A DNA stretch of 64,000 nucleotides from an uncultured Alphaproteobacteria bacterium (GTDB lineage: Bacteria; Pseudomonadota; Alphaproteobacteria; CAAHEQ01; UBA3637): positions 2,884 to 66,883 of the forward strand of contig CALARE010000005.1 of assembly GCA_937888725.1 (NCBI GenBank), in the 5' to 3' direction. Positions 1 to 64,000 of this stretch are shown in pieces. Both the position numbers and the translations under genes were made by a program. The number at the start of each line of letters is the position of its first letter. Positions within the stretch are counted from its first letter, which is position 1. A model generated the notes under the pieces. The model was not told the origin of the DNA, did no database searches, and saw only the letters and a list, made by a program, of their open reading frames with translations.

Positions 1-1481
1 TGTTTTTGTCCGCCAGAAAGGAGGACGCCTCTTTCTCCAATATTGGTTTTTAATCCTTTATCAAGTGAGGCAATAAATTCATCTAAACACGCCATTTTAA
101 CAGCTTTGTCAATTTCTGCCTGTGTTGCATCAGCTTTTCCAAGTAGGATATTGTCTAAAATTGTGCCTGTAAATAAGAAATTGTCTTGAAAAACAACAGC
201 GATTTTGTCCCGCAAAGATGTCAAATTAATGTCTTTAATATTTACACCATCAATTTCAATACTCCCTTCGGTAACATCATAAAAACGAGGAATAAGGCTA
301 ACAACTGTTGTTTTTCCGCCTCCAGAATTACCAACAAGAGCAATGGTTTTACCTTTTTCAATTGTCAAATTAATATTTTTTAAAACCTGCTTTTCCTCAG
401 TATATGAAAAACTGACATTGTTAAATGTAATTTCATTTTTAAGTGAGTCGATAGTATGTGCGTTTTCTTCTTCTTTTATTTGAACAGGCATATCTATCAT
501 TTCAAAAACACGCTCAATTGCCATAAGTGATAATTGAACGGCATTAAAGTTTTTGCCAATATTTTTAATAGGGGTATATAGCATAAGCATAGCAGTAATA
601 AATGCAACAAAATCACCAGCGGTGATTGCTTTTGTTTTAATTAAATAACTACCATACCAAATTGCACCAGCCATACCAATAGCAATGATGATATGCATAA
701 CAGGTGACAACCAAGCTGTTCTTTGTGTGTTTTTTATTGTGAGTTTAAAGCTTTGTGTTAAAATATCAAAAAACTTTTTACGTTGATAATTGTGTAAATT
801 ATAAGATTTAATGGTTTTGCTTCCTGCAAAAGTTTCATTAAACGCTGTTAAAACTTGTCCATTTACCACGACGCTTTGGGCAACAATTTGTTTGATACGT
901 TTTCTAATTTTTGTAACGGGATAGAGTGCTGAGCCAAGAACAACAATAGCAATGATTGCTAATTGCCAAGAAGTATATAATAAAACACCAATCAATGTTA
1001 AGGATGAGAAGATGCGGGTTGTAAATGTTTTAACATTATTTAACAATCCTGAGCATGCCGTATTTGCATCTGAATCAAATCGTGTGACAATAAGTCCCGA
1101 TGAGGCATTATCTAAAAAAGATGCATCAAGAACAAGTAACTTTTCATATAATTTTTTTTTCATTCCTTGAGTGATCTTTCCACCTGTCCAAGTGCTTAAA
1201 TATGCTGAAGCATACTCAAGTGCTGATTGAAAGAGTGTGAAGATAATGATAAATAAAGGAATAGCATAAAGCGGTAAATTAAAAGGTGTTGCACCGTTTT
1301 GTTCAATAACAACAGTATCCATAAAAGGTTTTAATGCAAGAGCGATAACAGCATCTAATGCACCAATAGGAAGAGTGATAAGTGTTGCCAACAAACAACG
1401 AAACCAATACGGTTTTACAAATGGCCACATACGTTTATATGCTTGAGCAATGTTGACTTTTTTTATCTCTTGTTTTGCCAT
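1..1481 (-). CDS. ABC transporter permease/ATP-binding protein, MsbA/ABCB-like; the 3' end runs off the window start
   Basis: Absent from the ORF track because it is open at the window edge. My minus-strand translation from the ATG at 1481 gives MAKQEIKKVNIAQAYKRMWPFVKPYWFRCLLATLITLPIGALDAV... Walker A is ALVGNSGGGKTTV (about 300-340). The frame at the edge reads KGLKTNIGERGVLLSGGQK (ABC signature). It is a close paralog of the ORF at 53869..55659. Confidence 0.85.
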   Translation of the reverse strand, partial: MAKQEIKKVNIAQAYKRMWPFVKPYWFRCLLATLITLPIGALDAVIALALKPFMDTVVIEQNGATPFNLPLYAIPLFIIIFTLFQSALEYASAYLSTWTGGKITQGMKKKLYEKLLVLDASFLDNASSGLIVTRFDSDANTACSGLLNNVKTFTTRIFSSLTLIGVLLYTSWQLAIIAIVVLGSALYPVTKIRKRIKQIVAQSVVVNGQVLTAFNETFAGSKTIKSYNLHNYQRKKFFDILTQSFKLTIKNTQRTAWLSPVMHIIIAIGMAGAIWYGSYLIKTKAITAGDFVAFITAMLMLYTPIKNIGKNFNAVQLSLMAIERVFEMIDMPVQIKEEENAHTIDSLKNEITFNNVSFSYTEEKQVLKNINLTIEKGKTIALVGNSGGGKTTVVSLIPRFYDVTEGSIEIDGVNIKDINLTSLRDKIAVVFQDNFLFTGTILDNILLGKADATQAEIDKAVKMACLDEFIASLDKGLKTNIGERGVLLSGGQK

Positions 1482-1497
1482 AATTTACTCCAATAAT

Positions 1498-2145
1498 TTA
1501 TTTTATATTTTGACGGATAAAAGTAATTAAACTGTTAAAATGTTGGGTGCTGATTCCATGAGCCATAAAAGGATCAATATCTTCATTAACTAAAAAACCA
1601 GCATCTTCAAGCGTCGGCTTTGTTAATAGGGCGGCTTGAGGTGGAATAACTGTATCTTGTAGTCCTCTTGTAAGTAAAACTGGTATTTTCTTTGCGGTTG
1701 ATGGGATGGTTGCCATTGGAACGGGTGACATTAAAATAAGTCCACTAAATGCATCCTTTGATGAAAAAGCAATTTGTGATGCAATAAGGCCGCCTTGTGA
1801 AAAACCGCCAATAAAAATGTTTTCTTTTTGAATACCTGTTTGAGATACAATCTGTTCAATATAAGCATCAATTGTTGGTATAATTTTATAAGATCGTGTT
1901 TCAAGTTCTTTTAAGTAATCTATATTTAAATTTGGCTTTGTAAAATAATCATCTAATGAAAACCATTCATATCCACCACCAATTGTGGTATTAACACCAT
2001 TTGGTGTAAAAAAAGCCATATTTTTAAATATGTTTCTCAACTCAATTGAAAGAGAAAATAAATCATCGCCATCAGCACCATATCCATGAAAAAGAATAAG
2101 AGCATTTTTGGGATTTTTAGGAATGTATGATGGACCATTAAGCAT
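1498..2145 (-). CDS. Alpha/beta hydrolase, phospholipase/carboxylesterase family
   Basis: Motifs ILFHGYGADGDD and the nucleophile elbow GGFSQGG. The track ORF extends to 2289, but that start is a TTG and it overlaps the divergent gene at 2232. The ATG at 2145 (MLNGPSYIPKNPK...) has an AAGGGAAA RBS-like sequence upstream. Confidence 0.7.
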   Translation of the reverse strand: MLNGPSYIPKNPKNALILFHGYGADGDDLFSLSIELRNIFKNMAFFTPNGVNTTIGGGYEWFSLDDYFTKPNLNIDYLKELETRSYKIIPTIDAYIEQIVSQTGIQKENIFIGGFSQGGLIASQIAFSSKDAFSGLILMSPVPMATIPSTAKKIPVLLTRGLQDTVIPPQAALLTKPTLEDAGFLVNEDIDPFMAHGISTQHFNSLITFIRQNIK

Positions 2146-2231
2146 TAATTTTCCCTTGAAAAGCGGTTGAAAGTATGTTAAAAATACAACAATAAACAAA
2201 TGTATTATAGAATTATTGAGGGTGAAAAGCA

Positions 2232-2687
2232 ATGAAAAAAAAATTAATATGGCTTTTTTATGTTGGGACACTATTTTTGATGGCACCAATTGCTCAGGCG
2301 GATAGTAGGACTGCTAAAGGTGTGTCTGTGGTTGAACAATTGGGTATTACAGCGGGTGTTGCACTTGCTTGTAAAGTTGATACGGAGCAACTTAAAAATT
2401 ATGAAATGATTGCTAGCCGTATCATTGCTAATCCGATTAAAACTGAAAAAGAAGAAAAACAAGCATTGCACAAGTATGCACAAGCTAAATTAAAGGCATT
2501 TACAGAACAAAAGCAAAAATCAGTCATGCATTGTAAAGATGTTTTAAAACGTTTTGAAAAACAGGATATTTTTAAGTCAGTTGTTTATCGTGACGGAACG
2601 ATAAAAATGCCAGATGGACGAGTTATTAAACCAGCTCGACCAATTAAAACTGAAAAAAAGAAAAGTCGAAATAAAAAGAAAAAATAA
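2232..2687 (+). CDS. Hypothetical secreted protein with a Lys-rich C-terminal tail
   Basis: Signal-peptide-like N-terminus MKKKLIWLFYVGTLFLMAPIAQA|DS. GAGGGTGA lies upstream of the ATG. No recognisable domain. Confidence 0.55.
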   Translation: MKKKLIWLFYVGTLFLMAPIAQADSRTAKGVSVVEQLGITAGVALACKVDTEQLKNYEMIASRIIANPIKTEKEEKQALHKYAQAKLKAFTEQKQKSVMHCKDVLKRFEKQDIFKSVVYRDGTIKMPDGRVIKPARPIKTEKKKSRNKKKK

Positions 2688-2695
2688 GGTTTTTT

Positions 2696-4780
2696 ATGCG
2701 TCCTGAATGCTTAAATGGTTTGTTTTGTCAGGTATCTCAAATAAGTGGGATCGGGCCAAAGACATCTAAATTGATAGAAAATCTATGTGGCCCATATATT
2801 TTAAATGTACTATTTTCACTTCCTGTTGGTGTTCACTATCGGCCTAATTATGAATATCCCTCTCAAATTAAAGAAGGGCAATTGGGGACGATATTGTTTG
2901 AGGTTGAAAAACACATAAAGCCAGCAAAAAAGAGTATCCCATACAAAATAAAGGGAAATTTTAAAGGCACTGCTGTTGAGTTAGTTTTTTTTAATTACCA
3001 CTCAGATTATTTGCAAAAAAAATTACAAGAAGGGCAATCTTATTTTATTTCTGGTAAGATAGAAAAATTTTTAGGGAAATGGGGTATTTTGCACCCTGAT
3101 TATATTGTAAAGCAATTAAATGAGATACCTGAATATGAGGCGATATATCCTTTAACAGCGGGTTTGTCGGGTAAAGTTCTTTCAAAAGCGATTATGTATG
3201 CTAAAAATTGCCTGCCTAATTTACCAGAATGGCAAGATAGTGCGTTTATGAAAGAACAAGGTTTTTTTGATTGGAAAACATCTGTCATAAAAGCACACCA
3301 ACCACAAAAAAGTCAGGATTTAGAACCAGGTAATGTGATTCGAAAAAGATTGGCATATGATGAGTTGTTGGCAAATCAATTAGCTTTATTTTTGGCAAGA
3401 GCACACCATAAACGTCAAAAGGGTATTTCATTTGTTAAAGAAAAAAATTATGAAGAATGTGTTTTAACAAATTTACCGTTTGAATTAACGACAGCACAAC
3501 ATCGAGTTATTGAAGAGATAAGGTCAGATTTATTATCTTCTGATAAAATGATAAGATTACTACAAGGTGATGTTGGTAGTGGAAAAACAGTTGTTGCCTT
3601 GGCAAGTTTGTTGATGGCGGTTGATGCAGGATATCAAGGTGTTATTATGGCACCAACGGATATTTTAGCAGGACAACATTTGGCATCATTTGAAAAAATG
3701 TTAAAAGGTACAGACGTTTCAATCGCTTTGTTGACTGGTCGCGAAAAAGGTAAAAAAAGAGAGCTTATTCTCGAAAAATTAGCCATGGGTGAAATCGATA
3801 TTTTAATCGGGACTCATGCTGTTTTTACACAAGATGTTTCTTTTAAAAAATTAGGTTTGGTTGTTATTGACGAACAACATAAATTCGGTGTTCAACAGCG
3901 TTTAGCTTTAACAAAAAAGCAAAAAGGTGTTAACTTGCTTGTTATGACAGCGACACCAATTCCGCGTACACTAGCTTTAACAACGTATGGTGATATGGAT
4001 ATTTCATTGCTTGATGAAAAACCTAAAAACAGAATTCCAATTGAAACAAAAGTTATTTCAAGTGAAAAAGTACAAGAAGTAATTGAAAAACTTTTTCAAA
4101 AAATAAAGACAGCTGAAGAAAAAATGCAGGTTTATTGGGTTTGTCCTTTGGTTCAAGAATCAGAAAAATCAGATTTGATTGCTGCAGAAAAAAGATATGA
4201 AACTTTATCTTCTGTTTTTAAAGATAAGGTTGGCCTTGTTCATGGTAAAATGAAAGGTTGTGATAAAGATGCTGTGATGGAAAAATTTAAATCAGGCGAG
4301 CTTGATGTTCTAGTTTCAACAACTGTCATCGAAGTTGGTGTTGATGTTCCAAGTGCATCCGTTATTGTAATTGAAGGAGCTGAGCGATTTGGTCTTGCAG
4401 GGTTACATCAATTAAGGGGTCGTGTTGGCCGAGGTGGCGGTAAATCTATCTGTCTATTATTACATGGGAAAAACTTATCACAAACGGCAATTGCAAGATT
4501 AAAAGTTATGAGGGAAAGTGAAAATGGATTTGTTATTGCAGAAGAAGATTTGCGTTTGAGGGGTGCTGGTGAATTATTAGGCGTTCGTCAAAGTGGTTTG
4601 CCTGTATTTAAGATGGCTGATTTGCAAATTCATTATCATTTGCTTACAACAGCTGCACAAGATGCCAAAACGATTTTAACATTGGATCCAAATTTGCAAA
4701 CAGAAAGAGGAAAAGCATTGCGAATTTTGTTGTATTTATTTCAAAAAGAAACTGAAATTTTAACATTGAAAGCGGGGTAA
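2696..4780 (+). CDS. recG: ATP-dependent DNA helicase RecG
   Basis: 694 aa. Helicase motifs LLQGDVGSGKTVVA (Walker A), VIDEQHKFGV (DEQH box), MTATPIPRTLA and QLRGRVGRG. The size and domain order are typical of RecG. Confidence 0.95.
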   Translation: MRPECLNGLFCQVSQISGIGPKTSKLIENLCGPYILNVLFSLPVGVHYRPNYEYPSQIKEGQLGTILFEVEKHIKPAKKSIPYKIKGNFKGTAVELVFFNYHSDYLQKKLQEGQSYFISGKIEKFLGKWGILHPDYIVKQLNEIPEYEAIYPLTAGLSGKVLSKAIMYAKNCLPNLPEWQDSAFMKEQGFFDWKTSVIKAHQPQKSQDLEPGNVIRKRLAYDELLANQLALFLARAHHKRQKGISFVKEKNYEECVLTNLPFELTTAQHRVIEEIRSDLLSSDKMIRLLQGDVGSGKTVVALASLLMAVDAGYQGVIMAPTDILAGQHLASFEKMLKGTDVSIALLTGREKGKKRELILEKLAMGEIDILIGTHAVFTQDVSFKKLGLVVIDEQHKFGVQQRLALTKKQKGVNLLVMTATPIPRTLALTTYGDMDISLLDEKPKNRIPIETKVISSEKVQEVIEKLFQKIKTAEEKMQVYWVCPLVQESEKSDLIAAEKRYETLSSVFKDKVGLVHGKMKGCDKDAVMEKFKSGELDVLVSTTVIEVGVDVPSASVIVIEGAERFGLAGLHQLRGRVGRGGGKSICLLLHGKNLSQTAIARLKVMRESENGFVIAEEDLRLRGAGELLGVRQSGLPVFKMADLQIHYHLLTTAAQDAKTILTLDPNLQTERGKALRILLYLFQKETEILTLKAG

Positions 4781-4781
4781 T

Positions 4782-5240
4782 ATGGCACTTCAATTTACAC
4801 TACAACCACCTGAGGTTACAAAAGCACTTCGAAAAGAATTTGATAGACGTAATATGAATCAAAAATTTGTTAAATGGTTGTATAGAAAGGGGTATTTAGA
4901 ACAATATAAAGATGTGATAAATCTTGAACGGGCAAAACGTGGTAAAATACCACACGGGTTTGATGTTCATCATATTTTGCCATTATCAGGTGGTGGAACG
5001 AATCATGTATCAAATTTTTGTTTAATCGAACGGTCGCTTCATAAATTTATTAACAAAAAATGCTTTGAGCCAGCTCTTCGTCGGATAAAAATAGGTGAAA
5101 CAGTCGAAATTGAGATTCCTGATTTCCCAAAAGTTGCTTTAAGACGCCACTATAATGGGTTTATTGATTCGAAATTAAAACATTCTCGTGATAGGCAAAA
5201 ATTTTATCAATATTTAAAACGTTGGCAAAAAGGTAAATAA
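4782..5240 (+). CDS. HNH endonuclease domain protein
   Basis: HNH-type motif HGFDVHHILPLSGGGTNHVSNFCLIERSLH. The start codon is 1 nt after the recG stop. Confidence 0.7.
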   Translation: MALQFTLQPPEVTKALRKEFDRRNMNQKFVKWLYRKGYLEQYKDVINLERAKRGKIPHGFDVHHILPLSGGGTNHVSNFCLIERSLHKFINKKCFEPALRRIKIGETVEIEIPDFPKVALRRHYNGFIDSKLKHSRDRQKFYQYLKRWQKGK

Positions 5241-5247
5241 AAATTTA

Positions 5248-5649
5248 TCACTTAAGGCGTGTTATTAAATATCGTTTTATTTTAAGATAAGTTTGTTGGT
5301 TAAGATACCGATATGATCTGTAATTAAAGCGTGATCTTAATTCCGCATGGATTGTATTTGTGTGTTTATTTTCCTTTTGTGCAATTTTACGCACAAGTTT
5401 TTTAAATGTACGTTTTTCTTGTTTTGAAATCGTAATATCTGAGATGATTTGCTTTGTATTTGCATGTGGATAACTGTTTGATGGTAGGTAATTATTATAA
5501 AACAGAGAACCTACAGCAAAAAAGCTACATAATATAAGTGTAAAAACACCAGCAAAAAGAATATTCTTTTTGCATTTAAATGGTTTTTTGTTCGAATTTG
5601 CTATATTTGCTTTTTGAAATAGCAATCTGATTTCTTCATCGGTACTCAT
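5248..5649 (-). CDS. Hypothetical single-pass membrane protein with a basic C-terminal domain
   Basis: TM segment ILFAGVFTLILCSFFAVGSLF. It lies 10 bp downstream of the XRE regulator on the same strand. No domain recognised. Confidence 0.5.
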   Translation of the reverse strand: MSTDEEIRLLFQKANIANSNKKPFKCKKNILFAGVFTLILCSFFAVGSLFYNNYLPSNSYPHANTKQIISDITISKQEKRTFKKLVRKIAQKENKHTNTIHAELRSRFNYRSYRYLNQQTYLKIKRYLITRLK

Positions 5650-5659
5650 GGTAAAACTC

Positions 5660-6097
5660 TTAAGCAGATTTTTCTAACATAAAATTGACAAGTAATGTGC
5701 GAATATTTTGTTGGATATTATCATTAGATGGATTTTTTACAAGTCTTTCATAAAGTAATGTAATTAAACGGGCTTTATCATTTGGTGCAAAATTAAGTTT
5801 TTTTTCAATAATAAGGCGTTCAACCGAAATTATAATTTCAATTAATAAGGTTTTATTGAAATAATGTGTGTTTTCTGGTGTAAATTCGGGAGGCAAAAGA
5901 TCCCATTTTGAAATATTTAAGATATTAGAAAGTAACAAAACTTTATCCAAAGGAAGCGGATGTCCTTTTTCATATCTATCCATATGCTGTTGGCTCACAT
6001 TAATTTTTTTTGCTAAAGCAGATTGAGAAAGGCCTAGTTCCAGTCTTTTTTTGCGTAATAATTCAAACTGATGTCGTGCATTTTTTGTCATAACCAT
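5660..6097 (-). CDS. XRE-family helix-turn-helix transcriptional regulator
   Basis: HTH motif LGLSQSALAKKINVSQQHMDRYEKG near the N-terminus, followed by an extra ~80 aa C-terminal domain. Confidence 0.75.
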   Translation of the reverse strand: MVMTKNARHQFELLRKKRLELGLSQSALAKKINVSQQHMDRYEKGHPLPLDKVLLLSNILNISKWDLLPPEFTPENTHYFNKTLLIEIIISVERLIIEKKLNFAPNDKARLITLLYERLVKNPSNDNIQQNIRTLLVNFMLEKSA

Positions 6098-6139
6098 ATT
6101 ATAGCAAAAAAAAACTTTTTGTAAACTTGATTTTTATTA

Positions 6140-6168
6140 TTGACATTACACATTTTATGTGTTACATA
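6140..6168 (+). promoter_or_regulatory. Putative sigma-70 promoter overlapped by a 6-3-6 palindrome (candidate XRE operator)
   Basis: TTGACA at 6140-6145. ACACAT-ttt-ATGTGT palindrome at 6148-6162. TACATA-like -10 after a 17-nt spacer. Located in the divergent intergenic region between 6097 and 6233. Confidence 0.35.
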
Positions 6169-6232
6169 AATGTATATGTAAAAAATTGAAGTTTAATTTT
6201 AATTTATCCACAAAAATAGAAAGGGAATTACA

Positions 6233-6448
6233 ATGTCAAAAATTACAGATTTTAATATATTAACAGCTCTTAAATCAGGTCAAACAGTTAGTTTAAACGG
6301 AGATGTTTTTTTAAGAGAGTTGTTAAATGGTGGGGATGGTGTTATATATGCATTATATCAAGAAAAAAAATTTTGGAAGCCGTATTCACCAACTGTTTGG
6401 GAGTTGGAGCAATGTAATTGGGAAATTGAAAATAAAGATGAAAAATAG
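6233..6448 (+). CDS. Small hypothetical protein, possibly DUF2829-like
   Basis: 71 aa with AAAGGGAA upstream. N-terminal FNILTALKSGQTV and C-terminal W-ELEQCNWEIE resemble, from memory, the ALxxGxxV ... DWEI pattern of DUF2829 proteins. This is a weak assignment. Confidence 0.45.
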   Translation: MSKITDFNILTALKSGQTVSLNGDVFLRELLNGGDGVIYALYQEKKFWKPYSPTVWELEQCNWEIENKDEK

Positions 6449-6507
6449 ATACTTTATATTGCAAAAATTGATAAATATATGCAATATAAATAGGGAGGTT
6501 CCATATT

Positions 6508-7803
6508 ATGAAAATAATAGGTGTTATGACTGGAAATTCGTTAGATGGGTGCGATCTCATTTTGACAGAATTTTTAAATGGGGAAATGAAAGATCTTTCT
6601 TTTTTTAGTCAAAATATCCCCGAAACATTACAAAAAAAAATAACAATTTTAAAAAAACAAATTAAGAAACGAAAAATTTTATCAAAAAATTTATTAACGG
6701 ATTCGTTTTTTCTTGATGTTCATGATGTTTATATTCGATGGGTTGCATCTGTAATTAATGAATTTTTAAAAAAAGAAAATGTGAAGATTTCGGAAATAGA
6801 TTTAATTGGATTTCATGGGCAAACGCTTGACCATAATCCGCCGAGTGTTGCAACAGATCGATTGCCATATACGCTTCAAATGGGATCGGGACAAATGCTT
6901 TCAAATTTGTTGTCTATTCCTGTTGTTTATGATTTTAGGTCTGATGATATTTTTTTTAATGGGGAGGGGGCTCCTCTAATGCCCCCACATAATGCACATT
7001 TTGCAAAAAGTTTAGGTTTAAAAAATGCTTTTTTTTATAATGCAGGAAATACATCTAATTTAGCACTTGTTGTAAATGGTGAGGTTGTGCTCGGTTTTGA
7101 TGCTGGTCCTTTTAATGAGTTTACAGATTATCTTGTTAGAAAGTATAAAAAAGAGCCTTTTGATAAAGATGCTTTTTGGGCAAAACAAGGGACTTTGTTG
7201 CCGTTCTTATTTGAAAAGCTATTTCATCAATCTGTTAAAACAAGTGGGGGCGAAAATTATTTAGAATTTTCACCACCTAAATCTGCAGACCCAACATTGT
7301 ATCATTTAGACAATCTGTTAGAGATTAAGACAGAACAAGATTTTATTGATACACTTCATACGGTTGCATATTTTTCTGGTTATATTGCTGCATATGCATT
7401 AAAGCATATTGATGATAAATATGAATTTCCAGATACGTTTATTTTATTTGGAGGTGGTTGGTATAATCCAATTTCATACCAAGCTTTTGTAAATACACTT
7501 AATGGGAGTGGGTATATTTTAGAGGAGCATAAAAAAATTTTTGAAAAAATAGTGACTCGCTTTAAAAATTTTCCACACTTTATTTTGCCAACATCAGCAA
7601 AATATATGGAAGCAAGATTAATGGCTGATTTAGCATATCATTTTGAGAAAAAATTACCTTGGACAAATAAAGAATTAACGGGCGTAGAAAAACCTGTTGT
7701 TCTAGGGATAAAGGCTACTCCAAACAGAACAACAAAATATACTGACTATATTAATAGAGCAAGTGAGGGTTGGCAATTAGTTAAAGAAGCAAACCCGCAA
7801 TAG
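6508..7803 (+). CDS. anmK: Anhydro-N-acetylmuramic acid kinase
   Basis: N-terminal IGVMTGNSLDGCDL matches the AnmK G(L/V)MSGTSxDGxD signature. GGGAGG RBS. 431 aa, longer than I remember typical AnmK proteins being. Confidence 0.8.
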   Translation: MKIIGVMTGNSLDGCDLILTEFLNGEMKDLSFFSQNIPETLQKKITILKKQIKKRKILSKNLLTDSFFLDVHDVYIRWVASVINEFLKKENVKISEIDLIGFHGQTLDHNPPSVATDRLPYTLQMGSGQMLSNLLSIPVVYDFRSDDIFFNGEGAPLMPPHNAHFAKSLGLKNAFFYNAGNTSNLALVVNGEVVLGFDAGPFNEFTDYLVRKYKKEPFDKDAFWAKQGTLLPFLFEKLFHQSVKTSGGENYLEFSPPKSADPTLYHLDNLLEIKTEQDFIDTLHTVAYFSGYIAAYALKHIDDKYEFPDTFILFGGGWYNPISYQAFVNTLNGSGYILEEHKKIFEKIVTRFKNFPHFILPTSAKYMEARLMADLAYHFEKKLPWTNKELTGVEKPVVLGIKATPNRTTKYTDYINRASEGWQLVKEANPQ

Positions 7804-9049
7804 CAGCTGAAATATAAGATGTTAGTGTTCCACAGATAAGAGCTTTATATCCTAATTTAGCAAGGTCTTTTCTTCTTTCAGGAGCGAGTTCTCCAATTCC
7901 ACCTATCTGCATGGCAATTGAACCAAAATTTGCAAAACCGCATAATGCAAATGAGGCGATAATCAGTGCTTTTGGAGATAAAGCTGTTTCAAGTGATGTC
8001 ATGTGAAAATATGCAATAAACTCATTAAAAACAAGTTTTTCACCCATTAAGGACCCAACGGTGAATATTTCATTAAGTGGAACGCCTAGTATAAAAGCAA
8101 ACCCAGAAAAACAAATCCCCAAAAGTCCACTTAAAGATAAATTTTGAATGTTCAGTGGACCTAATTGACTTGGACAGTGAAAAATAGTTACAAGAGCCGA
8201 ACCTAACAACCCAAGACAGTAATCAAAAAAAGCAATGAGAGCAATTAATCCGATAATCATTGCGATGATATTTGCTCCAACTTTTAAACCTGTTGAGGCA
8301 CCTTGTGCAATGGCATCAATTAAATTGACAGTATTTGTTTCTTTTTTTAATGAAACATCTTGATTAAGTGGCGTGCTTTTTTCTTCAGGAAAAACGATTT
8401 TTGAAACAACCAATGCACCAGGGGCTGCCATAAAACTAGCAGCAAGTAGATATTCTGCAGGAACTCCCATTCCAATATATACCGCCATAATGCTACCAGA
8501 AATACAAGCAAGTGAACCAGTCATTGATGCCAATAATTGTGACATTGTCATTTTTTTTAAATGTGGTTGTATGAGCATTTGGGCTTCAACTTGTCCAATA
8601 AAAGCACTTGCAATATTTGAGATTGCTTCAACACCTGTGATATTCATAAGTTTGTACATTGCTTTTCCAAAAACAAGGATAATTTTTTGCATGATCCCCC
8701 AATAATAGAGAATATTAACCAAAACCATCACAAAAATAAGAACAGGAATTAACGTTAGTGCAAAAATAAAATTAGCACCATCGCCTAATACTTCAACGAG
8801 TTTTTCTGGTCTATCGGTTAAGAATCCAAAAACAAAATTTCCGCCTTCTATTGCAAAATTTAATATTTTTTGTATGCCATTGCCTAGCATTTTAAATATT
8901 GATTGTCCAACGGTTGTTTTTAAAATAAAAAAGGCAATACAAAATTGTAAAATTAAACCAACACAAATAGTCCTGTAATTAATGTTTTTACGATTATTTG
9001 AAATTAAAAAACAAAGACTTAAAATAAGAATAATACCTAAAATACCCAT
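7781..9049 (-). CDS. NupC/concentrative nucleoside transporter family protein
   Basis: 422-aa polytopic membrane protein. The N-terminus GILGIILILSLCFLISNNRKNINYRTI and the overall layout are typical of NupC-family permeases. Confidence 0.8.
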   Translation of the reverse strand: MGILGIILILSLCFLISNNRKNINYRTICVGLILQFCIAFFILKTTVGQSIFKMLGNGIQKILNFAIEGGNFVFGFLTDRPEKLVEVLGDGANFIFALTLIPVLIFVMVLVNILYYWGIMQKIILVFGKAMYKLMNITGVEAISNIASAFIGQVEAQMLIQPHLKKMTMSQLLASMTGSLACISGSIMAVYIGMGVPAEYLLAASFMAAPGALVVSKIVFPEEKSTPLNQDVSLKKETNTVNLIDAIAQGASTGLKVGANIIAMIIGLIALIAFFDYCLGLLGSALVTIFHCPSQLGPLNIQNLSLSGLLGICFSGFAFILGVPLNEIFTVGSLMGEKLVFNEFIAYFHMTSLETALSPKALIIASFALCGFANFGSIAMQIGGIGELAPERRKDLAKLGYKALICGTLTSYISAAIAGLLL

Positions 9050-9062
9050 ATTGAGATACGCC

Positions 9063-9965
9063 CTAAAATTTTCTAACTGTTATTTTTTTTATGTCGCTAT
9101 ACCAATTATTTTTTTCTTTTGTAGAAAGCTTTTTCTTATACATAAATTGAGCGATACAAAAGCCCTTATTTACAGGGAAAATATATCCAATTATGTTGAC
9201 TTTTTTATCGTATATGGCACTTTCATATAATCTTGTTGTATTTGTTTTTGAAATGGTGTCCATATCAGCATTGCTTCTACGATAGGTGGATGCCATCCAT
9301 TCATTTATTTTGTTAAAATGTGCAGAATCTTGTTTTTCTGTATATGTACATGTTAAATCAAGTGTTTTAGACCACTTTCCAGAACGATAATTTTCATTTT
9401 TTAATGCATAAGCGACATGAATTGCAGATTCTTTTTTTTCTACTAATGCTACTCTCCAAAGATTTTTATCAATTGGGGTAATAATATTTGAAAGGATATT
9501 TTCTTTTTCAGTTTCAGACACAACCCATTCACTTTCTTGCTCAGATTTTAAAGCATCGATTTTTTTTTGATAATTTTTACTTTCTTTTTTAGGCATCAAG
9601 TCGAGGCCTTTTTGATGATACAATAATGCTTTTTCAGAATTGTTTTGCATTTTATAAAATTCGGCGAGTAAGGTATAAGCTTTCCATTCATTTGGAAAAT
9701 TTTCAATCGCTTTTAGATATGTTTCCTCGCCCTTTTGTGGCTCATCATTTAAGACATATGCTAAACCAAGCATGCACCATGAATTGTATAATTTGGGATC
9801 AAAATTAATTGAATGTTCAAAAGCATATACAGCATTTTGATATTCTTTTTTCTTATAGGCTGCCATACCCGCATTGTATGCCTTCATTCCCTCTGGATTT
9901 GCATGGCATGGGAGTGAGAGAAGAAAAAAAGCACCTAAAAATAATGCGAGGGATGTTCTTTTCAT
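9063..9965 (-). CDS. Tetratricopeptide-repeat protein, secreted/periplasmic
   Basis: Signal peptide MKRTSLALFLGAFFLLSLPCHA. TPR-like repeats (YQNAVYAFEHSINFDP, WCMLGLAYVL, AYTLLAEFYKMQNNSEKALLYHQKGLDL). Confidence 0.65.
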   Translation of the reverse strand: MKRTSLALFLGAFFLLSLPCHANPEGMKAYNAGMAAYKKKEYQNAVYAFEHSINFDPKLYNSWCMLGLAYVLNDEPQKGEETYLKAIENFPNEWKAYTLLAEFYKMQNNSEKALLYHQKGLDLMPKKESKNYQKKIDALKSEQESEWVVSETEKENILSNIITPIDKNLWRVALVEKKESAIHVAYALKNENYRSGKWSKTLDLTCTYTEKQDSAHFNKINEWMASTYRRSNADMDTISKTNTTRLYESAIYDKKVNIIGYIFPVNKGFCIAQFMYKKKLSTKEKNNWYSDIKKITVRKF

Positions 9966-9968
9966 GGA

Positions 9969-10580
9969 TTACCTCTTTTTAGTTTGTTTACCCTTTTTAG
10001 TTGTTGCATCAAGTCGATTTTGAACTTTTTCGATAACCTCAAAAAGTTCCTCTGGCGAATTTGCAAAGCCAATAAAATCAACCTTATCTTGATTAAGAGT
10101 CCCCTCTTGAAGCATATTAAAAATCAATTCACCAAATGGTGCCCAAAAATTATTAAAATTTAAGAAAATAAGAGGTTTTTTCTTGATTTCACCTGTTTGA
10201 ATTAAAACTGAAAAATTTGAAAATTCATCAAGTGTGCCCCATCCACCAGGACCAACTAAAATGACTTCTCCCAAATCCATCATTTTAAATTTTCGTTCAT
10301 TTAATGAATCAACAACTTCAATTTCACCCTTTGAAAACAAAGCAGGATCTTTGCACTGTAAATCAAGTAATTTTTGTGTCGTGATGCCTTTTACTTTTCC
10401 ATTTTTATTTCTAATGCCTTGAAAAGCAGCACCCATCATTCCTTCATCACCGATGCCATAAACCATCGTTATTTTATTTTCAGCAAGTATCTCGCCGATT
10501 CTTCTCATTGGCTCTCTATAAACAGCAGAAATGCTTGGTGCAGCACCAGCCCAAACAGTTATATATTTGTATTTTTTCAT
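9969..10580 (-). CDS. LOG-family (TIGR00730-type) Rossmann-fold nucleotide-binding protein
   Basis: PGGWGTLDEF motif (LOG family PGGxGTxxE), with a GGG-type N-terminal region VYGIGDEGMMGA. Confidence 0.75.
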   Translation of the reverse strand: MKKYKYITVWAGAAPSISAVYREPMRRIGEILAENKITMVYGIGDEGMMGAAFQGIRNKNGKVKGITTQKLLDLQCKDPALFSKGEIEVVDSLNERKFKMMDLGEVILVGPGGWGTLDEFSNFSVLIQTGEIKKKPLIFLNFNNFWAPFGELIFNMLQEGTLNQDKVDFIGFANSPEELFEVIEKVQNRLDATTKKGKQTKKR

Positions 10581-10642
10581 AACTCACCTATTTTTTTGTC
10601 CCAATATATAAATCTATTATACTTGCTTTTTTGGAAACTGCA

Positions 10643-10679
10643 ATAAAAAAAACAGATAGAAAATTCTATCTGTTTTTGT
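10643..10679 (-). terminator. Rho-independent terminator after the pilin-like gene
   Basis: Hairpin ACAGATAG-aaaatt-CTATCTGT flanked by A and T runs. Confidence 0.6.
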
Positions 10680-10683
10680 AAGG

Positions 10684-11085
10684 TTATTTTAAAGCTTTCC
10701 CAAATTTTAAGACGATATCGCATTTGTACCCCGTCCCATCAATCGTAACAGATGTTTTGTTTTGTTTATATGCTGTTGCTTGTGCTTTAAAGGCGGAGAA
10801 AAAACGAGGCTCATTAAATCCTTGAAGACAGACATTCCCCGCATCATCCATACGCATTTCAATGCCACTTGTCTTATCCATACCAGCGGCAGCCAAATTA
10901 ACAAAAGATCTACCGCCAACCCCCTTGGCTGAAAATTTTGTAGCGTAATCTAAGATATTATTAATACGGATACGTTGGTTTGCCATACTAAAACCCGCAA
11001 CCCCACCAATTGATAAAATACCAATAATTGAAAGTACAGCGAGCATTTCGACCATGGAACGACCTGTTTGTGTATTTTTACTCAT
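10684..11085 (-). CDS. Prepilin-type N-terminal cleavage/methylation domain protein (type IV pilin/pseudopilin-like), paralog 1
   Basis: N-terminus MSKNTQTG|RSMVEMLAVLSIIGILSIGGVAGF: a Gly, Glu at +5, then a hydrophobic helix. C-terminal Cys pair. AGGAGG RBS. Confidence 0.8.
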   Translation of the reverse strand: MSKNTQTGRSMVEMLAVLSIIGILSIGGVAGFSMANQRIRINNILDYATKFSAKGVGGRSFVNLAAAGMDKTSGIEMRMDDAGNVCLQGFNEPRFFSAFKAQATAYKQNKTSVTIDGTGYKCDIVLKFGKALK

Positions 11086-11100
11086 TTTTTAGTCCTCCTT

Positions 11101-13728
11101 TTAATCTTTAATTGCACCACAACAATGTTTATATTTTTTACCTGATCCACAAGGGCAAGGTGCATTGCGTGATATCTGCCCTTCTGGTGTTGAAAAAGGA
11201 TTTTCTGTGGTTGGATTGACAGGATGTGGATGACTTTCTTTAATCTCATCTACAGGTTTTGTCTGTACTTGAAACTGCATTTGACAAATCAGCTCTGTTA
11301 CTTTTTCACGAACCTTATTTAACAATGACTCAAAAAGAATAAAAGCTTCTCTTTTATATTCGTTAAGAGGGTTGCGTTGTCCATAAGCTCTTAAATTGAT
11401 AGCTGTTTTCATAAAATCAAGTGTTTGTAAATGCTCTTTCCAAAGTTGGTCAATTGTTTGAATTAAAATACTTTTTTCCAAATTATTGCGAATATCATCG
11501 GGTAAGATAGCCATTTTTGAATCGATTTCTTTTTGAATAATCGTATTTAATCGTTCAATCATTGTTTCAGGCAAAATACCAAGTTCGTTTACCCAAGAAT
11601 GAAAAGGAACATCAACAGCAAATTTCTTTAAAACTGCTTCATGAAGTTGTGCAGGATTCCAATCTGATGGATTTGAACGCTCAGGAGCTAAATCATAAAT
11701 CAGATTTTGAATAGTGTCCAATCTCATATCACTTAATGTGTCAGAAACTGATTGGGCAAGCATTAATTCACGTCTTTGCTCATAGATAGCTTTTCGTTGA
11801 TCATTCATGACATCGTCAAATTTTAACAAATTTTTACGAATATCAAAATGGTAAGTTTCAACCTTTTTTTGTGCAACCGCAAGTGCTTTAGTGATATAGT
11901 TATGCGTGATTGGTTCGCCCTTCTTTAGTCCTAATCTGGTTAAAATATTTTGAATGCGATTAGCTCCAAAAATACGCATCAAATCATCTTCAAGTGAAAC
12001 ATAGAATTTTGATAACCCAGGGTCGCCTTGTCTACCAGAACGACCACGCAATTGGTTGTCAATTCGGCGACTTTCATGGCGTTCTGAACCGAGGACAAAA
12101 AGGCCACCAGCCGCCAAAACTTGCTCTTTCTTTTTTTGGACATCTTCTTTTATTTGTTTTAAAAGGAGGTCTTTATCTGCTGTTGGATTTTTTTCTAATG
12201 CTTCTTGAAAAAGCATTTCAACATTGCCGCCTAATTGAATATCGGTTCCACGACCAGCCATATTTGTTGCAATGGTAACAGCCCCTGGTGCACCAGCTTG
12301 TGCAATGATTTTTGCCTCTTGTTCGTGGTGACGTGCGTTAAGAACATTAAAAGGGATATCTGTTGCTTTTTTCATTAAATCAGCAAGAATTTCTGATTTT
12401 TCAATTGAGCCTGTCCCGATTAAAATAGGTTGCCCTTTTTTATGAGCTTCCTTCACATCAGCAATGATAGCGTCATATTTTTCTTCAGCTGTACGATAAA
12501 TGAGGTCATTTTCATCTTTTCTTTGAGGCGTTTTATTCGTTGGAATTTCAATAACTTGCAAATGATATATATCATCAAACTCGCCCGCTTCTGTCATTGC
12601 TGTACCTGTCATACCAGCTAATTTAGGGTACATTCTAAAATAGTTTTGGAATGTAATGGAAGCAAGTGTTTGATTTTCAGGTTGAATTTCAACACCCTCT
12701 TTAGCTTCAATTGCTTGATGTAACCCATCAGAATAACGTCGCCCATGCATCATTCGTCCAGTAAACTCATCAATAATAATAACCTGCCCATCTTTTACGA
12801 TATAATCTTTATCTCTTGTAAATAATGTATTCGCACGCAAAGCTTGGTCAATATGGTGGACGAAGGCAATATTATGTGTATCATAGAGTGAGCCTTGAAT
12901 CAAATTAGAATCAGCAAGTAACCCCTCAACATATTCAGAACCAAGTTCAGTTAATGATACGTTTTTATGTTTTTCATCCTTTTCATAGTGTTCTGGCTTG
13001 ATGGATTTCATTAATTTATCAATGGCAATATATCTTTCGGATGAATTTTCGGCTGGACCTGAAATAATAAGAGGTGTTCTGGCCTCATCGATTAAGATAG
13101 AATCGACTTCATCAACAATGGCATAATAAAAAGGACGTTGCACCATTTCTTTGATTTCAAAACGCATATTATCTCTTAAATAATCAAACCCAAGTTCGTT
13201 ATTTGTCGCATAGGTAATATCAGCGTTATAGGCGGCTCTACGGTCAGTTGTTGACATGTCATGCACAATACAACCAACACTTAATCCTAAAAAGCGGTAT
13301 ATTTGTCCCATCCACTCGCTATCACGTTTTGCCAAATAGTCGTTCACCGTTACAACGTGAACGCCTTTGCCTGTTAAAGCATTTAAGTAAACAGGCATTG
13401 TTGCGACCAAAGTTTTCCCTTCACCAGTTCGCATTTCTGCAATTTGGCCATTGTTTAAAATAATACCACCCAATAATTGCACATCGAAAGGGCGTAACCC
13501 TAAAACACGTTTAGAAGCTTCTCTGACGCTTGCAAATGCTTCTGGTAAAATACTTTCTAAGCTTTCTCCATTTTGAATGCGTGTTTTGTATTCATCAGTT
13601 TTACTTTTAAGTTGCTCATCACTTAAAAGTTCATATTGAGCCTCAAGCTCGTTGATTTTATTGATGGTTTTTTTGAATTTTTTTAAATATCTGTCATTGG
13701 CAGAACCGAAAATACTTTTTAAAAACAT
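11101..13728 (-). CDS. secA: Preprotein translocase ATPase SecA
   Basis: Typical SecA N-terminus [29 protein letters not shown] Walker [20 protein letters not shown], and the C-terminal zinc motif [15 protein letters not shown] moved the start to the ATG at 13728 (AGGAAG RBS); the track ORF extends to 13770. Confidence 0.97.
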
Positions 13729-13836
13729 AATCTTCCTTTCATTGCTCTGAATGATTTTTAAATAATCCATTTTTATGCTAAAGTCAAGGATTTCTTATCT
13801 TATTATAATCGATTGATTTTGATGTGTTTGTTTAGA

Positions 13837-14628
13837 TTATTTTTCTTGTGATAAAGCGAATTGGATTTTTAGAATATCCTTACCAATTTGTGGAAGTGGG
13901 TCCATCGCTAAAATGGGTGTTTGCGTACGGATAGCTTCTCTTGCAAAAGAATCTAAATGAAGGATTCCCGCTAAAGCAGGTGTAAGATTTAAGAATGATT
14001 GGCAAGCTTTTGAAAGTGTATAATAAGTGTGTTCTCCTTCTGTTAATGTGTTTGCCATATTTATCAATATTTGAATATTGGGTATAATGGTTCCGCTTGT
14101 CATAATTTTGATAAATGCATATGCATCTGCAAGAGCTGTGGGTGTATCTGTTGTAACAATTAATAAATTATTGGCAATTGATGCCATCATTGATGTTGAT
14201 TTTAATATACCAGATCCAAGATCTATAATAACTCTATCATAATGTTGAGCTAAAATTTTAATGTCATCACATAAAAGTTGTAATCTGCTTTCATCAAGTC
14301 CTGCGAGCGTTTGACTACCCGAATGTCCAGCTAATACATCACAGTGAATAGTTTCATCATGTGTGATTGCATTATTAATAGGTATATTATGGCAAAGAAC
14401 AGTCGCCAAATCTTTTGTTGTTGCAAGTCCGAGTTGGATATCGATATTTGACAACCCTAAATCCCCATCGATAAGGAGAACTTTTTCACCTTTAAGAGCA
14501 AAAGCATGTGCGAGAGAAATAGCGATAAATGTTTTTCCAACGCCTCCTTTGCCTGAAGCGATAGCAATAATATTTTTCCCATTTAAATTGTGTGTCTGGA
14601 TTTGGTTTTGTTTATTTGTTTCAATCAT
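13837..14628 (-). CDS. flhG: MinD/ParA-family ATPase, FlhG (YlxH)-like flagellar number regulator
   Basis: Deviant Walker A SGKGGVGKT followed by LLIDGDLGLSNIDIQLG. Located directly downstream of flhF. Confidence 0.75.
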   Translation of the reverse strand: MIETNKQNQIQTHNLNGKNIIAIASGKGGVGKTFIAISLAHAFALKGEKVLLIDGDLGLSNIDIQLGLATTKDLATVLCHNIPINNAITHDETIHCDVLAGHSGSQTLAGLDESRLQLLCDDIKILAQHYDRVIIDLGSGILKSTSMMASIANNLLIVTTDTPTALADAYAFIKIMTSGTIIPNIQILINMANTLTEGEHTYYTLSKACQSFLNLTPALAGILHLDSFAREAIRTQTPILAMDPLPQIGKDILKIQFALSQEK

Positions 14629-14643
14629 TATAGACGGTGCTCC

Positions 14644-15597
14644 TTAAAAAATGGGTGAGGTAAAAAGTTTTGTTAAATTTTCAGCGGTTGCTTCAATAGG
14701 CGGTTCAACAATTTTGTCAGACAAACAAAAACCAGCACAATAAAGTTGGTTGAATAATAATGTTTGTAATAGATTATAATATTTGATTGAACAATCAAGT
14801 TGTGTTGCAATTAACAAGTTGCAACCACTTTTTGTGAATAATGCACCTTGAGCAACCGATTCTTGTGGATCAAGACCAGCAGGCATGGTTAAAACAAATT
14901 CTGCATCGCTGAGCTGTTGTCTCATGTTTTTTAATAGATCTAATTCTTTTTCTTTATAAGGGTTGATACTGGGTGTATCAACTAGAATATAGTCGGCAGA
15001 TAACCTTAATAATGTAAGTGTTTCATTGAGATCTTTTGTGTTTTTGACAACGGTACATGGAACTTTTAATATATCAGCAAATGTTTGCATATCTGAAAGA
15101 GCACCACTTTTTTTTGTGTCAAGTGTTACAAGAGCTAATTTTAAACCTTCTTTTTTTGCTTGTAATGCCATTTTTTTGAGAGTAAGTGTTTTGCCAGACC
15201 CCGCATTTCCAATAAAAACATAAATGGTGTTAGAAATAATGGGGTATATTGGTTTAAAATGGAACAATTCTGCAAAGACAAAATCCAATAATTTGCTGTC
15301 GGGTATTTTTGTTGTTTTTTTTAATGATGTTTGAACAATTCGTTCAATAAAAGAATCGGGTAATTCGTGTGTTTTTAAAAGCGTTTGAAAATAAAGTTTT
15401 CTTGATTTTTTTCTTTCATCGTTTAAGGTGTTGAATAAATCATCTTCTGAAATATTTTCTTCTGTTGCAACGATAAGTTTTACACCATTTGATGATGTGC
15501 GAGTTGTTGATATAATAACAGCATTGTCACCATAAATTGAACGAATTTCTTCAATTGCTTGTGGTATATTGGGTGCAAAAAATGTTTTTAGTTTCAC
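14644..15597 (-). CDS. flhF: Flagellar biosynthesis GTPase FlhF (short form)
   Basis: N-terminus MKLKTFFAPNIPQAIEEIRSIYGDNAVIIS matches the conserved FlhF start. SRP-type G domain GNAGSGKTLT ... DTPSINP. GTG start overlapping the upstream stop (GTGA). Confidence 0.8.
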   Translation of the reverse strand: MKLKTFFAPNIPQAIEEIRSIYGDNAVIISTTRTSSNGVKLIVATEENISEDDLFNTLNDERKKSRKLYFQTLLKTHELPDSFIERIVQTSLKKTTKIPDSKLLDFVFAELFHFKPIYPIISNTIYVFIGNAGSGKTLTLKKMALQAKKEGLKLALVTLDTKKSGALSDMQTFADILKVPCTVVKNTKDLNETLTLLRLSADYILVDTPSINPYKEKELDLLKNMRQQLSDAEFVLTMPAGLDPQESVAQGALFTKSGCNLLIATQLDCSIKYYNLLQTLLFNQLYCAGFCLSDKIVEPPIEATAENLTKLFTSPIF

Positions 15598-16916
15598 TTT
15601 TTCCTCTTATATTTTTTATCAATTAAGATACGTGCCTTTTTTAATATAAAAAATTGTGCTTGGTCAATTTCTTTTATTTTTTTTGTTTGAGCTAGGTCGA
15701 GCATTTTTAAGAAATTTCCCCATTGTTTGGGATGCATATTTTTTGCAAAAATAGAACGTGTGTCATTATTTGCACCCAAAAGTGCTTTTGTTAAAATATG
15801 CTCGGGTGTTTTTTTGATTATATAACAAATATCACTATCATTCCAATAGGCAAAATCATCAAAACAAACAATTTGCCTTGATAGGACTTCAGCTGTTTTT
15901 TGTGAGTGGTTTTCAAGAGCTGATATAAGTTTTTTTCTTTCAATGCTTGGCATTAAGCTTAAAATGGCTGAAGCTTTTTGCCACCCGTAATAAAAAATTT
16001 GAGGTTGAATATTTAAAAAATGATTTTCCAATTTTGTTTCAATTGTTTTAATGCGTGTTCTTGAAAGAGATTTTAAGGCTGTTAGGCGAAAAAGTGTTAA
16101 TCCTGAGAGATTTTCTGGCAATAAATTAAGTATTTCAGCTGATTTTTCTTCCGATAAATTATAAAGAATAATGGCGATAGATTGGGGAGATTGTGTTTTT
16201 AAATATGATACAATTATATCAGCGGGTATTTGATTGAGTGTTTTCCAAATATCTTTTTGATATGATGTTAAATTTTGATTTTTCAGAATTTGAATTGCTT
16301 GTTGATGTGGCAGTGTTGGTTGCAAGGGATAATTATCAAATGGACTTAAGGCAGGAGCTGTAACTTCATTTAAAAAATTAGATAACGCATTTTTTTTATC
16401 TTCATTTGAAATCTCACCCAAACAAGAAATGAGTTGATGCAACAAAGTAACTTCTTTTGCGGTAAAGCGTTTAAACAATTTTTTTATAGATCGTGCATTC
16501 AAACAAGTGAGAATAATAGCCGCTTGTTGTGGCGGGGAAAAGAGGTTTTTTTCGCTATCCGAAGGTGGCATTGATAAATATCGTCTAATTATTTTTAATG
16601 TCAATTCGGGGGTTGTATTTGTCAACTGTTGTGCTTTTTTTAAAAATTGATGTAATTCTTCTCTTGTATTTTGATTTTCGCAAAGCAAATCAGCCTGTTG
16701 AAATAGCTCGTCATAAATCTGTTTTAGCTTAATGTTTCCTAACTGTTTTGAAATAAAAAAAACAATTAAAACAAATATAGGAACAAGACATATCGCATAA
16801 TTAAAAGGCATAATATCAACATTTAGGATGACATGAGATACTGTAAAGTAAAACATCCCTGTGATTGCCACAAGAAAAGGTATGAAAAAAACAATCTGTG
16901 ACCAAACTTTTACCAT
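15594..16916 (-). CDS. Membrane-anchored FliG-like protein
   Basis: Two N-terminal TM helices within aa 1-56. FliG-like segments follow: QQAAIILTCLNARSIKKLFKRFTAKEV (FliG-N-like), SPQSIAIILYNLSEEKSAEILNLLPENL (EHPQ-region-like) and IVCFDDFAYWNDSDICYIIKKTPEHILTKALLGANNDTRSIFAKNM (FliG-C MFxF / ALKGA-like). Confidence 0.6.
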   Translation of the reverse strand: MVKVWSQIVFFIPFLVAITGMFYFTVSHVILNVDIMPFNYAICLVPIFVLIVFFISKQLGNIKLKQIYDELFQQADLLCENQNTREELHQFLKKAQQLTNTTPELTLKIIRRYLSMPPSDSEKNLFSPPQQAAIILTCLNARSIKKLFKRFTAKEVTLLHQLISCLGEISNEDKKNALSNFLNEVTAPALSPFDNYPLQPTLPHQQAIQILKNQNLTSYQKDIWKTLNQIPADIIVSYLKTQSPQSIAIILYNLSEEKSAEILNLLPENLSGLTLFRLTALKSLSRTRIKTIETKLENHFLNIQPQIFYYGWQKASAILSLMPSIERKKLISALENHSQKTAEVLSRQIVCFDDFAYWNDSDICYIIKKTPEHILTKALLGANNDTRSIFAKNMHPKQWGNFLKMLDLAQTKKIKEIDQAQFFILKKARILIDKKYKRKK

Positions 16917-17008
16917 TTTTTTTGATATACCCAGCTGTTTTTATATAAGTATAAGTTTGCCACAAAAAAGTGAAAAAAAAGTTAATAAAACAGGTTTTTT
17001 ATTGAAAA

Positions 17009-17317
17009 TCACTCTCTTTTGAGCGTGATTGTTTGAATAATTTGACCACTTTGCGGTTCAATGACTAAAATTTTATTTTTCTGATTATCTTGGTTTGTTG
17101 ATATGCAAATGTATTGATGGCAAGAAAAAATATTTGAGATGGTTTCATTTTTATCTAATTGAAGGGTTGTATTTTTTGACTCAGCAAGCACGATTTTATT
17201 TTTATGGTTGCTTTTAAGATGGGTATCTGTTATTTTTGAAATAACAAGGCAAAAACAAGCAATCAAAAGGATTGAAAAAATAAAAACAACAAATTTAGCA
17301 ATTTTAAGAGCGGACAT
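17009..17317 (-). CDS. Small N-terminally anchored hypothetical protein
   Basis: 102 aa from the ATG at 17317 (AAGGAAA RBS). TM segment IAKFVVFIFSILLIACFCLVI. The longer track ORF (to 17698) is antisense to rluD. Confidence 0.45.
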   Translation of the reverse strand: MSALKIAKFVVFIFSILLIACFCLVISKITDTHLKSNHKNKIVLAESKNTTLQLDKNETISNIFSCHQYICISTNQDNQKNKILVIEPQSGQIIQTITLKRE

Positions 17318-17345
17318 AACATTTCCTTTTGCTGAAAGATTAAAA

Positions 17346-18368
17346 ATGAGTGATGAACAATATAACGATGATTTTTTTGTAATGGATGAGATTAAGTATA
17401 CCCAAAATGAGCCTCTTGTCACGAAAAAAGTGGCTAGTGATGAAAAAAATATGCGTTTGGATAAATTTTTGGTTCTTTGTTTTCCAACATATTCACGTGC
17501 AAGGATGATTAAATTTATTGAAACAGATTGTGTTAAGTTTGTTGGGCAAGATAAATATGCAGATAAGGCTGATTTAAAGGTTAAAGAAGGGGATGCATTT
17601 ATCATAACAATGCCTGAAAGTGTGCCCGCAACACCACAGCCTGAAAAAATTGATATTGATATTTTATATGAAGATGCAGATTTGATTGTCGTGAACAAAC
17701 CAGCTGGAATGGTGGTTCATCCAGGTGCGGGTAATTACACGGGTACGCTTGTGAATGCTCTTTTATATCATTGTCGGGAATCGTTATCAGGAATTGGTGG
17801 TGTTTTAAGGCCTGGCATTGTGCATCGAATTGATAAGGATACAAGCGGTGTTCTTGTTGTGGCAAAAAATGATTTTGCTCATACGCATTTGGCTGAGCAA
17901 TTTTCAAAACATACCATTGAGCGTGTCTATCATGCCTTTGTTTGGAATGTGTTAAAAAAGAAGGATGGTATTGTGTCATCATTGATTGGGCGGAGTTCTT
18001 CTAACCGTCAAAAAATGGCAATTGTAACTCAAAATGGGAAACATGCTGTAACGCATTATGAATGTTTGGCAAGCTATCCAAAAGCTCCTGCTTCATATGT
18101 GAAATGCGTTTTAGAAACGGGTAGAACCCATCAAATTAGGGTTCATATGTCTTCATTAGGACATTCCTTAATAGGGGATAGTGTTTATGGAACTGTGCCA
18201 AAAATGGCTGATTCTCGTTTGAGATTTTTCAATCGTCAAGCTTTGCATGCTGGTTTTTTAAGTTTTGTTCATCCAAAAACAAATGAAAGGATATCCTTTT
18301 CAGCTCCATTACCAACAGATATGCAAGCGTTAAAAGATCTTCTTGAAGACGAATTTGTTATAAAATAA
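17346..18368 (+). CDS. rluD: 23S rRNA pseudouridine synthase, RluD/RluA family
   Basis: S4-like MRLDKFLV, catalytic HRIDKDTSGVLVVAK, and GRTHQIRVH. The start is set at MSDEQYN (17346) rather than the track start at 17208. Confidence 0.9.
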   Translation: MSDEQYNDDFFVMDEIKYTQNEPLVTKKVASDEKNMRLDKFLVLCFPTYSRARMIKFIETDCVKFVGQDKYADKADLKVKEGDAFIITMPESVPATPQPEKIDIDILYEDADLIVVNKPAGMVVHPGAGNYTGTLVNALLYHCRESLSGIGGVLRPGIVHRIDKDTSGVLVVAKNDFAHTHLAEQFSKHTIERVYHAFVWNVLKKKDGIVSSLIGRSSSNRQKMAIVTQNGKHAVTHYECLASYPKAPASYVKCVLETGRTHQIRVHMSSLGHSLIGDSVYGTVPKMADSRLRFFNRQALHAGFLSFVHPKTNERISFSAPLPTDMQALKDLLEDEFVIK

Positions 18369-18371
18369 ATG

Positions 18372-18411
18372 CGTGGTGCCAAGGAAGAAACACCACGCAC
18401 GTTTATTTTTA
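18372..18411. terminator. Bidirectional rho-independent terminator
   Basis: GCGTGGTG-ccaaggaagaaa-CACCACGC followed by a T-rich run, between the convergent genes rluD and the OMP gene. Confidence 0.6.
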
Positions 18412-18421
18412 AGTGGGAGTC

Positions 18422-19009
18422 TTAAAAATAATATCTTGCGGTTAATTTAACATCGTGAGAACGCATGTCTTCTTTGCTTTTTCCTGTGAAGCCTGCACGG
18501 GATTTGATGCGTGCTTCTCCAAGATCGGTATATCTATACCCAATATCTAAAGACATACAATCTGTGAACATATGTTCGATACCAGCCCCAACATTCCAAG
18601 CAAAATTGCTCTTTGTTGCACCTTTTGCATCTGGCATATTGTCTGTTTTGTTCCATGCCATACCAAGACCAGCCATACCATAGATATTAAAATTATGATT
18701 CATTGGATATGTTAAGTAGAAGTTAGCAAGAACAGGAATTGACCAAACATCTGTTTTTTTGCTTCTATTAGAACGCATATCAACATTACCCCAGCCACGA
18801 TATCCGACTGTCAAATCTGTACGGAAATAATGATTGATATGATAACCCATACCAACACCTAAGATGCCAGCATCACCATTTGCCTTTTGACCAAAGGAAT
18901 AACCGCCTTCTGCCAAAACATAAGGTTTGCTAAAATCATAAGCGGAGGCGGATGTAGCTGCAAAAAGCATTAATGCTGCGGCAAAGCCTGATAATAAATG
19001 TTTCTTCAT
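18422..19009 (-). CDS. Outer-membrane beta-barrel protein (OmpA-beta/OmpW-like porin family)
   Basis: Signal peptide MKKHLLSGFAAALMLFAATSASA|YD from the ATG at 19009. Alternating amphipathic strands. C-terminal ...KLTARYYF (aromatic terminal residue). Confidence 0.75.
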   Translation of the reverse strand: MKKHLLSGFAAALMLFAATSASAYDFSKPYVLAEGGYSFGQKANGDAGILGVGMGYHINHYFRTDLTVGYRGWGNVDMRSNRSKKTDVWSIPVLANFYLTYPMNHNFNIYGMAGLGMAWNKTDNMPDAKGATKSNFAWNVGAGIEHMFTDCMSLDIGYRYTDLGEARIKSRAGFTGKSKEDMRSHDVKLTARYYF

Positions 19010-19221
19010 TTTAATCTCCTTTCTTAAAATAAACTGAAGCAATTTTACATTAGGTATGAAATAAGGGGTTGTCTAGGTAACTAATTGAATTTTTGTCAAA
19101 AAAAATATATTGATATGTTTATAATTGTTGTTTTTATATGAGAGTATGATGCATTAATTGCTTGTATTTTTAATTATAATATGCTAGCCTTTACCTAGTA
19201 AAATAAAAAAGGAGAGTTTTA

Positions 19222-19677
19222 ATGAGTTTAAACGATAGAATAATTCAAAGCATTATTGATAAGGATGAAACCTTTATTTGGGAGGTAACGGGTTCTATTC
19301 GTGATGTTAAATTTAACCCTTTTTATTTGATTTTGACGATTTTAACGTGTGGTATTTTTTTAATCGCACTTCATTACAATCGCATTTATCATAGTTATGT
19401 GCTTACATCACAACGTTTGGTGATTATTTCGGGCATTTTTTCAAAAGATGTGGATGAAATTGAGCTATTCCGTATTGTGGATAGTTCTGCCTCTCAATCG
19501 ATGATTGACGTATGGGCGGATCTTGGTGATATTTATATTAATTCAACGGACAAGACGGGGCTTTTGAAAATGCATAAGATAAAAGATCCACATAAAGTGA
19601 GAGATTCTCTACGCAAACAATATATGGCGGCTCGTCAGAAAAAGGGAACCGTTATTTTAGAAAGTTTAAGTTCTTAA
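19222..19677 (+). CDS. Membrane protein with a bacterial PH (bPH_2/DUF304-like) domain
   Basis: TM hairpin FYLILTILTCGIFLIALHY followed by YVLTSQRLVIISGIFSKDVDEIELFRIVD, a pattern typical of YdbS/YdbT-like PH domains. AAGGAG RBS. Confidence 0.5.
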   Translation: MSLNDRIIQSIIDKDETFIWEVTGSIRDVKFNPFYLILTILTCGIFLIALHYNRIYHSYVLTSQRLVIISGIFSKDVDEIELFRIVDSSASQSMIDVWADLGDIYINSTDKTGLLKMHKIKDPHKVRDSLRKQYMAARQKKGTVILESLSS

Positions 19678-19765
19678 TTTTTTTATTCTCAACATAATAG
19701 TATTGACAACATATTTCTTTATGTTGTATCCTTTAAATTGTTAATAAAAATGAAAGGATAGTAAA

Positions 19766-19927
19766 ATGAAAAAATTATTAATGGTTGCAGCTCTTGTATT
19801 GGCTGTTTCAACATTATCAGGTTGTATGGGTGAACGTGGACGTATTGGTGGTCAAAAAGTTTGCACAAACCAATATTTACTCGGTGTGTTATCTGTTTCA
19901 GAACTTTTTTCTCCTTGTGGAAAATAA
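19766..19927 (+). CDS. Small lipoprotein (53 aa); not in the ORF track
   Basis: My translation is MKKLLMVAALVLAVSTLSGCMGERGRIGGQKVCTNQYLLGVLSVSELFSPCGK, with lipobox LSGC. AGGA RBS. Followed by a GCGGG/CCCGC hairpin plus T-run at about 19937-19966. Confidence 0.5.
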   Translation: MKKLLMVAALVLAVSTLSGCMGERGRIGGQKVCTNQYLLGVLSVSELFSPCGK

Positions 19928-19998
19928 TGTTAAAATGGGCGGGTGTAAAATCCCGCTCTTTTTTTATTAAAATATTTTTAAAACAGAATAAAAAAGCC

Positions 19999-20027
19999 TT
20001 GCATTTTAAAAAAAAGTTGTTTATAAT
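19999..20027 (+). promoter_or_regulatory. Sigma-70 promoter for tRNA-Leu
   Basis: TTGCAT (19999-20004), a 17-nt spacer, then TATAAT (20022-20027), 14 nt upstream of the tRNA 5' end. Confidence 0.5.
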
Positions 20028-20040
20028 ACATCTACATTTT

Positions 20041-20125
20041 GCGGTTATGGCGGAATTGGTAGACGCGCAGCGTTGAGGTCGCTGTGGAGAGATCCGTGGA
20101 AGTTCGAGTCTTCTTAACCGCACCA
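20041..20125 (+). tRNA. tRNA-Leu (anticodon GAG), CCA encoded
   Basis: Hand-folded cloverleaf. Acceptor GCGGTTA/TAACCGC. Anticodon stem CAGCG/CGCTG with loop TTGAGGT. Long variable arm GGA-gaga-TCC. T-loop TTCGAGT. 3' CCA. Confidence 0.9.
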
Positions 20126-20151
20126 AAAAGCTCCTTTGGGAGCTTTTTTTT
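20126..20151 (+). terminator. Rho-independent terminator after tRNA-Leu
   Basis: AGCTCC-tttg-GGAGCT followed by T8. Confidence 0.65.
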
Positions 20152-20245
20152 ATATCAATTAAAAATAAGAGGATTTGCTGTATATTGTGTTAAATAAGGT
20201 AGGGTTTTGTGTTTTTTTTGAGATGTTTTTTTATGGATTAGATAA

Positions 20246-20282
20246 GAAAAAAGAGTGACGGATGCCGTGTCACTCTTTTTTC
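20246..20282. terminator. Bidirectional terminator downstream of pilin-like gene 2
   Basis: AGAGTGAC-ggatgccgt-GTCACTCT flanked by an A-run and a T-run. Confidence 0.6.
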
Positions 20283-20304
20283 CCAACTAATATCCAAAAG
20301 GATA

Positions 20305-20766
20305 TTAGTTTTGTTTGATGCTGAAACTAACCTTGTTGTTTGAAGCACAATCATTTGTTCCACCAACAATTGAACCAAATGCATTACAAAGTTTATTATC
20401 ATTGAATGTTACACTAATTGTAACTTCGTCTGCAGCTAGACTTCCACCAGCACTGATACCTGTAACTTTCATCTCTGTGACGCCACTTGGAGGGTTGCCC
20501 AAACCTGCACTTGATGGTGTCATATTTTTTGTAGCAGAAGAACAAACTGATGAATCAGCATTGTCTGAGCCACTATTTAACATTTCATTTTGACAAGCTG
20601 AATATGCAACGAGAGCCAATTTTGCAGCTGTATCAGCAACGCCGTTTGCACGGTGACGACGCATTGAAAGTGTGTAACCAGCGATACCGCCGACTGATAA
20701 AACACCGATAATAGCTAAAACGCCAAGCATTTCAACCATTGAACGACCAGATTCCAATTTTTTCAT
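20305..20766 (-). CDS. Prepilin-type N-terminal domain protein (type IV pilin-like), paralog 2
   Basis: MKKLESG|RSMVEMLGVLAIIGVLSVGGIAGY. Several Cys residues in the C-terminal half could form disulfide pairs. Confidence 0.8.
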   Translation of the reverse strand: MKKLESGRSMVEMLGVLAIIGVLSVGGIAGYTLSMRRHRANGVADTAAKLALVAYSACQNEMLNSGSDNADSSVCSSATKNMTPSSAGLGNPPSGVTEMKVTGISAGGSLAADEVTISVTFNDNKLCNAFGSIVGGTNDCASNNKVSFSIKQN

Positions 20767-20956
20767 TTTAAAAATTCCTTTTTTATTGTAATTACAAAAT
20801 CGAGGTTAAAATCCTTTAATCCCCACTCGAAACCATATAATCACACCTAAAAAGAAAAATCAATACTTTTTTTATTCTTTTTTTGAAAAAAAATAATTTT
20901 TTGAATAGAGGAAATCACTTTATCCCAAAATACCCGTTGCCAATAGCATCTTTTTC

Positions 20957-21008
20957 ATTTTAGATTTTGTGGAAAAGTTTGCATTTTCTAAAATGAAAGC
21001 CAGTGTTT
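20957..21008. repeat. 52-bp direct repeat, copy 1 (right after the ATPase stop codon)
   Basis: ATTTTAGATTTTGTGGAAAAGTTTGCATTTTCTAAAATGAAAGCCAGTGTTT. Contains an 8-bp inverted repeat, ATTTTAGA ... TCTAAAAT. Differs at one position from the copy at 22342-22393. Confidence 0.85.
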
Positions 21009-22261
21009 TAGAAATCTAAACTTTCAGGAGATAAAAGAAAATCTTTTAATCCAACTGTTAAAATACCGTTTTCATTATAGTATGGTTTTTTGCTACCGCC
21101 AATAATAATGATTTTTTTAAATCCATCGGGTATGTTAAGAAGTGATTTTTCCTCTTGTTTTTGTTTTTCTATTGTTGATAGCTGATATGCAGATTGAATA
21201 TAATATCGTTTACTACCAAAATTAACAACAAAATCAACCTCTACTTTTTTTGATTGTTTTGTTCCGAGTTTATTTTTCTCAACAATTGAAACCTCGCCAA
21301 CATCTACTTGATAATCTCGGATAATAAGTTCATTGTAAATCACATTTTCCATTAAATGGGTTTCTTCTTGTTGCCTAAAATTGATTTCAGCATTTCTTAA
21401 CCCAATGTCTGTAAAGTAATATTTTGCAGGTGTATTAATATATTTTTTCCCTTTTATGTCATATCGTAACACTTTGTTTATTAAAAAGGCATCTTCAAAA
21501 AATGATAAATAATTTTTAATAGTTGGTGCGGATAATTCCAACTTTTTATTACTTTTGAATGTGTCGGAGAGTTTTTGTGGGTTTGTTAATGATCCAATAT
21601 TGGATGCTATTATTGCAAGCAATTCTTCTAATTCTTCAGAGTTTTGGATTTTATTTCGTGCAATAATATCTTTTAAATATGTTTCTTTGAATAAGGTTTG
21701 TAGATATTTTGCTTTTTCAACCTCAGTATTAAATTTAAATAATGCGGGCATGCCACCATATACACTATATTCACTCCACGCTTCATCCCAATCCACATTT
21801 TTGTGTGCATAATATTCAGCAAAGCTTAATGGATGAATTCGAATTTCATCTCCTCGACCTCTAAATTCTGTTACGATGTCAGTAGATAAAAATTTAGAAT
21901 TACTGCCTGTAACGTAAACATCTAAATTTTTAACATGTAAAAATCCGTTTAAAACACTTTCAAAATCTTCCATCATTTGTACTTCGTCAAGAAGGAGGTA
22001 ATACATATCCTTGTCAAGCATTTGTTCTTTGACATATTTAATACATTCGTCTGGATTTCGATATTTTTCTTGCTCTCTCGTATCTAATTGGATGCAAATA
22101 ATATGATCATTTTTTGTGCCTGTTTCTAACAAATGGTTTTTAAATAATTCAAATAACATATATGATTTTCCACAACGGCGAATCCCGCTAATAATCTTAA
22201 TAAAGCCATTATGTTTATGACTGATAAGTTTATTTAAATAATAATCTCTTTTTATTTCCAT
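21008..22261 (-). CDS. AAA+ ATPase, COG1373/DUF4143-like
   Basis: Walker A GIRRCGKSYML and Walker B YYLLLDEVQ. The MEIKRDYYLNKL start is typical of this family. I placed the start at 22261 (GGAGG RBS 5 nt upstream). The track start at 22336 reads through repeat copy 2. Confidence 0.8.
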   Translation of the reverse strand: MEIKRDYYLNKLISHKHNGFIKIISGIRRCGKSYMLFELFKNHLLETGTKNDHIICIQLDTREQEKYRNPDECIKYVKEQMLDKDMYYLLLDEVQMMEDFESVLNGFLHVKNLDVYVTGSNSKFLSTDIVTEFRGRGDEIRIHPLSFAEYYAHKNVDWDEAWSEYSVYGGMPALFKFNTEVEKAKYLQTLFKETYLKDIIARNKIQNSEELEELLAIIASNIGSLTNPQKLSDTFKSNKKLELSAPTIKNYLSFFEDAFLINKVLRYDIKGKKYINTPAKYYFTDIGLRNAEINFRQQEETHLMENVIYNELIIRDYQVDVGEVSIVEKNKLGTKQSKKVEVDFVVNFGSKRYYIQSAYQLSTIEKQKQEEKSLLNIPDGFKKIIIIGGSKKPYYNENGILTVGLKDFLLSPESLDF

Positions 22262-22270
22262 AATCGCCTC

Positions 22271-22312
22271 CATTTTAGATTTTGTAGAAAAGTTGTCATT
22301 TTCTAAAATGAT
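22271..22312. repeat. Degenerate partial repeat copy 2, immediately upstream of the ATPase RBS
   Basis: CATTTTAGATTTTGTAGAAAAGTTGTCATTTTCTAAAATGA. Keeps the ATTTTAGA/TCTAAAAT inverted arms. Confidence 0.75.
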
Positions 22313-22341
22313 AAAACGAATATGACCTTTTGTCAAGATGT

Positions 22342-22393
22342 ATTTTAGATTTTGTGGAAAAGTTTGTATTTTCTAAAATGAAAGCCAGTGTTT
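22342..22393. repeat. 52-bp direct repeat, copy 3
   Basis: ATTTTAGATTTTGTGGAAAAGTTTGTATTTTCTAAAATGAAAGCCAGTGTTT. One mismatch relative to copy 1. Confidence 0.85.
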
Positions 22394-22490
22394 ATCTGGT
22401 TTTTTATTTCTTTATATCAGCCATCAAACCATGAATATCATATTCATCAGAATAATAAAATAACATACAAAGCGTTTTAAAAAGGAAATA

Positions 22491-22536
22491 AAAAATTACC
22501 CTCAAAAATTATCATAATTTTGAGAGTAATTTTTTA
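22491..22536 (-). terminator. Terminator downstream of pgk
   Basis: TTACCCTCAAAA ... TTTTGAGAGTAA hairpin with one mismatch, flanked by A and T runs. Confidence 0.5.
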
Positions 22537-22554
22537 AGCTATTTATTTTAGAAA

Positions 22555-23742
22555 TTATTTTTCTAAAATGGCAACGCCTGGGAGGGATTTACCTTCCATC
22601 CATTCAAGGAAAGCACCACCAGCGGCTGAAACATATGTTAAATTAGGTTCAACACCTGCTTTTTTAAGTGCTGAAACAGTATCACCACCACCAGCAACAG
22701 ATGTAAGTTTCCCTTCTTTTGTGAGTTTTGCAACCTCAACGGCAATTTCATTTGTTCCTTTATCAAAAGGTTTTAATTCAAAAGCACCGACAGGACCATT
22801 CCAAATGAGCGTTTTTGATTGTTTAATTACATCAACAAATGCTTGTACCGATTTTTCACCAATGTCAAGTAAAACTTTCCCAGCTGGAACAGCATCAGCG
22901 TCTGATGTGTGCGGTGTTTGCCCTTCACCAAATTGGTCTGCCCAAACAAGGTCAACAGGAAGAACGATTTTGCAATTTCCAGCATTATCCATAATTTCTT
23001 TAGCAGTTGAAATCATGCCTGTTTCAACAAGGGAGCCTTCACCCATTGGAATGCCCTTGGCAGCCAAGAATGTGTGAGCCATACCTCCACCAATGCAAAG
23101 GTAATCAACTTTTTTAACAAGGTTGCCGAGTAAATCAAGTTTTGTTGAAACTTTTGAACCACCAACAACAGCAACAGCTGGGCGTTCTGGATTGCCAAGT
23201 GCTTTATCAAGAGCTTCTAATTCTTCTTGCATCAGGCGACCAGCTGCTCTTGGTAATAAGTGAGCCATGCCTTCTGTTGATGCGTGAGCACGGTGTGCTG
23301 TTGAAAAGGCGTCATCAACATAAATATCGATACCACTTGCGAGTTGTTCTGCAAAAGTTTTATCATTTTTTTCTTCTCCAGCGTAGTAGCGTAGGTTTTC
23401 AAGTAAAACGACGTCCCCTGTGTTCATGTTGCGAATAATGGTATCTCTTTCATTGCCGATACAATCGTTCACAAATGTTACTTTTAAACCACTTGCTTGT
23501 TCTAAAGCAGGAGCTAAAAATGCCATTGAAAATTCAGGATTTTTTTCACCTTTTGGACGACCAAAGTGAGAAGCAACAACAACCTTTGCACCTTTTTCAA
23601 CAAGTTCTTTCAGAGTTGGAACAAAGCGGTCAATGCGTGTTGTGTCTGTGATTTTACCTTCTTTTGCAGGGACGTTTAAGTCTGCACGAACAAAAACAGT
23701 CTTTCCGTTAAAGTCAAAATCATTTAATGTTTTGTATGTCAT
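22555..23742 (-). CDS. pgk: Phosphoglycerate kinase
   Basis: 395 aa. Contains RADLNVP, ASHFGRPKG, GGGDT and GGGAFLEW, all classic Pgk motifs. Confidence 0.97.
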   Translation of the reverse strand: MTYKTLNDFDFNGKTVFVRADLNVPAKEGKITDTTRIDRFVPTLKELVEKGAKVVVASHFGRPKGEKNPEFSMAFLAPALEQASGLKVTFVNDCIGNERDTIIRNMNTGDVVLLENLRYYAGEEKNDKTFAEQLASGIDIYVDDAFSTAHRAHASTEGMAHLLPRAAGRLMQEELEALDKALGNPERPAVAVVGGSKVSTKLDLLGNLVKKVDYLCIGGGMAHTFLAAKGIPMGEGSLVETGMISTAKEIMDNAGNCKIVLPVDLVWADQFGEGQTPHTSDADAVPAGKVLLDIGEKSVQAFVDVIKQSKTLIWNGPVGAFELKPFDKGTNEIAVEVAKLTKEGKLTSVAGGGDTVSALKKAGVEPNLTYVSAAGGAFLEWMEGKSLPGVAILEK

Positions 23743-23852
23743 TTGATTTCCTTTATGTGTTATTAAATAAAAAAGAGGGAATTGTAAAAATCATTACAAA
23801 TCCCTCCTTTTAAGGTATTCCTTTTTAAAGGAGGCATTGCCTCTTTTAAAAA

Positions 23853-24863
23853 TTATTTGATTAAATTGCCCATGTAAGCAGCTGTGTCAAGCATGCGGTT
23901 TGAGAAACCCCATTCATTGTCATACCAGCTCATTACACGCAATTGTGTGCCACCCATAACCTTTGTGCCGTTTGCATCAAATGTTGATGAATGTGCATTG
24001 TGTGTAAAGTCAACAGAAACAAGAGGTAATTCATTGTAACCTAATACACCTTTTAATTCTGTTTCAGCGTATTTTTTCATTACAGCATTGACTTCTTCTT
24101 TTGTGACAGCTTTTTTCAAAATAAGATTCGCATCAACAATTGAAACGTCAGGTGTTGGAACACGGATTGAAACACCGTCTAATTTGCCAGCTAATTGTGG
24201 TAAAACCAAACCAACAGCTTTTGCGGCACCTGTTGATGTTGGAATCATGCTCATAGCAGCAGCACGAGAACGGTACAAGTCTTTATGAACTTGGTCCAAA
24301 ATCTTTTGATCGTTTGTGTATGAGTGAATTGTTGTCATGAAACCTTGTTCAATGCCAAATTCTTTGTCTAATACATATGCAACTGGAGCTAAGCAGTTTG
24401 TTGTACAAGAAGCATTTGAAACAACTAAATCATCAGCTGTTAATGTGTCTTGGTTAACACCAAAAACGATTGTTTTGTCAGCACCTTGTGATGGAGCAGA
24501 AACAAGTACACGTTTTGCACCAGCATTGATATGAACCATTGCTTTTTCTTTAGCTGTAAAGATACCTGTGCATTCCATCACGATATCAATATCCATTTCT
24601 TTCCAAGGCAGTTGTGTAGGATCACGTTGTGCGATAACTTTTGTTTTATAATCGCCAGCGATGATGTATTCACCTTCTGCACGAACATCAAATGGTGTTG
24701 CACGGTGAACTGAATCATATTTTAAAAGATAAGCATTTGCATTTGCATCACCTAAGTCGTTGATAGCGACGATGTCGATATCTTTACGGCCAGATTCTAA
24801 AAATGCACGGTAGACCAAACGTCCAATACGGCCAAAGCCGTTAATAGCAACACGAACTGTCAT
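23853..24863 (-). CDS. gap: Glyceraldehyde-3-phosphate dehydrogenase (type I)
   Basis: INGFGRIGR NAD-binding motif, the active-site motif SNASCTTNCLAP, and WYDNEWGFS. Confidence 0.97.
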   Translation of the reverse strand: MTVRVAINGFGRIGRLVYRAFLESGRKDIDIVAINDLGDANANAYLLKYDSVHRATPFDVRAEGEYIIAGDYKTKVIAQRDPTQLPWKEMDIDIVMECTGIFTAKEKAMVHINAGAKRVLVSAPSQGADKTIVFGVNQDTLTADDLVVSNASCTTNCLAPVAYVLDKEFGIEQGFMTTIHSYTNDQKILDQVHKDLYRSRAAAMSMIPTSTGAAKAVGLVLPQLAGKLDGVSIRVPTPDVSIVDANLILKKAVTKEEVNAVMKKYAETELKGVLGYNELPLVSVDFTHNAHSSTFDANGTKVMGGTQLRVMSWYDNEWGFSNRMLDTAAYMGNLIK

Positions 24864-25040
24864 ATATTATTCTCCTTTATTCTAGTTCATTTTTCAGCAC
24901 TTGGCTGGATTTTTAATCGATAATCATTTAGGCACAAAATGAAGTAAAAATCAAGAATATTTTGTTAAATACGTTTTTTATTGCTAAAAAAATGAATATT
25001 TGATATAATAATAAAAGAATTTTTAGAGTGTGGAGGGTGT

Positions 25041-26540
25041 ATGAATAGTGATTTTAAGGATAATCAAGAGGATTTAAAAGAAGAAAAGACCGTTCTTTCT
25101 TCTCCTGAATATTTAGACCCTTTTTATAAGTCTTCTGATAAAAAGAAGAAAAAAAAGAAAAAGCCCTTTCCAACAGACCCAGATGATCCTGAAACGGATG
25201 ATTTTGATGAAGAAGATGACGACGATGATGATACGGAAACATCTAGTACATCAGATGATGGGGAAGATGAAAATGAATTAAAACAAGAAGAAAAGAAACA
25301 AGAAACAACATTTAAAGACCCTTTTTTAATTGCAAAACAAATGCAAAATGGGCCTTTAAAACAGCAACCTAATAATCCAGAAAAACGCCAAAGAAGTCCG
25401 CTTCAAAAGTTTTTTGATGTACTTCTTTATGGTGTTGAAGGGGCTAAACTTAGAAATGGTGATTTGCAAGTTAAAAATTCAATGTTTGATGAATTGTTAT
25501 TAGGTCTTGGCTTTAAGGCATATCTAAAAGATGTTCTTTTAAATAATCAATTGATTAAGCATTTGAAACAAAAGGCAAATAATCAAGATAATCCCTCATT
25601 TATTAAGCGAATTTTTAAGAATTTAAAGAAAAAAATATTTAAAGATTCAGAATTAAAATCTACGTTATCCCAAGTGAAAAAAAAGCTTGAAACAGCTGAG
25701 AAAAAAACAACACTTATTTCAACTATTCAAGAAAAAAGTGATATTTCAATGCAACAGGTTAAAAAAGAAGATGTTTTACAACGTTTAAAAACACCACAAC
25801 GTCCCGCACCTGTTGGGAAAAAAGCCCCTGAGAAAGATAAGGTTGTATTAACAAAAGAAGAAGCAAAAAAAATTTTGTTGGCTGTTGAGGAAGAAGAAAA
25901 ACGCTTAAAAGATCAAGAACGTCGTTTGGTCATTAATCAAGAAAAAGAAAACACGGCACTTCAATTAAAATTACAAGAAAATATTAAGGAACAAAGGCAA
26001 ATCAAAGCTCGTACAGCACACGAAGCAACTGTGTCAGCACAAAAAGATGTAGCAATGGCCGAGCGTGCTCAAATGATGGCAAACAAAGATATAGCTCAAG
26101 CACAAAAAGCTGCTCTTTTATCAATGCAAAGAGATGTGGCAACTAATCAAGCTGAAAAAGATTATGCGATGCAAGCTCAAATGCAAAAAAATCAAGTGCA
26201 AGAAAAAGAGATGAAAATAGACACAGAACAACTTGGTCAAGCAATGGCTCAAATTGCATCTGTGGCCCTAGGTTCTAAGATGGGAAAGCCAAATCCACCC
26301 AAGTTGCCACAAGCACTGGATGCTTTGTTGTCACAGGGGAATGTGCAATCCAAAGAAGCTTCTGACAAACAGACGGTTGCTGAAACGGTCCGTTTGGATG
26401 AAAAGGGACGCACGGAACCTGTGCCTTCTCAACAAAATGAGGTGCATCAAAGTGCGTTGGCTAAGGCTGCTCAGACATATAATGATAAATCTGATATGCA
26501 ATCTATGCAAAATCAAAATAACAAACAAGATGGCAAATAA
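25041..26540 (+). CDS. Hypothetical low-complexity protein with an acidic/poly-Lys N-terminus and a Q/A/M-rich coiled-coil C-terminus
   Basis: DKKKKKKKKPFPTDPDDPETDDFDEEDDDDDD. Later repeats of the type KDVAMAERAQMMANKDIAQAQKAALLSMQRDVATNQAEKDYAMQAQMQ. No signal peptide or enzymatic motif seen. Confidence 0.5.
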   Translation: MNSDFKDNQEDLKEEKTVLSSPEYLDPFYKSSDKKKKKKKKPFPTDPDDPETDDFDEEDDDDDDTETSSTSDDGEDENELKQEEKKQETTFKDPFLIAKQMQNGPLKQQPNNPEKRQRSPLQKFFDVLLYGVEGAKLRNGDLQVKNSMFDELLLGLGFKAYLKDVLLNNQLIKHLKQKANNQDNPSFIKRIFKNLKKKIFKDSELKSTLSQVKKKLETAEKKTTLISTIQEKSDISMQQVKKEDVLQRLKTPQRPAPVGKKAPEKDKVVLTKEEAKKILLAVEEEEKRLKDQERRLVINQEKENTALQLKLQENIKEQRQIKARTAHEATVSAQKDVAMAERAQMMANKDIAQAQKAALLSMQRDVATNQAEKDYAMQAQMQKNQVQEKEMKIDTEQLGQAMAQIASVALGSKMGKPNPPKLPQALDALLSQGNVQSKEASDKQTVAETVRLDEKGRTEPVPSQQNEVHQSALAKAAQTYNDKSDMQSMQNQNNKQDGK

Positions 26541-28235
26541 TTATTTTTTGTAAATGGGCCATTGTCCGTGAATGACGTTTTCAAGTGATTCTAAAGATGA
26601 TTTTGTAAGAGAATTATAAATCCAATAATTAACCATAATTCTTTCAACAAATCCGCGTGTTTCTTTTGATGGGATGCTTTCGATAAATAAAAGAGGATCA
26701 TCTTGATAAATCATTTGTTTTTTCCACTTAATTAAATTGCCAGGACCAGCATTATAGGCAACAGCGGTGAATATGAGATTGTAATTAATGGCGGGTAATT
26801 CCATCAGATAAAGCAAATAATTTTGACCCAGTGCTAGATTGTAGGATTCGTTTTCCATTTTTGTAAGGTTAAATTTGATATCACTCATTTTGGCAATAAC
26901 TTTTGCAGTTTGAGGCATAATTTGCATCAATCCTCTTGCACCAACAATGCTTTTTGCACGTTTGTTAAAACAAGATTCTTGTCTAACAAAGGCATAAACA
27001 AGTTCTTTTTTGACTTGCCAGTTGTTTAATGGTGTCCAATTTGGTAAAGGGAATCTTTCTTTCGTGTCTAATGAAACACCCGCCAATGACGTGAGTTCTT
27101 TATAAAATCCTTTTTTTCGAGCCAAATTGATAAGTTTTTCTTTTTTTTGTTTGTCTAAACTTAAATAAAGAGCGGTTAGTTCTTTTTCAGCTAATAGTGT
27201 TTTGCCAACTTGTTTTAAGGCATAAAAACGATTAAGGGCAGGGTGTGAGAATGATGTTTTTTCGATTACTTCTGGATGTGCTTCTTCATCTAATATATTT
27301 TCTAAATGATCGCCCATCATATAAAGAGCCATTAGACCATAAAAAGTTCTTGGTTGGCCTGCTGCTAGCTCAAGGTAATCCCCCACTTTTTGAAATTCAC
27401 CTTGTTTTAGATAGGCTCTTGCTGCCCAAAATCCAGCACTAGATCTTAATAAAGGATATCCTTCATCATGTTGGGCGGCTGTTGAAAAATAAGAGGCGGC
27501 ATCATCGTAATCTTGTTTCCGCCAAGAAGAAAGACCCGCTGTCCAATGAGCAAGTGGTAGTGTATCACCAGAGCCAGAGATGGCTTTTTTTGCGTACTTG
27601 AGAGCATCATCGTCATTGCCATCTAGAAAAAATGAAAAAGCAATGGCGGTATAAACAATATCGATATCTTTTTGATTAAATAATTTTTGTGTTTTTGTAT
27701 TCTCAAGTAATTTAATAGCTTTATCGAGTCGTTTGCTCTCAATGTAGCCTTTTAAATGTTTTGAAATGTTTTGGGCTTGTTTTTTTTGGTTGGTGCCTAA
27801 ATATGAAAATTTTTGTCTGGCAACCAGATTAATCGGTTCGTCCCGTCTAACATAGGAGCAAGAACCTGCTTGACTGCCATAAACGGGATCTTTTGGGGCT
27901 TTTGAAGATATGTGGAATTTTTTTCTTTTTCCAAGGGAGTAAACGTCATTTGCGATAGGCAGGTGTTTATATTTTTGTAAAAAAGAATTTACTTCTTGAG
28001 AAGACGTTTTATACTTTGGTGAAAAATACTTGTCATATAACACATAACCTTTTAATACGTTGTTTGAAAGCTTATTCTCCAAACTTTTTGCTGTAATGTA
28101 ATGTCCCCTTTGGTGTGCAGCAAAAATTTGTTTGTAAAGCTTTACGTCCGCTTTGTTAAGAACGGACGCGTTAGCAATAGTTGTGGTAAAAACAATAAAA
28201 GCAAGTGCTAATGAACGTAAAAACAGTTTTTTCAT
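26541..28235 (-). CDS. slt: Soluble lytic murein transglycosylase (Slt70-like)
   Basis: Signal peptide. A long helical, superhelix-like N-terminal region. C-terminal SLT domain with the catalytic motif RQESCFNKRAKSIVGARGLMQIMPQTA and AYNAGPGN. Confidence 0.85.
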   Translation of the reverse strand: MKKLFLRSLALAFIVFTTTIANASVLNKADVKLYKQIFAAHQRGHYITAKSLENKLSNNVLKGYVLYDKYFSPKYKTSSQEVNSFLQKYKHLPIANDVYSLGKRKKFHISSKAPKDPVYGSQAGSCSYVRRDEPINLVARQKFSYLGTNQKKQAQNISKHLKGYIESKRLDKAIKLLENTKTQKLFNQKDIDIVYTAIAFSFFLDGNDDDALKYAKKAISGSGDTLPLAHWTAGLSSWRKQDYDDAASYFSTAAQHDEGYPLLRSSAGFWAARAYLKQGEFQKVGDYLELAAGQPRTFYGLMALYMMGDHLENILDEEAHPEVIEKTSFSHPALNRFYALKQVGKTLLAEKELTALYLSLDKQKKEKLINLARKKGFYKELTSLAGVSLDTKERFPLPNWTPLNNWQVKKELVYAFVRQESCFNKRAKSIVGARGLMQIMPQTAKVIAKMSDIKFNLTKMENESYNLALGQNYLLYLMELPAINYNLIFTAVAYNAGPGNLIKWKKQMIYQDDPLLFIESIPSKETRGFVERIMVNYWIYNSLTKSSLESLENVIHGQWPIYKK

Positions 28236-28841
28236 CTACTTTACAATATATTTCACAAGCTGTTTACATTCTGCATTGCTAATACCTTCAGCAACACATT
28301 TTTTCACTTCTACACCAGCGGTTTGAGCAAGGTTTTGACAGCTTTTCCCTAGTAAAAAGATGTTGCCAGTTACTGAATTTCCGCTTGCAACAGGGACAAA
28401 GGCATAATTGATTTTTACTTCTCCATATTGAAGACGTAACTCAATTGTTTTTAAGTTATATTTTGTTTGATTTTCAAGTGTCAAAGAACCTTTGCAAAAT
28501 TGATCTGATGGTGATGTTGGAGGGGTGATTATCGTTATATCATGAGGATGGATTTCAAAAAAACCATTTTTAGCTTCTTCTTTTTTTTCATTCTTTTCTG
28601 TTTTTTTGGGTTCTTCAATTGGTTTTTTAATCGTTTCAACTTCTTTAAAGCCATCGTCTTCTTTTACAATTGGTTGATTGATATTAACCTCTGTATCAAA
28701 TAGTTTGGCAGGTTGGGTTGCTTTTTCTTCCTTTGGGGCATTTCTTTTGGCTAAATCAGGAAAAAGTGCTTCAGTTGCATAGGTATTCGTTGTCCCTAAT
28801 AAAGTTAAAATACAAGCAGTTAATAAAAAATATTTTCTCAT
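28236..28841 (-). CDS. Hypothetical secreted protein
   Basis: Signal peptide MRKYFLLTACILTLLGTTNTYA. The stop abuts the slt start with no gap, which suggests an operon. Confidence 0.5.
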   Translation of the reverse strand: MRKYFLLTACILTLLGTTNTYATEALFPDLAKRNAPKEEKATQPAKLFDTEVNINQPIVKEDDGFKEVETIKKPIEEPKKTEKNEKKEEAKNGFFEIHPHDITIITPPTSPSDQFCKGSLTLENQTKYNLKTIELRLQYGEVKINYAFVPVASGNSVTGNIFLLGKSCQNLAQTAGVEVKKCVAEGISNAECKQLVKYIVK

Positions 28842-28928
28842 CTTTAACCTCTCTTTACATTTTGTTGTTTTTAAGGTATGCTAGTTGCTAATTAGTGTTC
28901 TATTAAATATTAAAGGAAACAATTTTAA

Positions 28929-30308
28929 ATGGCAAGATTTTTTTTCTGTGGGATTGGTGGCATTGGTATGAGTGCAATTGCACTTTATCTTAAAAAGTTG
29001 GGACATGACGTCTTGGGATCAGATAGATCGTTTGATATGGGTAAAAATTATCAAATGAGAGATCGGTTGTTGTCAAATGGGATTGTGTTATTTCCGCAAG
29101 ATGGTAGTGGTATTAATCAACAAATAGACGTATTTGTCGTTTCTTCAGCAGTTGAATCTTCAATTATAGATGTGAAAAAAGCACTTGATTTTGATTTGAA
29201 AATTAAAAAACGTGCCGAAGTATTGGCTGATATTTTTCATACTTTTTCAAAACGTATTGCAGTTGCAGGAACAAGCGGAAAAACAACGGTGACGGCAATG
29301 ACGGCTCATATTTTGTATCAGTTGGATAAATCGCCCGTGATGATAAATGGTGGAATTAGTCTTAATTCATATCACAATGAGCCATTGTCTAACTTGATTT
29401 TTGATACAAAAGATACCTGTGTGATTGAAGCTGATGAATCCGATGGATCCATTAATCTTTATACGCCCTATATTTCTGTTTTAACAAATGTGTCGCTGGA
29501 CCATAAGCCGTTGGATGAAATCAAGCCTTTGTTTGAGGCGTTTTTAGCTCGTTCACAAAAAGGTTGTGTGATTAACAATGATTGTAAAGAAACAAAAAAT
29601 CTTGTGTTGCCTAAAAGTGATATTGTTTCATTTTCGATTGAAAAAGAGCCGTCATCGACGTTGTTTGCCTCGTGTGTGCGTCAAACAAGCGAGGGGATTT
29701 TGTTTTACCTAAATGGTAGGGAATATTGTTTACCCTTTATCGGTGTGCATAATTTGGCAAATGCGTTGGCTGCTGTGGGGGCTTGTATGTTGATGGGGCT
29801 CAATATAGATGATGCTTTGAATGCACTTAAAACATTTAAAGGAACAATGAGACGCCTTGAAAAAGTGGGTGTTACAAATGGAATGACCGTCATTGATGAT
29901 TATGCACATAATGAAGAAAAAATTAAAGCCTCTTTGCGTGCATTAAAAGAAATGGCATCAAATTTATTTATTGTGTATCAACCACATGGTTTTGCCCCGC
30001 TTAAATTGATGAAAGATGGATTGATACAAATGCTTCAAAATGAGTTAAAAGATAATATTCATTGGTTGCAGTTGCCTGTTTATTATGTAGGGGGGACGGT
30101 TGAAAAAACGATTTCATCACAGGATATTGTTTTTCCTTTACAAAAACAGGGTAAAAAAGCATTTTGTTTTGAAACAAGAAATGAAGTGATAGATTACCTT
30201 TTAAAAAATGTGAAAAGTCAAGATGTTGTTGCCGTGATGGGGGCAAGAGATGACACATTATCACTTTTTGCAAAAGAAATTTTTAATCAAATGGGAGAAA
30301 TAAAATGA
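28929..30308 (+). CDS. Mur ligase, MurC/Mpl family; genomic context suggests the Mpl-type recycling ligase
   Basis: GIGGIGMSAIA N-terminal Rossmann motif, AGTSGKTT P-loop, EADESDGS and DDYAHN. The stop overlaps the ldcA start (ATGA). Confidence 0.8.
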   Translation: MARFFFCGIGGIGMSAIALYLKKLGHDVLGSDRSFDMGKNYQMRDRLLSNGIVLFPQDGSGINQQIDVFVVSSAVESSIIDVKKALDFDLKIKKRAEVLADIFHTFSKRIAVAGTSGKTTVTAMTAHILYQLDKSPVMINGGISLNSYHNEPLSNLIFDTKDTCVIEADESDGSINLYTPYISVLTNVSLDHKPLDEIKPLFEAFLARSQKGCVINNDCKETKNLVLPKSDIVSFSIEKEPSSTLFASCVRQTSEGILFYLNGREYCLPFIGVHNLANALAAVGACMLMGLNIDDALNALKTFKGTMRRLEKVGVTNGMTVIDDYAHNEEKIKASLRALKEMASNLFIVYQPHGFAPLKLMKDGLIQMLQNELKDNIHWLQLPVYYVGGTVEKTISSQDIVFPLQKQGKKAFCFETRNEVIDYLLKNVKSQDVVAVMGARDDTLSLFAKEIFNQMGEIK

Positions 30309-31174
30309 CAGTTGTAACCATTGTCGCACCTGCTTCGCCAGCACCAAGCACTCAAAAAAAAATAATTGAAAAATTTTTTAAAGATGAAGGATTTGAAGTT
30401 CAGTTTGCACCGCATGTGTTTGATAATGAACGTTATTTAGCTGGTTCTGATATGGATAGGGCTCAAGATTTGAATTGGGCATTAACAGATGAAAAAACGG
30501 ATATTGTTATAGCTTTGCGAGGGGGATATGGTTCTCCAAGGTTGTTGGACAAATTAGATTATGAAAAGATTAAAAAAGCTAATAAACCTTTTTTTGGGTT
30601 CAGTGATAATACAGCATTGCAATTAGCACTTTATAAAAAATGTAAAATGGTAACTTTTACAGGCTTTAATGCAGATTGTGCTGTAAAGGGTGTTGGGGAT
30701 ATGTTGTTATCTACTTTTCGAGGAGCTATCCAAAAAAAAAGGATGAAAATTGAAAATTTAACAACGCTTGTTTCGGGGCAATCTTCGGGCGTTGTTTTGG
30801 GTGGAACGTTAACAATGCTTGTTGGTTTAATGGGGACACCCTATATGCCAAAATTGGATAATGTGTTGCTTGTGGTGGAGGAGGTTCACGAATCCCCGTA
30901 CCGTATTGATAGGATGCTTAATCAATTGCGATTAGGTGGATATTTGGATAACCTTGCAGGGGTTATATTATCTTCATGTGCAGACTGTACCCCAAAAGAT
31001 GTAGCTGATGGCGATGTTTTAACAGTGTTTAAGGATTATTTTGCTCATTTAGGTGTGCCAGTGGTAACTAATTTCCCTTATGGACATATACCCGACAGAA
31101 TTGTCTTTCCAATGGGACAAAAAGCCGTTTTAGATGCCGATAATGGTCGATTAATTTTTGATAAATATAAATAA
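30305..31174 (+). CDS. ldcA: Muramoyltetrapeptide LD-carboxypeptidase (peptidase S66)
   Basis: RGGYGSPRLL, nucleophile motif FGFSDNTAL, EEVHESPYRIDRMLNQL, and a distal GH. Confidence 0.85.
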   Translation: MTVVTIVAPASPAPSTQKKIIEKFFKDEGFEVQFAPHVFDNERYLAGSDMDRAQDLNWALTDEKTDIVIALRGGYGSPRLLDKLDYEKIKKANKPFFGFSDNTALQLALYKKCKMVTFTGFNADCAVKGVGDMLLSTFRGAIQKKRMKIENLTTLVSGQSSGVVLGGTLTMLVGLMGTPYMPKLDNVLLVVEEVHESPYRIDRMLNQLRLGGYLDNLAGVILSSCADCTPKDVADGDVLTVFKDYFAHLGVPVVTNFPYGHIPDRIVFPMGQKAVLDADNGRLIFDKYK

Positions 31175-31185
31175 AAGGATAAAAA

Positions 31186-33447
31186 ATGCAAACAGAGCTT
31201 TTAGCACCAGCGGGGGATAAAGAAGCAGCATATAGTGCTTTGTATTTTGGAGCAGATGCTATCTATTTGGGATTAAAACATTTTTCTGCTCGGGCGGAAG
31301 CGGTTAATTTTGTTCGGTCTGATTTAGATGAAATAACAGCTTACGCACATCATTTAGGGAAAAAGGTTTATGTTGCGATTAATACCCTTATGCAAGAAGA
31401 CGAGTTACCCCAATTAATGGAAAGTTTGCACATGTGTTCTGATTGTCATGTTGATGCGGTTATTGTGCAAGATTTAGGGGTTGCCAGATTGGTAAAAAGA
31501 TGTTTCCCTTCACTTGCATTACATGCTAGTACACAAATGGCCGTTCATAACTTGGCAGGAGCCTTGGCACTTAAAAAACAAGGTTTTGAGCGTGTGGTTT
31601 TGGCTCGTGAGCTTTCTTTAAATGAAATTTTGCATATTAAAGAAAAAGCAGGCGTTGAAATAGAGGTTTTTATCCATGGTGCCTTGTGTTATTCATATAG
31701 TGGATTATGTCTTTTTTCATCTTTGACAACAGCACGGAGTGCAAATCGAGGTAAATGTGTTTATTCTTGTAGAGGATTGTTCGAAAGAGATGGTGAAAAA
31801 TCACACCTTTTTTCAATGAAAGATTTGGCCCTTGAAAAAGAAGTTCTAAAATTAAAAGGGATTTCACTTAAAATTGAAGGACGCAAAAAAACAGCATTAT
31901 ACGTTGGTGCGGTGACAGATTATTATCGTCGTATTTTGGATACAGGTAAGGTCGATTTAAAATTAACGGATAATTTGAAACAAATCTTTGCCCGTCCTTG
32001 GACAAAACTTCACTTTCAAGGGAAAAACAAATCAGTTATTGATGAAACATTTGTAGGGCATCGTGGTCTTTTAATCGGTTCGGTTGAAAGTGTTGTGAAT
32101 AAAGATTTAACCTTTCGTACAGCTCATTCGATAGAAAGGTATGATGGCATACAAATTGATATTCAAGGTGTAGAACGACCTTTTGGTTTTTCAGCTGAAA
32201 AGTTGATTGTTAATAAAAAAAGTGTTTTTGAGGTGCAAAAAGGGCAAAAGGTGACAATTAAATTGCCACAAAATACACCCTTTATCAAAAAAGGCAGTGC
32301 TGTTTATTTGGCCTCATCAACGAAGGTAAAAGGGGCATATTCATATTCAAAACCAAAGCCAAAAGAATTTATCAATCAAGTGGGAATAGATGTTTCTGTG
32401 TTTATTGAAAAAGACGGGATAACAGCTTGTGCTCAGGATAAAACGGTAACCATTAATGAGGTGTTTTCTCCTGCAAAACAACCAGAAAAAGTATATGAAA
32501 ATGTTAATGCTAGCTTTTCAAAAACAGCTGATTTACCCTTTAAATTAAATAATCTTTATCTTGAAAATGAAAAGAAATTATTTGTTCCGCTCTCTATTTT
32601 AAATGAATTAAGACGGCAACTTTATACACAAATTAATGTATTTACAAAAATGCCTAAGATGCCGATTTACACATTCAAAAAAACGAAAAACGGCAAACAA
32701 AAATGGAGTCTTAAAACAGATCAAATTCATTTGTTTAAAGATATTGATTTGTCAATATTTGATCAGATTATTATTGATGTAAATTCTCAATTAAAGGAAT
32801 CTGATTTTAATTTTGTACCAAAAGAGAAAATCGTTTTGGCATTACCAGCAATTATGCGACCACAAGAAAAGTGGCAAAAATTAGCTCAAACCTTTTTTGA
32901 TAAGGGATATCATACTTGGTTGATTGGTAATATTTCAGGGCTTTCAATTTTGCCAACAAAAGCTGAGATTTATTTTGATAACACCATTGGTGTTTTAAAT
33001 ACGCAAACGGCAGCCTATCTTTTTGAACAAAAAATAAAAGGATTTACCTTTAGCGTTGAAGATTGTGCTCAAAATATTCAAAAATTGGCAAAGGAAATAC
33101 CAAATACAACATTGGTTGTTTATCAAGATATTCCTTTGTTTATTTCGGCAAATTGTGTGCGTAAAAATAGTTGTGAGATGTGTTCTCATCAAATACAAGT
33201 AGACACCATCAAAAATGGGAAAGATGCATTTTTAATGATTTCAAAAGAGTGTCAAACAATTGTTATGCGGCAAACGCCTTTTTACATTGCACCTGAAGCA
33301 AAACAAATCGACGCAGATTTTTATCGTTTAGATTTTTGTAACCGATTATACAAAAAAGATGAAATTTTATCAATTATACAAAAAGCACTGGACCATGAAC
33401 CGCTTAAAAATGTTTTTACCGCTAATTTTAAGAAGAATTTTGCTTAA
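31186..33447 (+). CDS. U32-family peptidase with a long C-terminal extension
   Basis: N-terminus ELLAPAGDKEAAYSALYFGADAIYLGLKHFSARA and motifs typical of peptidase U32: EVFIHGALCYSYSGLC and SANRGKC. Confidence 0.8.
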   Translation: MQTELLAPAGDKEAAYSALYFGADAIYLGLKHFSARAEAVNFVRSDLDEITAYAHHLGKKVYVAINTLMQEDELPQLMESLHMCSDCHVDAVIVQDLGVARLVKRCFPSLALHASTQMAVHNLAGALALKKQGFERVVLARELSLNEILHIKEKAGVEIEVFIHGALCYSYSGLCLFSSLTTARSANRGKCVYSCRGLFERDGEKSHLFSMKDLALEKEVLKLKGISLKIEGRKKTALYVGAVTDYYRRILDTGKVDLKLTDNLKQIFARPWTKLHFQGKNKSVIDETFVGHRGLLIGSVESVVNKDLTFRTAHSIERYDGIQIDIQGVERPFGFSAEKLIVNKKSVFEVQKGQKVTIKLPQNTPFIKKGSAVYLASSTKVKGAYSYSKPKPKEFINQVGIDVSVFIEKDGITACAQDKTVTINEVFSPAKQPEKVYENVNASFSKTADLPFKLNNLYLENEKKLFVPLSILNELRRQLYTQINVFTKMPKMPIYTFKKTKNGKQKWSLKTDQIHLFKDIDLSIFDQIIIDVNSQLKESDFNFVPKEKIVLALPAIMRPQEKWQKLAQTFFDKGYHTWLIGNISGLSILPTKAEIYFDNTIGVLNTQTAAYLFEQKIKGFTFSVEDCAQNIQKLAKEIPNTTLVVYQDIPLFISANCVRKNSCEMCSHQIQVDTIKNGKDAFLMISKECQTIVMRQTPFYIAPEAKQIDADFYRLDFCNRLYKKDEILSIIQKALDHEPLKNVFTANFKKNFA

Positions 33448-33512
33448 CTATTGATTTTTTAAGATAAAATATGCATAGTATAATTTGTCGGATATGAGAA
33501 GGAGAAAATAAG

Positions 33513-34319
33513 ATGATTAAATTTATTTTAAAAACAATTTTGATTTTGTTGCTATTAATAATTATGGCTTTAATTGGTGTGTATTTTTATGCGGGTGAGA
33601 TTGTGAAAAAAGCAGTCGAAACATATGTGCCACAGGTAACTCAAACATCAGCAGAGCTAAAAGGAATGGATTTATCTTTATTTAAAGGCGAAGTTTCTTT
33701 AAATGGATTGACAATTGGGAATGTCAAAGGTTATCAATCGCCTGATGTATTTTCTGTAAAAAAGATTTATGTTAAATTTGATCCGAAATCAGTTTTAACA
33801 GAAAAAATTGTTATTAATCAAATTTTGATTGATGGAACGCATGTTTCTGCTGAGGCAACTTATAAAGATGGTCAAATAACATCAAACTTAACAACGCTTA
33901 AAAATAATGTTGATACATTTATCAAAAAATCATCAAATCAATCAACGGCACCTAAAAAAGAGGTGAAAAAAGAAAGTACTGTGAAATCTTCATCACCATC
34001 TAAAACAGTTGTGATTAAAGATTTGCAGATTAATAATTCAAATGTAACGGTTGGTTTACTTAATCAAGCAATGGATATTCCTTTGCCAAATATTCAACAA
34101 AAAAATATTGGTGAAAAAGGTCAAAAAACAACCTTAAAAGATGTTGCTGTGATGGTGTTTGATATGATTTCTGTTGAAAGCATTAAAGCCACAGCAAAAG
34201 GCGTACAAGAACTTTTGAAAAAAAGTGCTGAGGAAGCATTAAGTGGTGCAAAAGGCTTGGTTGATGATGCTAAAGAAAGCTCTAAAAATCTGATTGACAA
34301 AGTAAAGGGAATTTTTTAA
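33513..34319 (+). CDS. N-terminally anchored hypothetical protein, AsmA/DUF748-like
   Basis: TM ILKTILILLLLIIMALIGVYFY, followed by repeated G-x-hydrophobic-x-hydrophobic-x-G-hydrophobic-x-I beta-rich segments (GEVSLNGLTIGNVKGY..., IVINQILIDG). Weak assignment. Confidence 0.4.
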   Translation: MIKFILKTILILLLLIIMALIGVYFYAGEIVKKAVETYVPQVTQTSAELKGMDLSLFKGEVSLNGLTIGNVKGYQSPDVFSVKKIYVKFDPKSVLTEKIVINQILIDGTHVSAEATYKDGQITSNLTTLKNNVDTFIKKSSNQSTAPKKEVKKESTVKSSSPSKTVVIKDLQINNSNVTVGLLNQAMDIPLPNIQQKNIGEKGQKTTLKDVAVMVFDMISVESIKATAKGVQELLKKSAEEALSGAKGLVDDAKESSKNLIDKVKGIF

Positions 34320-34335
34320 ATTTGCTTATAGAAAA

Positions 34336-34369
34336 TAAAAATCGCCATTTTTTAATGGCGATTTTTTTT
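34336..34369. terminator. Bidirectional rho-independent terminator
   Basis: AAATCGCCATT-ttttt-AATGGCGATTT flanked by an A-run and a T-run. Confidence 0.6.
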
Positions 34370-34388
34370 ATGGCGTATAAGGGAAAAA

Positions 34389-34613
34389 TTATCTATTCCT
34401 ATCATTGTTATGAACGGGTATATTTTCGCGTTCTTCTGTGATGTTTTGACCATTAGAGGCAAGTGCTGACATCAAACCAGATTTTTCTAGTTCTTCATTT
34501 TCGATTTCTTTTTCAGCTTCTACTGTGTTTTTCATATCTGTTTCAGCTTGTGTTGAACCTAAGAGGCCATCAACGAAATCACTAGCGGCTCTTTTTACAT
34601 CTTCATTTGTCAT
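34389..34613 (-). CDS. Small acidic hypothetical protein
   Basis: 74 aa, rich in Glu and Asp. Located 64 bp downstream of hipA on the same strand. GGGGG upstream of the ATG. Confidence 0.4.
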   Translation of the reverse strand: MTNEDVKRAASDFVDGLLGSTQAETDMKNTVEAEKEIENEELEKSGLMSALASNGQNITEERENIPVHNNDRNR

Positions 34614-34676
34614 GCTACCCCCTTATACTTTTGTTTACTATAAATATTATACACCATTTTTTAAAAAAGTGCAACA

Positions 34677-35870
34677 TTAATCGATAGGACCCAAGTTTGT
34701 ATGAATTTGAAATTCTTTTAAATACATTGGGAATCGTGAAAGTGCCCCTTCTACTTGATCGATAATTTCTTTAATTTTTGAAATTGAAAGACCTGATAAT
34801 TTAGCCGTTTGAATAAGATCTTCATTTAAAATATGCCGTCCTTTGCCGTTGACCATGGCGGTTTGTTCGCCATTAATACCTGCAGAGGGAGTAATGTCAA
34901 AAGCAGGTGTCATTTTCCATTGATAATTTTTTGTCATCATAAAAGCAAAGTTTTTTGTGTGGTCGTCTTTGTTGCCAGATTTAACGTTAAAAATCATTAA
35001 ACGCACCATTTTTTCAACTTCACGTTCATCATGTGTTAAATGACTGGTTAGACGTATTAAATTTTCATAATCAAGTGTTGGTATCCTATGGGATGCATGT
35101 AATAATCCGCAGGCACTGTGAACATGGATTTTGTTAATTCCATCTCTATCAAAGCGTTCAGTTGCAAAATGGCCTGCACAATGTTTGGAAGGGAAAAGGT
35201 GTGTTTTTGGCATTTCAACACCAGCTTCTTTTGCCATCAAAGAATAAATATATTCAAGAGCACCCAAATTCCGTTCATCAGAATCAGATGAAAACTTAAT
35301 AATCCAAGGAGAAAATCCATTTATAGCTTCTCGCCCGCTTTTAATTGTTTTAAAATCATCAGAAACAAGGGCTGTAATTTTGGGTCTAGCACCAGCAGTT
35401 GAACCATTAAGGGTACGCAAATGCTCTAAAAGTTCAGAGCTTTCACCTTGTAAGATTTGATCAGCTCCTTCAGAAAGTGTATCTAGTTGCAACTCTGAAA
35501 AATGGGGCTCATCGGGTGTGCTTTCTGGTTCATATTCAAGAGCACCTAATGCTTGTGTCCCAATGATTGAAAGACGATGAAGGGGTGTGATTTCATAATA
35601 AGAAAGGCCCTGTTTTTGCAAGTATCTATCAAGCAACAAACAACCCCAACCATCAGGGAGAGAGTCATTAAAAAGGCCAAACAATCCATCAAAAGTTTGT
35701 TTTTTATCTTCAAAAATTCCAGTTTGTAGAGGAAGCATAAAAGGTGAAAGATTAATCCCTGTTTTTAAAAAAGAAGGTGCATATTCAAATAAAATGGTAT
35801 CTCGCTGTTCTAAAATACCAACAAAAATTCTTTTTTGATAAGCATTTAAAAAAACTTTTAATTTTAGCAT
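34677..35870 (-). CDS. hipA: Type II toxin-antitoxin system HipA-family serine/threonine kinase toxin
   Basis: N-terminal HipA coupling-domain-like region. Catalytic loop GNKDDHTKNFAFM (DDHxKN). AGARPK motif. Confidence 0.85.
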   Translation of the reverse strand: MLKLKVFLNAYQKRIFVGILEQRDTILFEYAPSFLKTGINLSPFMLPLQTGIFEDKKQTFDGLFGLFNDSLPDGWGCLLLDRYLQKQGLSYYEITPLHRLSIIGTQALGALEYEPESTPDEPHFSELQLDTLSEGADQILQGESSELLEHLRTLNGSTAGARPKITALVSDDFKTIKSGREAINGFSPWIIKFSSDSDERNLGALEYIYSLMAKEAGVEMPKTHLFPSKHCAGHFATERFDRDGINKIHVHSACGLLHASHRIPTLDYENLIRLTSHLTHDEREVEKMVRLMIFNVKSGNKDDHTKNFAFMMTKNYQWKMTPAFDITPSAGINGEQTAMVNGKGRHILNEDLIQTAKLSGLSISKIKEIIDQVEGALSRFPMYLKEFQIHTNLGPID

Positions 35871-35880
35871 GCTTTTCCTC

Positions 35881-36183
35881 TTATTTTAATTTGCCACGTT
35901 GTCTTTTTTTGTCATTTAACGCACTTGCGAATAACGAAGATCGATTTGGGGTTGTTTTAAAAAGTGTGTCAAATTCAGAAAGTGCCCCAACTGCATGAGC
36001 TAACTTTAAAAGTGATTCAAGAGAAATTTGCCCAGTAGATTCAAACCGTTTAAGTGACCCTAAACTAACACCAGAGCGAGAGCAAATCCCTTCTTGTGTT
36101 AAATTAAGCTCTAAACGTTTTGTTTTTATGCGATAGGCTAAATCTGTCATAATTTCTGTTGGTGTTTTTAAAATAAAAGTCAT
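35881..36183 (-). CDS. hipB: HTH (XRE-type) antitoxin, HipB-like
   Basis: LNLTQEGICSRSGVSLGSLKRFESTGQISLESLLKLAHAVG. Located 10 bp upstream of hipA. Confidence 0.7.
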   Translation of the reverse strand: MTFILKTPTEIMTDLAYRIKTKRLELNLTQEGICSRSGVSLGSLKRFESTGQISLESLLKLAHAVGALSEFDTLFKTTPNRSSLFASALNDKKRQRGKLK

Positions 36184-36220
36184 TATATTATCCGTTAAAG
36201 TTGTTTGTGCTACTCTATAT

Positions 36221-36249
36221 ATAATATATTATCTTTTAGTTTTTGTCAA
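36221..36249 (-). promoter_or_regulatory. Putative sigma-70 promoter of hipBA
   Basis: On the minus strand: TTGACA (36249-36244), a 17-nt spacer, then TATTAT (36226-36221). Confidence 0.4.
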
Positions 36250-36327
36250 GAAAAATCGTATCATAAAGCTATAAGCAAATTAAAATGCTAAGCAAAGAGC
36301 GTATCAGAGATATAAATATCGTAATTA

Positions 36328-37380
36328 TTATTTAATTTCTCTTGATTTAAATTTATCCACATCAGGAGAGAATAAAAATCCATCAAACCAAAGTTTTTTA
36401 TCTTTCCAATAATCATTATTAGGTTGACTATCTACATAGCGTTTAAATTTTAACAATTCGGAATAAAATTTATATTTGCGTTCTGTTGTTAAGTGATTCC
36501 ATCTCGTTGGAATATTAGAAATATAAGCATTACTAACAGCTGTTGCTTTTTCATCATGTTGTGGGAACAAATGTGTCCTATCCCAGATATATTCACAAAT
36601 TCGCACAAATGAGTCAAAATGTTTGCTTTTGTCAGATGTAACAGCTTTCGCATGTAAGCGTTTATAGTATAAAATGTTTGGAATGGCTGAAATTTTTGCC
36701 TCTGCGAAAATGGTGTGCAAAAAGAAAATATCATCTTCGAACAATGTACGAGCTGGAAAGTCAATTTTATTTTTTTGGATAAATTCACGCCGATAAATCT
36801 GTTTGCCCGACGTGACAGGATAAGTTAAAATATCACTAACTGTTAATCTGTTAATTGAATAGATGCTATTTGGTGAAAGTTCAAGAGGATAGGGTAATCT
36901 GTCATATGGGTTTAATCCTAAAAAAGTTCCATTCGCAGAAACCATAGAGGTATAAAAAGAGACCATGTCTAACTCTGTATCCTTTGTTTTTTTATAAAGA
37001 GCTGAAAGAGCTTTTTTATCAATCCAATCATCTGCATCAACAAACCAAAAATATTTTCCTTTAGCAAGTTGCATCGCCTTATTGCGTGAAAGAGAAAGCC
37101 CCATATTCTTATGCTCAATAATTGTGATTTTAGGATGATTTTGATATTTTTTCAAAATCTCAGAGGTGTTATCTGTTGAACCATCATTAACGATAATCAA
37201 TTCATAATTTTTAAAGGTAGAATTTAAAACAGACTCAACTGTTTGTTCCAAAAAATGCCCATAGTTATAAGAGCAAACAATAATTGAAAAATAGGGCTTT
37301 TTCAAAAAATAATATGTGGAAACACAGCAAGTAATAGCTACAATGAATATTGAAATAGTACGGAACAATTTTATTGACAT
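36328..37380 (-). CDS. Family 2 glycosyltransferase
   Basis: FSIIVCSYNYGHFLEQTVESVLNSTFKNYELIIVNDGSTDNT and a DADD (DxD) motif at FWFVDADDWI. Preceded by an N-terminal TM helix. Confidence 0.8.
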   Translation of the reverse strand: MSIKLFRTISIFIVAITCCVSTYYFLKKPYFSIIVCSYNYGHFLEQTVESVLNSTFKNYELIIVNDGSTDNTSEILKKYQNHPKITIIEHKNMGLSLSRNKAMQLAKGKYFWFVDADDWIDKKALSALYKKTKDTELDMVSFYTSMVSANGTFLGLNPYDRLPYPLELSPNSIYSINRLTVSDILTYPVTSGKQIYRREFIQKNKIDFPARTLFEDDIFFLHTIFAEAKISAIPNILYYKRLHAKAVTSDKSKHFDSFVRICEYIWDRTHLFPQHDEKATAVSNAYISNIPTRWNHLTTERKYKFYSELLKFKRYVDSQPNNDYWKDKKLWFDGFLFSPDVDKFKSREIK

Positions 37381-37521
37381 ATAACTCCTCTTTTTTATGG
37401 TATATCTTTAATCTTTTAACTTAAAAGAGAATAAAAAGCAATGATATTTTATGTTTTAAAATGGTGAGTTGTAAAAAATGGGAATTGATTTTATTTTTCA
37501 ACTCATTATTCAAAATAAAAA

Positions 37522-37791
37522 GTGTGCAAAAAAAGGGGCGTTTTTTGCATGGGGGATAATGATGCGGTATCCACGAACAACGCTAAAGGAATTAAAAAGG
37601 CGTTATGCACTTATTTTGAAAAAATGTTTTCTTTTGAAAGCGAGCAAATTGATAAGTTTGGTATTGAAATTGGAGCTCGTATGGGACTCGATTTGAATAG
37701 AAAAACGGAGCTATCTCTTGAATATAAAGGTGTATTTAAAGGAGATTATACAAATCACACAGGTTTAGCTACTGTAAAGTATAAATTCTAG
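37522..37791 (+). pseudogene. Remnant of an autotransporter/OMP beta-barrel C-terminus
   Basis: The last ~45 aa, FGIEIGARMGLDLNRKTELSLEYKGVFKGDYTNHTGLATVKYKF, mirror the terminal strands of the autotransporter in this window (...ELELKYDYDFSSSMTGHTINMGYKYLF). There is no signal peptide or passenger, and the upstream sequence is in other frames. Confidence 0.4.
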
Positions 37792-37826
37792 AAAAATACA
37801 TTGTTTTTTTATTTATAAATCAATTT

Positions 37827-38048
37827 TTAAAAGTTGGAAAAGTTTTCTTCATCAAATGAAAACATAAGTTCATCAAAAGAGGGATTAGAGGGCGTTGTAT
37901 TTTTTTGATTTTTTAGGATAAAATCTTGTCGATTACCAAGAATTTTTGCATATTTAGAAAGTAAAGAATGCTCATACTGTCGTATTTCAGGCGAATCTGA
38001 AATACGTGTTAAAGAGGATAACAAATTGTTTGTTTTTTCTTCATTCAT
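37827..38048 (-). CDS. Hypothetical protein
   Basis: 73-aa ORF with no recognisable motif. Confidence 0.3.
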   Translation of the reverse strand: MNEEKTNNLLSSLTRISDSPEIRQYEHSLLSKYAKILGNRQDFILKNQKNTTPSNPSFDELMFSFDEENFSNF

Positions 38049-38188
38049 ATTGATATCCTTTAAAACGCTTACCTTCTAATGATATCAAAAACGAATCTGT
38101 TTGTCAATAATGTTGGTAATTGAGATGTTTATTTTTTCTTGAAAATTTTGCATCTTATTGTATGAGGGGCAGAGAAAGGAGTGATAAA

Positions 38189-38386
38189 ATGATTTTACTT
38201 TTTTTAAGATTTGTAATTATCATATATTTGTTGGGATTATTTATGTTGTTGTTTATGAAATTATCTCATGCAAGTAAGAAAAATAAAGGGATTTCATCGC
38301 TTTTTTTATTTCCTCTTTTGGTTTGTACTAAAAAGGGGCGAAAGGCATTGGCTGAAGAAATTAAAAATACGGGAGATAAGGAATGA
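38189..38386 (+). CDS. Small membrane protein overlapping the start of the SPFH gene
   Basis: ATG at 38189 preceded by AAGGAG. TM ILLFLRFVIIIYLLGLFMLLF. The stop overlaps the next start by 4 nt. Confidence 0.45.
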   Translation: MILLFLRFVIIIYLLGLFMLLFMKLSHASKKNKGISSLFLFPLLVCTKKGRKALAEEIKNTGDKE

Positions 38387-39165
38387 CAAATTTAATTAAG
38401 ATAAGTATTGGATTAATTGCGGTGGCGGTTTTTGTTGTTGCGTTTACATGTGTAAAGCAAATTGATGCGGGGTATAGAGGTATCAAAACTGTATGGGGTA
38501 AGGTGATTGGTGAAAGTTTATCCGAAGACCTTTATTTTTACAATGCCATTAGTTCAGAAATTTATGCAATGGACTGCAAAACACGCAAAGCAACGGTAAA
38601 AACAAACGCTTATACAAAGGATGTTCAACAATCAACAGTTCAAGTTGCTGTGAATTACAATCTAAATCCTGCCTTTGCACATGTTATGTTTAAAGAAGTG
38701 GGGCAAGATTATGAACAAAAGATTTTGTACCCCAAAATTATTTCCGTGATTAAAGATACTTTTGGTGGATGGGAAGCAGATAAATTAATTGCAAATCGTG
38801 AAACGGCGATACAATCAATTTTTGAAAAATTACAAGCAGTGATGGTGCCTGATCATATTGATGTAACGGGTGTTGCACTTGAAAATATTGATTTTTCGGA
38901 TCAATATGAACGTGCGATTGAAGAAAAACAAATTGCAACGCAAAATGCCATCAAAGCAATGAATAAAACAAAACAAATTGAGGAGGAGGCTAAGCAAAAA
39001 GTTTTGACAGCTCAAGCGGCAGCAGAAAGTATGCGTATTCGGTCACAGGCAATTAGTCAAAATCAAAATTTGATTCAATATGAGGCAGTTCAACGCTGGG
39101 ATGGTAAATTACCTGTGAATATGTATGGTTCAGCGCCGATTCCATTTATTAATGCACTAAAATAA
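38383..39165 (+). CDS. SPFH/band 7 (prohibitin-like) family protein
   Basis: N-terminal anchor, then IDAGYRGIKTVWGKV ... typical of SPFH domains, with a C-terminal coiled coil. Confidence 0.8.
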   Translation: MTNLIKISIGLIAVAVFVVAFTCVKQIDAGYRGIKTVWGKVIGESLSEDLYFYNAISSEIYAMDCKTRKATVKTNAYTKDVQQSTVQVAVNYNLNPAFAHVMFKEVGQDYEQKILYPKIISVIKDTFGGWEADKLIANRETAIQSIFEKLQAVMVPDHIDVTGVALENIDFSDQYERAIEEKQIATQNAIKAMNKTKQIEEEAKQKVLTAQAAAESMRIRSQAISQNQNLIQYEAVQRWDGKLPVNMYGSAPIPFINALK

Positions 39166-39197
39166 AAATCATTTATTATTCTAATAAATAATTTTAT

Positions 39198-39231
39198 AAA
39201 AAACGTTGTTTTTAGAAACAGCGTTTTTTTA
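39198..39231 (+). terminator. Rho-independent terminator
   Basis: AAACGTTGTTT-ttag-AAACAGCGTTT (one G-U pair) followed by T7. Confidence 0.5.
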
Positions 39232-39322
39232 TGCTTTATTTTTTGTTTAAAATATGCTATAACCCTCTCAAAGCATACTCTTTTTTGTGTGTATAAGTTA
39301 AAATAAAATTAAAAGGTGCCTT

Positions 39323-40414
39323 ATGGAACAAAAAATAAATCAAATGCGTGAAGAAATAATAAGTGCGATTCAAAGTGCTGATACATTGATTGTGCTTGAT
39401 GAAATACGAGTTAAAACATTGGGTAAAAGTGGTTCAATTACAGCTCAGATGAAAGAACTGGGTGCTTTGCCTGTTGAAGAAAGAAAAACGGCAGGTCAGT
39501 TGCTTAATGTTTTTAAAACAGAAATTGCTGGGGCAATTGAGGTTAAAAAAGCTGAATTGGAAGAAAAAGAACTTAATGAACGTTTAAAATCTGAAATGGT
39601 TGATGTGACACTTCCTGTCAGACCTCAGGTAAATATGGGCCGTATTCACCCTGTTTCTCAAGTGATGGAAGAAATGCTTTCCATTTTTGCACAAATGGGG
39701 TTTGATTTGGCCGAAGGACCAGATATTGAAGATGACTTCCATAATTTTGAAGCTTTGAATATTCCGCCATCACACCCTGCTCGTCAAATGCAAGCAACTT
39801 TCTTTATGGAAAATACGGTTGATAAAGTTTTAAGAACACAAACATCAGGGGTTCAAATCCGTACAATGGAAAATAAAAAGCCTCCTATCAAAATTGTGGC
39901 TCCTGGGCGGACATATCGTAGGGATTATGATATGACTCATACGCCAATGTTCCATCAAATTGAAGGGCTTGTGATTGATACAGAAACAAACCTTGCACAT
40001 CTTAAAACCACATTGGTTGAGTTTATGAAACTCTTTTTTGAAACAGATGATGTCGCACTTCGTTTTAGACCTTCATATTTCCCATTCACAGAGCCATCGT
40101 ATGAGGCTGATGTTGGTTGTTCACGTGAAAATGGTGAATTTAAAATTAAATCAGGTGCTGGTTGGTGTGAGTTACTTGGTTGCGGTATGGTGCATCCAAA
40201 TGTGCTTAAAAATTGTGGGCTAGATCCTGATGTTTATCAAGGTTTTGCCTTTGGGTGCGGGATTGATAGATTTGCAATGTTAAAGTACGGAATTCCCGAT
40301 TTAAGAAGTTTCTTTGATGCTGATATGAGATGGATTAAGCATTATGGTTTCTTACCACTTGATATGCCAACAAATACAAGTGGTTTAAGTTTGAATGGAG
40401 GATTAAAACGATGA
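39323..40414 (+). CDS. pheS: Phenylalanine--tRNA ligase alpha subunit
   Basis: HPVSQV, class II synthetase motifs (FRPSYFPFTEPS, GFAFGCGIDRFAML). Confidence 0.95.
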   Translation: MEQKINQMREEIISAIQSADTLIVLDEIRVKTLGKSGSITAQMKELGALPVEERKTAGQLLNVFKTEIAGAIEVKKAELEEKELNERLKSEMVDVTLPVRPQVNMGRIHPVSQVMEEMLSIFAQMGFDLAEGPDIEDDFHNFEALNIPPSHPARQMQATFFMENTVDKVLRTQTSGVQIRTMENKKPPIKIVAPGRTYRRDYDMTHTPMFHQIEGLVIDTETNLAHLKTTLVEFMKLFFETDDVALRFRPSYFPFTEPSYEADVGCSRENGEFKIKSGAGWCELLGCGMVHPNVLKNCGLDPDVYQGFAFGCGIDRFAMLKYGIPDLRSFFDADMRWIKHYGFLPLDMPTNTSGLSLNGGLKR

Positions 40415-42771
40415 AAGTTTCATTAACAGCATTAAAAAGATATTTTGATACAACAGCATCTGTGCAAGAAATTTCTGATAAGTTGACATCTATTGGTTTA
40501 GAGGTTGAAGAAGTTGTGGATAAGGGTGCTGATTTAGAAGGGTTTATTATTGGTGAAATTAAAGCAGTTGAAAATCACCCCAATGCGGATAAACTCCATA
40601 TTTTACGTGTTTCAACTGGGGATGAAATGATCCAAGTCGTATGTGGCGCACCCAATGTTTATGAAGGGATGAAATCCATTTTGGCTCGACCTGGGGTCAT
40701 GATTCCATCTTATGGCGAACGTTTGGAAAAAGGCGTTATCCGTGGTGTTGAAAGTATGGGTATGATGTGTTCTGAAAAAGAACTTAATCTTGGGACAGAT
40801 CATTCTGGAATCATTGATTTGAAAACAGATTTGCCAGCTGGGACACCAGCAAGTGAGGTTTTCCCATCCGATGTTATTTTTGATGTGAATGTAACACCAA
40901 ATCGAGGCGATTGCTTTGGCGTGAAAGGAATTGCAAGAGATTTAAATGCAACAGGAATTGGTACGCTGATTGAACAAAATGTTGAGCCTGTTAAAGGAAG
41001 TTTCAAATCTCCAATTCAAATTCATATGCAAGATGAAAATTGCCCAGAGTTTGTTGGCCGTTATATTCGCAATGTTAAAAATGGTCAAAGCCCAAAATGG
41101 ATGCAAGATTTCTTAATTTCAATGGGTTTAAGACCAATTTCAGCTTTGGTTGACATCACAAATTATATGAATATTGCAGAATGTAGACCGCTTCATGTTT
41201 TTGACGCTGATAAATTGACGGGTGATATTTATGTCCGCTCAGCTAAAGAAGGTGAAAAACTTAAGGCCCTAGATGAAAAAGAATATACACTGCAAGACGG
41301 AATGACGGTTATCGCTGATGCTCAAAAGGCACAAAGTATTGCAGGTATTATGGGTGGAGAGGAAACGGGATGTACTGAAAATACAGTCAATGTCTTTTTA
41401 GAAGCAGCCTATTTTAACCCTATTTCAATTGCGTCAACAGGGCGTATTTTAAATGCTGAATCTGATTCAAGAACACGTTTTGAGCGGGGGATTGATCCTC
41501 TTTCTCAAATTGAGGCAAATGAAAAAGCAACGAGACTTATTTTAGATATTTGTGGTGGTGAAGCATCTGAGATTATTATAGCAGGAAACGGTGTGACGAA
41601 CAAAAATATCATCGATTTCGATTTTAATGAAGTAAAACGTTTATGTGGTTTTGATGTTTCAAGAGAAAAATCAGTTGAAATATTAGAAAAACTTGGTTTT
41701 AAAGTTGATGGTAATCGAATTGAAGTTCCTTCATGGCGGTCAAATGATGTTAAATTAAAAGCTGATATTGTGGAAGAAATTGTCCGCATTTATGGGCTTG
41801 ATGAATTACCTAATTCACCATTAAGACCAACCAATTTAACAACAAGTATTTTGTTGCCACATCAAAAGCGTGAGGTTGCTATTCGAAGATCACTTGCTAA
41901 CCGTGGGTTAAATCAAGCAATTACATGGTCCTTTATGGATTCGAAATTAGCCAAACATTTTGATTCAAAAGGGATTAAAATTGCGAATCCAATCGCATCA
42001 GATTTAGATGAAATGCGTCCATCATTGATACCTAATTTGCTCTCTGCGGTTAAACGTAATCAAGATAGAGGGATAAAGGATGTTCAATTATTCGAAGTTG
42101 GACCAGAGTTTTATTCGACTGTACCAAATGAACAACGCATGGTTGCGGCAGGTGTGCGGGCTGGTAATTTTTATCCACGTCATTTCTTGGCCGAACAAAG
42201 GGGTGTTGATGTTTTTGATGCGAAAGCTGATGCATTGGATGCACTTGCTTCAATTGATGCACCACAAAATTTACAAATTGCAAGGAAAGCCCCTTCTTGG
42301 TATCATCCAGGGCGTTCTGGGTCAGTTGTACTTGGTAAAAATGTGATTGCTCATTTTGGTGAAATTCATCCAGCAATATTAAAAGTATTTGATATTAAAA
42401 CGCCTGTATCAGCATTTGAGGTTTATATGGATAATGTGCCACAACCTCGTCAAAAAACAAAAGCTCAAAAACTGTTAAAAATGTCTAATTTAATGCCATT
42501 AACACGTGATTTTGCTTTTGTGGCAGATAAGGGGGTTGAGGCATCTAAAATTATGTCTGTTATTGCTAATGTGGATAAAGAAAAAATTACGAATGTGGCG
42601 ATTTTTGATATTTATGAAGGGGATAAGCTCCCGCAAGATAAGAAATCGCTTGCCATTCAGGTAACAATTTCTCCAATGGATAAAACAATGACAGATAAAG
42701 AAATTGAAATTTTAAGTGTTCAAATTATTAATGCTGTTCAAAAAGCAACAGGAGCAGAACTAAGAGCTTAA
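40411..42771 (+). CDS. pheT: Phenylalanine--tRNA ligase beta subunit
   Basis: 786 aa. tRNA-binding domain with HPNADKL. B3/4, B5 and C-terminal FDX-ACB-like regions. ATGA overlap with pheS. Confidence 0.95.
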   Translation: MKVSLTALKRYFDTTASVQEISDKLTSIGLEVEEVVDKGADLEGFIIGEIKAVENHPNADKLHILRVSTGDEMIQVVCGAPNVYEGMKSILARPGVMIPSYGERLEKGVIRGVESMGMMCSEKELNLGTDHSGIIDLKTDLPAGTPASEVFPSDVIFDVNVTPNRGDCFGVKGIARDLNATGIGTLIEQNVEPVKGSFKSPIQIHMQDENCPEFVGRYIRNVKNGQSPKWMQDFLISMGLRPISALVDITNYMNIAECRPLHVFDADKLTGDIYVRSAKEGEKLKALDEKEYTLQDGMTVIADAQKAQSIAGIMGGEETGCTENTVNVFLEAAYFNPISIASTGRILNAESDSRTRFERGIDPLSQIEANEKATRLILDICGGEASEIIIAGNGVTNKNIIDFDFNEVKRLCGFDVSREKSVEILEKLGFKVDGNRIEVPSWRSNDVKLKADIVEEIVRIYGLDELPNSPLRPTNLTTSILLPHQKREVAIRRSLANRGLNQAITWSFMDSKLAKHFDSKGIKIANPIASDLDEMRPSLIPNLLSAVKRNQDRGIKDVQLFEVGPEFYSTVPNEQRMVAAGVRAGNFYPRHFLAEQRGVDVFDAKADALDALASIDAPQNLQIARKAPSWYHPGRSGSVVLGKNVIAHFGEIHPAILKVFDIKTPVSAFEVYMDNVPQPRQKTKAQKLLKMSNLMPLTRDFAFVADKGVEASKIMSVIANVDKEKITNVAIFDIYEGDKLPQDKKSLAIQVTISPMDKTMTDKEIEILSVQIINAVQKATGAELRA

Positions 42772-42789
42772 AATTAATTTTCTTAAAAG

Positions 42790-42822
42790 AAAAAACGGGC
42801 AATTTTATTGCTCGTTTTTTTG
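42790..42822 (+). terminator. Rho-independent terminator after pheT
   Basis: AACGGGCAAT-ttt-ATTGCTCGTT followed by T7. Confidence 0.55.
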
Positions 42823-42957
42823 TGAAAGATTTATGAAGGAATCATTTCAAAAATATTAAAAAAATAAAAAATATTACATAAAGATCTTTTTATTTGAAAT
42901 TTTTATAACTATATTTTAAAAGCGATTATTATACAACTATTACATAGGAGAATCATA

Positions 42958-43341
42958 ATGAAAAAATTAGTTTATACATCCCTTTTTGCAATGAGTGTTG
43001 CTTTTTCAGGTATTGCGATGGCAGGCTTTCACGCTGATACACCAACGCCAGCTGTAAAAGGTGGTTTTAAAGGTCCAACTACAGGAATAACAACAGTTGC
43101 TGAAGCTTTGAAAGCAAAGGATGATTCGCTTGTTGTTTTAACAGGGAAAATTGAAAAAGAAACAGGTAAAGAAAAATATCTTTTTCGTGATTCAACAGGA
43201 GCAATAATAGTTGAAATTGATAATGATGATTGGCATGGTCAAGACGTAACACCAAATGATACGGTAGTTATCCATGGTGAAGTTGATAAGGAAATTTTGC
43301 ATGCTCCTGAAATTGATGTAGATAAGATTATCAAACAATAA
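42958..43341 (+). CDS. YgiW/YdeI-family periplasmic OB-fold (BOF) stress protein
   Basis: Signal peptide, then GGFKGPTTGITTVAEALKAKDDSLVVLTGKIEKETGKEKYLFRDSTGAIIVEIDNDDW, a close match to the YgiW pattern. Confidence 0.8.
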   Translation: MKKLVYTSLFAMSVAFSGIAMAGFHADTPTPAVKGGFKGPTTGITTVAEALKAKDDSLVVLTGKIEKETGKEKYLFRDSTGAIIVEIDNDDWHGQDVTPNDTVVIHGEVDKEILHAPEIDVDKIIKQ

Positions 43342-43481
43342 TAATTAAAAAACATTAAAACGAACTGTTCTTAAAAAATTGGACAGAACGAAAAGCCTCT
43401 TGAAGATTGAAGTAGCAATATTCGAGAGGCTTTTATATAATAAAAAAAGAAATACCAGTTTAATTTGAAACAGTTTTTAGC

Positions 43482-43510
43482 TTGACAAAAAATGTTTTTT
43501 GTTGTAATAT
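43482..43510 (+). promoter_or_regulatory. Near-consensus sigma-70 promoter of the orphan operon
   Basis: TTGACA (43482-43487), a 17-nt spacer, then TAATAT (43505-43510). A GGGAG RBS precedes the ATG at 43542. Confidence 0.5.
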
Positions 43511-43541
43511 CTAAAAATATAGACAAATATCGGGAGTGTGA

Positions 43542-44348
43542 ATGAATAACGAAGATAACATCGAAAAATTTATAAATTATATTAAATATATACAAAGAAA
43601 TTTTTGTTCTGAATCTATTTCAAAAAAGTTTTTGGATTCTCCATTTTCTAAAAAGTTGAAAGAATATTCTGTGAAAGATAAAGAAAGATGTTGCATAAAA
43701 TTTGTTGAATATTTATTTCTTTTTATTCGGCGTGAATGTCCGAGTTATTATAAGCACTTGCGGATAAATAGTTTCTATCTTGATGAAAAAAAAATAAAAA
43801 ATATGTTGTTGTTGCTGAAAAAACATATTGGAGATAAATCCGAAACATTTACTGAGGCTGTTGACCTTTTCAATGGGTATATATCTTCTGATAATATAAT
43901 TTCAAAAAAAGCGATTTTAGATTGTGTTCGATCCTTTTACCCAAAGGATAAAAAACCTTCTAGATGTGCTGATTTTATTGTGTTAAATGAAATGAATAAG
44001 CGGATGAATTATATATTGACTTCTAGCGAGTTAAAAGATGTGTTGTATACTTTAAATTCTGAGTGCTTTTTTTCTGAACAAGATCTCTTATGTGATAAAA
44101 GCTCTTGTTCATATAATATACCAAATGAAAAATATTCTTTTTTAATAGTAAAAAATGGAATTTTTAATTTTTTGTATAAAAGGAAAAAACAGACTGATAC
44201 TAAAATGGGCGTATGTTCTTTTTCGGATAAAACATTTGCTTCTTTTTATGCAGAGCTTAAGAAAAATCATATTGAACTAAGTGGTGAACAATCAGATACA
44301 CCATTTTTAAAGGTGCATTTATCCAGTATAAAAGATAATCAAAGATAA
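43542..44348 (+). CDS. Hypothetical protein (orphan island gene A)
   Basis: 268 aa, rich in Cys, Lys and Asn. I recognise no motif. Confidence 0.5.
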   Translation: MNNEDNIEKFINYIKYIQRNFCSESISKKFLDSPFSKKLKEYSVKDKERCCIKFVEYLFLFIRRECPSYYKHLRINSFYLDEKKIKNMLLLLKKHIGDKSETFTEAVDLFNGYISSDNIISKKAILDCVRSFYPKDKKPSRCADFIVLNEMNKRMNYILTSSELKDVLYTLNSECFFSEQDLLCDKSSCSYNIPNEKYSFLIVKNGIFNFLYKRKKQTDTKMGVCSFSDKTFASFYAELKKNHIELSGEQSDTPFLKVHLSSIKDNQR

Positions 44349-44355
44349 ATTTTTT

Positions 44356-45762
44356 ATGGATTTTCTAATGGATAAAAAAAAGAACAAAACTTTAAAATCA
44401 ATCGAAACAATTAATCAACAGCCTATTTTCTTTTTAGTATCCAAGGGTGATCTTGAGATTGTTAATGACTGTATTGTGACTGCGGGCTCCAGTTTGAGTG
44501 AGCGGATTGATGATATTTTAAAAATCAGAAAATTAGTGCTTGGTAATGATGGTAAAGAATATGTTTTTTTAGATTCTTCAGGAAACTCAATTTCTCCTTT
44601 GAATCCACATATGAAAACATCAATTGTACTTTGCCCAGATGGACAGCGTATTGGAACTGCAAAACGGGTTGTTTTTCGTGTGGATACACAAAGCGATCCA
44701 CATGCTAGTTTTATTGCTTTTCTTGAGTCTTTTGAACAGCATTTAGGGAGTATGGCGTATAAAAGTGCTTATGGTGATCAAAAACCAGTTGAATGGCGTA
44801 ATTTGTTAGAAAAAGAATATATTGCTATTCAATTAGAAGGGGATTTTATTCCATTAAAGGAAAGACAAAAAATAAAAGATGACACGCCTGAAGGTGTTTT
44901 TTTTACTTTGCAGAGTGAGTACAATTCTTGTGATAATGCCACCATTGTTGAAACAAAAATTTCGGTAGCTGAAAATTTTGCAAATTTAACACAGTTAAAT
45001 GAAGAAATTTTTGATGAAATTATTGGGATTGCTAACTTCGAAGAATTGGATAGATATTTTGAAAAATTTTCTTCTTTCACATATGAAAATAAATGCACAT
45101 TTTATGAGTGGATTGATGAGTGGGTTGATAAAAATGCGGAAATTCCTATTTTGGATAAGGTTGTTTATCTTTGTTGGCGTGGATTTAATGCAGATGCAGA
45201 TATTAAAACAAAAAAAAATCAGTTAAACAGGTATCATTTTTTAAATAAGGAATCTCTGCAACAAGAGTTGAGAACTTTGCGAAGTGAACAGATTTCAAAA
45301 AATAAAATATATACGTTATTTAATGCTCTTTTGACTGTTGTTAACTCAGTCCAAGAAAAAGATACTTGTGATGAAGATGAAAAAAATGCAAATCAGTTTT
45401 ATGCTATTCTTGAGGTGAAAGATTCTTATGCTAAAAATACGCTATTATCAGAAGATGCAAATAAAAAATTAACAAAACAATTGCTTCATTTTTTATTAAA
45501 AAACGGATTTGTTGTGCGTTCTCAGGGAGATATAGTACGAAGCCTTTGTGTTGTTGCTTGTCTTGCAAGTGATGCGAATACAGAAAATGTCAGTAAATGT
45601 TATCAAAATATTGCATCTGAAGTTCAAAAAACTTATCCTAGTTCTGACGAGTTGCAAAGAATTGTGGTGAGAAATTCAAATACAGAAATAGGTGTGGTGA
45701 GAAAGTTAGATGTAGAAATAGGTTCACTTTTGAAACAGTTTTTACAAAAATTTAGATCATAA
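44356..45762 (+). CDS. Hypothetical protein (orphan island gene B)
   Basis: 468 aa, starting 7 bp after gene A. No P-loop, nuclease or HTH motif recognised. Confidence 0.5.
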   Translation: MDFLMDKKKNKTLKSIETINQQPIFFLVSKGDLEIVNDCIVTAGSSLSERIDDILKIRKLVLGNDGKEYVFLDSSGNSISPLNPHMKTSIVLCPDGQRIGTAKRVVFRVDTQSDPHASFIAFLESFEQHLGSMAYKSAYGDQKPVEWRNLLEKEYIAIQLEGDFIPLKERQKIKDDTPEGVFFTLQSEYNSCDNATIVETKISVAENFANLTQLNEEIFDEIIGIANFEELDRYFEKFSSFTYENKCTFYEWIDEWVDKNAEIPILDKVVYLCWRGFNADADIKTKKNQLNRYHFLNKESLQQELRTLRSEQISKNKIYTLFNALLTVVNSVQEKDTCDEDEKNANQFYAILEVKDSYAKNTLLSEDANKKLTKQLLHFLLKNGFVVRSQGDIVRSLCVVACLASDANTENVSKCYQNIASEVQKTYPSSDELQRIVVRNSNTEIGVVRKLDVEIGSLLKQFLQKFRS

Positions 45763-45855
45763 TTCAACATGCTCTTTTTTTAGGATTTTTGAAACATTTT
45801 TTCTGTTGTCAAAATCTTTAAAGAATGTTATCCTATATATAGGAGGGGATATATT

Positions 45856-46665
45856 ATGGTAAAAGTCACATTGTTGCGAGAAGAACAAATTTGGGGCCCT
45901 GACGCTTTAGATGTAATTAAAATTTATGGCACTAAGGTGGCTCAAAGTGATTTGGCAATTGTTCTTGGAGGATGGCTTGGTAGCGATGGCGTTACGATGG
46001 AAGGGGATAGATCTGGATATATGTGGACAGCCTCTGGTTTGTTGGATTTAGGTCTTGTTCGAACCATTACGCATGCAGGTGATAAATGCTATTATTATCC
46101 AAATCGTAGACGTGATGGTGTGCGTCCTGTGTTGTTAAAAGATGAAACCGCTAAAATTACACCTGATTCAATTAGGGAAATGGTATTGACGGATGGTCAA
46201 ATTGTGAAATTAGCGATGTATGGGGAATATCCACAAAAATCTGTTAAAATAAAGTTAAGCGAATTATTAGAAAAAATGTATCATAATAAAGAATTGAAAA
46301 AGACAAAACGTTATTTTACATTTGATACGGCGGGTTTGACTGATTATGAAACAGGGTTGAAGCCAAAGCAATATTTTGTTTATATTCACGATGGTAAGAG
46401 CTATGTTCGATTGGAGGGACGCCCAGCTGATAGCGATTCAATTTTATCGAATGGAAAAGATGTGCAAATTGGTGAACCGTATTGGATTGAAGTGTTGCCA
46501 ATTAAATGGCTTGTAGATGAAAAAACGGGGATTTGGATTTCTAAAAAAGCACTGGTAAGTGGGATTCGTTTTGGTGCAGATGATACTTATAATGGTAAAT
46601 TTGAAGAAACGGATATGCACCATTATTTAAATACATATTTTGCCAACGAGATGTTGAATAAATAG
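45856..46665 (+). CDS. Hypothetical protein, DUF6273-like (orphan island gene C)
   Basis: GYMWTAS ... DGVRPVLL and PIKWLVDEKTGIWISKKAL ... HHYLNTYFANE resemble, from memory, the WWLRS / GVRPAL / IeWrVL / LRkWLN motifs of DUF6273 proteins, but in a different order. AGGAGGGG RBS. Confidence 0.5.
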   Translation: MVKVTLLREEQIWGPDALDVIKIYGTKVAQSDLAIVLGGWLGSDGVTMEGDRSGYMWTASGLLDLGLVRTITHAGDKCYYYPNRRRDGVRPVLLKDETAKITPDSIREMVLTDGQIVKLAMYGEYPQKSVKIKLSELLEKMYHNKELKKTKRYFTFDTAGLTDYETGLKPKQYFVYIHDGKSYVRLEGRPADSDSILSNGKDVQIGEPYWIEVLPIKWLVDEKTGIWISKKALVSGIRFGADDTYNGKFEETDMHHYLNTYFANEMLNK

Positions 46666-46743
46666 AATATATGAAATACAGCTCTCATGGTAAGGAAAGC
46701 GTATATCAAAAATGATTTTCTTTAATATTAGGACTTGAATTTT

Positions 46744-46760
46744 ATACCATATGATGGTAT
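46744..46760. promoter_or_regulatory. Perfect 17-bp palindrome upstream of the lipoprotein gene
   Basis: ATACCAT-ATG-ATGGTAT. A TATAAT hexamer lies at 46775-46780. Confidence 0.3.
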
Positions 46761-46823
46761 GAAAAATAATAACATATAATACGCATAATATTTTGTGTTA
46801 GAGGTGAGGGAGTCATTTTTGTA

Positions 46824-47297
46824 ATGAAGAAAATTTTAACCTTGTTTTTGATTGTTTTTATGGCGGGATGCAGTACGCTGACTCAAGAAGAAAAAAATGC
46901 TATCGATGATTTAAGACGTATTCGTATTACGGTTAAACGTCCTGTGTCAAAGTGGAAAGCTCCTGTGGATACGAAAAAAGCAACTATTCTTAGTATATTG
47001 CCAGGTGGCGGAAATTTTTATCTAGCAAGCACTGGTGCTGCAGGTAAAGAGCAATATCTTTATGGTGCACTTAATTTGATAACATGGCCTTTTTCGCTTT
47101 CTTGGGCAATACCGACTGTATATCATGAAGCAGACAATATTAACAAAAAAGATTTAATATATTATTATACTTATAATCCAGAGGGTGTAAATTTATTGCA
47201 TTATAACGGATATCATCTAACACCAGAAGGGTATTTGCAAAGACTTTATCGTCGGGTTTATCAATATACAGATGCTACTCCTTGGGGTTATTATTAA
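46824..47297 (+). CDS. Lipoprotein, hypothetical
   Basis: Lipobox FMAGC|S. Internal hydrophobic PGGGNFY ... WPFSLSW segment. Confidence 0.55.
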   Translation: MKKILTLFLIVFMAGCSTLTQEEKNAIDDLRRIRITVKRPVSKWKAPVDTKKATILSILPGGGNFYLASTGAAGKEQYLYGALNLITWPFSLSWAIPTVYHEADNINKKDLIYYYTYNPEGVNLLHYNGYHLTPEGYLQRLYRRVYQYTDATPWGYY

Positions 47298-47373
47298 TAA
47301 ATTCAAAGTGATTATTTTAAGTTAAAAGTTATTTATGTGAAATAAATTATCCCAAAGATATCTTTTAATGCTA

Positions 47374-47408
47374 TAAAAAAAACAGGCGAGAATACCGCCT
47401 GTTTTTTA
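47374..47408. terminator. Bidirectional terminator
   Basis: AACAGGCG-agaatac-CGCCTGTT flanked by A8 and T6, between convergent genes. Confidence 0.65.
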
Positions 47409-47418
47409 TATTTTATTT

Positions 47419-48783
47419 TTAAATAAAATATTCTTTTAATATTTGGGGCAATTCATCTAATGAAACACGTTTCTGTTCCATTGTATCTCTATCACGAATG
47501 GTAACAGTTGTTGGTTGTTGTTCAATACTTTCAAAGTCAACCGTAATACAAAATGGTGTACCAATTTCATCATGACGACGATATGCTTTACCAATGTTCC
47601 CTGAGTCTTCAAGCATCACACGGCCAATACCTGTTTTTAAGAGTTGATTCTTAATGTTGCGAGCCATTTCCATAATTTGAGGGTTGTTACGTTTAAGGGG
47701 AATAACAGCCGCTTTAACTGGAGCAAGATGTTTTTTCAGTTTTAAAACAGTTCTCACTTCACCATTTGGTAATGTTTCTTCTGTATATGCTTCAGTTAAA
47801 ACCGCAAGAACGCCACGTTCGACTCCTGCTGATGGTTCGATAACAAAAGGAACATACCACTTTTTTGACTCATCATCAAAAAGGGCAAGTTTTGTAGCAC
47901 TTTCTTTGTTTTCATGTGGTGTTGATGTGAGATTTAACTCTGATTGATAACGTGTGTGGTTGCCAAGATCATAATCCGTTCTATCAGCAATTCCTTCTAG
48001 TTCTTCCAATCCATGTGGAAATTCATATTCTAAATCATATGTTGCTTTTGAATAATGAGCAAGTTCTTCTTTTTCAATGGTGTGGACTTTTAGTTTGTCT
48101 TTATTAAGACCTTGATCTAGCCACCAATTGATGCGATTATCCTTCCAAGTTTCAAGCCATTCTTCATCAGTCCCTGGTTTAACAAAATATTCAAGCTCCA
48201 TCTGTTCAAACTCACGCACACGGAAAATAAAGTTACGAGGCGTGATTTCATTGCGGAAAGATTTCCCAATTTGTGCAATACCAAAGGGGGCTTTGCGTGA
48301 AGTAGAATCAACGACATTTTTAAATTGAGTAAAAATTGCTTGAGCTGTTTCTGGGCGAAGATAGGCATAATTTTCACTATTTTCAACAGGGCCAACTGTT
48401 GTTTTAAACATTAGATTAAACATCCGTGGTTCAGTTAATTCTGTGCTACCACAATTTGGACATTTTCCATCTTTGATGTGATCAGCTCTAAAGCGATTTT
48501 TACATTTTTTACAATCTGTCAATGGATCGGTAAAAGTTGCTTCATGCCCGCTGTAATGTAAAACTTTTTGATGTGTTAAAATAGAGGCATCTAAACCCTC
48601 AACATCGTCACGTTCATAAATCATAGAACGCCACCATGCTGCTTTCAAGTTGTTTTTAAGTTCAACACCTAAGGGGCCAAAGTCATAAACACCTTGCAAA
48701 CCGCCATAAATATCAGCGTTTTGAAAGATAAATCCACGTCTTTTACAAAGTGAAACCAATTGATCCATAGATGTTGCTGGCAT
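47419..48783 (-). CDS. glyQS: Glycine--tRNA ligase, homodimeric (alpha2, GlyQS) type
   Basis: 454 aa. N-terminus [37 protein letters not shown]. Class II motifs [25 protein letters not shown] and PSAGVERG. Confidence 0.93.
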
Positions 48784-48938
48784 ATGAGAATACTCCTATA
48801 AAATTATATAATTTAACAAAACTAAATCATTATATATTAAAAAGCAAAAAAATTCAATCTCTTTATCATAATTTTGTAGTGATTTAAAAATAAAAAAAAG
48901 CGGAACAAAAATGTCCCGCTTAAAAAATTAAATAAAAT

Positions 48939-49286
48939 TTATTTTGCAGCTGGTTTTTGTTGTGGTTTTTTTCTTTTATCAACTAAATGATAAATGCCAG
49001 TTTTTGGGTTTTTCTTATATACTTCAATATCCCATTTATCCCAAACAATTTCAAATGAATCAGCTGTAATGTTTTGTAAGTTACCAGCATCGCTTGATAA
49101 TTTGCGTTGAGCACGACCCTGTCCTAAATTAACAATTGTGCCAGACCAAGCTGGATGTTGAACTTGAACTTGACTTGGTAAAGTGTATTTCACTTCATTT
49201 GATGTGGTTTGTTCTCCGCCTGTATAATAAACAACCCCGACAGCCAATGCACCTAAAACGACTAAAAACGGTATAATTTTTTTCAT
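48939..49286 (-). CDS. Hypothetical N-terminally anchored or secreted protein
   Basis: MKKIIPFLVVLGALAVGVVYY followed by a soluble domain with a Lys/Pro-rich tail. Confidence 0.5.
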   Translation of the reverse strand: MKKIIPFLVVLGALAVGVVYYTGGEQTTSNEVKYTLPSQVQVQHPAWSGTIVNLGQGRAQRKLSSDAGNLQNITADSFEIVWDKWDIEVYKKNPKTGIYHLVDKRKKPQQKPAAK

Positions 49287-49383
49287 ATTTTTCTCCTTTA
49301 AAACAATCCAATCCTACCTAAATCTACTCTTAGCAAAAAAATAATTAAAATACAACAAAAAAAATACATGAAAACAAAAAAAA

Positions 49384-49794
49384 TTAAAAGGATAGAGGGA
49401 TAATTGTTTGAATAAGACCGCAGTCAAATTTTTCAAATAATGAAGATTTGTTTTCTATTTGTTGGTTTGTTTGATTTTTATTGAATTTTTTGGATAAAGA
49501 ATCTGGTTTTCTGACAAATGTGCCACAGTGTGATATTGAGAAAAATGATTTTTTTTCTGGTATGTTGGTTGTTGCGTCTTCCAAAAAGATTTTTTTTACC
49601 TTTTGTGAGTTTGATTTCTGAAACGGTAGCGAAAAATCAAAATGCGTTGTTTGCGTTTTAAAAGGAATATACTGTACTAAAAACAGATGTGTGAAAAGAT
49701 TGTCTTTGCTGTTTTTGTAACTATTAAACAAGTAAAATAGTGAAATAAAAGCCAAGGATATGATAAAAAGCAATATAAAGTGTTTCTTTTTCAT
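49384..49794 (-). CDS. Hypothetical N-terminally anchored protein
   Basis: MKKKHFILLFIISLAFISLFYLF anchor. No motif recognised. Confidence 0.45.
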   Translation of the reverse strand: MKKKHFILLFIISLAFISLFYLFNSYKNSKDNLFTHLFLVQYIPFKTQTTHFDFSLPFQKSNSQKVKKIFLEDATTNIPEKKSFFSISHCGTFVRKPDSLSKKFNKNQTNQQIENKSSLFEKFDCGLIQTIIPLSF

Positions 49795-49830
49795 ATGATG
49801 ACTATAGCGGTTTTTATAAATATTGTAAAT

Positions 49831-49859
49831 AAAAAAAGCACACAGGATGTGTGCTTTTT
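49831..49859 (-). terminator. Rho-independent terminator closing the paralog array
   Basis: GCACACA-gga-TGTGTGC flanked by A and T runs, immediately downstream of the ORF at 49898..50374. Confidence 0.6.
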
Positions 49860-49897
49860 GTCATATCTAAAGTTCAATATATGATAAATGCTACAGA

Positions 49898-50374
49898 TTA
49901 TGCCCTTGTAAGAATTTTTTCTTCCTTTTTTGAGGTTGAGGCAACATTTTGAGAGTGGCTTGAAATTCTGCGTGGTTGTCTAATCTCTTTTTCATAAACA
50001 GCAAAAACATTAGAACCTTTTTCATTTTTAAAATAATCAATAAACATTTTGGGTTGTTCAATACTTTCCGAAGATATTTTTCCTGGGTTTGTTGTGGCAA
50101 CGCCAATATCTCTATAATGTGAAAACATTTTAGAAAAATGTTTTTGAGTGTCTTTTGGCATACAAACATGGCTATCATATTCCCCCCATGACCAATCAAT
50201 CATACTCGTAGCCCATTTAGTGCACTCTTTTAATGCCTTGTTCGTTGGCGATTCGTTTTTTTCTTCTTCAGATAAGCTATCTAAATAACAGCCAACAGTG
50301 TTTAATTTTTTTATAATTTCATTTAATTCTAGATTTTCTTGTTTTCTTGACGAAAATATATTAAAAATACTCAT
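49898..50374 (-). CDS. Paralog-array protein P1 (hypothetical)
   Basis: Starts MSIFNIFS; its first 23 nt are identical to those of P2. Shared motifs HFSKMFSHY and PKMFIDYFKNEKGSNVF. Confidence 0.6.
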   Translation of the reverse strand: MSIFNIFSSRKQENLELNEIIKKLNTVGCYLDSLSEEEKNESPTNKALKECTKWATSMIDWSWGEYDSHVCMPKDTQKHFSKMFSHYRDIGVATTNPGKISSESIEQPKMFIDYFKNEKGSNVFAVYEKEIRQPRRISSHSQNVASTSKKEEKILTRA

Positions 50375-50473
50375 GTTAAAACTCCTTTACACAATATAAC
50401 ATTGTTCGTGTTATAATTTATAAAGATATTTTTGTTAATACTTTTTTTGTTTTTATTATTTTTGTTGTGTTAT

Positions 50474-50926
50474 TTATTCATTTGAATGATAGTTTTTATT
50501 TTTTATTATGGATTTTATAACCCAATTTCCTCTCTCGTCAGTAGAAATTCTAAATGGTTTTTCCCAGTTTGCAATAAGTTCAGCACCTTCTTCTTTTGTA
50601 AAAAAATCAATGAACAGTTGAGGGTGGCGAACGGTTGCGGCTGAGAAACTTTGAGGATAAGAAATCGCATCCATAATAGCATCATAATGCTCAGACATGG
50701 TTTTAAAATGATCTTCTACACTTTTTGTCGGGTAGCGAAAAAAATTATAGTGGCTTTTTAGAATTGTGCGTTTGTGGTTTATCAATTCCTTACATTCATC
50801 TATAGATATTCTCATTAGGGAATGAGGGTCATTTGATACGGATCTTCCTATTTTATCTAATTTATCAACAATAATTTCTAATTCCTTTTTTTCTTTGTTT
50901 TTTGAAAATATATTAAAAATACTCAT
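50474..50926 (-). CDS. Paralog-array protein P2 (hypothetical)
   Basis: MSIFNIFS..., HFKTMSEHY, PQLFIDFFTKEEGAELI. AAGGAG RBS. Confidence 0.6.
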   Translation of the reverse strand: MSIFNIFSKNKEKKELEIIVDKLDKIGRSVSNDPHSLMRISIDECKELINHKRTILKSHYNFFRYPTKSVEDHFKTMSEHYDAIMDAISYPQSFSAATVRHPQLFIDFFTKEEGAELIANWEKPFRISTDERGNWVIKSIIKNKNYHSNE

Positions 50927-50936
50927 GGTGTTCTCC

Positions 50937-51485
50937 TTATAATATTCTTTGATTATTTTTTCCTTGAAGTTGCTTGATATTTCTTTTTGCTAAAACAACA
51001 GTTTTTATTCCTACTCCAAGTATAACTCCAGCAACAACAGCAGAAAAAGTTAACAATTTTTTTGTGGTTGAGCTTATCCCTTTTTGAGGGGTATTTGGCT
51101 CGATAAGATGATGAATGTGTACCTTTTCTTGATTCCAAGCTTTAAGAATAGATGAGCCGTTTCCCCTTGTAAAATAATTGATAAACCGTTTGCGTTCAGT
51201 TGAATTTAAATTGTAACTATTTAACTTACCACTTAATGAAAGTTTTATTATATCCCAAAACTTTAATATTTCAACCTGCGAATTATTGATAGAAAGCGTA
51301 TAATTTTGATCTTTTTCTAATGTTGTAATGGCGTTATCAGCTTGTTTTTTGCAATAGTCAATGTATTTTGATGTATTAAAAAGCTGTTTATTTGATTTAG
51401 ATAAATTTTCAAGCTCTGAAACGATTGTTTCTAACTCCATATTGATATCTCGAGCTTTTTCAATGTTTGATGTAAATAATGCCAT
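50937..51485 (-). CDS. Paralog-array protein P3 with a C-terminal TM helix (hypothetical)
   Basis: RKRFINYFTRGNGSSIL motif, plus the C-terminal hydrophobic segment LLTFSAVVAGVILGVGIKTVVLA. Confidence 0.6.
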   Translation of the reverse strand: MALFTSNIEKARDINMELETIVSELENLSKSNKQLFNTSKYIDYCKKQADNAITTLEKDQNYTLSINNSQVEILKFWDIIKLSLSGKLNSYNLNSTERKRFINYFTRGNGSSILKAWNQEKVHIHHLIEPNTPQKGISSTTKKLLTFSAVVAGVILGVGIKTVVLAKRNIKQLQGKNNQRIL

Positions 51486-51552
51486 TTATTTATCCTTTCT
51501 TATTATTTTTTTGGCAGTTATGTTTTTGACGAAATAATAAAACAAAAACGAC

Positions 51553-51969
51553 CTATTTTGTGTTTAAAAATTTTTGTTGAATCAAATGCGGTAAGACAGT
51601 CTGAAAATTTCTCTTTTCTACTTCTTTATAATAATGTTCACCTAAAAAGTGATACAAAATAGCATGTTGCTGTTTTTTTGTCAAAATTCCCTCATGCATG
51701 TGACGTATCACTTTTTGTGGAAAATTATACGAATCATAAATAGCCTTCCACTTTAAATATGTTGTTTGCATATCAGAGTTGTTTGAAACACTTGGATTCG
51801 CATATTGTTCATAAAAACGCAGTTGGTCAAAGACTTTCTCTCTATTTTTTGAAATACTTTTCGCAATTTGTGCATTTTGCTGATTTGGCGAATCTTCTGA
51901 TGTTGTTTTTATAAGGCGTTCCAGCGTAACTAAAATTAGCTGAATAAGTTCTTTTTTTTCTTTTGACAT
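51553..51969 (-). CDS. Paralog-array protein P4 (hypothetical)
   Basis: KWKAIYDSYNFP (compare P5 KIRAIYDSYNDP) and QQHAILYHFLGEH. Confidence 0.6.
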   Translation of the reverse strand: MSKEKKELIQLILVTLERLIKTTSEDSPNQQNAQIAKSISKNREKVFDQLRFYEQYANPSVSNNSDMQTTYLKWKAIYDSYNFPQKVIRHMHEGILTKKQQHAILYHFLGEHYYKEVEKRNFQTVLPHLIQQKFLNTK

Positions 51970-51979
51970 AATCGCACTC

Positions 51980-52126
51980 TTAGTTGTTAGCTTTTAATAA
52001 GTTCTGCGTAATAGCTTTTACTTCAATGGGACTAAGTGCTGGTTTCCCATTGAGAAAAATCTTGTAATGTGGCATCAATACGGGATAATAATTTGATAAG
52101 TTGTTTTTTTTATATTTAGCAAGCAT
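51980..52126 (-). CDS. Possible 48-aa sORF inside the array; not in the ORF track
   Basis: My translation is MLAKYKKNNLSNYYPVLMPHYKIFLNGKPALSPIEVKAITQNLLKANN. AAGGAAA RBS. Located 10 bp upstream of P4 and 19 bp downstream of P5. Confidence 0.3.
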   Translation of the reverse strand: MLAKYKKNNLSNYYPVLMPHYKIFLNGKPALSPIEVKAITQNLLKANN

Positions 52127-52145
52127 GTTATTTCCTTTTGTTGGG

Positions 52146-52658
52146 TTATTTAATTCGTTCTTTAAAAGCTTTAAAAAAAACTTTTTGTAGATTTAACGGT
52201 AATCTTTGAACCCCTTTTTGGATTTCGTGCGGCGTTAAGATGCAAGAAAGAGCAATCCATTTGTTTAAATTATCAGATTTATCCTGTGGAATGAGAGATT
52301 GAAGTTCTTCTTTTGTAAATAATTCCTTTCCCTCTCCTTTGGTAAAATGCTGAATAATAGCTCGCTTTTGTTCAGCACCATAACTGTTTAAATTTTTAAG
52401 GGTATTGATTGGGTCATTATATGAATCATAAATGGCTCGAATTTTTGCAACTTCACCTCTTTTTTTTGTGCAAATTCTAGGATTAAAAGCGTTTAATGAG
52501 TCAGCTTTTATGTGGTAATTATTCAAGTGTTGTAGATAATACTCTGCAGCACTTGTTTTTGCAAGGGCGGTGTTGCCGTTTTCATAAAACAAAATATCAT
52601 TCTTGATGTTTGAAAGAAGGAAAAGTATCTTTTCGATTATGCTTATATTTTTTGTCAT
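52146..52658 (-). CDS. Paralog-array protein P5 (hypothetical)
   Basis: KIRAIYDSYNDP and QKRAIIQHFTKGEGKELF. Confidence 0.6.
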   Translation of the reverse strand: MTKNISIIEKILFLLSNIKNDILFYENGNTALAKTSAAEYYLQHLNNYHIKADSLNAFNPRICTKKRGEVAKIRAIYDSYNDPINTLKNLNSYGAEQKRAIIQHFTKGEGKELFTKEELQSLIPQDKSDNLNKWIALSCILTPHEIQKGVQRLPLNLQKVFFKAFKERIK

Positions 52659-52669
52659 TAGAATTCAAC

Positions 52670-53143
52670 TTAACAATTTGAAAGAGCTTGTCTTTTTTGT
52701 TCATATAAAAATTTTTTTTCATAGGGTTTTCCAATAATCGAATGAGGGAACCCTTTTCTTTGCGTTTTAAGTGCTTGTTCGAAGCTTAATTGGCAAATAA
52801 ATTGACGACAAATTGGCGTTAGTGTATCGATAATGTCTTGTCTTTCCTCAGAGGTTAAATTTACTAATGTTGATACAAGATAAGATGGACAATGATAGAT
52901 TTTGGTGATGTTTTTCCATTTATTTAGTTGTCTAGCAAGTTCAGGTGTTTCACCTTCATTGACACGAATAGAAAGTTCTGTCATTCGCCAATTGTGAAAA
53001 GCTGTTTGTTGAAAATCAATAATAGGCAGATCTCTTTGAACACTTTTTTTTGATTTTGATAAGTATTTATGTGCTTGGTCAATTGTTTTTACAATACATT
53101 TGATTTTTGAAATTTCAATTTCATCTTGACTTTTTGTACCCAT
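52670..53143 (-). CDS. Paralog-array protein P6 (hypothetical, most divergent)
   Basis: KWKNITKIYHCP and TSEERQDIIDTL align with the P4/P5 motifs. Confidence 0.55.
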   Translation of the reverse strand: MGTKSQDEIEISKIKCIVKTIDQAHKYLSKSKKSVQRDLPIIDFQQTAFHNWRMTELSIRVNEGETPELARQLNKWKNITKIYHCPSYLVSTLVNLTSEERQDIIDTLTPICRQFICQLSFEQALKTQRKGFPHSIIGKPYEKKFLYEQKRQALSNC

Positions 53144-53233
53144 CTTTTACCCTTTCTGTAGCAAAAAAACACTTTTATTTTAGCATGAATGGAGTTATTT
53201 GTCAAATGTTTTATTTAAAATGATTATTTTGCT

Positions 53234-53276
53234 AAAAAATAACCACCCTTAAATTTTTATGGGTGGTTATTTATCT
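53234..53276 (-). terminator. Terminator after hsp20
   Basis: ATAACCACCC-(12 nt)-GGGTGGTTAT flanked by A and T runs. Confidence 0.6.
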
Positions 53277-53301
53277 TATTTTTTATAGATTTTATATGCT
53301 A

Positions 53302-53781
53302 TTATTTTTCTTTAATTTTGATTTTTTTTAGATTAGGTGTTTCTGTTTTTGTTTTGGGTATGTTAATTTTAAGCAATCCTTTGTCAAAGGAGGCAGAGAC
53401 ATTTTCATCATCAATATCTGTGGGTAGAGCAATGGTGCGATTGATGAAACCGTAAGAGCGTTCTGAAAAATAGAATCCCTCATCATCTTTTTGTTCATGA
53501 GAATCTGTTTTTTCACCACTAATTGTTAAATAACCATCTTTTGAAATGTGTAAATTAATATCATCTGCACTCATGCCAGGAAGTTCAGCTGTTATTTGTA
53601 CATTTTTAGCGGTTTCAGAAATTTCAATATCTGGTTCTAAAAGATTTTCCATTTGCCCGAATTTTTCAAAAGGGGCTATATGTTTATCAAAAATGCGATT
53701 AATTTCATTTTGAATGGAATTAACTTCTTTGTGTCTCGCTTTTAGGTATTTTTTGTTATAAGGTGCTACTTTTTGTGACAT
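53302..53781 (-). CDS. Small heat-shock protein (Hsp20/alpha-crystallin family)
   Basis: Alpha-crystallin domain: DIEISETAKNVQITAELPGMSADDINLHISKDGYLTISGEK ... GFINRTIALPTDIDDENVSASFDKGLLKINIPK. Start at MSQKV (53781) with an AAGGAG RBS. Confidence 0.85.
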   Translation of the reverse strand: MSQKVAPYNKKYLKARHKEVNSIQNEINRIFDKHIAPFEKFGQMENLLEPDIEISETAKNVQITAELPGMSADDINLHISKDGYLTISGEKTDSHEQKDDEGFYFSERSYGFINRTIALPTDIDDENVSASFDKGLLKINIPKTKTETPNLKKIKIKEK

Positions 53782-53824
53782 AATTTTCTCCTTTAATTTA
53801 TAAAAAAACACTTATCAAAATTGT

Positions 53825-53852
53825 AGATAAGCATTTTTTATTTTTCTGCAAG
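53825..53852 (-). promoter_or_regulatory. Sigma-32 (RpoH)-type heat-shock promoter upstream of hsp20
   Basis: The minus strand reads CTTG (53852-53849), a 17-nt spacer, then CTTATCT (53831-53825). This matches the CTTG-N17-CYTATNT consensus I recall for alphaproteobacterial RpoH promoters. Confidence 0.45.
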
Positions 53853-53868
53853 GAAGGATAAACTTTAG

Positions 53869-55659
53869 TTATGTTTCTTTTTTTGATTTAAATTGAGCCA
53901 TATAAAGTGCATGATAGGCTCCTTTTAATTCAAGAAGTTCAGTATGAGTGCCTTGTTCGATAAGGTTTCCCTCATTCACAACAATGATTTTATCGGCATT
54001 TTGAATTGTGGAAAGTCTGTGTGCAATGACAAAGACCGTTCTGTCATTCATTAAATTATCAATAGCTTGTTGAACAATCGCTTCTGATTTATTGTCAAGT
54101 GCTGATGTTGCCTCATCTAAGATAACAATGGGTGCATTTTTAACAAAGGCTCTTGCGATGGCAACGCGTTGTTTTTGTCCGCCAGAAAGAAGGACGCCTC
54201 TTTCCCCGATTTCTGTATCCAATCCTTTAGGTAGTGTTGTGATAAATTCATCTAAACAGGCAGATTTTAGGGCTTGATTAATTTCATGATCCGTTGCCTC
54301 TGGCTTGCCAAGTAAAATATTATCCCGAATAGTGCCTGCAAATAAGAAATTATCTTGAAAAACAATAGCAATTTGAGAACGTAGTGATTTAAGAGAAACA
54401 TCTTTGATGCTGATGCCATCAATTAAAATTTCACCTTGTGTGAGTTCGTAAAATCTAGGTAATAGATTGACGAGTGTTGTTTTGCCACCACCAGAGTTGC
54501 CGACAAGGGCGATCTTTTCCCCTTTATGAACAGTTAAATTTATATTGTTTAAAATGGTCTTTTTCCCATCATAGCTAAAAACAACATTTTTGTATTCAAT
54601 TTTATGTTGAATTGGCTGTAGTTCGGGAGCATCTTTTTTTTCAGAAACACTCATTTTCATTTCTAAAAAGTCAAAAACCCGTTCAATTGCCATAAATGAC
54701 ATTTGTACTGATGTGAAGTTTTTCCCAATATTTTTAACGGGTGTATAAAGCATTAAAAGAGCGGTCATAAATGCAACAAAGTCACCACTTGTGATTTGAT
54801 TGGACTTGATAAGATAGCTCCCATACCAAATCGTGCCTGCAATCCCAATAGAAATAATAATATGCATCATCGGTGAAAGCCAAGCGGTTCTTTGTGTATA
54901 TTTGATTTGCAATTTAAACATTTGCTTAAGAACATTTGAAAATTTTGAGCTTTGATGTTCTTCTAAATTGTAAGATGCAATCGTTTTAAGTCCTGCAAAT
55001 GTTTCATTAAATGCTGTTAGAACAGCACCACCAGCAATAACAGTATTGCTCATAACTTCTTTAATTTTCTTGCGAATTTTTGTGAGTGGATATAAGGCTG
55101 AGCCAAGGACAATAATAGCAATAATAGCAAGTTGCCAAGATGTATAAAACAAAACACAAATAAGTGAGAGAGAGGAGAATATTCTTGTTGTAAATACTTT
55201 TAAATTATTTAGTAATCCAGAACAGGCAAGACTTGGGTCGCTATCGCATCTAAAAACGACAAACCCAGATGTATTTTTGTCAACAAAAGCAGATTCACAA
55301 GTGACAAGTTTTTGATAAACTTTTTGCTTGACGTGACTTGTGATTTTTCCGCCAACCCATGTGTTTAAATAAGAGGCGCCATATTCAAGTGCACTTTGAA
55401 TAACTGTAAAGACAACAATAAAAACAGGGATGGTAAAAAGTGGAAGATTGAAAGGCGTTTCCCCACCTTTTTCCATAATCACCGTATCCATAAATGGCTT
55501 GAGAGAAAGGGCAATAACCGCATCCAATGACCCGATCGGAATGGTGATTAATGTTGCCATAAGAGCCCTAATCCAATAGGGTTTGATAAAGGGCCACATG
55601 CGAGAATAGTTTAATACAAATAAGTTATTTTTAAATTTATTTTTGAGCTGTGTTTGCAT
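53869..55659 (-). CDS. ABC transporter permease/ATP-binding protein, MsbA/ABCB-like
   Basis: 596 aa. A six-TM N-terminal half, Walker A GNSGGGKTT, signature LSGGQKQR and Walker B IVILDEATSALD. Confidence 0.9.
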   Translation of the reverse strand: MQTQLKNKFKNNLFVLNYSRMWPFIKPYWIRALMATLITIPIGSLDAVIALSLKPFMDTVIMEKGGETPFNLPLFTIPVFIVVFTVIQSALEYGASYLNTWVGGKITSHVKQKVYQKLVTCESAFVDKNTSGFVVFRCDSDPSLACSGLLNNLKVFTTRIFSSLSLICVLFYTSWQLAIIAIIVLGSALYPLTKIRKKIKEVMSNTVIAGGAVLTAFNETFAGLKTIASYNLEEHQSSKFSNVLKQMFKLQIKYTQRTAWLSPMMHIIISIGIAGTIWYGSYLIKSNQITSGDFVAFMTALLMLYTPVKNIGKNFTSVQMSFMAIERVFDFLEMKMSVSEKKDAPELQPIQHKIEYKNVVFSYDGKKTILNNINLTVHKGEKIALVGNSGGGKTTLVNLLPRFYELTQGEILIDGISIKDVSLKSLRSQIAIVFQDNFLFAGTIRDNILLGKPEATDHEINQALKSACLDEFITTLPKGLDTEIGERGVLLSGGQKQRVAIARAFVKNAPIVILDEATSALDNKSEAIVQQAIDNLMNDRTVFVIAHRLSTIQNADKIIVVNEGNLIEQGTHTELLELKGAYHALYMAQFKSKKET

Positions 55660-55811
55660 AATACCTCTTTTGTTCTTTTATAGTTTAGTTAAAAGGAGTA
55701 TTTTTGTCAATGTTCGGGCATTTTTAAATGAAGTTTTACATATCTTTTTGCTTGTAAATAAAAAAAAAGTGTGTTAGAAAAAATATAAAAGGGTCGTTTA
55801 AGAGGTGCGGG

Positions 55812-58800
55812 GTGCAAAAAGTTTATTTTTCATTACCTGTTTTTGCGGTGACAATGTTGGCTTTTGTGGCAAATGCAACAGAGGTTAATCTGCCAACGGC
55901 TGTCGTGTTAGATAAAACAAGCTCTTATTATGATTCTGTATCCAATAAAATTACCTATGAAAATTCAAGTGATATCGTTGCAGGATCGGGTGGAAATACG
56001 GTTTTTGTGAATGCAAAAGATATTCCAGTTGATATTAAAAATACGGGGAATATATCAGCCCCAACAGGTGGTTTTGGTATTTATGGTCATACAACCCCAA
56101 CAGTGGGTGCACCGATTTATATTGATAACCAAGGAACGATTGAAAGAATTCAATTGCAAGAGTTTGATGGTGTCACCATTTTTAACCAGTCAGAACAAGA
56201 AACGTCTGATGATTCTGAAACAGATACGGGAACTGATACTGGAACGGACACAGGAACAGATACACAAGCTGATGAAGAAAATACTGCTACTCAAGTTACG
56301 CCTGTTATAAAAGGGAGTATGTTGCTTGGAACAAATGCAATGGTTTCAAATTTTGGCGGTAGATTTGAAAATTTTGATGGAGATGATAAAAATAATACAA
56401 TTGCATTTGCAAGTAATGGTACGTTGCATAACGGTGCACAACCTATTGTTTCATCAATTAAGGATGAAGATGGGCATGAAACACTTGTTCAAACAGGGTT
56501 AAATATATTTGATTCTTCTATTACAACCGATAATATTATCTTTCTTGGAAATGGTTTTTTCTCTAATGCTTCAAAGGTTGACGTTCAATCTGTTAATATG
56601 GGGAATAATGCAACAATTCGAAATGTGGTTGATCCCTATATTTCGAATGTTGGTGATGAAAATCTAGCTGGAAAGGTATTGCCAGATGGTGCAAATTTTA
56701 AAGCTGTCGATATTGAGGTTGGCAATAATTCAAATATTTTTAATGAAATGGGTGCGACGTTTGAAGCTGACCGCATTATAACTGGTGTAAATACAGTTAT
56801 TACAAATGGAGCAAGTTATTATTTTGATTATCTAAATCAGGTTGGAGTAACAACTGTTACAATTGATGGTGAATTAAATGATATACTTGAGGGGATAGAA
56901 GGTGTTTTGGGCGGTGTATTGGGTGATTTAATATCATCACCAACAACTGAAACAACACCTAATTTAGGTATAACAACGAATACGACTTATTTCCCTGTTC
57001 CAAAAATTCCACATGCATCGCAAATGAATGTTGAACAGCTTGTTATGGGTGAAAATTCAAGCTTGATTAATAATGGAAATAGCGTCTATCAAGGTAATAC
57101 AATTGATTTTAAAGATTCGGGGCAATTAACTATACAAGCTGGTAGTGTTAATTTAACGGGCGATTTAACTTTTGAAAATAATGGTTCAATTCTTGTTTCA
57201 ACAATTTATCAACCTTCCGTATATGTTCCACAACTAAAAGATTCAGCAGAGGATGAGAGTGGGACAGATGATACGACAGGTACCTTACCTGATGAAAATG
57301 GAACAGCTCAATCAAATATAATGACAATTGATGAAATAGATGATACGTTGGAAACAATTACGCCAGTCGCAGGGACATTAACACCTGAAGCAATTGATGT
57401 TTTGATGGGTGTACTAAGAGATGGGAGTGATTTATCTGAAGCTGAATTGGCACGTATTGAAGCTGAATTAAAAGCGGATAGTGAATTGAATCCTGATAAA
57501 CAATATACAGCTGAAGAAATACAAAATATTATTAATGATGCAATTAATGGTGTTGGTGGTGGCACATCAGGAGGGGGATCTTCTGGTGGTTCAGATAGTG
57601 ATACATCAGATGATGGAGATGGGGATGGCTCAGGCGGTGGGTCACAAATACCTGATGATAATCCGTCAGCAGGCACAGGTGCTCCAACTGTTCCAGATGA
57701 ATTAAAAGATTATGTTGAATATAAAGAAGTTTTGTCTGGAACCTTTTATGATGCAAGTCTTAAAGCTGAAAATATAAAAATGGGAGATAATGGCAATATT
57801 ACTGTAACAGGGGGTACACTCAATACAAAACGAATTGATATGGGTGATAATGCCGTTCTTACCATTCAATCAGCAGCCTATTCTTTAGGTGAAGGTGGCA
57901 TGACAGATGGATCGGGTTCTGATTTGACGGATGGCGAGAAAGCTGATTTTATACTACCTAGTGTTTCTGTATCAGAAGGCATTTATTTGGGGAATTCTTC
58001 AACATTGAATCTTGATGATAGGGCTTATCAAGATGGTGATGAAAAAATGGCCGTTATTTTAACTCCTTCAATTAATTTTAAAGCTGATGGTCGCATTGCG
58101 TTGAATGGTGATTTTACACTCTATGCCGATAGTGAAAAACAAACACTAGGACAAATTAATATGGCTGAACGAGGCTTTATTCAAGCCCTTGCAAAATTAA
58201 AAGCTGATATTACTTTAGGTTCGGATTCAAATGTATTATTGTCTAATCAGCAAGAAGAAGATGAAGACGGAGAAGATTCTTCTGCTGCTATTTGTAATCA
58301 TTGTTATCAAGCTGGGACGATTTTAGGTTCACTTAAAAAAGCTGAAGGAGCCAAAAATGTACACATTACTGTGGATGTGGATGAAGCTCATTTTGCAAAA
58401 TTAGATGGTGATATTAATGTTGATTCGATTTTGGTTGATGTTGGTTTGTTAGAAGCAGCTGGTGAGGTGAAAGGCAATATCTATTTAAATACGGATACAA
58501 CATTCAGAGTAACAAGTTCATCCATTAAAGATGGTCCATTAATTATTTATGATCCAATTACTCGTCTTGATAATACAACAAATACAACTTTAGAAGTCTT
58601 GTTGAATAATAATGAATTTTACAAGACAACCAATACAATTAATGTTGAAAATTTGATTGTTCATCAAGGCGGGATTGAAGTTAATAAACCTGTTTGGATT
58701 GATAATGTCAAATTGAATGATAACACAACTATTCGTTTGACGGATAATTTTAAAATTGGGGAAATTAAAGAGTTTGATGGAGATGCGGTTAATACGACAC

Positions 58801-60881
58801 TTGAAATTGATGCAAATGGAAAAAGTGTAAATTCATCTGGTGATGTTTATGTTGATAGAATTTTAGTTTCAAGTGGTAATTATAATGCATTGCATGAAAT
58901 TAATATAGCCTCCACATCGGCAAATGCTGTTTATCCAACCTCATTTGAAGAGGGGGTTGAACTTGGTTCAGGTGCTTCATTAACAGCATATGCGGATATC
59001 TCTGTGCCACGAATTGTACGAGATCAAACAAAATTATCCAATGGGGAAGAAGTTTTAAACACGACATTGAATGTGAACTCAAATCATTTTGAAGTCCGTG
59101 GGAATGTTGATGTTGATAATTTAAATATGAATGGTGGTGTGTTTGAGTTCTTAAATGAAGCTGGGTCAAATGCGGTCAATGTGACTAACAATATTCATTT
59201 AAAACCCTATGCTGCGTTGGCAGGAAGTGGTATTTTAAATGTCAAAAGTGGTCTATTGACTATTGATGAAAATTCAAGACTTGCCGTTTCAAATAAAAGT
59301 GTTGATGAAACGCCTTTATCTGAGTTAAAAATTGTGTCCTCTAATGATACAATTATTAATTCAGCAGCTTCATATACAACGAAAGATTTGACAGTTAAAA
59401 CAGATTCGAGTGGTTATATTGATGTCCGTGCAAAAGGAGCCAATAGTGATAAGATAACGGTTGAAGGAACTTTTGATTTAGCTGATGGCACACGAATAAT
59501 TGTGCGTGATATTGAGGCAAATCAATCCTATGAAATTTTGTCTGCAAATGAGTTAAATGCAAATGCAGATAAATTAAGGACGACATTTTTATGGAAAGGG
59601 ACAAAGCTTTCTACGAACAATAATACATTATCAGTTCAAATAGATGGTGTTCAAACGTTAAAAGAAGGTTTAGAACCCACAAAACGTTCTAAAAATGTGG
59701 ACGAGCTGACAAATCTTTTAACCAGCTTAAGAGAAAGTGAAGGGGCTTATACAATCGATCCTTTTATTGACAATGTTTATTTTGCATCATCAGCAGATGA
59801 AGCGGTTGAAATATTAGATGAATATTCACCAGAAGGTTACCTAAATACATTACATGCAGCGAATCGGATGCAAAGCGTATTTAAGGATAGTGTAATGTCT
59901 GAAATGAATGCTATGCGTAATTATCGTGTTAAACATGACATGGCAAGAGGATATTATGTCAGACAGCCGTATTATTATGGTCGCCCAGGATATGAACGCT
60001 ATTATCAAGGATTTAGATATGTAAGACAAAATCCTTATGGACAAAGACGAACAGATAGAGGTGGTTTATGGGCAAAACCTTTTGCTGTATCCGTTAGTCA
60101 GGATAATAAAGATAATCAATCAGGATATGATTTTGATGCGTATGGGTTTACCGCAGGTATTGACCGTAAAGTTGGTGTTTTAACTCTTGGGTTGGCAGCA
60201 ATGTATGCAACTGGTGATATGGAACAAAAAAATAAAAAATTTGAATCTGATATGACAACATACGGTTTGGGTGTTTATGCGAGTGTTAATCCACATTATT
60301 CACGTACATTTATGGATTTTTATGCATTGTGGAGTGAAACATCTAATTCAACAAGTCGAAAGATTACTTCGTTAGCTGAAACAGCCAAAGCTGATTTTGA
60401 TGTATCTGCTTTTTCAATTGGAGCTGACTTGGGATATGAAATCATGGTAACACGCAACTTTATCATTACACCAAAAATTGGTTTAGATTATACCTCAATA
60501 GAAATGGATGATGTAATGGAAAAAGGAACAGGTTACGCATTAACGAATTTGAAAGGCTCTGATTTACAATCTATTCAAACACCAATTGAATTAAAAGCCG
60601 CTCTTGATTTTGGCAATCCTTTCTTTCGATTTAAACCAGAGGCTCATATCAGATGGACGCATGAATTTGGTGATACGGCCTCAAAATCAACTGCAACATT
60701 TGTTAAATATGCCTCTCCATTTGCTGTTGAAGGGTTAAATGTTGATACAGATACGTTTACAGTGGGTGGATCGCTTTTATGGCTTTATGGCATGTCAGAA
60801 TTAGAGTTGAAATATGATTATGATTTCTCATCATCAATGACGGGACACACCATCAATATGGGATACAAATATTTATTCTAG
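55812..60881 (+). CDS. Large autotransporter (type Va) with a ~1400-aa passenger
   Basis: GTG start with an AAGAGG RBS. Signal peptide MQKVYFSLPVFAVTMLAFVANA. Asn/Gly/Thr-rich, beta-helix-like passenger. C-terminal beta-domain from about 60040 (GGLWAKPFAVSVSQDNKDNQSGYDFDAYGFTAGIDRK ...) ending in ...MGYKYLF. Confidence 0.85.
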   Translation: MQKVYFSLPVFAVTMLAFVANATEVNLPTAVVLDKTSSYYDSVSNKITYENSSDIVAGSGGNTVFVNAKDIPVDIKNTGNISAPTGGFGIYGHTTPTVGAPIYIDNQGTIERIQLQEFDGVTIFNQSEQETSDDSETDTGTDTGTDTGTDTQADEENTATQVTPVIKGSMLLGTNAMVSNFGGRFENFDGDDKNNTIAFASNGTLHNGAQPIVSSIKDEDGHETLVQTGLNIFDSSITTDNIIFLGNGFFSNASKVDVQSVNMGNNATIRNVVDPYISNVGDENLAGKVLPDGANFKAVDIEVGNNSNIFNEMGATFEADRIITGVNTVITNGASYYFDYLNQVGVTTVTIDGELNDILEGIEGVLGGVLGDLISSPTTETTPNLGITTNTTYFPVPKIPHASQMNVEQLVMGENSSLINNGNSVYQGNTIDFKDSGQLTIQAGSVNLTGDLTFENNGSILVSTIYQPSVYVPQLKDSAEDESGTDDTTGTLPDENGTAQSNIMTIDEIDDTLETITPVAGTLTPEAIDVLMGVLRDGSDLSEAELARIEAELKADSELNPDKQYTAEEIQNIINDAINGVGGGTSGGGSSGGSDSDTSDDGDGDGSGGGSQIPDDNPSAGTGAPTVPDELKDYVEYKEVLSGTFYDASLKAENIKMGDNGNITVTGGTLNTKRIDMGDNAVLTIQSAAYSLGEGGMTDGSGSDLTDGEKADFILPSVSVSEGIYLGNSSTLNLDDRAYQDGDEKMAVILTPSINFKADGRIALNGDFTLYADSEKQTLGQINMAERGFIQALAKLKADITLGSDSNVLLSNQQEEDEDGEDSSAAICNHCYQAGTILGSLKKAEGAKNVHITVDVDEAHFAKLDGDINVDSILVDVGLLEAAGEVKGNIYLNTDTTFRVTSSSIKDGPLIIYDPITRLDNTTNTTLEVLLNNNEFYKTTNTINVENLIVHQGGIEVNKPVWIDNVKLNDNTTIRLTDNFKIGEIKEFDGDAVNTTLEIDANGKSVNSSGDVYVDRILVSSGNYNALHEINIASTSANAVYPTSFEEGVELGSGASLTAYADISVPRIVRDQTKLSNGEEVLNTTLNVNSNHFEVRGNVDVDNLNMNGGVFEFLNEAGSNAVNVTNNIHLKPYAALAGSGILNVKSGLLTIDENSRLAVSNKSVDETPLSELKIVSSNDTIINSAASYTTKDLTVKTDSSGYIDVRAKGANSDKITVEGTFDLADGTRIIVRDIEANQSYEILSANELNANADKLRTTFLWKGTKLSTNNNTLSVQIDGVQTLKEGLEPTKRSKNVDELTNLLTSLRESEGAYTIDPFIDNVYFASSADEAVEILDEYSPEGYLNTLHAANRMQSVFKDSVMSEMNAMRNYRVKHDMARGYYVRQPYYYGRPGYERYYQGFRYVRQNPYGQRRTDRGGLWAKPFAVSVSQDNKDNQSGYDFDAYGFTAGIDRKVGVLTLGLAAMYATGDMEQKNKKFESDMTTYGLGVYASVNPHYSRTFMDFYALWSETSNSTSRKITSLAETAKADFDVSAFSIGADLGYEIMVTRNFIITPKIGLDYTSIEMDDVMEKGTGYALTNLKGSDLQSIQTPIELKAALDFGNPFFRFKPEAHIRWTHEFGDTASKSTATFVKYASPFAVEGLNVDTDTFTVGGSLLWLYGMSELELKYDYDFSSSMTGHTINMGYKYLF
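56217..56270 (+). repeat. In-frame 12-nt tandem repeat encoding (TDTG)n within the autotransporter
   Basis: GATACGGGAACT GATACTGGAACG GACACAGGAACA GATACACAA encodes ETDTGTDTGTDTGTDTQ. Confidence 0.7.
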
Positions 60882-61000
60882 AATGAGAAGTATTTTTAGT
60901 GCATAAAAAAGCATTTTTTATGTTTTAAGCTTGCTTTTATTTTTTAAACATTTTACATTAAACGTATTGATTAAAAAATAACAATCAAAGGAGACTTTTA

Positions 61001-61921
61001 ATGTATGATAATATAGAATTCATCGTTGCTTGTGCTGGCAAAAGTACCAGAAATTACCCCCATTCAAAAGGGATTGCACATAAATGTTTGATGCCGTTTG
61101 GTGATATTCGTTTAATTGACTGTGTATTGCAAGATATTGTTCGTATGGGAGGTAGACATATCACGCTTGTTGTTTCAGACCAAACGACTATTGATGCTTT
61201 TCAAGAGGCTCTAAAAACAGATATAAAAACAGAAGAAAAATTACGCAAAGGGGGTAGGGAGCGTATCGCTGATGTGTTGCGTGTAACATTCTTACCAGAA
61301 GATGTTGATTTAAAATTTGTTATTCAAGAAACACCTCTTGGAACCGCACAGGTTTTAGGTTTAGCCCATCGTTTATCCCCTAACAGACATGGGGTGCTGA
61401 TTTTCCCAGATGACTTAATTGATTCAACGAAGGCGGACATTCCTTTTGTAAAAAAAATCACAGATTCTTTCTTGCAAAATACAAAACAAATTTTATTGAC
61501 GGGTATTGTAAAAGAAGATGTCAGTAATAATGCAATTATTAGTCAAAAAAGATTAATTGAAAAACCAAAAAATCCAACCAGTAATATCGCTGGTTATTCA
61601 CCTATTGTTTTACCAAAAGAATGTTTAGATGCTATTGAAAAGCAAACAACTGAAATTGAAAAAACGGGTCAGTTGCCTGCGGGATTGGCATTGGGTGAAT
61701 GGGTCTATACTGATGGTATCAATGCCTTTTTAGATAATGGTGGTGAGGAAAATGGTTTCTTTGTTGAAATGGAAATTTTGGTTCCTGAAAAATATGAAAT
61801 GATGGATACGGGAACGCTTCCTCTTTATGAAAAAGCATTGATGAGAGAACTCGTCACTCGCTCATTCTTTGCAAAAGAAAATAGGGAATATATTAGGAAA
61901 ATATTAAGAGATTTAGACTAA
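61001..61921 (+). CDS. Sugar-phosphate nucleotidyltransferase family protein (GalU/GlmU-N-like)
   Basis: N-terminal IVACAGKSTRNYPHSKGIAHKCLMPF resembles the G-x-G-T-R-x-x-P ... K nucleotidyltransferase signature, although the second Gly is replaced by Lys. Confidence 0.6.
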   Translation: MYDNIEFIVACAGKSTRNYPHSKGIAHKCLMPFGDIRLIDCVLQDIVRMGGRHITLVVSDQTTIDAFQEALKTDIKTEEKLRKGGRERIADVLRVTFLPEDVDLKFVIQETPLGTAQVLGLAHRLSPNRHGVLIFPDDLIDSTKADIPFVKKITDSFLQNTKQILLTGIVKEDVSNNAIISQKRLIEKPKNPTSNIAGYSPIVLPKECLDAIEKQTTEIEKTGQLPAGLALGEWVYTDGINAFLDNGGEENGFFVEMEILVPEKYEMMDTGTLPLYEKALMRELVTRSFFAKENREYIRKILRDLD

Positions 61922-61924
61922 TAT

Positions 61925-61960
61925 AAAAAACGGTTCATCAATTTTGATGAACCGTTTTTC
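61925..61960. terminator. Bidirectional terminator
   Basis: AACGGTTCATCA-attt-TGATGAACCGTT flanked by A6 and T5. Confidence 0.65.
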
Positions 61961-61991
61961 TATTTAATTTAAGAACCGATTAAACAATATA

Positions 61992-62456
61992 TTATTTTAA
62001 ATGAAATTCCATAGTCGTATTGTCTGTACATTCTGTAGTTGTTGTAACATAATGAAATTCGTTATTTCTAGAAGAATTTACCAGCTGTTCGCAAGGAATT
62101 TTAGGAACATTTGTATAGGTAATTATAAAACCATTTACAATCCCTTCCTCCGCTTCAGCTTGACTAACAGTAATAGCACCACCCCAACGATTAGATCCTT
62201 TTCCGTCAGTGCATTTGAGAATGCCCTCGCTACAGATAAACGTCATATCTAAGGAGCTAAAATCTCTGCTCCAAGAATATGTATCAAGGACATCTTTGGC
62301 AAGGTTGTCAATCTCAATGACTGTGGCACTGCTTCTAAAATAAGAATCAACATATCCCATTGAAGTAATGCCTGCAACGGTAATTAAACCGATAATGGCA
62401 ATAACACCAAGCATTTCAACCATGCTGCGACCAGATTGTGATGTTTTTTTTCTCAT
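61992..62456 (-). CDS. Prepilin-type N-terminal domain protein (type IV pilin-like), paralog 3
   Basis: From the ATG at 62456 (GAGG RBS): MRKKTSQSG|RSMVEMLGVIAIIGLITVAGITS. Two Cys pairs in the C-terminal half. Confidence 0.8.
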   Translation of the reverse strand: MRKKTSQSGRSMVEMLGVIAIIGLITVAGITSMGYVDSYFRSSATVIEIDNLAKDVLDTYSWSRDFSSLDMTFICSEGILKCTDGKGSNRWGGAITVSQAEAEEGIVNGFIITYTNVPKIPCEQLVNSSRNNEFHYVTTTTECTDNTTMEFHLK

Positions 62457-62587
62457 ATTAAACCTCATTAATATTAATCCCCTACTATTATTATATCTCA
62501 AAAAAATAGTTACGACAAGTACTTTGTTGTAAGATTATTTAAGAAATAAGCTTGATAAAAAAATAAAAAAGATATATAAAGAGTAAA

Positions 62588-63754
62588 ATGATAATTACAA
62601 TAACCGAAGAATTAAAAGAGATTTGTCAGCGTTTTGCGACGTATCCTTTTGTAACAGTTGATACTGAGTTTTTAAGGGAATATACATATTATTCAAAATT
62701 ATGTTTGATACAAATGGCCTCAAAAGACGAAGCTATATGCATTGACCCATTGTCAAAACAGATGGATTTAAGCCCATTGTTTGAACTAATGATGAATAAA
62801 AATGTTGTGAAAGTTTTTCATTCTGCAAGACAGGATATTGAAAATTTTTATTATTTAATGAAAAAAGTTCCAACCCCACTCTTTGATACACAAATTGCTG
62901 CAATGGTTTGCGGTTATGGTGACTGTATTGGATATCAAGAGTTGGTGCATGATCTATTAAACATTCAAATTGATAAAGGAATGCGTTATACAAATTGGGA
63001 GCAAAGGCCTTTAAATGTGGCTCAACTTGAATACGCATTAAATGATGTAACATATTTAAGAGATGTTTATCTGATTTTAAAACAGAAATTAGAAACTTCA
63101 GGCCGTTTAAATTGGATTGATGAAGAAATGGCTCTCTTAATGGATAAAGAAACGTATGACCCAAGTGATGAATCCTTGGCAAAAAAAATTAAGTATAATG
63201 TTAAATCTGAACGTTTAAAATTTTTGTATCAAGATTTATATATTTGGAGAGAGAGACGTGCTCAAAAATATAATCAATCCAAAAAACAGATTCTAAAAGA
63301 TGAATCGTTATTGGATATTACGAAGGCCCATCCTAAAACGGTTGATGAATTAAAAAATTTAAGAGGGATTCCGCAATCATTTTTTAAAAAGAATATTGCT
63401 GATGAACTTATTCGTGTTGTTAATCAATCACTTTTAAAAAATAAGGAAGATTTTTATCCGATATCCTTAATGAAAAATAAGTCTGGAGCGTGTAAGAATT
63501 TAATGATTATGTTGCATTTATTAAGGGAGTTAGTTTCGGTAAAAGAAAAAATAGCCTTTAAAATTATTGCAACAAATGATGAATTAATGGCTTTTGCTTC
63601 GGGTGATGAACGTGTCCGTTTTATGCAAAGCTGGCGTTATGACATATTTGGCAAATATGCACTTGAAATTAAAAATGGAAATTTGCTTTTTTCCTACAAT
63701 CCTAAAACCCATCAAGTTGATTTTTGTACACAAGATAGTCTTTTGGTAAAATAA
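62588..63754 (+). CDS. rnd: Ribonuclease D
   Basis: DEDD exonuclease motifs (VTVDTEFLREYTYYSKLCLIQMA, KVFHSARQDIE, YALNDVTYL) followed by an HRDC-like region. Confidence 0.9.
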   Translation: MIITITEELKEICQRFATYPFVTVDTEFLREYTYYSKLCLIQMASKDEAICIDPLSKQMDLSPLFELMMNKNVVKVFHSARQDIENFYYLMKKVPTPLFDTQIAAMVCGYGDCIGYQELVHDLLNIQIDKGMRYTNWEQRPLNVAQLEYALNDVTYLRDVYLILKQKLETSGRLNWIDEEMALLMDKETYDPSDESLAKKIKYNVKSERLKFLYQDLYIWRERRAQKYNQSKKQILKDESLLDITKAHPKTVDELKNLRGIPQSFFKKNIADELIRVVNQSLLKNKEDFYPISLMKNKSGACKNLMIMLHLLRELVSVKEKIAFKIIATNDELMAFASGDERVRFMQSWRYDIFGKYALEIKNGNLLFSYNPKTHQVDFCTQDSLLVK

Positions 63755-63820
63755 CTAACCCCTAATATAATAAATCAACTGTATAAAAAAATTATTCAAA
63801 ATGAAAAATAAATTTTTATT

Positions 63821-64000
63821 TTAAGCAATTGGTTTAAGTGGATTTCTAAAAGAAAGTGCCTCATGAATATGTTGTGGAAGAATAGCATCTTCTTGTGTTA
63901 AATCAGCAATTGTACGAGCAACTCTGATAATGCGGTGATAACCTCTAGCAGATAAACGCATTTTTTCAGCCGCATTTTGAAGTAATTTTTTTGCATCGAC
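63821..64000 (-). CDS. YifB/ComM-family Mg-chelatase-like ATPase, C-terminal 59 aa only (the gene continues beyond the window)
   Basis: My translation of the minus strand is VDAKKLLQNAAEKMRLSARGYHRIIRVARTIADLTQEDAILPQHIHEALSFRNPLKPIA*. The LSARGYHRI..VARTIADL motif is characteristic of ComM C-termini. Confidence 0.7.
   Translation of the reverse strand, partial: VDAKKLLQNAAEKMRLSARGYHRIIRVARTIADLTQEDAILPQHIHEALSFRNPLKPIA

Follow-up and report, generated by a model that had tools for sequence, protein, structure and literature searches.

In the genome of an uncultured gut alphaproteobacterium (UBA3637), a 440-aa gene is a natural FliF-FliG fusion from which the periplasmic ring-building domain has been deleted. 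Together with the adjacent flhF and flhG, whose products place flagella in other bacteria, it makes up all the flagellar genes left in this genome. We propose, with a probability of roughly 55%, that this ring-less fusion, the end-member of a reductive series, has been kept as a membrane-tethered FliG/FlhF/FlhG scaffold. Rotor, MS ring, and export platform are all excluded as roles for the fusion, and the three genes were probably retained for some function unrelated to swimming. The window, which is the whole stretch of DNA that was analyzed, comprises 64,000 nt of contig CALARE010000005.1 (GCA_937888725.1); its relevant features are listed in Table 1.

Table 1. Features of the module and its neighborhood, in window coordinates.
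Feature	Coordinates	Strand	Details
Small membrane ORF	17009..17317	-	~102 aa; directly upstream of the fusion gene, co-directional
FliF-FliG fusion gene	15594..16916	-	440-aa ORF
TM hairpin from FliF	16746..16904	-	TM1 ~5-27, loop ~28-35, TM2 ~36-57; hydropathy and alignment
FliF C-terminal tail	16572..16634	-	residues ~95-115, ...TTPELTLKIIRRYL...; alignment to mini-FliF and long fusions
FliG_N domain	16281..16538	-	residues 127-212; PF14842, E 2.4e-12, 47.8 bits
FliG_M domain	16008..16220	-	residues 233-303; PF14841, E 2.8e-16, 59.9 bits
FliG_C domain	15618..15920	-	residues 333-433; PF01706, E 1.6e-14, 54.5 bits
flhF	14644..15597	-	317-aa ORF, GTG start
flhG	13837..14628	-	263-aa ORF
secA	11101..13770	-	66 nt downstream of flhG
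Pilin-like gene	10648..11085	-	N-terminus G|RSMVEML; weak N_methyl match

The body of the 440-aa protein carries the three domains of FliG, each of which scores above its Pfam gathering score. The FliG model TIGR00207 gave 92.9 bits, under its cut-off of 226.7, and the protein is best described as a FliG homologue, not an equivalog. Its predicted structure was of moderate confidence (AF2 model built from 9 sequences; mean pLDDT, 65.7; pTM, 0.32). When this model was compared with the PDB using Foldseek, the 13 best matches were all FliG (E = 2.5e-10 to 4e-6, probability 1.0), led by FliG of Salmonella and Aquifex, and the modeled FliG_C superposed on that of Thermotoga maritima (1QC7) with a TMt of 0.83 and an rmsd of 2.0. 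Profiles and predicted fold therefore support the FliG-like three-domain body that had been described in a first-pass annotation of the sequence. The same annotation had named beforehand an MgtE protein in place of FliG as the case that would count against it, and this came out negative. The MgtE_N match (29.8 bits, E = 9e-7) covers residues 220-269 only, beneath the FliG_M match. Pfam found no CBS or transporter domains in the protein, and MgtE structures were matched by Foldseek at an E of ~0.7 or worse.

Across orthologs, FliG_M is the most conserved part of the alignment (Q245..IAIILYNLS..K258 and R277-LTALK), although the genome lacks FliM. The EHPQ motif of this domain reads QSPQ here, and the counterpart of R160 is retained. 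Meanwhile, the torque-helix positions K264, R281, D288, D289, and R297 of Escherichia coli FliG align with L, K, K, M, and K. Torque-helix charges are retained only alongside MotA, in what we call Stage 1 relatives, and are gone from all fusions.

The two N-terminal transmembrane (TM) helices reported in the first-pass annotation are real by several measures, and the objection that they might reflect a mis-called start came out negative. Hydropathy peaks at residues ~4-27 and ~33-57 mark them, the N-terminus of the orthologs is conserved from Met1, and both helices align with TM1 and TM2 of FliF in Stage 1 and Stage 2 proteins. Codons 1 to 60 are also constrained (pN/pS of 0.28-0.43 among three orthologs), similar to the FliG body. 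The idea of a FliG that brings along an anchor of its own does not hold up, since the anchor is what was left of FliF after fusion and ring-domain deletion; FliF-FliG fusions had been named in the annotation only in passing. Over its whole length, the 440-aa protein aligns with the FliF(RBM3)-FliG fusions of relatives (575-645 aa), in the order TM1, a gap at the position of the relatives' RBM3, TM2, FliF tail, and then FliG. The RBM3 ring domain of the relatives is replaced by a loop of ~8 residues between TM1 and TM2. Neither PF01514 (RBM1-2) nor PF08345 (RBM3) was detected by Pfam in the protein, or in the genome. Lysines at both ends of the hairpin are compatible with an N-in/C-in topology. 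The tail matches the C-terminal "AVTVIRSWLYQ / AVNVLRNWL" of the separate mini-FliF and the long fusions; P103 and R111 within it are invariant in A1, and helix 103-115 has a block pLDDT of ~68-84 in the AF2 model. In flagella, FliG_N is bound by the corresponding segment, which makes the tail a putative binder here.

The relatives show the series that leads to this form. Stage 1 relatives encode separate mini-FliF(RBM3), FliG, FliN, MotA, FlhF, and FlhG, with FliL, FliM, and MotB elsewhere in the genome; their MotB-like protein keeps the conserved TM Asp. Long FliF(RBM3)-FliG fusions of ~570-645 aa have PF08345, the C-part of FliF, joined to FliG, and a 575-aa relative (L035/P0003) with a degenerate periplasmic domain is intermediate. 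In the FliG tree, Stage 1 FliG adjoins canonical FliG. The short forms fall within the genus as sister to the 575-aa form, and this pair is sister to the fusions of 625-638 aa. The series runs from separate parts to a FliF(RBM3)-FliG fusion, then to a degenerate periplasmic domain, and then to the ring-less hairpin form of the window's protein, which is the end-member and the most stripped-down stage in a dismantling of the motor across this flagellum-less gut family. The long fusions are orthologous and share the gene order rluD | small ORF - fusion - flhF - flhG - secA, have likewise lost the stator charges, and are found in flagellum-less genomes. They differ in keeping PF08345/RBM3 between the TM helices, with which they could still make an S-ring-like collar. 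Other lineages have kept other subsets. Three genomes of the same genus have FlhF and FlhG without FliG, genus g2 has retained the fusion alone, and g3 has the fusion and a short FlhG whose P-loop is destroyed. FlhG alone remains in g8, part of g10, and g12 (its Walker A is degenerate in g10 and g12), and g4 has retained no module gene. Because sister lineages lost different parts, we infer that the module is useful yet dispensable.

The absence of flhA and of any other flagellar gene, which had been noted for the window, holds genome-wide. The source genome is 99.95% complete, and all absence searches covered it as a whole. Profile searches of it found no FlhA, PF01514, FliMN_C, rod family, flagellin, or FliP. 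A tblastn search with 48 flagellar and chemotaxis proteins of E. coli recovered nothing flagellar from it, and the FliN, MotA, and mini-FliF of relatives, used as HMMs, had no match. Its sole MotA-like match is a weak one of the MotA/ExbB/TolQ type and is most likely TolQ or ExbB. Similar results were obtained more widely: there were no FliMN_C matches in the source genome and 11 other searched genomes of its genus, no FlhA or PF01514 in any of 49 family genomes, and no flagellin or FliP among 61 genomes, one of which had a marginal match to the rod family.

The 317-aa ORF encodes a short FlhF-like GTPase of the SRP family, with an SRP54 GTPase domain (59.3 bits, Pfam). Among NCBIfam models, FlhF (TIGR03499) scores highest, at 119.5 bits, short of the cut-off of 174.15, and the best PDB match is FlhF of Bacillus subtilis (2PX0). 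The protein is laid out as a FliG-interaction domain (FID; residues 1-47), a linker of ~70 aa, and a probable NG domain. Residues 2-47 match the full 53-residue FlhF chain of PDB 9EN1 (E = 0.0027), which, from its length and name, we take to be the crystal structure of the FID reported by Dornes et al. (2024, PMC11236974). This match identifies the "classic" N-terminus that had been remarked on in a short FlhF as the FliG-interaction domain. Measured against the consensus GxxGxGKT, the P-loop (G1) is retained as GNAGSGKT. G2, G3, and G4 read DTKK, DTPSI, and TQLD, compared to the consensus DTxR, DTAGR, and TKxD, and the Arg of G3 is already missing family-wide. Judged by these motifs, the catalytic apparatus of FlhF appears degenerate.

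For the 263-aa ORF, the closest solved relatives are Geobacillus FlhG (4RZ2, 125.7 bits) and FleN (5J1J, 114.5 bits), with MinD at 65 bits or less, so it is classified here as a FlhG/FleN-type MinD-like ATPase. The deviant Walker A (SGKGGVGKT) and the DGD motif are intact, and the second Asp of the latter falls at the aligned position that has Ala in 4RZ3. The DQAxxLR motif was not found in the N-terminus (MIETNKQNQIQTHNLNGKN), nor was a C-terminal amphipathic membrane helix, the alignment stopping at residue 270 of the 295 in Geobacillus FlhG. In the literature, this motif is described as activating FlhF and the helix as targeting the membrane (see 10.1101/2022.03.19.484964). With neither element present in FlhG, it is unlikely that the FlhF/FlhG cycle operates in its classical form.

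The three genes are closely linked. The ORF coordinates, the GTGA overlap with the 317-aa FlhF, and the position of FlhG after it are all as the first-pass annotation gave them. The stop of the fusion overlaps the start of FlhF (aaaaaGTGAaa), and a Shine-Dalgarno-like AGAGGA lies just 5' of that start; FlhF is translationally coupled to the fusion gene. Adjacency of flhG and secA is kept across the family. A terminator scan of the gap between them found weak hairpins only, with 5-pair stems, and secA may be co-transcribed with flhG. The first strong terminator-like hairpin (13 pairs and a T-run) lies at 10648-10677, 3' of the pilin-like gene, which is syntenic in relatives. At least three pilin-like genes are scattered over the window.

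The best reading of the scaffold is that it is a repurposed flagellar start-up complex. [quoted passage not shown] In flagella, the FID of FlhF binds FliG-MC while FliG is still bound to FliF-C (PMC11236974). Here, the membrane-tethered FliG would recruit FlhF and FlhG to a defined site on the membrane, probably polar, although polarity is assumed by analogy. FlhF would serve as a largely non-catalytic, nucleotide-binding adaptor, and the ATPase of FlhG would be the active output. Among the readings offered by the first-pass annotation, those still viable are a "polar landmark" and a remnant that a reduced genome has put to new use.

It is also conceivable that the genes are a decaying relic, functionless since the flagellum was lost, and that their present form reflects decay without adaptation. 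Every component has been lost mosaically by lineage, even within the same genus, the motifs of FlhF are degenerate, and the P-loop of FlhG is destroyed in g3 and g12. Within the locus, dN/dS is highest for the fusion, at 4-6 times that of secA (with dS saturated), and the window's hairpin has strongly diverged from those of the nearest sampled orthologs. However, dead genes are usually purged fast from small genomes, and these are genomes of 0.9-2.0 Mb. The reading frames of the module are intact and free of stop codons despite saturated synonymous sites (dS > 1) between orthologs. Ratios of dN/dS, rough at this saturation, were 0.19-0.36 for the fusion, 0.11-0.22 for FlhF, and 0.07-0.20 for FlhG, all below the value of ~1 expected of a relic. 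The module is thus under purifying selection, of lower strength than that acting on housekeeping genes. In addition, FliG_M holds a block of invariant residues, and translational coupling and gene order are kept at 45-50% protein identity. We therefore regard pure decay as unlikely.

Other functions can be imagined for a retained module. If the FliF-FliG/FlhF remnant kept FlhG at the poles, FlhG might block the formation of polar Z-rings. MinC and MinE were not found in the source genome by tblastn with E. coli queries, and the MinD query matched only ParA and the module's FlhG. Of the components, this FlhG is the best preserved and the one that most lineages retain, and its ATPase motifs are intact. 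Yet MipZ, the usual alphaproteobacterial ATPase for Z-ring positioning, is clearly encoded (281 bits), and FlhG lacks a membrane-targeting helix. There is a precedent in Campylobacter jejuni, where FlhG substitutes for the Min system together with FlhF, FliF, FliM, and FliN (Balaban & Hendrixson 2011, PMC3228812), but it was FliF, FliM, and FliN that were required there, not FliG, and FliM, FliN, and a FliF ring are absent here. Control of the division site is accordingly improbable in our view. A role in positioning or feeding the Sec translocon or the type-IV-pilin-like system encoded downstream is more doubtful still. It would fit the family-wide order flhG-secA-pilin-like gene with only weak hairpins before the strong one, the pilin-like gene between flhG and secA in g5, the two T2SSE-type ATPases of the genome, and the membership of FlhF in the SRP family. 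But the order small ORF/secA/pilin-like gene is unchanged in three genomes that lost the whole module (G023, G027, and G029). Because this order persists without the module, the linkage looks like inherited gene order, and the dispersal of pilin-like genes in the window also speaks against such a role. Finally, a membrane-anchored FliG still turning against a stator, the "rotor module" of the first-pass annotation, is hardly credible. The full FliG_N/M/C architecture and the MotA, MotB-like protein with its TM Asp, FliM, FliN, and FliL of Stage 1 relatives would favor it, but all five torque-helix charges that contact the stator have been replaced, the fusion has no ring-building domain, and the source genome has no MotA ortholog, FliM, or FliN.

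The proposed scaffold shares its four modules with the early intermediate of Shewanella putrefaciens (PMC11236974), namely the TM helices and tail of FliF, the N, M, and C domains of FliG, FlhF with FID and probable NG domain, and a FlhG/FleN-type ATPase; flhF also lies next to flhG, an arrangement shared with polar flagellates. It departs from the canonical polar set in that FliF and FliG form one polypeptide with RBM1-3 all absent, and in the lost torque charges of FliG and the degenerate G2-G4 of FlhF. The B-domain of FlhF is reduced to the interaction domain and ~70 residues, FlhG is without DQAxxLR and the C-terminal amphipathic helix, and the genome is without flhA or other flagellar genes.

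Natural FliF-FliG fusions (~330 aa) also occur in Chlamydiaceae, which are bacteria without flagella, and there too FliF is shortened, with a reduced periplasmic region between two TM helices (Bergeron 2016, PMC4768692). The Chlamydia protein, however, keeps RBM2 and an RBM-like domain, its cytosolic part is FliG_M-like only, and it is accompanied by an injectisome and by homologs of FlhA and FliI (PMC4768692). In contrast, the protein described here has no periplasmic domain, a full FliG, no export genes, and FlhF and FlhG as partners. C. jejuni shows that FlhG, with FlhF and basal flagellar parts, can serve in a role other than motility, and like the source genome it has no detectable MinCDE, but it has complete flagella (PMC3228812), and in the source genome MipZ is present. 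Flagellar genes have likewise outlasted motility, with a presumed new role, in the basal bodies of Buchnera (PMC8109811) and the FT3SS of Lysobacter enzymogenes (PMC7688988). In those bacteria the type III export apparatus is kept and secretion is the presumed function, whereas in the present genome it is the rotor/placement side that survives, the export apparatus having been lost.

The small membrane ORF, which had no Pfam match at E<=0.01, is probably the first gene of the module's transcription unit. Its orthologs, 98-135 aa long, are found at this position in genera g1, g4, g8, g10, and g15. G023 still has the small ORF after losing the module, so this ORF is not module-specific. In G003 and G013, the end of the small ORF overlaps the start of FlhF.

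The 440-amino-acid (aa) protein is a FliG homolog. Pfam profiles placed FliG_N at residues 127 to 212, FliG_M at 233 to 303, and FliG_C at 333 to 433, each above its cutoff, with MgtE_N as a secondary, weak match. The score against the TIGR00207 FliG equivalog model was 92.9 bits, compared with a cutoff of 226.7. We built an AlphaFold2 model from nine sequences; its confidence was moderate (pLDDT = 65.7), and the FliG domains were the better-modeled parts. Using Foldseek, we found that each of the model's 13 best PDB matches was a FliG (probability, 1.0; E = 2.5e-10 to 4e-6). The C-domain of the model fitted Thermotoga maritima FliG_C with an rmsd of 2.0 Å, and MgtE structures matched at an E value of about 0.7. 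Profile and fold thus rule out an MgtE_N or generic ARM-repeat identity, and the FliG homology that the first-pass annotation had read in this ORF is upheld by three Pfam domains and by the top structural matches.

The same annotation described a FliG body carrying a membrane anchor of its own. The FliG body and the two transmembrane (TM) helices were borne out, but the anchor aligns as a remnant of FliF. [quoted passage not shown] The loop stands in place of a periplasmic domain of about 190 residues in the other forms. The tail (PELTLKIIRRYL) aligns with AVNVLRNWL of the other forms, and FliG_N begins about 10 residues past it. A soluble FliG starting at Met116, with a miscalled start upstream, was ruled out, since residues 1 to 125 are conserved from Met1, align with FliF, and show purifying selection among orthologs. 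Codons 1 to 60 are constrained to a degree similar to that of the FliG body (pN/pS = 0.28 to 0.43, three orthologs), so the helices are real and the start codon is no artifact. The gene is very probably a FliF-FliG fusion minus its ring domain.

The fusion is followed by flhF and flhG (see the table). A GTGA overlap joins its stop codon to the flhF start, with an AGAGGA motif immediately 5'. A hairpin scan found only weak terminator-like structures between the genes, with 5-pair stems; the first strong one lies past the pilin-like gene. The 317-aa protein has an SRP54-type GTPase domain. Its best NCBIfam model is FlhF, although below cutoff (119.5 bits), and its best solved relative is Bacillus subtilis FlhF. 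Residues 2 to 47 aligned with the FlhF chain of PDB 9EN1 (53 residues) along its full length (E = 0.0027); judging by length and name, we infer this entry to be the crystal structure of the FliG-interaction domain (FID) reported in PMC11236974. Dornes et al. gave this name to the N-terminal fold of FlhF and found that it binds FliG-MC while binding of FliG to the FliF C terminus persists (PMC11236974). This domain and the P-loop are retained in the 317-aa protein, but DTxR has become DTKK, DTAGR has become DTPSI, and TKxD has become TQLD; the G3 arginine is already absent throughout the family. The 263-aa protein scored 125.7 bits against Geobacillus FlhG, 114.5 against Pseudomonas FleN, and 65 or less against MinD. 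Its deviant Walker A (SGKGGVGKT) and DGD motif are intact. Sequence comparison revealed no DQAxxLR-type N terminus, and the protein stops short of where Geobacillus FlhG has its C-terminal amphipathic helix.

Locations of features in the window, elsewhere in its genome (contigs C5 and C59), and at loci of other genomes (L handles), with dN/dS between the window and four orthologs; the ratios are rough because synonymous sites are saturated (dS >1)
Feature	Location	Strand	dN/dS	Remark
Strong terminator-like hairpin	10648-10677			past pilin-like gene
Pilin-like gene	10684-11085	minus		ORF, after secA
secA	11101-13770	minus	0.04-0.06	ORF, after flhG
flhG (263 aa)	13837-14628	minus	0.07-0.20	ORF
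flhF (317 aa)	14644-15597	minus	0.11-0.22	ORF, GTG start
FliF-FliG fusion (440 aa)	15594-16916	minus	0.19-0.36	ORF
Small ORF as called (229 aa)	17009-17698	minus		TTG start
Small ORF, conserved part	17009-17317	minus		final 102 codons, approximately
rluD	17208-18368		0.05-0.14	
Second pilin-like gene	20305-20766			
T2SSE-type ATPase	C5:71935-74217			just beyond the window
mipZ	C59:2182-2988			281 bits
Mini-FliF/FliG layout	L019 3807-7867			
Motor-gene locus, separate-gene genera	L049 6018-11450			
Pilin-like gene (688 aa)	L021 9904-11970			
FliG-less loci, same genus	L055 5914-7967; L056 6048-8114; L054			
Stand-alone fliG, genome G054	L028 6019-6978			
Stand-alone fliG, genome G077	L029 5893-6984			

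The close homologs numbered nine (440 to 607 aa), all with FliG domains, and an alignment-based protein homolog search added no sequences to these nine. When relatives' loci were searched with the 440-aa protein as a single query, there were no matches; an alignment query succeeded. Across 81 related genomes, it showed that most members of the family have a FliG-like gene, always at the same syntenic position between rluD and secA. The named relatives are metagenome-assembled genomes of uncultured Alphaproteobacteria, one of them from an animal colon (roe deer).

The gene occurs in three forms. In four genera, the components are encoded separately: a mini-FliF (289 to 317 aa), with PF08345 as its sole FliF domain, a TM helix on each side, and a FliG-binding tail at its end, is followed by a soluble FliG (338 to 363 aa), FliN, MotA, FlhF, and FlhG. 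A second cluster encodes FliL, FliM with an LSxxEIDALL N terminus, and a short MotB-like protein with a plug and a conserved TM aspartate. The second form is a long fusion, a single protein of 571 to 645 aa in which PF08345 is joined to the FliG domains; it is found in most of the remaining genera and in part of the window's own genus. FliN is still present in three long-fusion genera (g7, g10, and g16), and in the two of these that were inspected, g7 and g10, there was no MotA at the locus. The third form is short (440 to 464 aa) and is that of the window and its nearest relatives. A 575-aa protein of one relative (L035/P0003) is an intermediate, since its periplasmic segment no longer matches the RBM3 profile. 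In a FliG tree, the separate FliGs adjoin canonical alphaproteobacterial FliG on short branches, and the fusions branch more distantly. Nested within their genus, the short forms are sister to the 575-aa intermediate, and that pair is sister to fusions of 625 to 638 aa. When 1.84 billion representatives were searched exhaustively, the short form accounted for two to three clusters (two full-length, at 440 to 451 aa, and one of 393 aa) and the long fusion for roughly 30.

The four separate-gene genera have an apparently complete rotor and stator, yet lack export gate, rod, hook, and filament. The layout at L019 recurs at L020, L021, L022, L030, and L031. FliG in these genera has intact torque charges, and the mini-FliF contains RBM3 only. 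The second-cluster FliM retains its CheY-binding N terminus; in the 190-aa MotB-like protein, no OmpA domain was found. The cluster further holds a DUF6468 protein, a small MgtE_N/FliG_M-like protein, and a 623-aa protein without assignment. It is possible that these genera possess a motor without a flagellum.

No flagellum is encoded in this family. Profile searches found neither FlhA nor the FliF N-terminal part (PF01514) in any of 49 family genomes. Flagellin and FliP were likewise missing from all 61 genomes searched, and the rod/hook family PF00460 gave a marginal match in one of the 61. Control genomes expected to be flagellate all scored, and FliG-bearing genomes in other families of the class almost always had FlhA and FliF too. 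The assembly that holds the window (1.68 Mb, 99.95% complete, approximately 33% G+C) yielded no FliMN_C in a profile search and no FliN, MotA, or mini-FliF with HMMs built from the relatives' proteins. Its only MotA/ExbB/TolQ-type match was weak and is most likely TolQ or ExbB. Searching the genome by tblastn with Escherichia coli flagellar proteins also returned nothing, but that inventory was insensitive, since it missed the window's own FliG; our calls of absence rest instead on the Pfam-profile genome searches and the relatives' HMMs. The lack of other flagellar genes, first remarked for the 64 kb, therefore extends to the whole genome. Lacking a ring-building motif, the window's protein is excluded from forming an MS ring, and a secretion base is excluded by the absence of export genes.

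Where a genome retains MotA, its separate FliG has conserved the torque-helix charges K264, R281, D288, D289, and R297 (E. coli numbering). In every fusion, the last four positions are replaced; K264 is kept in g7 and g10 and is an arginine in g15. In the window, the five positions read L, K, K, M, and K, and QSPQ...R stands in place of EHPQR. Within the short forms, conservation is highest in FliG_M, despite the absence of FliM. With stator, torque charges, and C-ring partners all missing, a rotor role is excluded for the window's fusion, and the earlier suggestion of a rotor module falls. Together, the forms show that export gate, rod, hook, and filament were lost first, with a core of rotor and stator remaining alongside the placement proteins; stator and switch were lost next, and the ring domain last. 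The end point is a FliG held to the membrane by FliF helices, plus FlhF and FlhG.

Purifying selection acts on all three of these genes, though less strongly than on housekeeping genes, and all frames are open. Loss has nevertheless been piecemeal across the family. Three genomes of the same genus carry the small ORF, FlhF, FlhG, and secA without FliG, and in the FlhF at these loci the G2 (DTxR) segment is missing. Elsewhere, the fusion stands alone (g2) or with a short FlhG (g3), FlhG is the sole survivor (g8, part of g10, and g12), or no component is left (g4). Loss of partners is accompanied by a degenerate or destroyed Walker A in FlhG and by loss of the G2 region in FlhF. At L024, L032, L057, L058, and L059, in genera without FlhF and/or FliG, FlhG-like ORFs beside secA are still open with such Walker A motifs (e.g., AAGRANIGKS and RSISNQTALN).

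What might the retained set do? It appears to correspond to a biochemically defined early assembly complex (PMC11236974), with FliF-C on FliG_N, the FlhF FID on FliG-MC, and FlhG acting on the whole. Because of this match, the simplest mechanism would be a FliG tethered to the membrane, on which FlhF and FlhG dock. The tethered FliG would offer them a defined, probably polar, membrane site, with the FlhG ATPase as the active output and FlhF mainly as an adaptor. We give this scaffold a probability of roughly 0.55, judging from the retained parts and published work on flagellates. A broader proposal is tentative: throughout this family of gut alphaproteobacteria without flagella, the first assembly intermediate (FliF-FliG, FlhF, and FlhG) may have become an autonomous cell-organizing system, in which case the ring-less form would show that the conserved activity needs only a membrane-tethered FliG docking FlhF and FlhG, not an MS-ring-like collar. 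Such a system would constitute a new positional (polar) landmark made from rotor parts, much as MinD/ParA relatives were recruited for positioning. With the periplasmic collar gone, upkeep of the module is independent of a FliF ring.

The main rival, that the module is a relic without function, seems unlikely to us; the piecemeal losses speak for it and the purifying selection against it. Two further readings are narrower versions of a functional role. Of these, FlhG-based division control, in the style of Campylobacter jejuni, is improbable. There, division control required FliF, FliM, and FliN but not FliG (PMC3228812), and the window's own genome contains a clear MipZ, which led us to down-weight replacement of the Min system as the main explanation. 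E. coli MinC and MinE queries found nothing in that genome by tblastn, and the MinD query matched only ParA and the window's FlhG. Given MipZ and no detected MinC or MinE, Z-ring positioning is probably of the Caulobacter type. We consider it very improbable that the module is functionally linked to the adjoining secA or pilin-like system, because the gene order there survives where the module has been lost.

Natural FliF-FliG fusions are known in Chlamydiaceae, but those comprise RBM2 and a FliG_M-like part only and occur alongside FlhA and FliI (PMC4768692). Engineered fusions serve structural work. Non-flagellated Buchnera (PMC8109811) and Lysobacter (PMC7688988) also retain flagellar genes, but what they keep is the export side. 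Our literature search found no paper on the window's family or on a ring-less FliF-FliG; what the window adds is the end-member of a series, with the periplasmic collar lost. FliF and FliG are usually given meaning only as the foundation of a rotating machine that is competent for secretion, and FlhF and FlhG as its regulators; the series shows flagellar parts outlasting the flagellum within reduced gut bacteria. In it, MotA is seen to disappear together with the torque charges of FliG, and nature supplies evidence for an early FlhF-FliG-FliF(C) complex that had been proposed on biochemical grounds. It also provides a natural minimal construct for roles of FlhF and FlhG beyond flagellum building, a question raised by division phenotypes in Campylobacter and spirochetes. 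For annotation there is a hazard: the names fliG, flhF, and flhG may prompt an inference of motility where a flagellum is impossible.

Two unrelated alphaproteobacterial genomes (G054, 5.0 Mb; G077, 3.1 Mb) each encode a stand-alone, canonical-looking FliG (FliG_C, 135 to 147 bits). Searches of both found neither FlhA nor FliF, and the neighboring genes are nonflagellar (IS1595 transposase, glnA, and gyrB). Next to the window's fusion, the 229-aa small ORF is over-extended. The rluD start probably lies downstream of 17208, because orthologs are 333 to 344 aa, and rluD and the conserved part of the small ORF would therefore not overlap. The pilin-like proteins of the window have an unusual N terminus, G|RSMVEML, with arginine at +1, and in one relative a 688-aa version sits between flhG and secA. 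The window's genome encodes two T2SSE-type ATPases, one of which has a long acidic N terminus with EDDLPPLP repeats.

Follow-up and report, generated by a model that had tools for sequence, protein, structure and literature searches.

A one-gene PDC-S01/COG1373 cassette with putative self-operators, probably inserted with a long duplication, in an uncultured alphaproteobacterium

We analysed a 64,000-nt stretch of DNA from an uncultured Alphaproteobacteria bacterium (the window) and found at 20957-22393 an ATPase-nuclease gene bracketed by 52-nt direct repeats. Our reading, to which we assign a probability of about 0.6, is that this segment forms a self-contained cassette with one gene, a member of the PDC-S01/COG1373 family, and with its own promoter and putative self-operators, and that it was inserted with a long duplication. 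The locus has the following features:

20041-20125: tRNA-Leu(GAG), 832 nt from the nearest repeat, with the pilin-like gene in between
20957-21008, minus strand: downstream copy of the 52-nt direct repeat, a palindrome (20957-20994) plus a 14-nt flank (20995-21008)
21008-22261, minus strand: ATPase-nuclease gene, 417 aa, PDC-S01/COG1373 family, from AAA_14, DUF4143 and PADLOC matches
22272-22309, minus strand: proximal palindrome, 35/38 identical to the other copies
22308-22336, minus strand: sigma-70-type promoter (TTGACA-17 nt-TATCAT), an 11/12 match and the best of the region, between the two upstream palindromes
22342-22393, minus strand: upstream copy of the 52-nt direct repeat, the distal 38-nt palindrome (22342-22379) plus a 14-nt flank (22380-22393)
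22489-22536, minus strand: pgk terminator hairpin, host sequence that marks off the conserved pgk region
22555-23742: pgk, on the far side of the cassette from the pilin-like gene

The two full copies of the repeat, ATTTTAGATTTTGTGGAAAAGTTTG(C/T)ATTTTCTAAAATGAAAGCCAGTGTTT, were 51/52 identical and bracketed the ATPase gene as the earlier note had described, with this single gene in the 1.33 kb between them. The flank of the downstream copy shared 1 nt with the stop codon, the last base of the TAA being the first base of the repeat, and the inverted arms ATTTTAGA/TCTAAAAT, 22 nt apart, were present in every copy; both points had likewise been made before. The third, degenerate copy (22272-22323) was 79% identical over 52 nt, with 35 of 38 positions identical in its dyad part. 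It was correctly placed upstream of the RBS (GGAGG, 22267-22271), which is in contact with it, but the limits 22271-22312 given there differ from ours, 22272-22323 for the whole copy and 22272-22309 for its dyad part. Sequence shuffles gave an expected number of matches to the repeat of 0. The whole 1.68-Mb genome held three copies, all at the ATPase gene, and no match with at most three mismatches was found in 40 relatives; the repeat was not the common dispersed REP-like element against which the earlier note had warned, and the other cassettes with the same repeat for which it had proposed a search were absent from the genome and from all 40 relatives.

Each 52-nt copy was made up of a 38-nt dyad element and 14 nt of non-palindromic flank. 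The distal palindrome stopped 5 nt short of the -35 box, while the proximal palindrome began within the -10 box, spanned the predicted transcription start and the 5' UTR, and stopped at the RBS. The two were 70 bp apart, with the cassette's own promoter in between. Among nine copies from three strains the arms were invariant and the centre variable, and the distal and 3' copies changed in concert. Compared with shuffles, the 3' and distal copies folded with z about -3, and the proximal 5'-UTR copy folded weakly (z -1.8, with 10/200 shuffles as good). The stems at this locus were weak A/U stems of -6 to -9.5 kcal/mol with no U-run behind them. Separately, the 14-nt flank at 22380-22393 was seen to pair with the adjoining CCAGAT, so forming half of a small hairpin.

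The 417-aa protein is an AAA+ ATPase with a winged helix and a PD-(D/E)XK nuclease-like domain, in agreement with its first description as an AAA+ (DUF4143-like) ATPase. The N-terminal P-loop domain, with Walker A (G26-S33) and Walker B (D92-E93), matched AAA_14 (PF13173) at 2.3e-32, and the C-terminal part matched DUF4143 (PF13635) at 4e-19, a family of the PD-(D/E)XK superfamily and classed as such in PMC3424549. The winged helix spanned approximately residues 205-285 and the PD-(D/E)XK-like domain approximately residues 300-360. Residues G31, K32, D92 and E93 were invariant in 71 homologues, and E305, D320, E341 and D343 of the DUF4143 domain were invariant in the homologue alignment. The AF2 model (pLDDT 88) showed N-terminal fold matches to the archaeal AAA+ ATPases 2fna/2qen, Orc1/Cdc6 and STAND and C-terminal fold matches to Can2/Cdn1/Bax1 nucleases; no PDB sequence was hit in a profile search. 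The PADLOC PDC-S01 model PDLC04787 covered residues 3-411, a full-length match (E 3.9e-116). According to published reports, PDC-S01 ranks fourth in frequency among the 'defence' systems of prokaryotes, and no individual defence locus (system) was detected more often in rumen genomes and MAGs (PMC12988326, PMC13356809). It is a candidate defence system only, with validation pending (PMC12988326), and the basis for its candidacy in the literature is 'guilt by embedding', as a protein family only. The cassette had the pgk terminator on one side and the pilin-like gene on the other, with tRNA-Leu(GAG) nearby, and its neighbouring genes included no transposase or integrase, all as the first reading of the sequence had it; nor was any other recombinase among them.

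The layout of the palindromes was common to homologues in many phyla while their sequence was private to each locus. Under a looser criterion, 45 of the 82 homologous loci, which came from many phyla, had two locus-specific palindromes about 75 bp apart, and a recognisable promoter lay between the two in 42 of these 45. For the 35 loci that scored above the 99th percentile of the control, the spacing was 69-77 bp with a mode of 75. Pairs were scored by a repeat-pair measure; a strict perfect-arm finder and a dyad-centre finder missed many imperfect palindromes. At many loci the inner part of the palindrome was a G+C-rich hairpin between A/T runs, and a copy directly 3' of the stop codon was also present in L034, L046, L097 and L033. 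Homology between G000 and L032 (87% at the amino-acid level) extended from the left edge of the distal palindrome to the stop codon, and the cassette-type palindrome was carried by the cassette itself in L032, G001 and L081. On the evidence of these comparisons the 38-nt dyad is the usual cis-element of the ATPase family and belongs to the gene. Neither the paired promoter palindromes nor the bracketing direct repeats are described in the papers found to mention DUF4143.

From this layout we infer that the palindromes are operators of the cassette's own winged-helix protein. The wing of the winged helix was invariant although the palindromes differed widely. Sliding-window analysis gave weak protein-palindrome co-variation, with a maximum partial rho of 0.16 at residues 158-188. 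The exposed recognition-helix positions (245/246/249/250/253/256) compared with palindrome similarity gave a partial r of 0.058, below the null mean; these helix positions performed no better than random variable positions, and an impression by eye of helix-palindrome co-variation was therefore unsupported.

A long bracketing repeat is a recurrent and statistically specific feature of the family, seen in many gut bacteria. A direct repeat of 24-146 nt surrounded the gene at 16/70 homologous loci (score at least 17) versus 1/128 shifted-window controls (Fisher p = 2e-7). In another scoring, 18/78 loci reached 17-140 and mismatched locus pairs at most 12; approximately 77% of homologous loci had no bracketing repeat. 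In about half of the loci with a repeat, the downstream copy began no more than 5 nt from the stop codon, and in 13 of 18 such loci the repeat was host flank DNA without any palindrome. Comparison between genomes shows the ATPase gene to be horizontally mobile. Members of the family are lone genes that occur sporadically; in G001 and G010 the orthologues occupied other genomic contexts, and homologues of 53-60% identity occurred in Bacillota, Bacteroidota, Spirochaetota, Verrucomicrobiota, Planctomycetota and others, as well as on plasmids and phage-like contigs.

Empty sites were found for two members of the family. For the orthologue in G001 (same genus, 73% identity), the flanks were contiguous in G007 with one copy of its 31-43-nt repeat, and for the 56% homologue L081, G085 and G077 kept one copy of its 143-nt repeat; in L081 itself both palindromes were inside the inserted DNA. 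Related genomes with a single repeat copy indicate cassette insertion with a long duplication, and by this comparison of sites the bracketing repeats of the G001 orthologue and L081 are proven insertion footprints, that is, duplicated target. The junctions of these insertions lay at the palindrome edge or beyond it, and the duplications were 31-143 nt. An empty site between pgk and the pilin-like gene, which the earlier note had asked for, was not found at this locus: in 19 genus relatives the DNA downstream of pgk was unrelated, with no pilin, ATPase or tRNA within 1.5 kb, and two other strains of the species (L120 and L121, from runs DRR859208 and SRR6425795) had the same occupied arrangement. 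Exact-pattern scans of metagenome contigs with the pilin-side flank and with the palindrome gave no match and no empty site. Nothing was on record by identity for the pgk and pilin-like proteins of the window itself, and look-ups of the ATPase and of the pgk and pilin-like proteins of L120 returned occupied strains only. The relatives of L075 had no synteny with it, precluding an empty-site comparison there, and identity look-ups for the flanks of L075, L081 and L097 gained no empty site.

The earlier note had offered two interpretations, an insertion with a duplicated att-like site or target and a repeated operator belonging to the gene. The first held in that an insertion footprint recurs in the family and empty sites exist for the G001 orthologue and L081, whereas a classical att site with integrase and a link to tRNA-Leu were not supported. 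The second was borne out as regards an element owned by the gene, given the paired copies approximately 75 bp apart around a promoter across phyla; the operator role would follow from this arrangement. In the explanation that we propose, the cassette's winged-helix protein would bind the two palindromes, one upstream of the -35 box and the other reaching from the -10 box into the leader, and with both operators bound the protein would keep its own synthesis, that of a potentially toxic nuclease, under tight repression. The 52-nt bracket would be the footprint of the same insertion and duplication process as elsewhere in the family, here taking in the distal operator and 14 nt of host flank. 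Of the 52 nt, 38 are cassette-type palindrome and only the 14-nt flank looks host-derived. The repeat thus contains the cassette's distal palindrome and is probably more than a plain copy of naive target DNA, as target duplication alone would not predict a cassette-borne palindrome in it. The bracket may have arisen by insertion beside a solo palindrome left by an earlier cassette or, alternatively, when a copy that was circular or terminally redundant integrated again. Recombination between the two 52-nt copies could delete the gene precisely, with one copy remaining. The nuclease of the cassette itself may have made the insertion, or this could be the work of host recombination and repair.

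A bolder version of the proposal, which we hold only tentatively and think rather unlikely, is that PDC-S01 genes are autonomous one-gene mobile elements whose protein reads the private palindromes in two ways, as operators and as the ends of the element, and cuts with staggered nicks. Wide staggered nicks in hairpin- or terminator-rich intergenic targets would then give rise to the 24-146-nt duplications and to an insert end at the stop codon. An account that dispenses with mobility takes all three copies as purely regulatory, with the downstream copy a third operator looping to the promoter operators (as in gal, deo and ara) and the repeat uninformative on movement. The invariant arms and the concerted change of the distal and 3' copies speak for it, as does the recurrence of a 3' palindrome after the stop codon at the four loci named above, and AAA+ oligomers could bridge several sites. 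However, the 14-nt non-palindromic flank is duplicated too, most loci lack the 3' palindrome, the repeat of most repeat-bearing loci is host flank free of palindromes, and at the G001 orthologue and L081 it is duplicated target, all of which makes the account improbable. We consider it more doubtful still that the elements are RNA or DNA hairpins, controlling translation or stability from the 5' UTR and acting as 3' terminator or insulator, with gene conversion keeping the copies alike. The position of the proximal copy in the leader beside the RBS would suit such a role, as would the better-than-shuffled folding of the 3' and distal copies and the G+C-rich inner hairpins of many loci, but the stems here are weak and lack a U-run, and the distal copy lies upstream of the -35 box, outside the transcript of the cassette promoter. 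That the palindromes keep a constant distance of 75 bp, with the promoter in between, suggests that they act at the DNA level.

There is equally little to recommend the palindromes as attC-, dif- or pdif-like sites for a recombinase acting in trans, with the cassette moving as a circle. Near-identical dyad sites do bracket the gene, and a 2,630-bp circular Prevotella nigrescens record consists of such a cassette plus flank; that circle, however, is explained by recombination of two paralogous methylase segments. No integrase lies nearby, a GTTRRRY-type core is missing, and no host recombinase could keep pace across phyla with palindromes that vary by locus. The standard palindrome pair surrounds the promoter and not the cassette, and the proven insertion junctions fall outside the palindromes or at their edge. 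An integron cassette with attC was rejected on the lack of an R''/R' core and an integrase and on the presence of its own 11/12 promoter in a single unit. The chance that the repeat is a dispersed REP/MITE-like element, or the att site of a tRNA-Leu-targeting island, is close to nil; its palindromic look and a tRNA 0.8 kb away are all that favour it. REP, REPIN and MITE elements were rejected on the confinement of the copies to one gene, and a tRNA-targeting integrative element on the 832-nt distance to a tRNA-Leu to which the repeat bears no sequence relation, with the pilin-like gene in between and no integrase.

Under our preferred reading, a lone PDC-S01 gene with a bracketing repeat would mark a portable one-gene cassette. 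The conserved cis-architecture of private palindrome pairs at fixed spacing around a promoter offers a testable handle on PDC-S01, with the palindromes as candidate DNA ligands of its protein, and the recurrent footprint of a long target duplication with an insert end at the stop codon offers a second. In current counts PDC-S01 ranks with the most abundant "defence systems" of bacteria and archaea. The footprint warns against taking every PDC-S01 match for immunity; if the genes are autonomous elements, their 'defence island' abundance would be due to selfish spread no less than to immunity, or to such spread in its place.

Among known systems, the closest in protein is PADLOC PDC-S01/COG1373 itself, with the same domain architecture, a full-length model match and a lone, sporadic gene. 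Integron cassettes with attC are also compact one-gene units with imperfect palindromes as bounds and many hosts. In contrast to them, the unit described here has its own promoter and two palindromes around that promoter rather than at the 3' end, with no integron integrase, attI, conserved R'/R'' core or array. Archaeal Orc1/Cdc6 with its origin recognition boxes likewise combines an AAA+ ATPase of winged-helix fold (Foldseek 2qby) with inverted repeats around an A+T-rich interval next to the gene, but here there is an extra PD-(D/E)XK domain, the interval is a promoter, and there is no sign of replication. Insertion with long target duplication has so far been described for restriction-modification genes, whose gene complexes are said to have been treated in this light by Nobusato et al. 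in 2000. It is defined by a direct repeat >30 bp that is unique in the genome, an insert <20 kb without mobility gene, an empty site with one copy, and a repeat that is target DNA (Furuta et al. 2010, PMC2853133). Our locus resembles it as a nuclease-encoding accessory unit, a 1.33-kb one-gene insert without mobility gene, whose 52-nt repeat is unique to the locus; one-copy empty sites were found elsewhere in the family, in G007 for the G001 orthologue and in G085 and G077 for L081. It differs in that the cargo is one ATPase-nuclease gene and not a restriction-modification pair, the right insert end is the stop codon, the insert carries private palindromes, and the repeat at this locus includes one of them. 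The footprint would extend insertion with long target duplication beyond restriction-modification genes to another nuclease family, and its being shared hints at a common nuclease-linked route of gene mobility.

The 52-nt repeat that the earlier note had described as bracketing the ATPase gene, with one mismatch and a third copy, was seen as described. The repeat is real and non-random, and shuffled sequence gave no comparable matches (0). The elements lie as follows.

Elements of the ATPase locus
20957-21008: 52-nt repeat, 3' copy, one mismatch to the other 52-nt copy
21008-22261, minus strand: bracketed ATPase ORF, 417 aa, AAA_14 + DUF4143
22272-22323: degenerate third copy, 79% identical over its whole length, dyad part 35/38
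22342-22393: 52-nt repeat, upstream copy, one mismatch to the other 52-nt copy

These three copies are the only ones in the genome (1.68-Mb assembly, 34.7% G+C, 98 contigs) and the repeat was absent from all 40 relatives searched, including 20 species of the same genus. The repeat is therefore not a dispersed REP-like element, which the earlier note had named as one of the findings that would count against a single-cassette insertion. Each copy carries the arms ATTTTAGA/TCTAAAAT, with 22 nt between them. On the minus strand, the pgk terminator is followed by a small hairpin, with the 14-nt flank AAACACTGGCTTTC as its second half, then by the distal palindrome and, 5 nt beyond it, by the promoter TTGACA-17 nt-TATCAT, the best in the region with an 11/12 match. 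The proximal palindrome opens within the -10 box and runs to GGAGG, before the ATG, the ORF and TAA; the same 14 nt plus palindrome then recur as the 3' repeat copy, whose first base is the final A of the stop codon. With the distal copy just upstream of -35 and the proximal copy running from -10 over the start site and leader, the promoter is clamped. On the strand opposite the ATPase gene, the 14-nt flank and adjoining host sequence form a terminator-like hairpin with a T-run (22380-22404, plus strand), which would halt antisense transcription toward pgk.

The neighbouring genes are housekeeping genes (pgk, gap, pseudouridine synthase, OmpA-like protein, bPH_2 protein and SLT transglycosylase), a pilin-like gene and tRNA-Leu(GAG). 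No recombinase or transposase was found among them; the earlier note had likewise seen no integrase or transposase. A link to the tRNA is not supported: the tRNA lies 832 nt from the repeat, past the pilin-like gene, and has no sequence in common with it. The att/integrase reading is not supported either, with no recombinase or transposase nearby and a repeat unrelated to the tRNA. The pilin-like ORF (20305-20766, minus strand) has a prepilin-type N-terminus, GRSMVEMLGVLAIIGVL; it had no match in Pfam and NCBIfam searches and was not found downstream of pgk in any genus relative. A 499-aa ORF adjoining gap (25041-26540, plus strand) had no match in a Pfam search.

The ATPase is a full-length match to the PADLOC model PDC-S01 (E 4e-116). 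Passages of PMC12988326 and PMC13356809 place PDC-S01 fourth by frequency among the "defence" systems of prokaryotes, and report it as the single defence locus most often detected in rumen genomes and MAGs. An AlphaFold2 model built from 71 homologues was confident (pLDDT 88, pTM 0.89). Its best fold matches were the archaeal AAA+ ATPases 2fna and 2qen, origin-DNA-bound Orc1/Cdc6 (2qby) and STAND ATPases, and its C-terminal part matched Can2/Cdn1/Bax1-type nucleases; Pfam and the literature assign DUF4143 to the PD-(D/E)XK superfamily (PMC3424549). The Walker A and B residues and the acidic E305, D320, E341 and D343 of the nuclease-like domain are invariant among homologues, as is the basic wing (R266-F283) of a winged helix at residues about 205-285. 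Variation is among the highest in the protein on the exposed face of the third helix of this winged helix (245, 246, 249, 250, 253, 256).

The gene clearly moves horizontally. Orthologues in two species of the same genus (73% and 70% identity) lie in quite different neighbourhoods, and a scan of one genome per species gave 80 homologous loci with 53-87% identity. Their hosts are gut/rumen Alphaproteobacteria, Lachnospiraceae and other Clostridia, Bacilli, Prevotella and other Bacteroidales, Treponema, Akkermansia, Thermoguttaceae, Flexilinea and Anaeroplasma; homologues are also carried by plasmids and phage-like contigs. The closest homologue, from another genome (L032, 87% aa identity), has the arms ATTTTAGAAAAT...AAAATCTAAAAT as in the window and a different centre. 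DNA similarity between the two loci runs from the left edge of the distal palindrome to the stop codon, which delimits the transferable unit.

The window's own genome has two distant paralogues of the ATPase (33-34% identity). The DUF4143 paralogue on contig C39 (L006) has very C-rich tracts on both sides (1160-1340 and 2812-3005), in the same orientation; they are 180-190 nt long, low-complexity and almost free of G in a genome of 35% G+C, e.g. GCCCGCTAGCCACCCTCACACCCGCACCCC. Two 41-nt direct repeats with a promoter lie directly upstream of this gene. On contig C91 a third DUF4143 paralogue (L005) adjoins a tRNA gene, whose 3' end and terminator (45 nt) are duplicated 157 bp off (1053-1097 and 1210-1254); the duplication looks like an att-like scar and does not bracket the ATPase gene.

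The palindromes are a cis-element that belongs to the family itself. A 38-42-nt imperfect palindrome stands right before the RBS at nearly every homologous locus, with a second copy upstream at most. The sequence differs from locus to locus, while the two copies of one locus are alike. Pairs above the 99th percentile of mismatched loci, a conservative control, were found at 35 of 82 loci, with a start-to-start spacing of 69-77 bp (mode 75). A slightly looser criterion gave 45 loci, and 42 of them have an intervening promoter (35 sigma-70-like with at least 9/12 matches, 7 of the Bacteroidota TAnnTTTG type). Two more conspecific strains in Logan assemblies (about 99% identical) carry all three copies. 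Across the three strains the arms are the same in 9/9 copies and the centre and 14-nt flank change several times faster than the local rate; up to 5/52 positions differ between repeat copies, all in the centre or flank. The distal and 3' copies vary jointly, reading GC at both in one strain and GT at both in the other, and this shared variant points to concerted evolution or gene conversion. As RNA, the palindromes fold into no more than weak A/U stems, and the distal copy lies outside the transcript of the cassette promoter, which argues that they act at the DNA level. We infer that they are putative operators for autorepression, in line with the repeated operator that the earlier note had offered as one alternative. 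Because only the cassette itself moves between phyla, the protein that it encodes should be what reads these private palindromes. A test for co-variation of the variable recognition-helix face with palindrome similarity was negative.

The bracketing repeat is a family trait. Comparison of 350 nt upstream with 350 nt downstream of each homologue gave a direct repeat scoring 17-140 at 18 of 78 loci; mismatched locus pairs scored 12 at most. A score of 17 or more was reached by 16/70 real loci and 1/128 controls of equal geometry shifted by one gene length (Fisher p = 2e-7). By gapped alignment the repeats are 24-146 nt long and 77-100% identical. The repeat is locus-specific host DNA in 13 loci, such as the final 113 nt of a seryl-tRNA synthetase gene (L075), or 3' gene ends with terminators (L092, L069 and G001, the genome with the 73% orthologue); at five loci (window, L034, L046, L033, L097) a palindrome copy lies inside it. 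As a rule the upstream copy stops right before the distal palindrome, and in about half of cases the start of the downstream copy lies 5 nt or less from the stop codon; in several loci (window, G001, L075, L095) the repeat's first bases complete the stop codon. At L109 the cassette directly follows the 3' end of another DUF4143 gene and sits at the opening of a gene with its first 90 nt duplicated (about 2360-2460 and 3855-3945).

Empty sites were found for two homologues. For the G001 orthologue, the related genome G007 has one contiguous stretch (88% identity over 800 nt) with one repeat copy, consisting of the upstream gene's terminator and ATTTTA; the G001 cassette starts with the distal palindrome, whose first six bases equal the target's ATTTTA (junction microhomology). 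For a 56% homologue (L081), whose two palindromes are both inside the inserted DNA, related species G085 and G077 have the left flank, a single 143-nt repeat copy and the right flank contiguous. In a third relative, G080, the same intergenic site is occupied by a different DUF4143 ATPase (32% identical) with a repeat of about 50 nt, and the ORF ends on a target-supplied stop codon. [quoted passage not shown] The last codons and stop of the G080 ORF (GAAGAATAA) are target sequence (L129 1490-1502). The purM/SASP intergenic site in related species holds two cassettes with ATPases 32% identical to each other; they share a nearly identical left end of about 33 nt, AGAAAAAATATTA.AAAAAG.AAT.GCCTAAA (L081 2790-2830, L129 110-150), joined to different target positions.

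The window cassette, 22393 to 21008, or 22379 to 21008 minus the flank, is best read as belonging to this long-target-duplication class, with the 52-nt bracket the footprint of the same process. The two alternatives of the earlier note are both partly right: the insertion gains from the family repeats and the empty sites elsewhere, and its att part is not supported. The search of the genome and relatives placed the repeat at a single locus and yielded no empty site between pgk and the pilin gene; the post-pgk region is unconserved in 19/19 genus relatives, and the only other conspecific strains, two, are both occupied. The 52-nt repeat is made of 14 nt of host-looking DNA (half of the hairpin) and a cassette-type palindrome. 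Since such a palindrome is not expected in a naive target and no empty site was found, the reading of this locus is a tentative one. The cassette may have inserted beside a solo palindrome left at this site by an earlier cassette, and turnover of this kind does happen, as one site was re-used by two cassettes among relatives of G043. Possibly, a circle excised between repeats could have reintegrated by recombination within the 52 nt. A Prevotella nigrescens DSM 13386 record (L123, NZ_CP133466.1) is a circular, rep-less "plasmid" of 2,630 bp with a PDC-S01 cassette and a partial Eco57I-like methylase gene. A segment of strain FDAARGOS_1486 (L124, region 3455-7155) matches it with 100% identity; there the cassette lies between two direct methylase paralogues, and an Mpi-family invertase adjoins. 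The record, either an assembly product or possibly an excised circle, shows that cassettes flanked by repeats can occur in circular form, if perhaps in assemblies alone. Another possible route is integration of a copy slightly longer than one unit.

In the four papers mentioning DUF4143, no description was found of palindromes, an insert end at the stop codon and long duplications combined. The combination is one of private promoter-flanking palindromes at fixed spacing, an insert end at the stop codon and long, variable duplications, in a one-gene cassette for an ATPase and predicted nuclease. Its closest published parallels are the restriction-modification insertions with long target duplication, and the PDC-S01 family itself, known solely as a protein family.

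Follow-up and report, generated by a model that had tools for sequence, protein, structure and literature searches.

Type II toxin-antitoxin systems consist of two small proteins (about 70 to 150 aa), one with a recognisable toxin fold and the other a DNA-binding antitoxin. Two adjacent genes of an uncultured alphaproteobacterium, here called A and B, resemble toxin-antitoxin and other two-gene anti-phage operons in being compact and coupled, in their strong and probably regulated promoter, in their fast evolution and in their patchy distribution. They differ from such operons in having no PADLOC, Pfam or NCBIfam match and no recognisable effector domain, and in appearing to descend vertically at one fixed housekeeping position, where nothing points to mobility. 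A type II toxin-antitoxin pair was ruled out by the size of the two products (268 and 468 aa), in which no toxin-antitoxin, HTH or RHH domains were detected.

Orphan accessory genes that are lost in reductive evolution share with A-B their restriction to a clade, relaxed constraint and repeated independent loss, together with the marks of that loss, namely, pseudogene fragments, repeat-mediated deletion and homopolymer frameshift. Reductive loss is a general evolutionary pattern rather than a functional family, however, and is silent on the role of A-B. A-B also departs from this pattern in that purifying selection on B continues within the species. The locus further resembles those of the YgiW/YdeI (BOF) stress proteins, as the upstream neighbor is a bona fide BOF gene whose pairing with a third gene, C, is kept throughout the clade, but A, B, and C have no relatives beside ygiW or elsewhere outside the clade.

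The DUF6273 domain, to which C had been likened, is described as C-type-lectin-like (PMC10743442). Described DUF6273 domains lie within a secreted protease and within phage receptor-binding proteins that are diversity-generating (DGR) targets. The likeness of C to DUF6273, which occurs in Firmicutes surface proteins and phage DGR target proteins, is confined to the motif level, and C differs from them as a stand-alone protein without a signal peptide.

The best overall explanation is an old, clade-specific A-B operon that has been repeatedly lost beside a backbone gene C (probability about 0.6). The evolutionary and anatomical part of this reading is very likely correct. It is probable that A and B act as a pair, while any specific role for them, for example, as a conflict or defence-like module, is doubtful.

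Layout and expression signals of the locus

The window, that is, the whole stretch of DNA analysed, is 64,000 nucleotides long. The gene order is pheS-pheT-BOF-[A-B]-C, and the clade is a small group of uncultured, AT-rich ruminant-gut Alphaproteobacteria. The features of the locus are as follows.

42958..43341, + strand: gene for a YgiW/BOF-family periplasmic OB-fold protein (Pfam BOF, E=2.6e-29; NCBIfam stress_OB_fold, E=5e-36)
43391..43434, + strand: hairpin after BOF, probable terminator (inverted repeat, 19-nt arms, 89% complementary, 6-nt loop)
43464..43479, + strand: copy 1 of an exact 16-nt direct repeat (TTTGAAACAGTTTTTA), left breakpoint of a deletion
43482..43510, + strand: probable A-B operon promoter (TTGACA at 43482-43487, 17-nt spacer, TAATAT at 43505-43510)
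43513..43528, + strand: 16-nt element AAAAATAT[A/T]GACAAAT between the -10 and the RBS, from the alignment of three A-B lineages
43532-43536, + strand: RBS GGGAG of gene A, 5 nt 5' of the ATG
43542..44348, + strand: gene A (from the ORF list), 268-aa, basic (pI 9.0), soluble orphan protein
44356..45762, + strand: gene B (from the ORF list), 7 nt past the A stop, 468-aa, acidic (pI 5.3), soluble orphan protein
45210..45218, + strand: A9 homopolymer inside B, where strain L062 has a -1 frameshift (alignment)
45729..45744, + strand: copy 2 of the exact 16-nt direct repeat (TTTGAAACAGTTTTTA), right breakpoint, inside the 3' end of B and encoding LKQFL
45788-45803, + strand: third, imperfect repeat copy, just 5' of the C promoter
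within 45788..45834, + strand: C's own promoter (TTGTCA at 45806-45811, 17-nt spacer, TG-extended TATCCT at 45829-45834)
45856..46665, + strand: gene C (from the ORF list), 93 nt past B, 269-aa, strongly conserved clade-restricted protein
46824-47297, + strand: gene for a 157-aa lipoprotein, between C and GlyRS (lipobox ...FMAGC; weak LPAM_1 match)
47377..47407, + strand: terminator hairpin separating the lipoprotein gene from the convergent GlyRS gene (terminator scan)
47419-48783, - strand: GlyRS gene, convergent with the rightward genes

The ORFs A, B, and C, their spacings, the promoter-like site and the RBS are as the original prediction described them. Contrary to the original prediction, glyQS does not adjoin the block, since the lipoprotein gene intervenes between C and GlyRS. 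This gene is lineage specific and was found in the same-species strains L005, L006, L007, and L062. The hairpin that follows it, one of 12 pairs with a trailing T-run in the terminator scan, probably closes the rightward transcription unit. On the other side, the upstream gene belongs to the BOF family, with scores of 101.8 bits against PF04076 (cutoff, 25.8) and 123.3 bits against NF033674 (cutoff, 35), and the N-terminus of its product is signal-peptide-like. BOF adjoins pheST in all relatives and serves as the conserved anchor on the upstream side of the locus, and equivalent GC-rich hairpins lie 3' of BOF in the relatives.

Promoter-like sites were no more frequent in the region than expected (26 observed versus 25.8 expected), and a consensus match by itself is not above chance. 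The -35 (TTGACAAAAA) and the -10 of the A-B promoter are kept in L008 and L026 despite an identity of A of only 26 to 34%. The promoter is probably real because it is conserved in three diverged lineages, and A-B would be transcribed from it as a conserved sigma-70-type promoter. The 16-nt element 3' of the -10 appears operator-like and suggests repression. The promoter of C is kept in the alignment of lineages both with and without A-B.

A and B have the features of an operon pair, as they lie on the same strand with tight spacing, A precedes B in each of the three lineages that have the pair, and the two are either intact together or lost together. In L008 the spacing is 25 nt, and in L025 the end of A and the start of B share 17 nt. 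Translational coupling of A and B appears likely because of the 7-nt gap in the window, the overlap in L025, and the lack of a clear RBS for B. No terminator is present in the B-C interval of this lineage, whereas a terminator hairpin separates B and C in L008 and L025.

Proteins A and B

The only database relatives of A are from the same species. Its orthologues at the same site are strongly diverged, with 26% identity in L008 (E=1e-14) and 29 to 31% in L025, and in-frame indel variants of A are present within the species. The dN/dS of A ranges from 0.2 to 0.8. For B, HMMER, run exhaustively against 1.84 billion representatives, returned only B itself and P0015 (36% identity), and B was not found outside the clade. 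The B proteins of L008 and L025 are 47% identical to each other and 35 to 38% identical to B of the window (L008, 36%, E=2e-86). An alternative start at 44368 would shorten B to 464 aa.

Neither A nor B had a match in searches of Pfam, NCBIfam, PADLOC, PHROGs, PDB, phages, or plasmids. The best PADLOC match of A, to Cas11a (E=0.012, 14 bits), is noise. The tblastn searches found nothing for B in phages and plasmids or for A and C in phages. In PADLOC-DB v2 (5027 models), no defence-system match was obtained for A, B, or C, nor was there one for the orthologues of L008 and L025. Nuclease, NTPase, TIR, protease, and membrane motifs were looked for in A and B, and none was detected; no transmembrane segment or signal peptide was predicted in A, B, or C. 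The original prediction had placed A and B outside the known families, and the searches agree: by sequence comparison, neither has a domain that could be recognised or falls in a known defence family, and both are true orphans.

The N-terminal region of B is predicted to be alpha/beta and its C-terminal region to be long and helical, a description drawn from secondary-structure prediction and from residues conserved across only three lineages. The N-terminal domain has conserved Asp, Arg, His, and Cys residues, and cysteines C273, C398, C402, and C415 are conserved. Only the secondary structure of the AF2 model of B was used (pLDDT, 42.2). The C-x3-C...C cluster of the helical domain may bind metal. 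The small, basic A and the acidic, two-domain B would probably form a soluble cytoplasmic complex.

Distribution and loss of A-B

A-B is present at the BOF-C site in the window and in L005, L006, and L062, as well as in two other, deeply separated lineages, L008/L024 and L025/L026, where both genes are intact and strongly diverged (A, 26 to 34% identity; B, 35 to 38%). Pseudogene fragments of B occur in at least three further lineages. These include a fragment with an in-frame stop in L020 (E=3e-25), a weaker fragment in L019 and L056 (E=4e-7), and 107 3' codons of B with three stops in L057 (E=2e-25). At least six lineages have no trace of A-B. The dN/dS of A and B is 0.45 to 0.77 compared to 0.06 to 0.2 for C, BOF, and pheT, and nonsynonymous change in A-B is three to four times faster than in its neighbors. 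B is nevertheless still constrained, because its dN/dS within the species is 0.09 to 0.25. On this comparative evidence, A-B was present in the common ancestor as a fast-evolving pair and has been lost repeatedly. The lineage tree was built by neighbor joining from one or two proteins, and A-B may also have moved between related lineages through homologous recombination of the flanks.

C has a different history. It has 12 homologues with 73 to 98% identity, and its dN/dS is 0.08 to 0.2; for the C genes that follow BOF in the relatives, the values are 74 to 81% identity and a dN/dS near 0.1. C always directly follows BOF in the relatives, whether A-B is present or not, and it is retained and highly conserved in at least 10 lineages without A-B. 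The BOF-C gap is 99 to 124 bp in L001 to L004, L011 to L018, and L021 to L022. C is thus a backbone gene outside the variable segment. When gene order was compared across the relatives, A and B were coupled and C was independent of both, so the three-gene unit that had been proposed does not hold. The proposal that the block is an indel between strains was borne out across strains and species, but for A-B only.

Several stages of loss are preserved within the species. Strain L007 carries an exact 2265-bp deletion between the two 16-nt direct repeats. At its junction, on a single assembled contig, repeat copy 1 runs straight into the sequence from window position 45745 onward in the alignment. 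The last 10 codons of B (LKQFLQKFRS plus stop) are kept. Since the right repeat lies inside the conserved C-terminus of B and these codons remain, the empty allele is a deletion scar rather than a vacant target site. The C proteins of L007 and L006, which has A-B, are identical. An exact repeat of at least 16 nt arose in 4% of first-order Markov simulations of the region, so the repeat alone is marginally unusual. In L062, the homopolymer has eight A residues instead of the nine in the window and L006, and B is truncated and split into products P0021 and P0023. Tract length, on which phase variation of B would turn, therefore differs between strains, the A8 form being seen on one contig only.

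Loss thus appears to have proceeded by illegitimate recombination at short direct repeats, as in L007, by homopolymer frameshift (A9 to A8), as in L062, and by larger deletions that left B pseudogene fragments behind. The function of A-B may be conditionally useful and dispensable in the present niche. We would guess that A and B form a cytoplasmic complex that is regulated, that the cell can do without, and on which selection has relaxed. If the overall reading is right, the locus does not represent a new mobile defence island. It would instead be a lineage-specific orphan operon seen in several states of loss: intact, with in-frame indels, with a homopolymer frameshift, with an exact repeat-mediated deletion, as decayed fragments, and absent. 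The locus would also add three unclassified protein families in uncultured ruminant-gut Alphaproteobacteria, with A and B fast evolving and C highly conserved.

Alternative readings and protein C

A-B could be a clade-native conflict module, such as a phage defence, abortive infection, or addiction-like pair. This would be a functional refinement of the old, repeatedly lost operon with the same origin. A coupled two-gene operon with a dN/dS of 0.45 to 0.77, an operator-like element conserved after the promoter, repeated independent loss, presence or absence that varies within the species, and an A9 tract that could serve as an on/off switch would all suit such a module. However, relaxed selection is enough to account for both the rates and the losses. 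A-B also lacks similarity to the 5027 PADLOC models and any detected effector or membrane motif. It appears to be inherited vertically at one fixed housekeeping locus outside any defence island, and it is confined to one small clade, whereas most defence systems spread by transfer. We therefore regard a conflict module as unlikely. An improbable joint reading extends it, with A-B as a novel conflict or stress module and C as a cytoplasmic, circularly permuted C-type-lectin-like protein of the clade core. In that case, B would serve as a sensor or effector that binds metal through its Cys cluster, and A, changing fast, would give it specificity or regulate it. A repressor working at the conserved element 3' of the promoter would keep the module silent, and the A9 tract and repeat-mediated deletion would be the routes by which it is switched or lost.

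It is also quite improbable that A and B are already functionless remnants, that is, open ORFs on the way to becoming pseudogenes. Most relatives live without A-B, the dN/dS between lineages is high, and some strains of the species have lost the pair, carry a frameshift, or have an A with in-frame indels, as expected of remnants. Both ORFs have nevertheless stayed open over about one synonymous substitution per site in three lineages with a dN/dS below 1. The low within-species dN/dS of B and the fact that the promoter, the region around the RBS, and particular blocks of residues are conserved likewise argue against decay.

A, B, and C might instead form one system, with C as a circularly permuted DUF6273-like ligand-binding subunit of C-type-lectin fold. 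The three genes lie side by side on one strand with no B-C terminator in this lineage, and the motifs YMWTAS, DGVRPVLL, PIKWLVDEKTGIWISKKAL, and HHYLNTYF that had been pointed out are all found in C. C and DUF6273 share an aromatic-W-T-x-S motif (W-T-A-S in C), GVRPV about 27 residues later, YPQ, P-I-x-W, and Y-L-N-x-Y-F, in a different order, as the original prediction said. The likeness was not statistically detectable with the Pfam profile. The DUF6273 profile of Pfam (PF19789; gathering score, 23.5 bits) found no match at E<=1 in C and five orthologues and none at E<=10 in the halves of C, including the N-terminal half, or in two circularly permuted constructs. The positive control, a phage ORF (L036:2454-3665), scored 74.5 bits (E=1.2e-20). 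C also had no family match in Pfam, NCBIfam, PADLOC, or PHROGs.

With hhalign, a 13-sequence profile of C was compared to four DUF6273 exemplars from viral contigs, one of them Pfam-confirmed (L036) and three chosen by motif alone (L044, L051, and L054). Permuted C scored best of the four arrangements, with P=0.025 over 128 aligned columns and a probability of 1.9%, both profiles being shallow; the native protein and its N- and C-terminal halves gave P values of at least 0.1. The AF2 model of C is too poor to use (mean pLDDT, 39.9), and a Foldseek search of PDB with this low-confidence model gave no match at E<=0.001 and a TM score of at most 0.13. Taken with the retention of C without A-B, its own promoter, and the terminator hairpin after B in L008 and L025, these results make a single three-gene system very improbable.

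Horizontal acquisition of A-B(-C) as an island between ygiW and glyQS carrying a novel defence or host-interaction system is hardly tenable: it fits the absence of A-B from many relatives and from one same-species strain, the low GC of A, the strong promoter, fast evolution and lack of known domains, and the 16-nt repeat flanking the variable segment, but not the presence of C in every relative, the L007 scar, the diverged orthologues and B fragments at the same site, the native GC3, the absence of integrase and transposase ORFs between 43.3 and 47.4 kb, a sole tRNA that lies 23 kb away (at 20041), or the lack of homologues outside the clade, in phages, or in plasmids and of a PADLOC match in any lineage. 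As a caution, a block that varies between strains as an indel, is poor in GC, has a strong promoter, and lacks homologues need not be a horizontally acquired island. The original prediction would count an unchanged position in the relatives, together with backbone-like composition, against an island, and on that ground the island reading breaks down fully for C and largely for A-B.

The composition of the locus also differs from the original prediction, in which the whole block was more AT-rich than its surroundings. The means of the window are 0.336 for GC and 0.231 (standard deviation, 0.034) for GC3. Only A is low in GC (0.260, the lowest of 53 ORFs), and this reflects its amino acid content. 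The GC3 values of A (0.208) and B (0.203; GC, 0.311) are native, with no island-like deviation. C is not AT-rich, and both its GC (0.368) and its GC3 (0.285) are above the window means.

Gene content and composition of the locus

Three adjacent plus-strand ORFs (A, B, and C) follow a genuine YgiW/BOF gene (BOF), and their predicted coordinates and spacings match the ORF calls exactly. The features of the locus, in window positions, are as follows.

40411-42771, pheT, upstream of BOF
42958-43341 (+), YgiW/BOF gene (Pfam E=2.6e-29)
43391-43434, hairpin after BOF
43482-43487 and 43505-43510, promoter-like site of A, TTGACA and TAATAT with a 17-nt spacer
43532-43536, GGGAG, RBS of A
43542-44348 (+), A, ORF of 268 aa
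44356-45762 (+), B, ORF of 468 aa, 7 nt past the stop of A
45856-46665 (+), C, ORF of 269 aa, 93 nt past B
46824-47297, lipoprotein gene (157 aa) between C and GlyRS
47377-47407, terminator between the lipoprotein and GlyRS genes
47419-48783, single-chain GlyRS gene, convergent

The promoter and RBS sequences are present where the original prediction had placed them. It had named ygiW and glyQS as flanks; the upstream flank is right, but the 157-aa lipoprotein gene that separates C from GlyRS had been overlooked. Rfam and tRNA scans of the locus revealed no RNA elements.

As predicted, A, B, and C carry no recognisable domain: there was no credible match in Pfam, NCBIfam, PADLOC, or PHROGs. 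Family matches were at noise level (Gemin6_C, Cas11a, DUF3800, and PRK09945; E 0.004-0.08), the diverged orthologues of the three proteins likewise gave noise alone in these scans, and no PADLOC defence-system model matched either set beyond noise. PDB sequence and profile searches with A, B, and C returned nothing significant. The three proteins are mutually unrelated, and no paralogue of any of them was found at another place in the window. Among 5.8 billion proteins searched, C has 12 homologues, with identities of 73-98%; the named homologue and all nine genome records with a C alignment are Alphaproteobacteria MAGs, and three of the nine titles mention roe deer colon, yak rectum, and sheep rectum. 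Searched in this way, A and B had no homologues beyond 99%-identical same-species copies. When 1.84 billion cluster representatives were searched exhaustively with HMMER, B gained one cluster (P0015, 36% identity), from the same clade only. A JGI metagenome scan yielded nothing with the B profile and one further locus, L056, with the C profile. By tblastn, there were no relatives of B in phage or plasmid records and none of A or C in phage records.

The block had been described as more AT-rich than its surroundings. Measured against the 53 long ORFs of the window (mean GC 0.336, sd 0.032; mean GC3 0.231, sd 0.034), only A is low in GC (0.260, the lowest of the 53; GC3 0.208), because its protein is rich in Lys, Asn, and Ile. 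B has a GC of 0.311 (GC3 0.203), and C, at 0.368 (GC3 0.285), is not AT-rich at all. The mutation-sensitive third positions of all three genes are backbone-like, and neither GC nor GC3 gives a compositional signature of foreign origin.

A-B is an old, native operon that is being lost

Most relatives have the order pheS-pheT-BOF-C, in which just 99-124 bp lie between BOF and C and A-B is missing (contigs L001-L004, L011-L018, L021, and L022). Since C is present without A-B, the proposed three-gene unit does not hold; variation is confined to the A-B operon, and C stands apart as an independent, strongly conserved gene restricted to the clade. The same-species contigs L005, L006, and L062 are arranged as the window is. 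At exactly the A-B site, contigs L008/L024 carry genes for 229-aa and 526-aa proteins, and L025/L026 carry genes for 216-aa and 516-aa proteins. The L008 proteins are 36% identical to B (E=2e-86) and 26% identical to A (E=1e-14), and both pairs are diverged orthologues of A-B.

Whether the block is an indel among relatives was one of the checks proposed; A-B is one, both between strains and between species, and C is not. One same-species strain, L007, lacks A-B, and its C protein is identical to that of the A-B-bearing L006. Its BOF-C spacer follows the left flank of the window through one copy of the 16-mer TTTGAAACAGTTTTTA and then continues from window position 45745 (alignment A1). Two exact copies of the 16-mer are present in the window: the left one (43464-43479) lies immediately 5' of the -35 of A, and the right one (45729-45744) lies within B and codes for LKQFL. 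With up to three mismatches allowed, the 16-mer has 14 matches versus 8.7 expected; it is not a motif that recurs through the window, and so no widespread regulatory or REP-like element. Because its junction is exact at these repeats, L007 is a precise 2265-bp deletion between direct repeats; it keeps the last ten codons of B (LKQFLQKFRS). Such a repeat is by itself marginally unusual (4% of simulations), and the evidence lies in its exact coincidence with the junction. The right copy lies in conserved, native B sequence, as L458 and L459, directly before the repeat-encoded stretch, are invariant across B lineages. A transposon-type target site duplication was rejected, given the native coding nature of the right copy, the lack of a transposase, and the orthologues at the same site.

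Remnants of B were found in other A-B-less loci. The enlarged BOF-C gap of L020 holds an 89-codon fragment, 53% identical to the B of L008, with an in-frame stop (E=3e-25); a weaker fragment occurs in the enlarged gaps of L019 and L056 (E=4e-7), and in that of L057 the 3' part of B survives as 107 codons containing three stops (E=2e-25). In L022, an A-B-less sister of L008, the terminator hairpin directly after BOF is the one that follows B in L008. Neighbour-joining trees, built from BOF+C or from C alone, place the loci with intact A-B in three lineages well apart from one another, and close relatives of every one of the three lack it; with A-B ancestral, this pattern implies at least about six to eight independent losses. 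The B remnants, the deletion scar, the same-site orthologues, and the native GC3 point to loss, not to the horizontal gain originally proposed. A-B is native and old and is being lost by ordinary mutational routes. The original observation is largely correct; its horizontal-island reading is not.

Variation within the species takes further forms. In L062, the A9 tract of B (window 45210-45218) is A8, a -1 frameshift that splits B into 285- and 161-aa products (L062:5735-5870; a single contig); the change is open to three readings, namely decay, on/off switching by strand slippage, or misassembly. Length variants of A within the species are in-frame, with a 6-aa tandem duplication (FINYIK) in L006 (L006:6991-7815) and a 7-aa deletion (NEKYSFL) in L062 (P0017, L062:4130-4915). 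When lineages are compared, A and B have a dN/dS of 0.45-0.77 and C, BOF, and pheT one of 0.06-0.22; at similar dS, A and B exceed their neighbours three- to fourfold in dN. Comparisons within the species, from few substitutions, give a dN/dS of 0.09-0.25 for B and 0.22-0.79 for A. A and B are real genes under constraint that persists but is weak.

A conflict or defence-like role for A-B is possible and would fit its fast evolution and turnover. Such a role is disfavoured by a distribution that is strictly vertical, single-locus, and single-clade and by the lack of any effector motif; relaxed selection in a small, AT-rich gut genome is the simpler account of these observations. Other products of the window include FliG, SecA, a nucleoside transporter, and a 1675-aa autotransporter, which suggests a motile gut bacterium rather than an obligate endosymbiont.

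The region directly 3' of C is a rearrangement breakpoint (L001, L004, L008, L011, L013, and L025 versus window 46666-48783). Depending on the lineage, C is followed by the lipoprotein gene and GlyRS, NUDIX, His_Phos_1 and a hexapeptide transferase, YacG/RNase G, or L36/Lnt/ATP synthase, and the pheST-BOF-(A-B)-C block is intact in all lineages that differ there. In several relatives, small ankyrin-repeat proteins are encoded near pheST, beside lexA (L001:2623-3117, L004:2610-3104, L008:13720-14049, L011:13461-14093, and L014:287-784).

Regulatory DNA and protein features of A and B

A consensus scan of 4.8 kb gave 26 promoter-like sites versus 25.8 expected, so a consensus match alone means little, and the reality of the A promoter rests on its conservation. 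The promoter is conserved in three lineages, with the -35 TTGACAAAAA kept and the -10 TG-extended in relatives (alignment A5). Between the -10 and the RBS of A sits a 16-nt block, AAAAATAT[A/T]GACAAAT (window 43513-43528), which contains a second TTGACA in relatives. It is conserved in three lineages, the window and, upstream of their A genes, L008 and L026, although the A proteins are just 26-34% identical, and it is operator-like. Whether or not A-B precedes it, C keeps a conserved promoter to itself (TTGTCA, 17 nt, TG-TATCCT; alignment A6). A terminator separates B from C in L008 and L025 and is absent in the window lineage, where read-through into C is therefore possible.

No transmembrane segment or signal peptide is predicted in A, B, or C. 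A (pI 9.0) has two conserved blocks, the N-terminal ...CS[EK]SIS.KF..SP[FY] and the central FYP.DK.PS...DF..L.EM.KRM; the remainder, including about 90 C-terminal residues, is lineage-specific. B (pI 5.3) has a predicted alpha/beta N-terminal region with invariant polar residues S29, D32, R50, D52, D53, R58, E68, D73, H85, C93, R104, and H129. A long predicted helical region carries invariant C273, C398, C402, and C415, in the pattern SLCxxAC...ENxxxCY; a metal site there would be a guess from the cysteine pattern. Because the two genes are translationally coupled, keep their order, and are retained or lost jointly, we infer that A and B work as a pair. Both proteins are probably cytoplasmic and dispensable in the present niche, and a regulated promoter probably drives their expression. 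AlphaFold2 models of C (13 sequences, pLDDT 39.9) and B (3 sequences, pLDDT 42.2) were unusable, and the Foldseek searches made with them (no match, TM <= 0.13) are meaningless at such low pLDDT.

C, the DUF6273 comparison, and other orphan genes of the window

C had been likened to DUF6273 in permuted order. DUF6273 is described as a C-type-lectin-like domain that occurs in a gut IgA protease and in the target proteins of phage DGRs (PMC10743442, PMC12402451). The Pfam model gave no match to C or five of its orthologues, nor to the N-terminal half of C or a pair of circularly permuted constructs; a phage control ORF scored 74.5 bits. Four exemplars (L036, L044, L051, and L054) were taken from viral contigs via WWLRSP DNA patterns, and hhalign of C against them was best in permuted order, which was not significant (P=0.025, probability 1.9%). 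Membership of C in DUF6273 is not supported, and the likeness is still a lead at the level of motifs. Two C orthologues (window 45856-46665, residues 19-108, and P0007, residues 22-105) share a weak match to NCBIfam PRK09945 ("hypothetical protein"; E=0.023 and 0.083, profile about 291-378 of 418), which agrees in position between the two but is far under cutoff. A transitive link from C to DUF6273 via PRK09945 failed.

That the locus encodes a novel two-protein module native to the clade, a core protein of permuted lectin-like type, or both is an improbable reading, to which we assign roughly 0.15. The families of A, B, and C are unclassified, yet the phenomenon is ordinary, that of orphan accessory genes in decay.

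Other orphan genes occur in the window. Next to GlyRS, within a run of small ORFs (48939-53781), lies a tandem minus-strand array of 138-182 aa orphan ORFs (49898-52658) of lower GC (about 0.29-0.31) and without Pfam matches, five of which are mutually paralogous (25-32% identity, E 3e-16 to 9e-4); in L011, a similar run of small unannotated ORFs adjoins GlyRS. A 499-aa ORF (25041-26540, +; 20% Lys+Asn; no Pfam match at E<=1e-5) lies in the segment with the strongest AT skew of the window (+0.245). The sole tRNA of the window, tRNA-Leu (anticodon GAG, 20041-20125), is about 0.9 kb from an AAA_14/DUF4143 ATPase gene (21008-22273), in a stretch low in GC (0.29). In the 1675-aa protein (55854-60881, +), an autotransporter beta-domain (E=4e-44) lies at the C-terminus, and the passenger region is unannotated.
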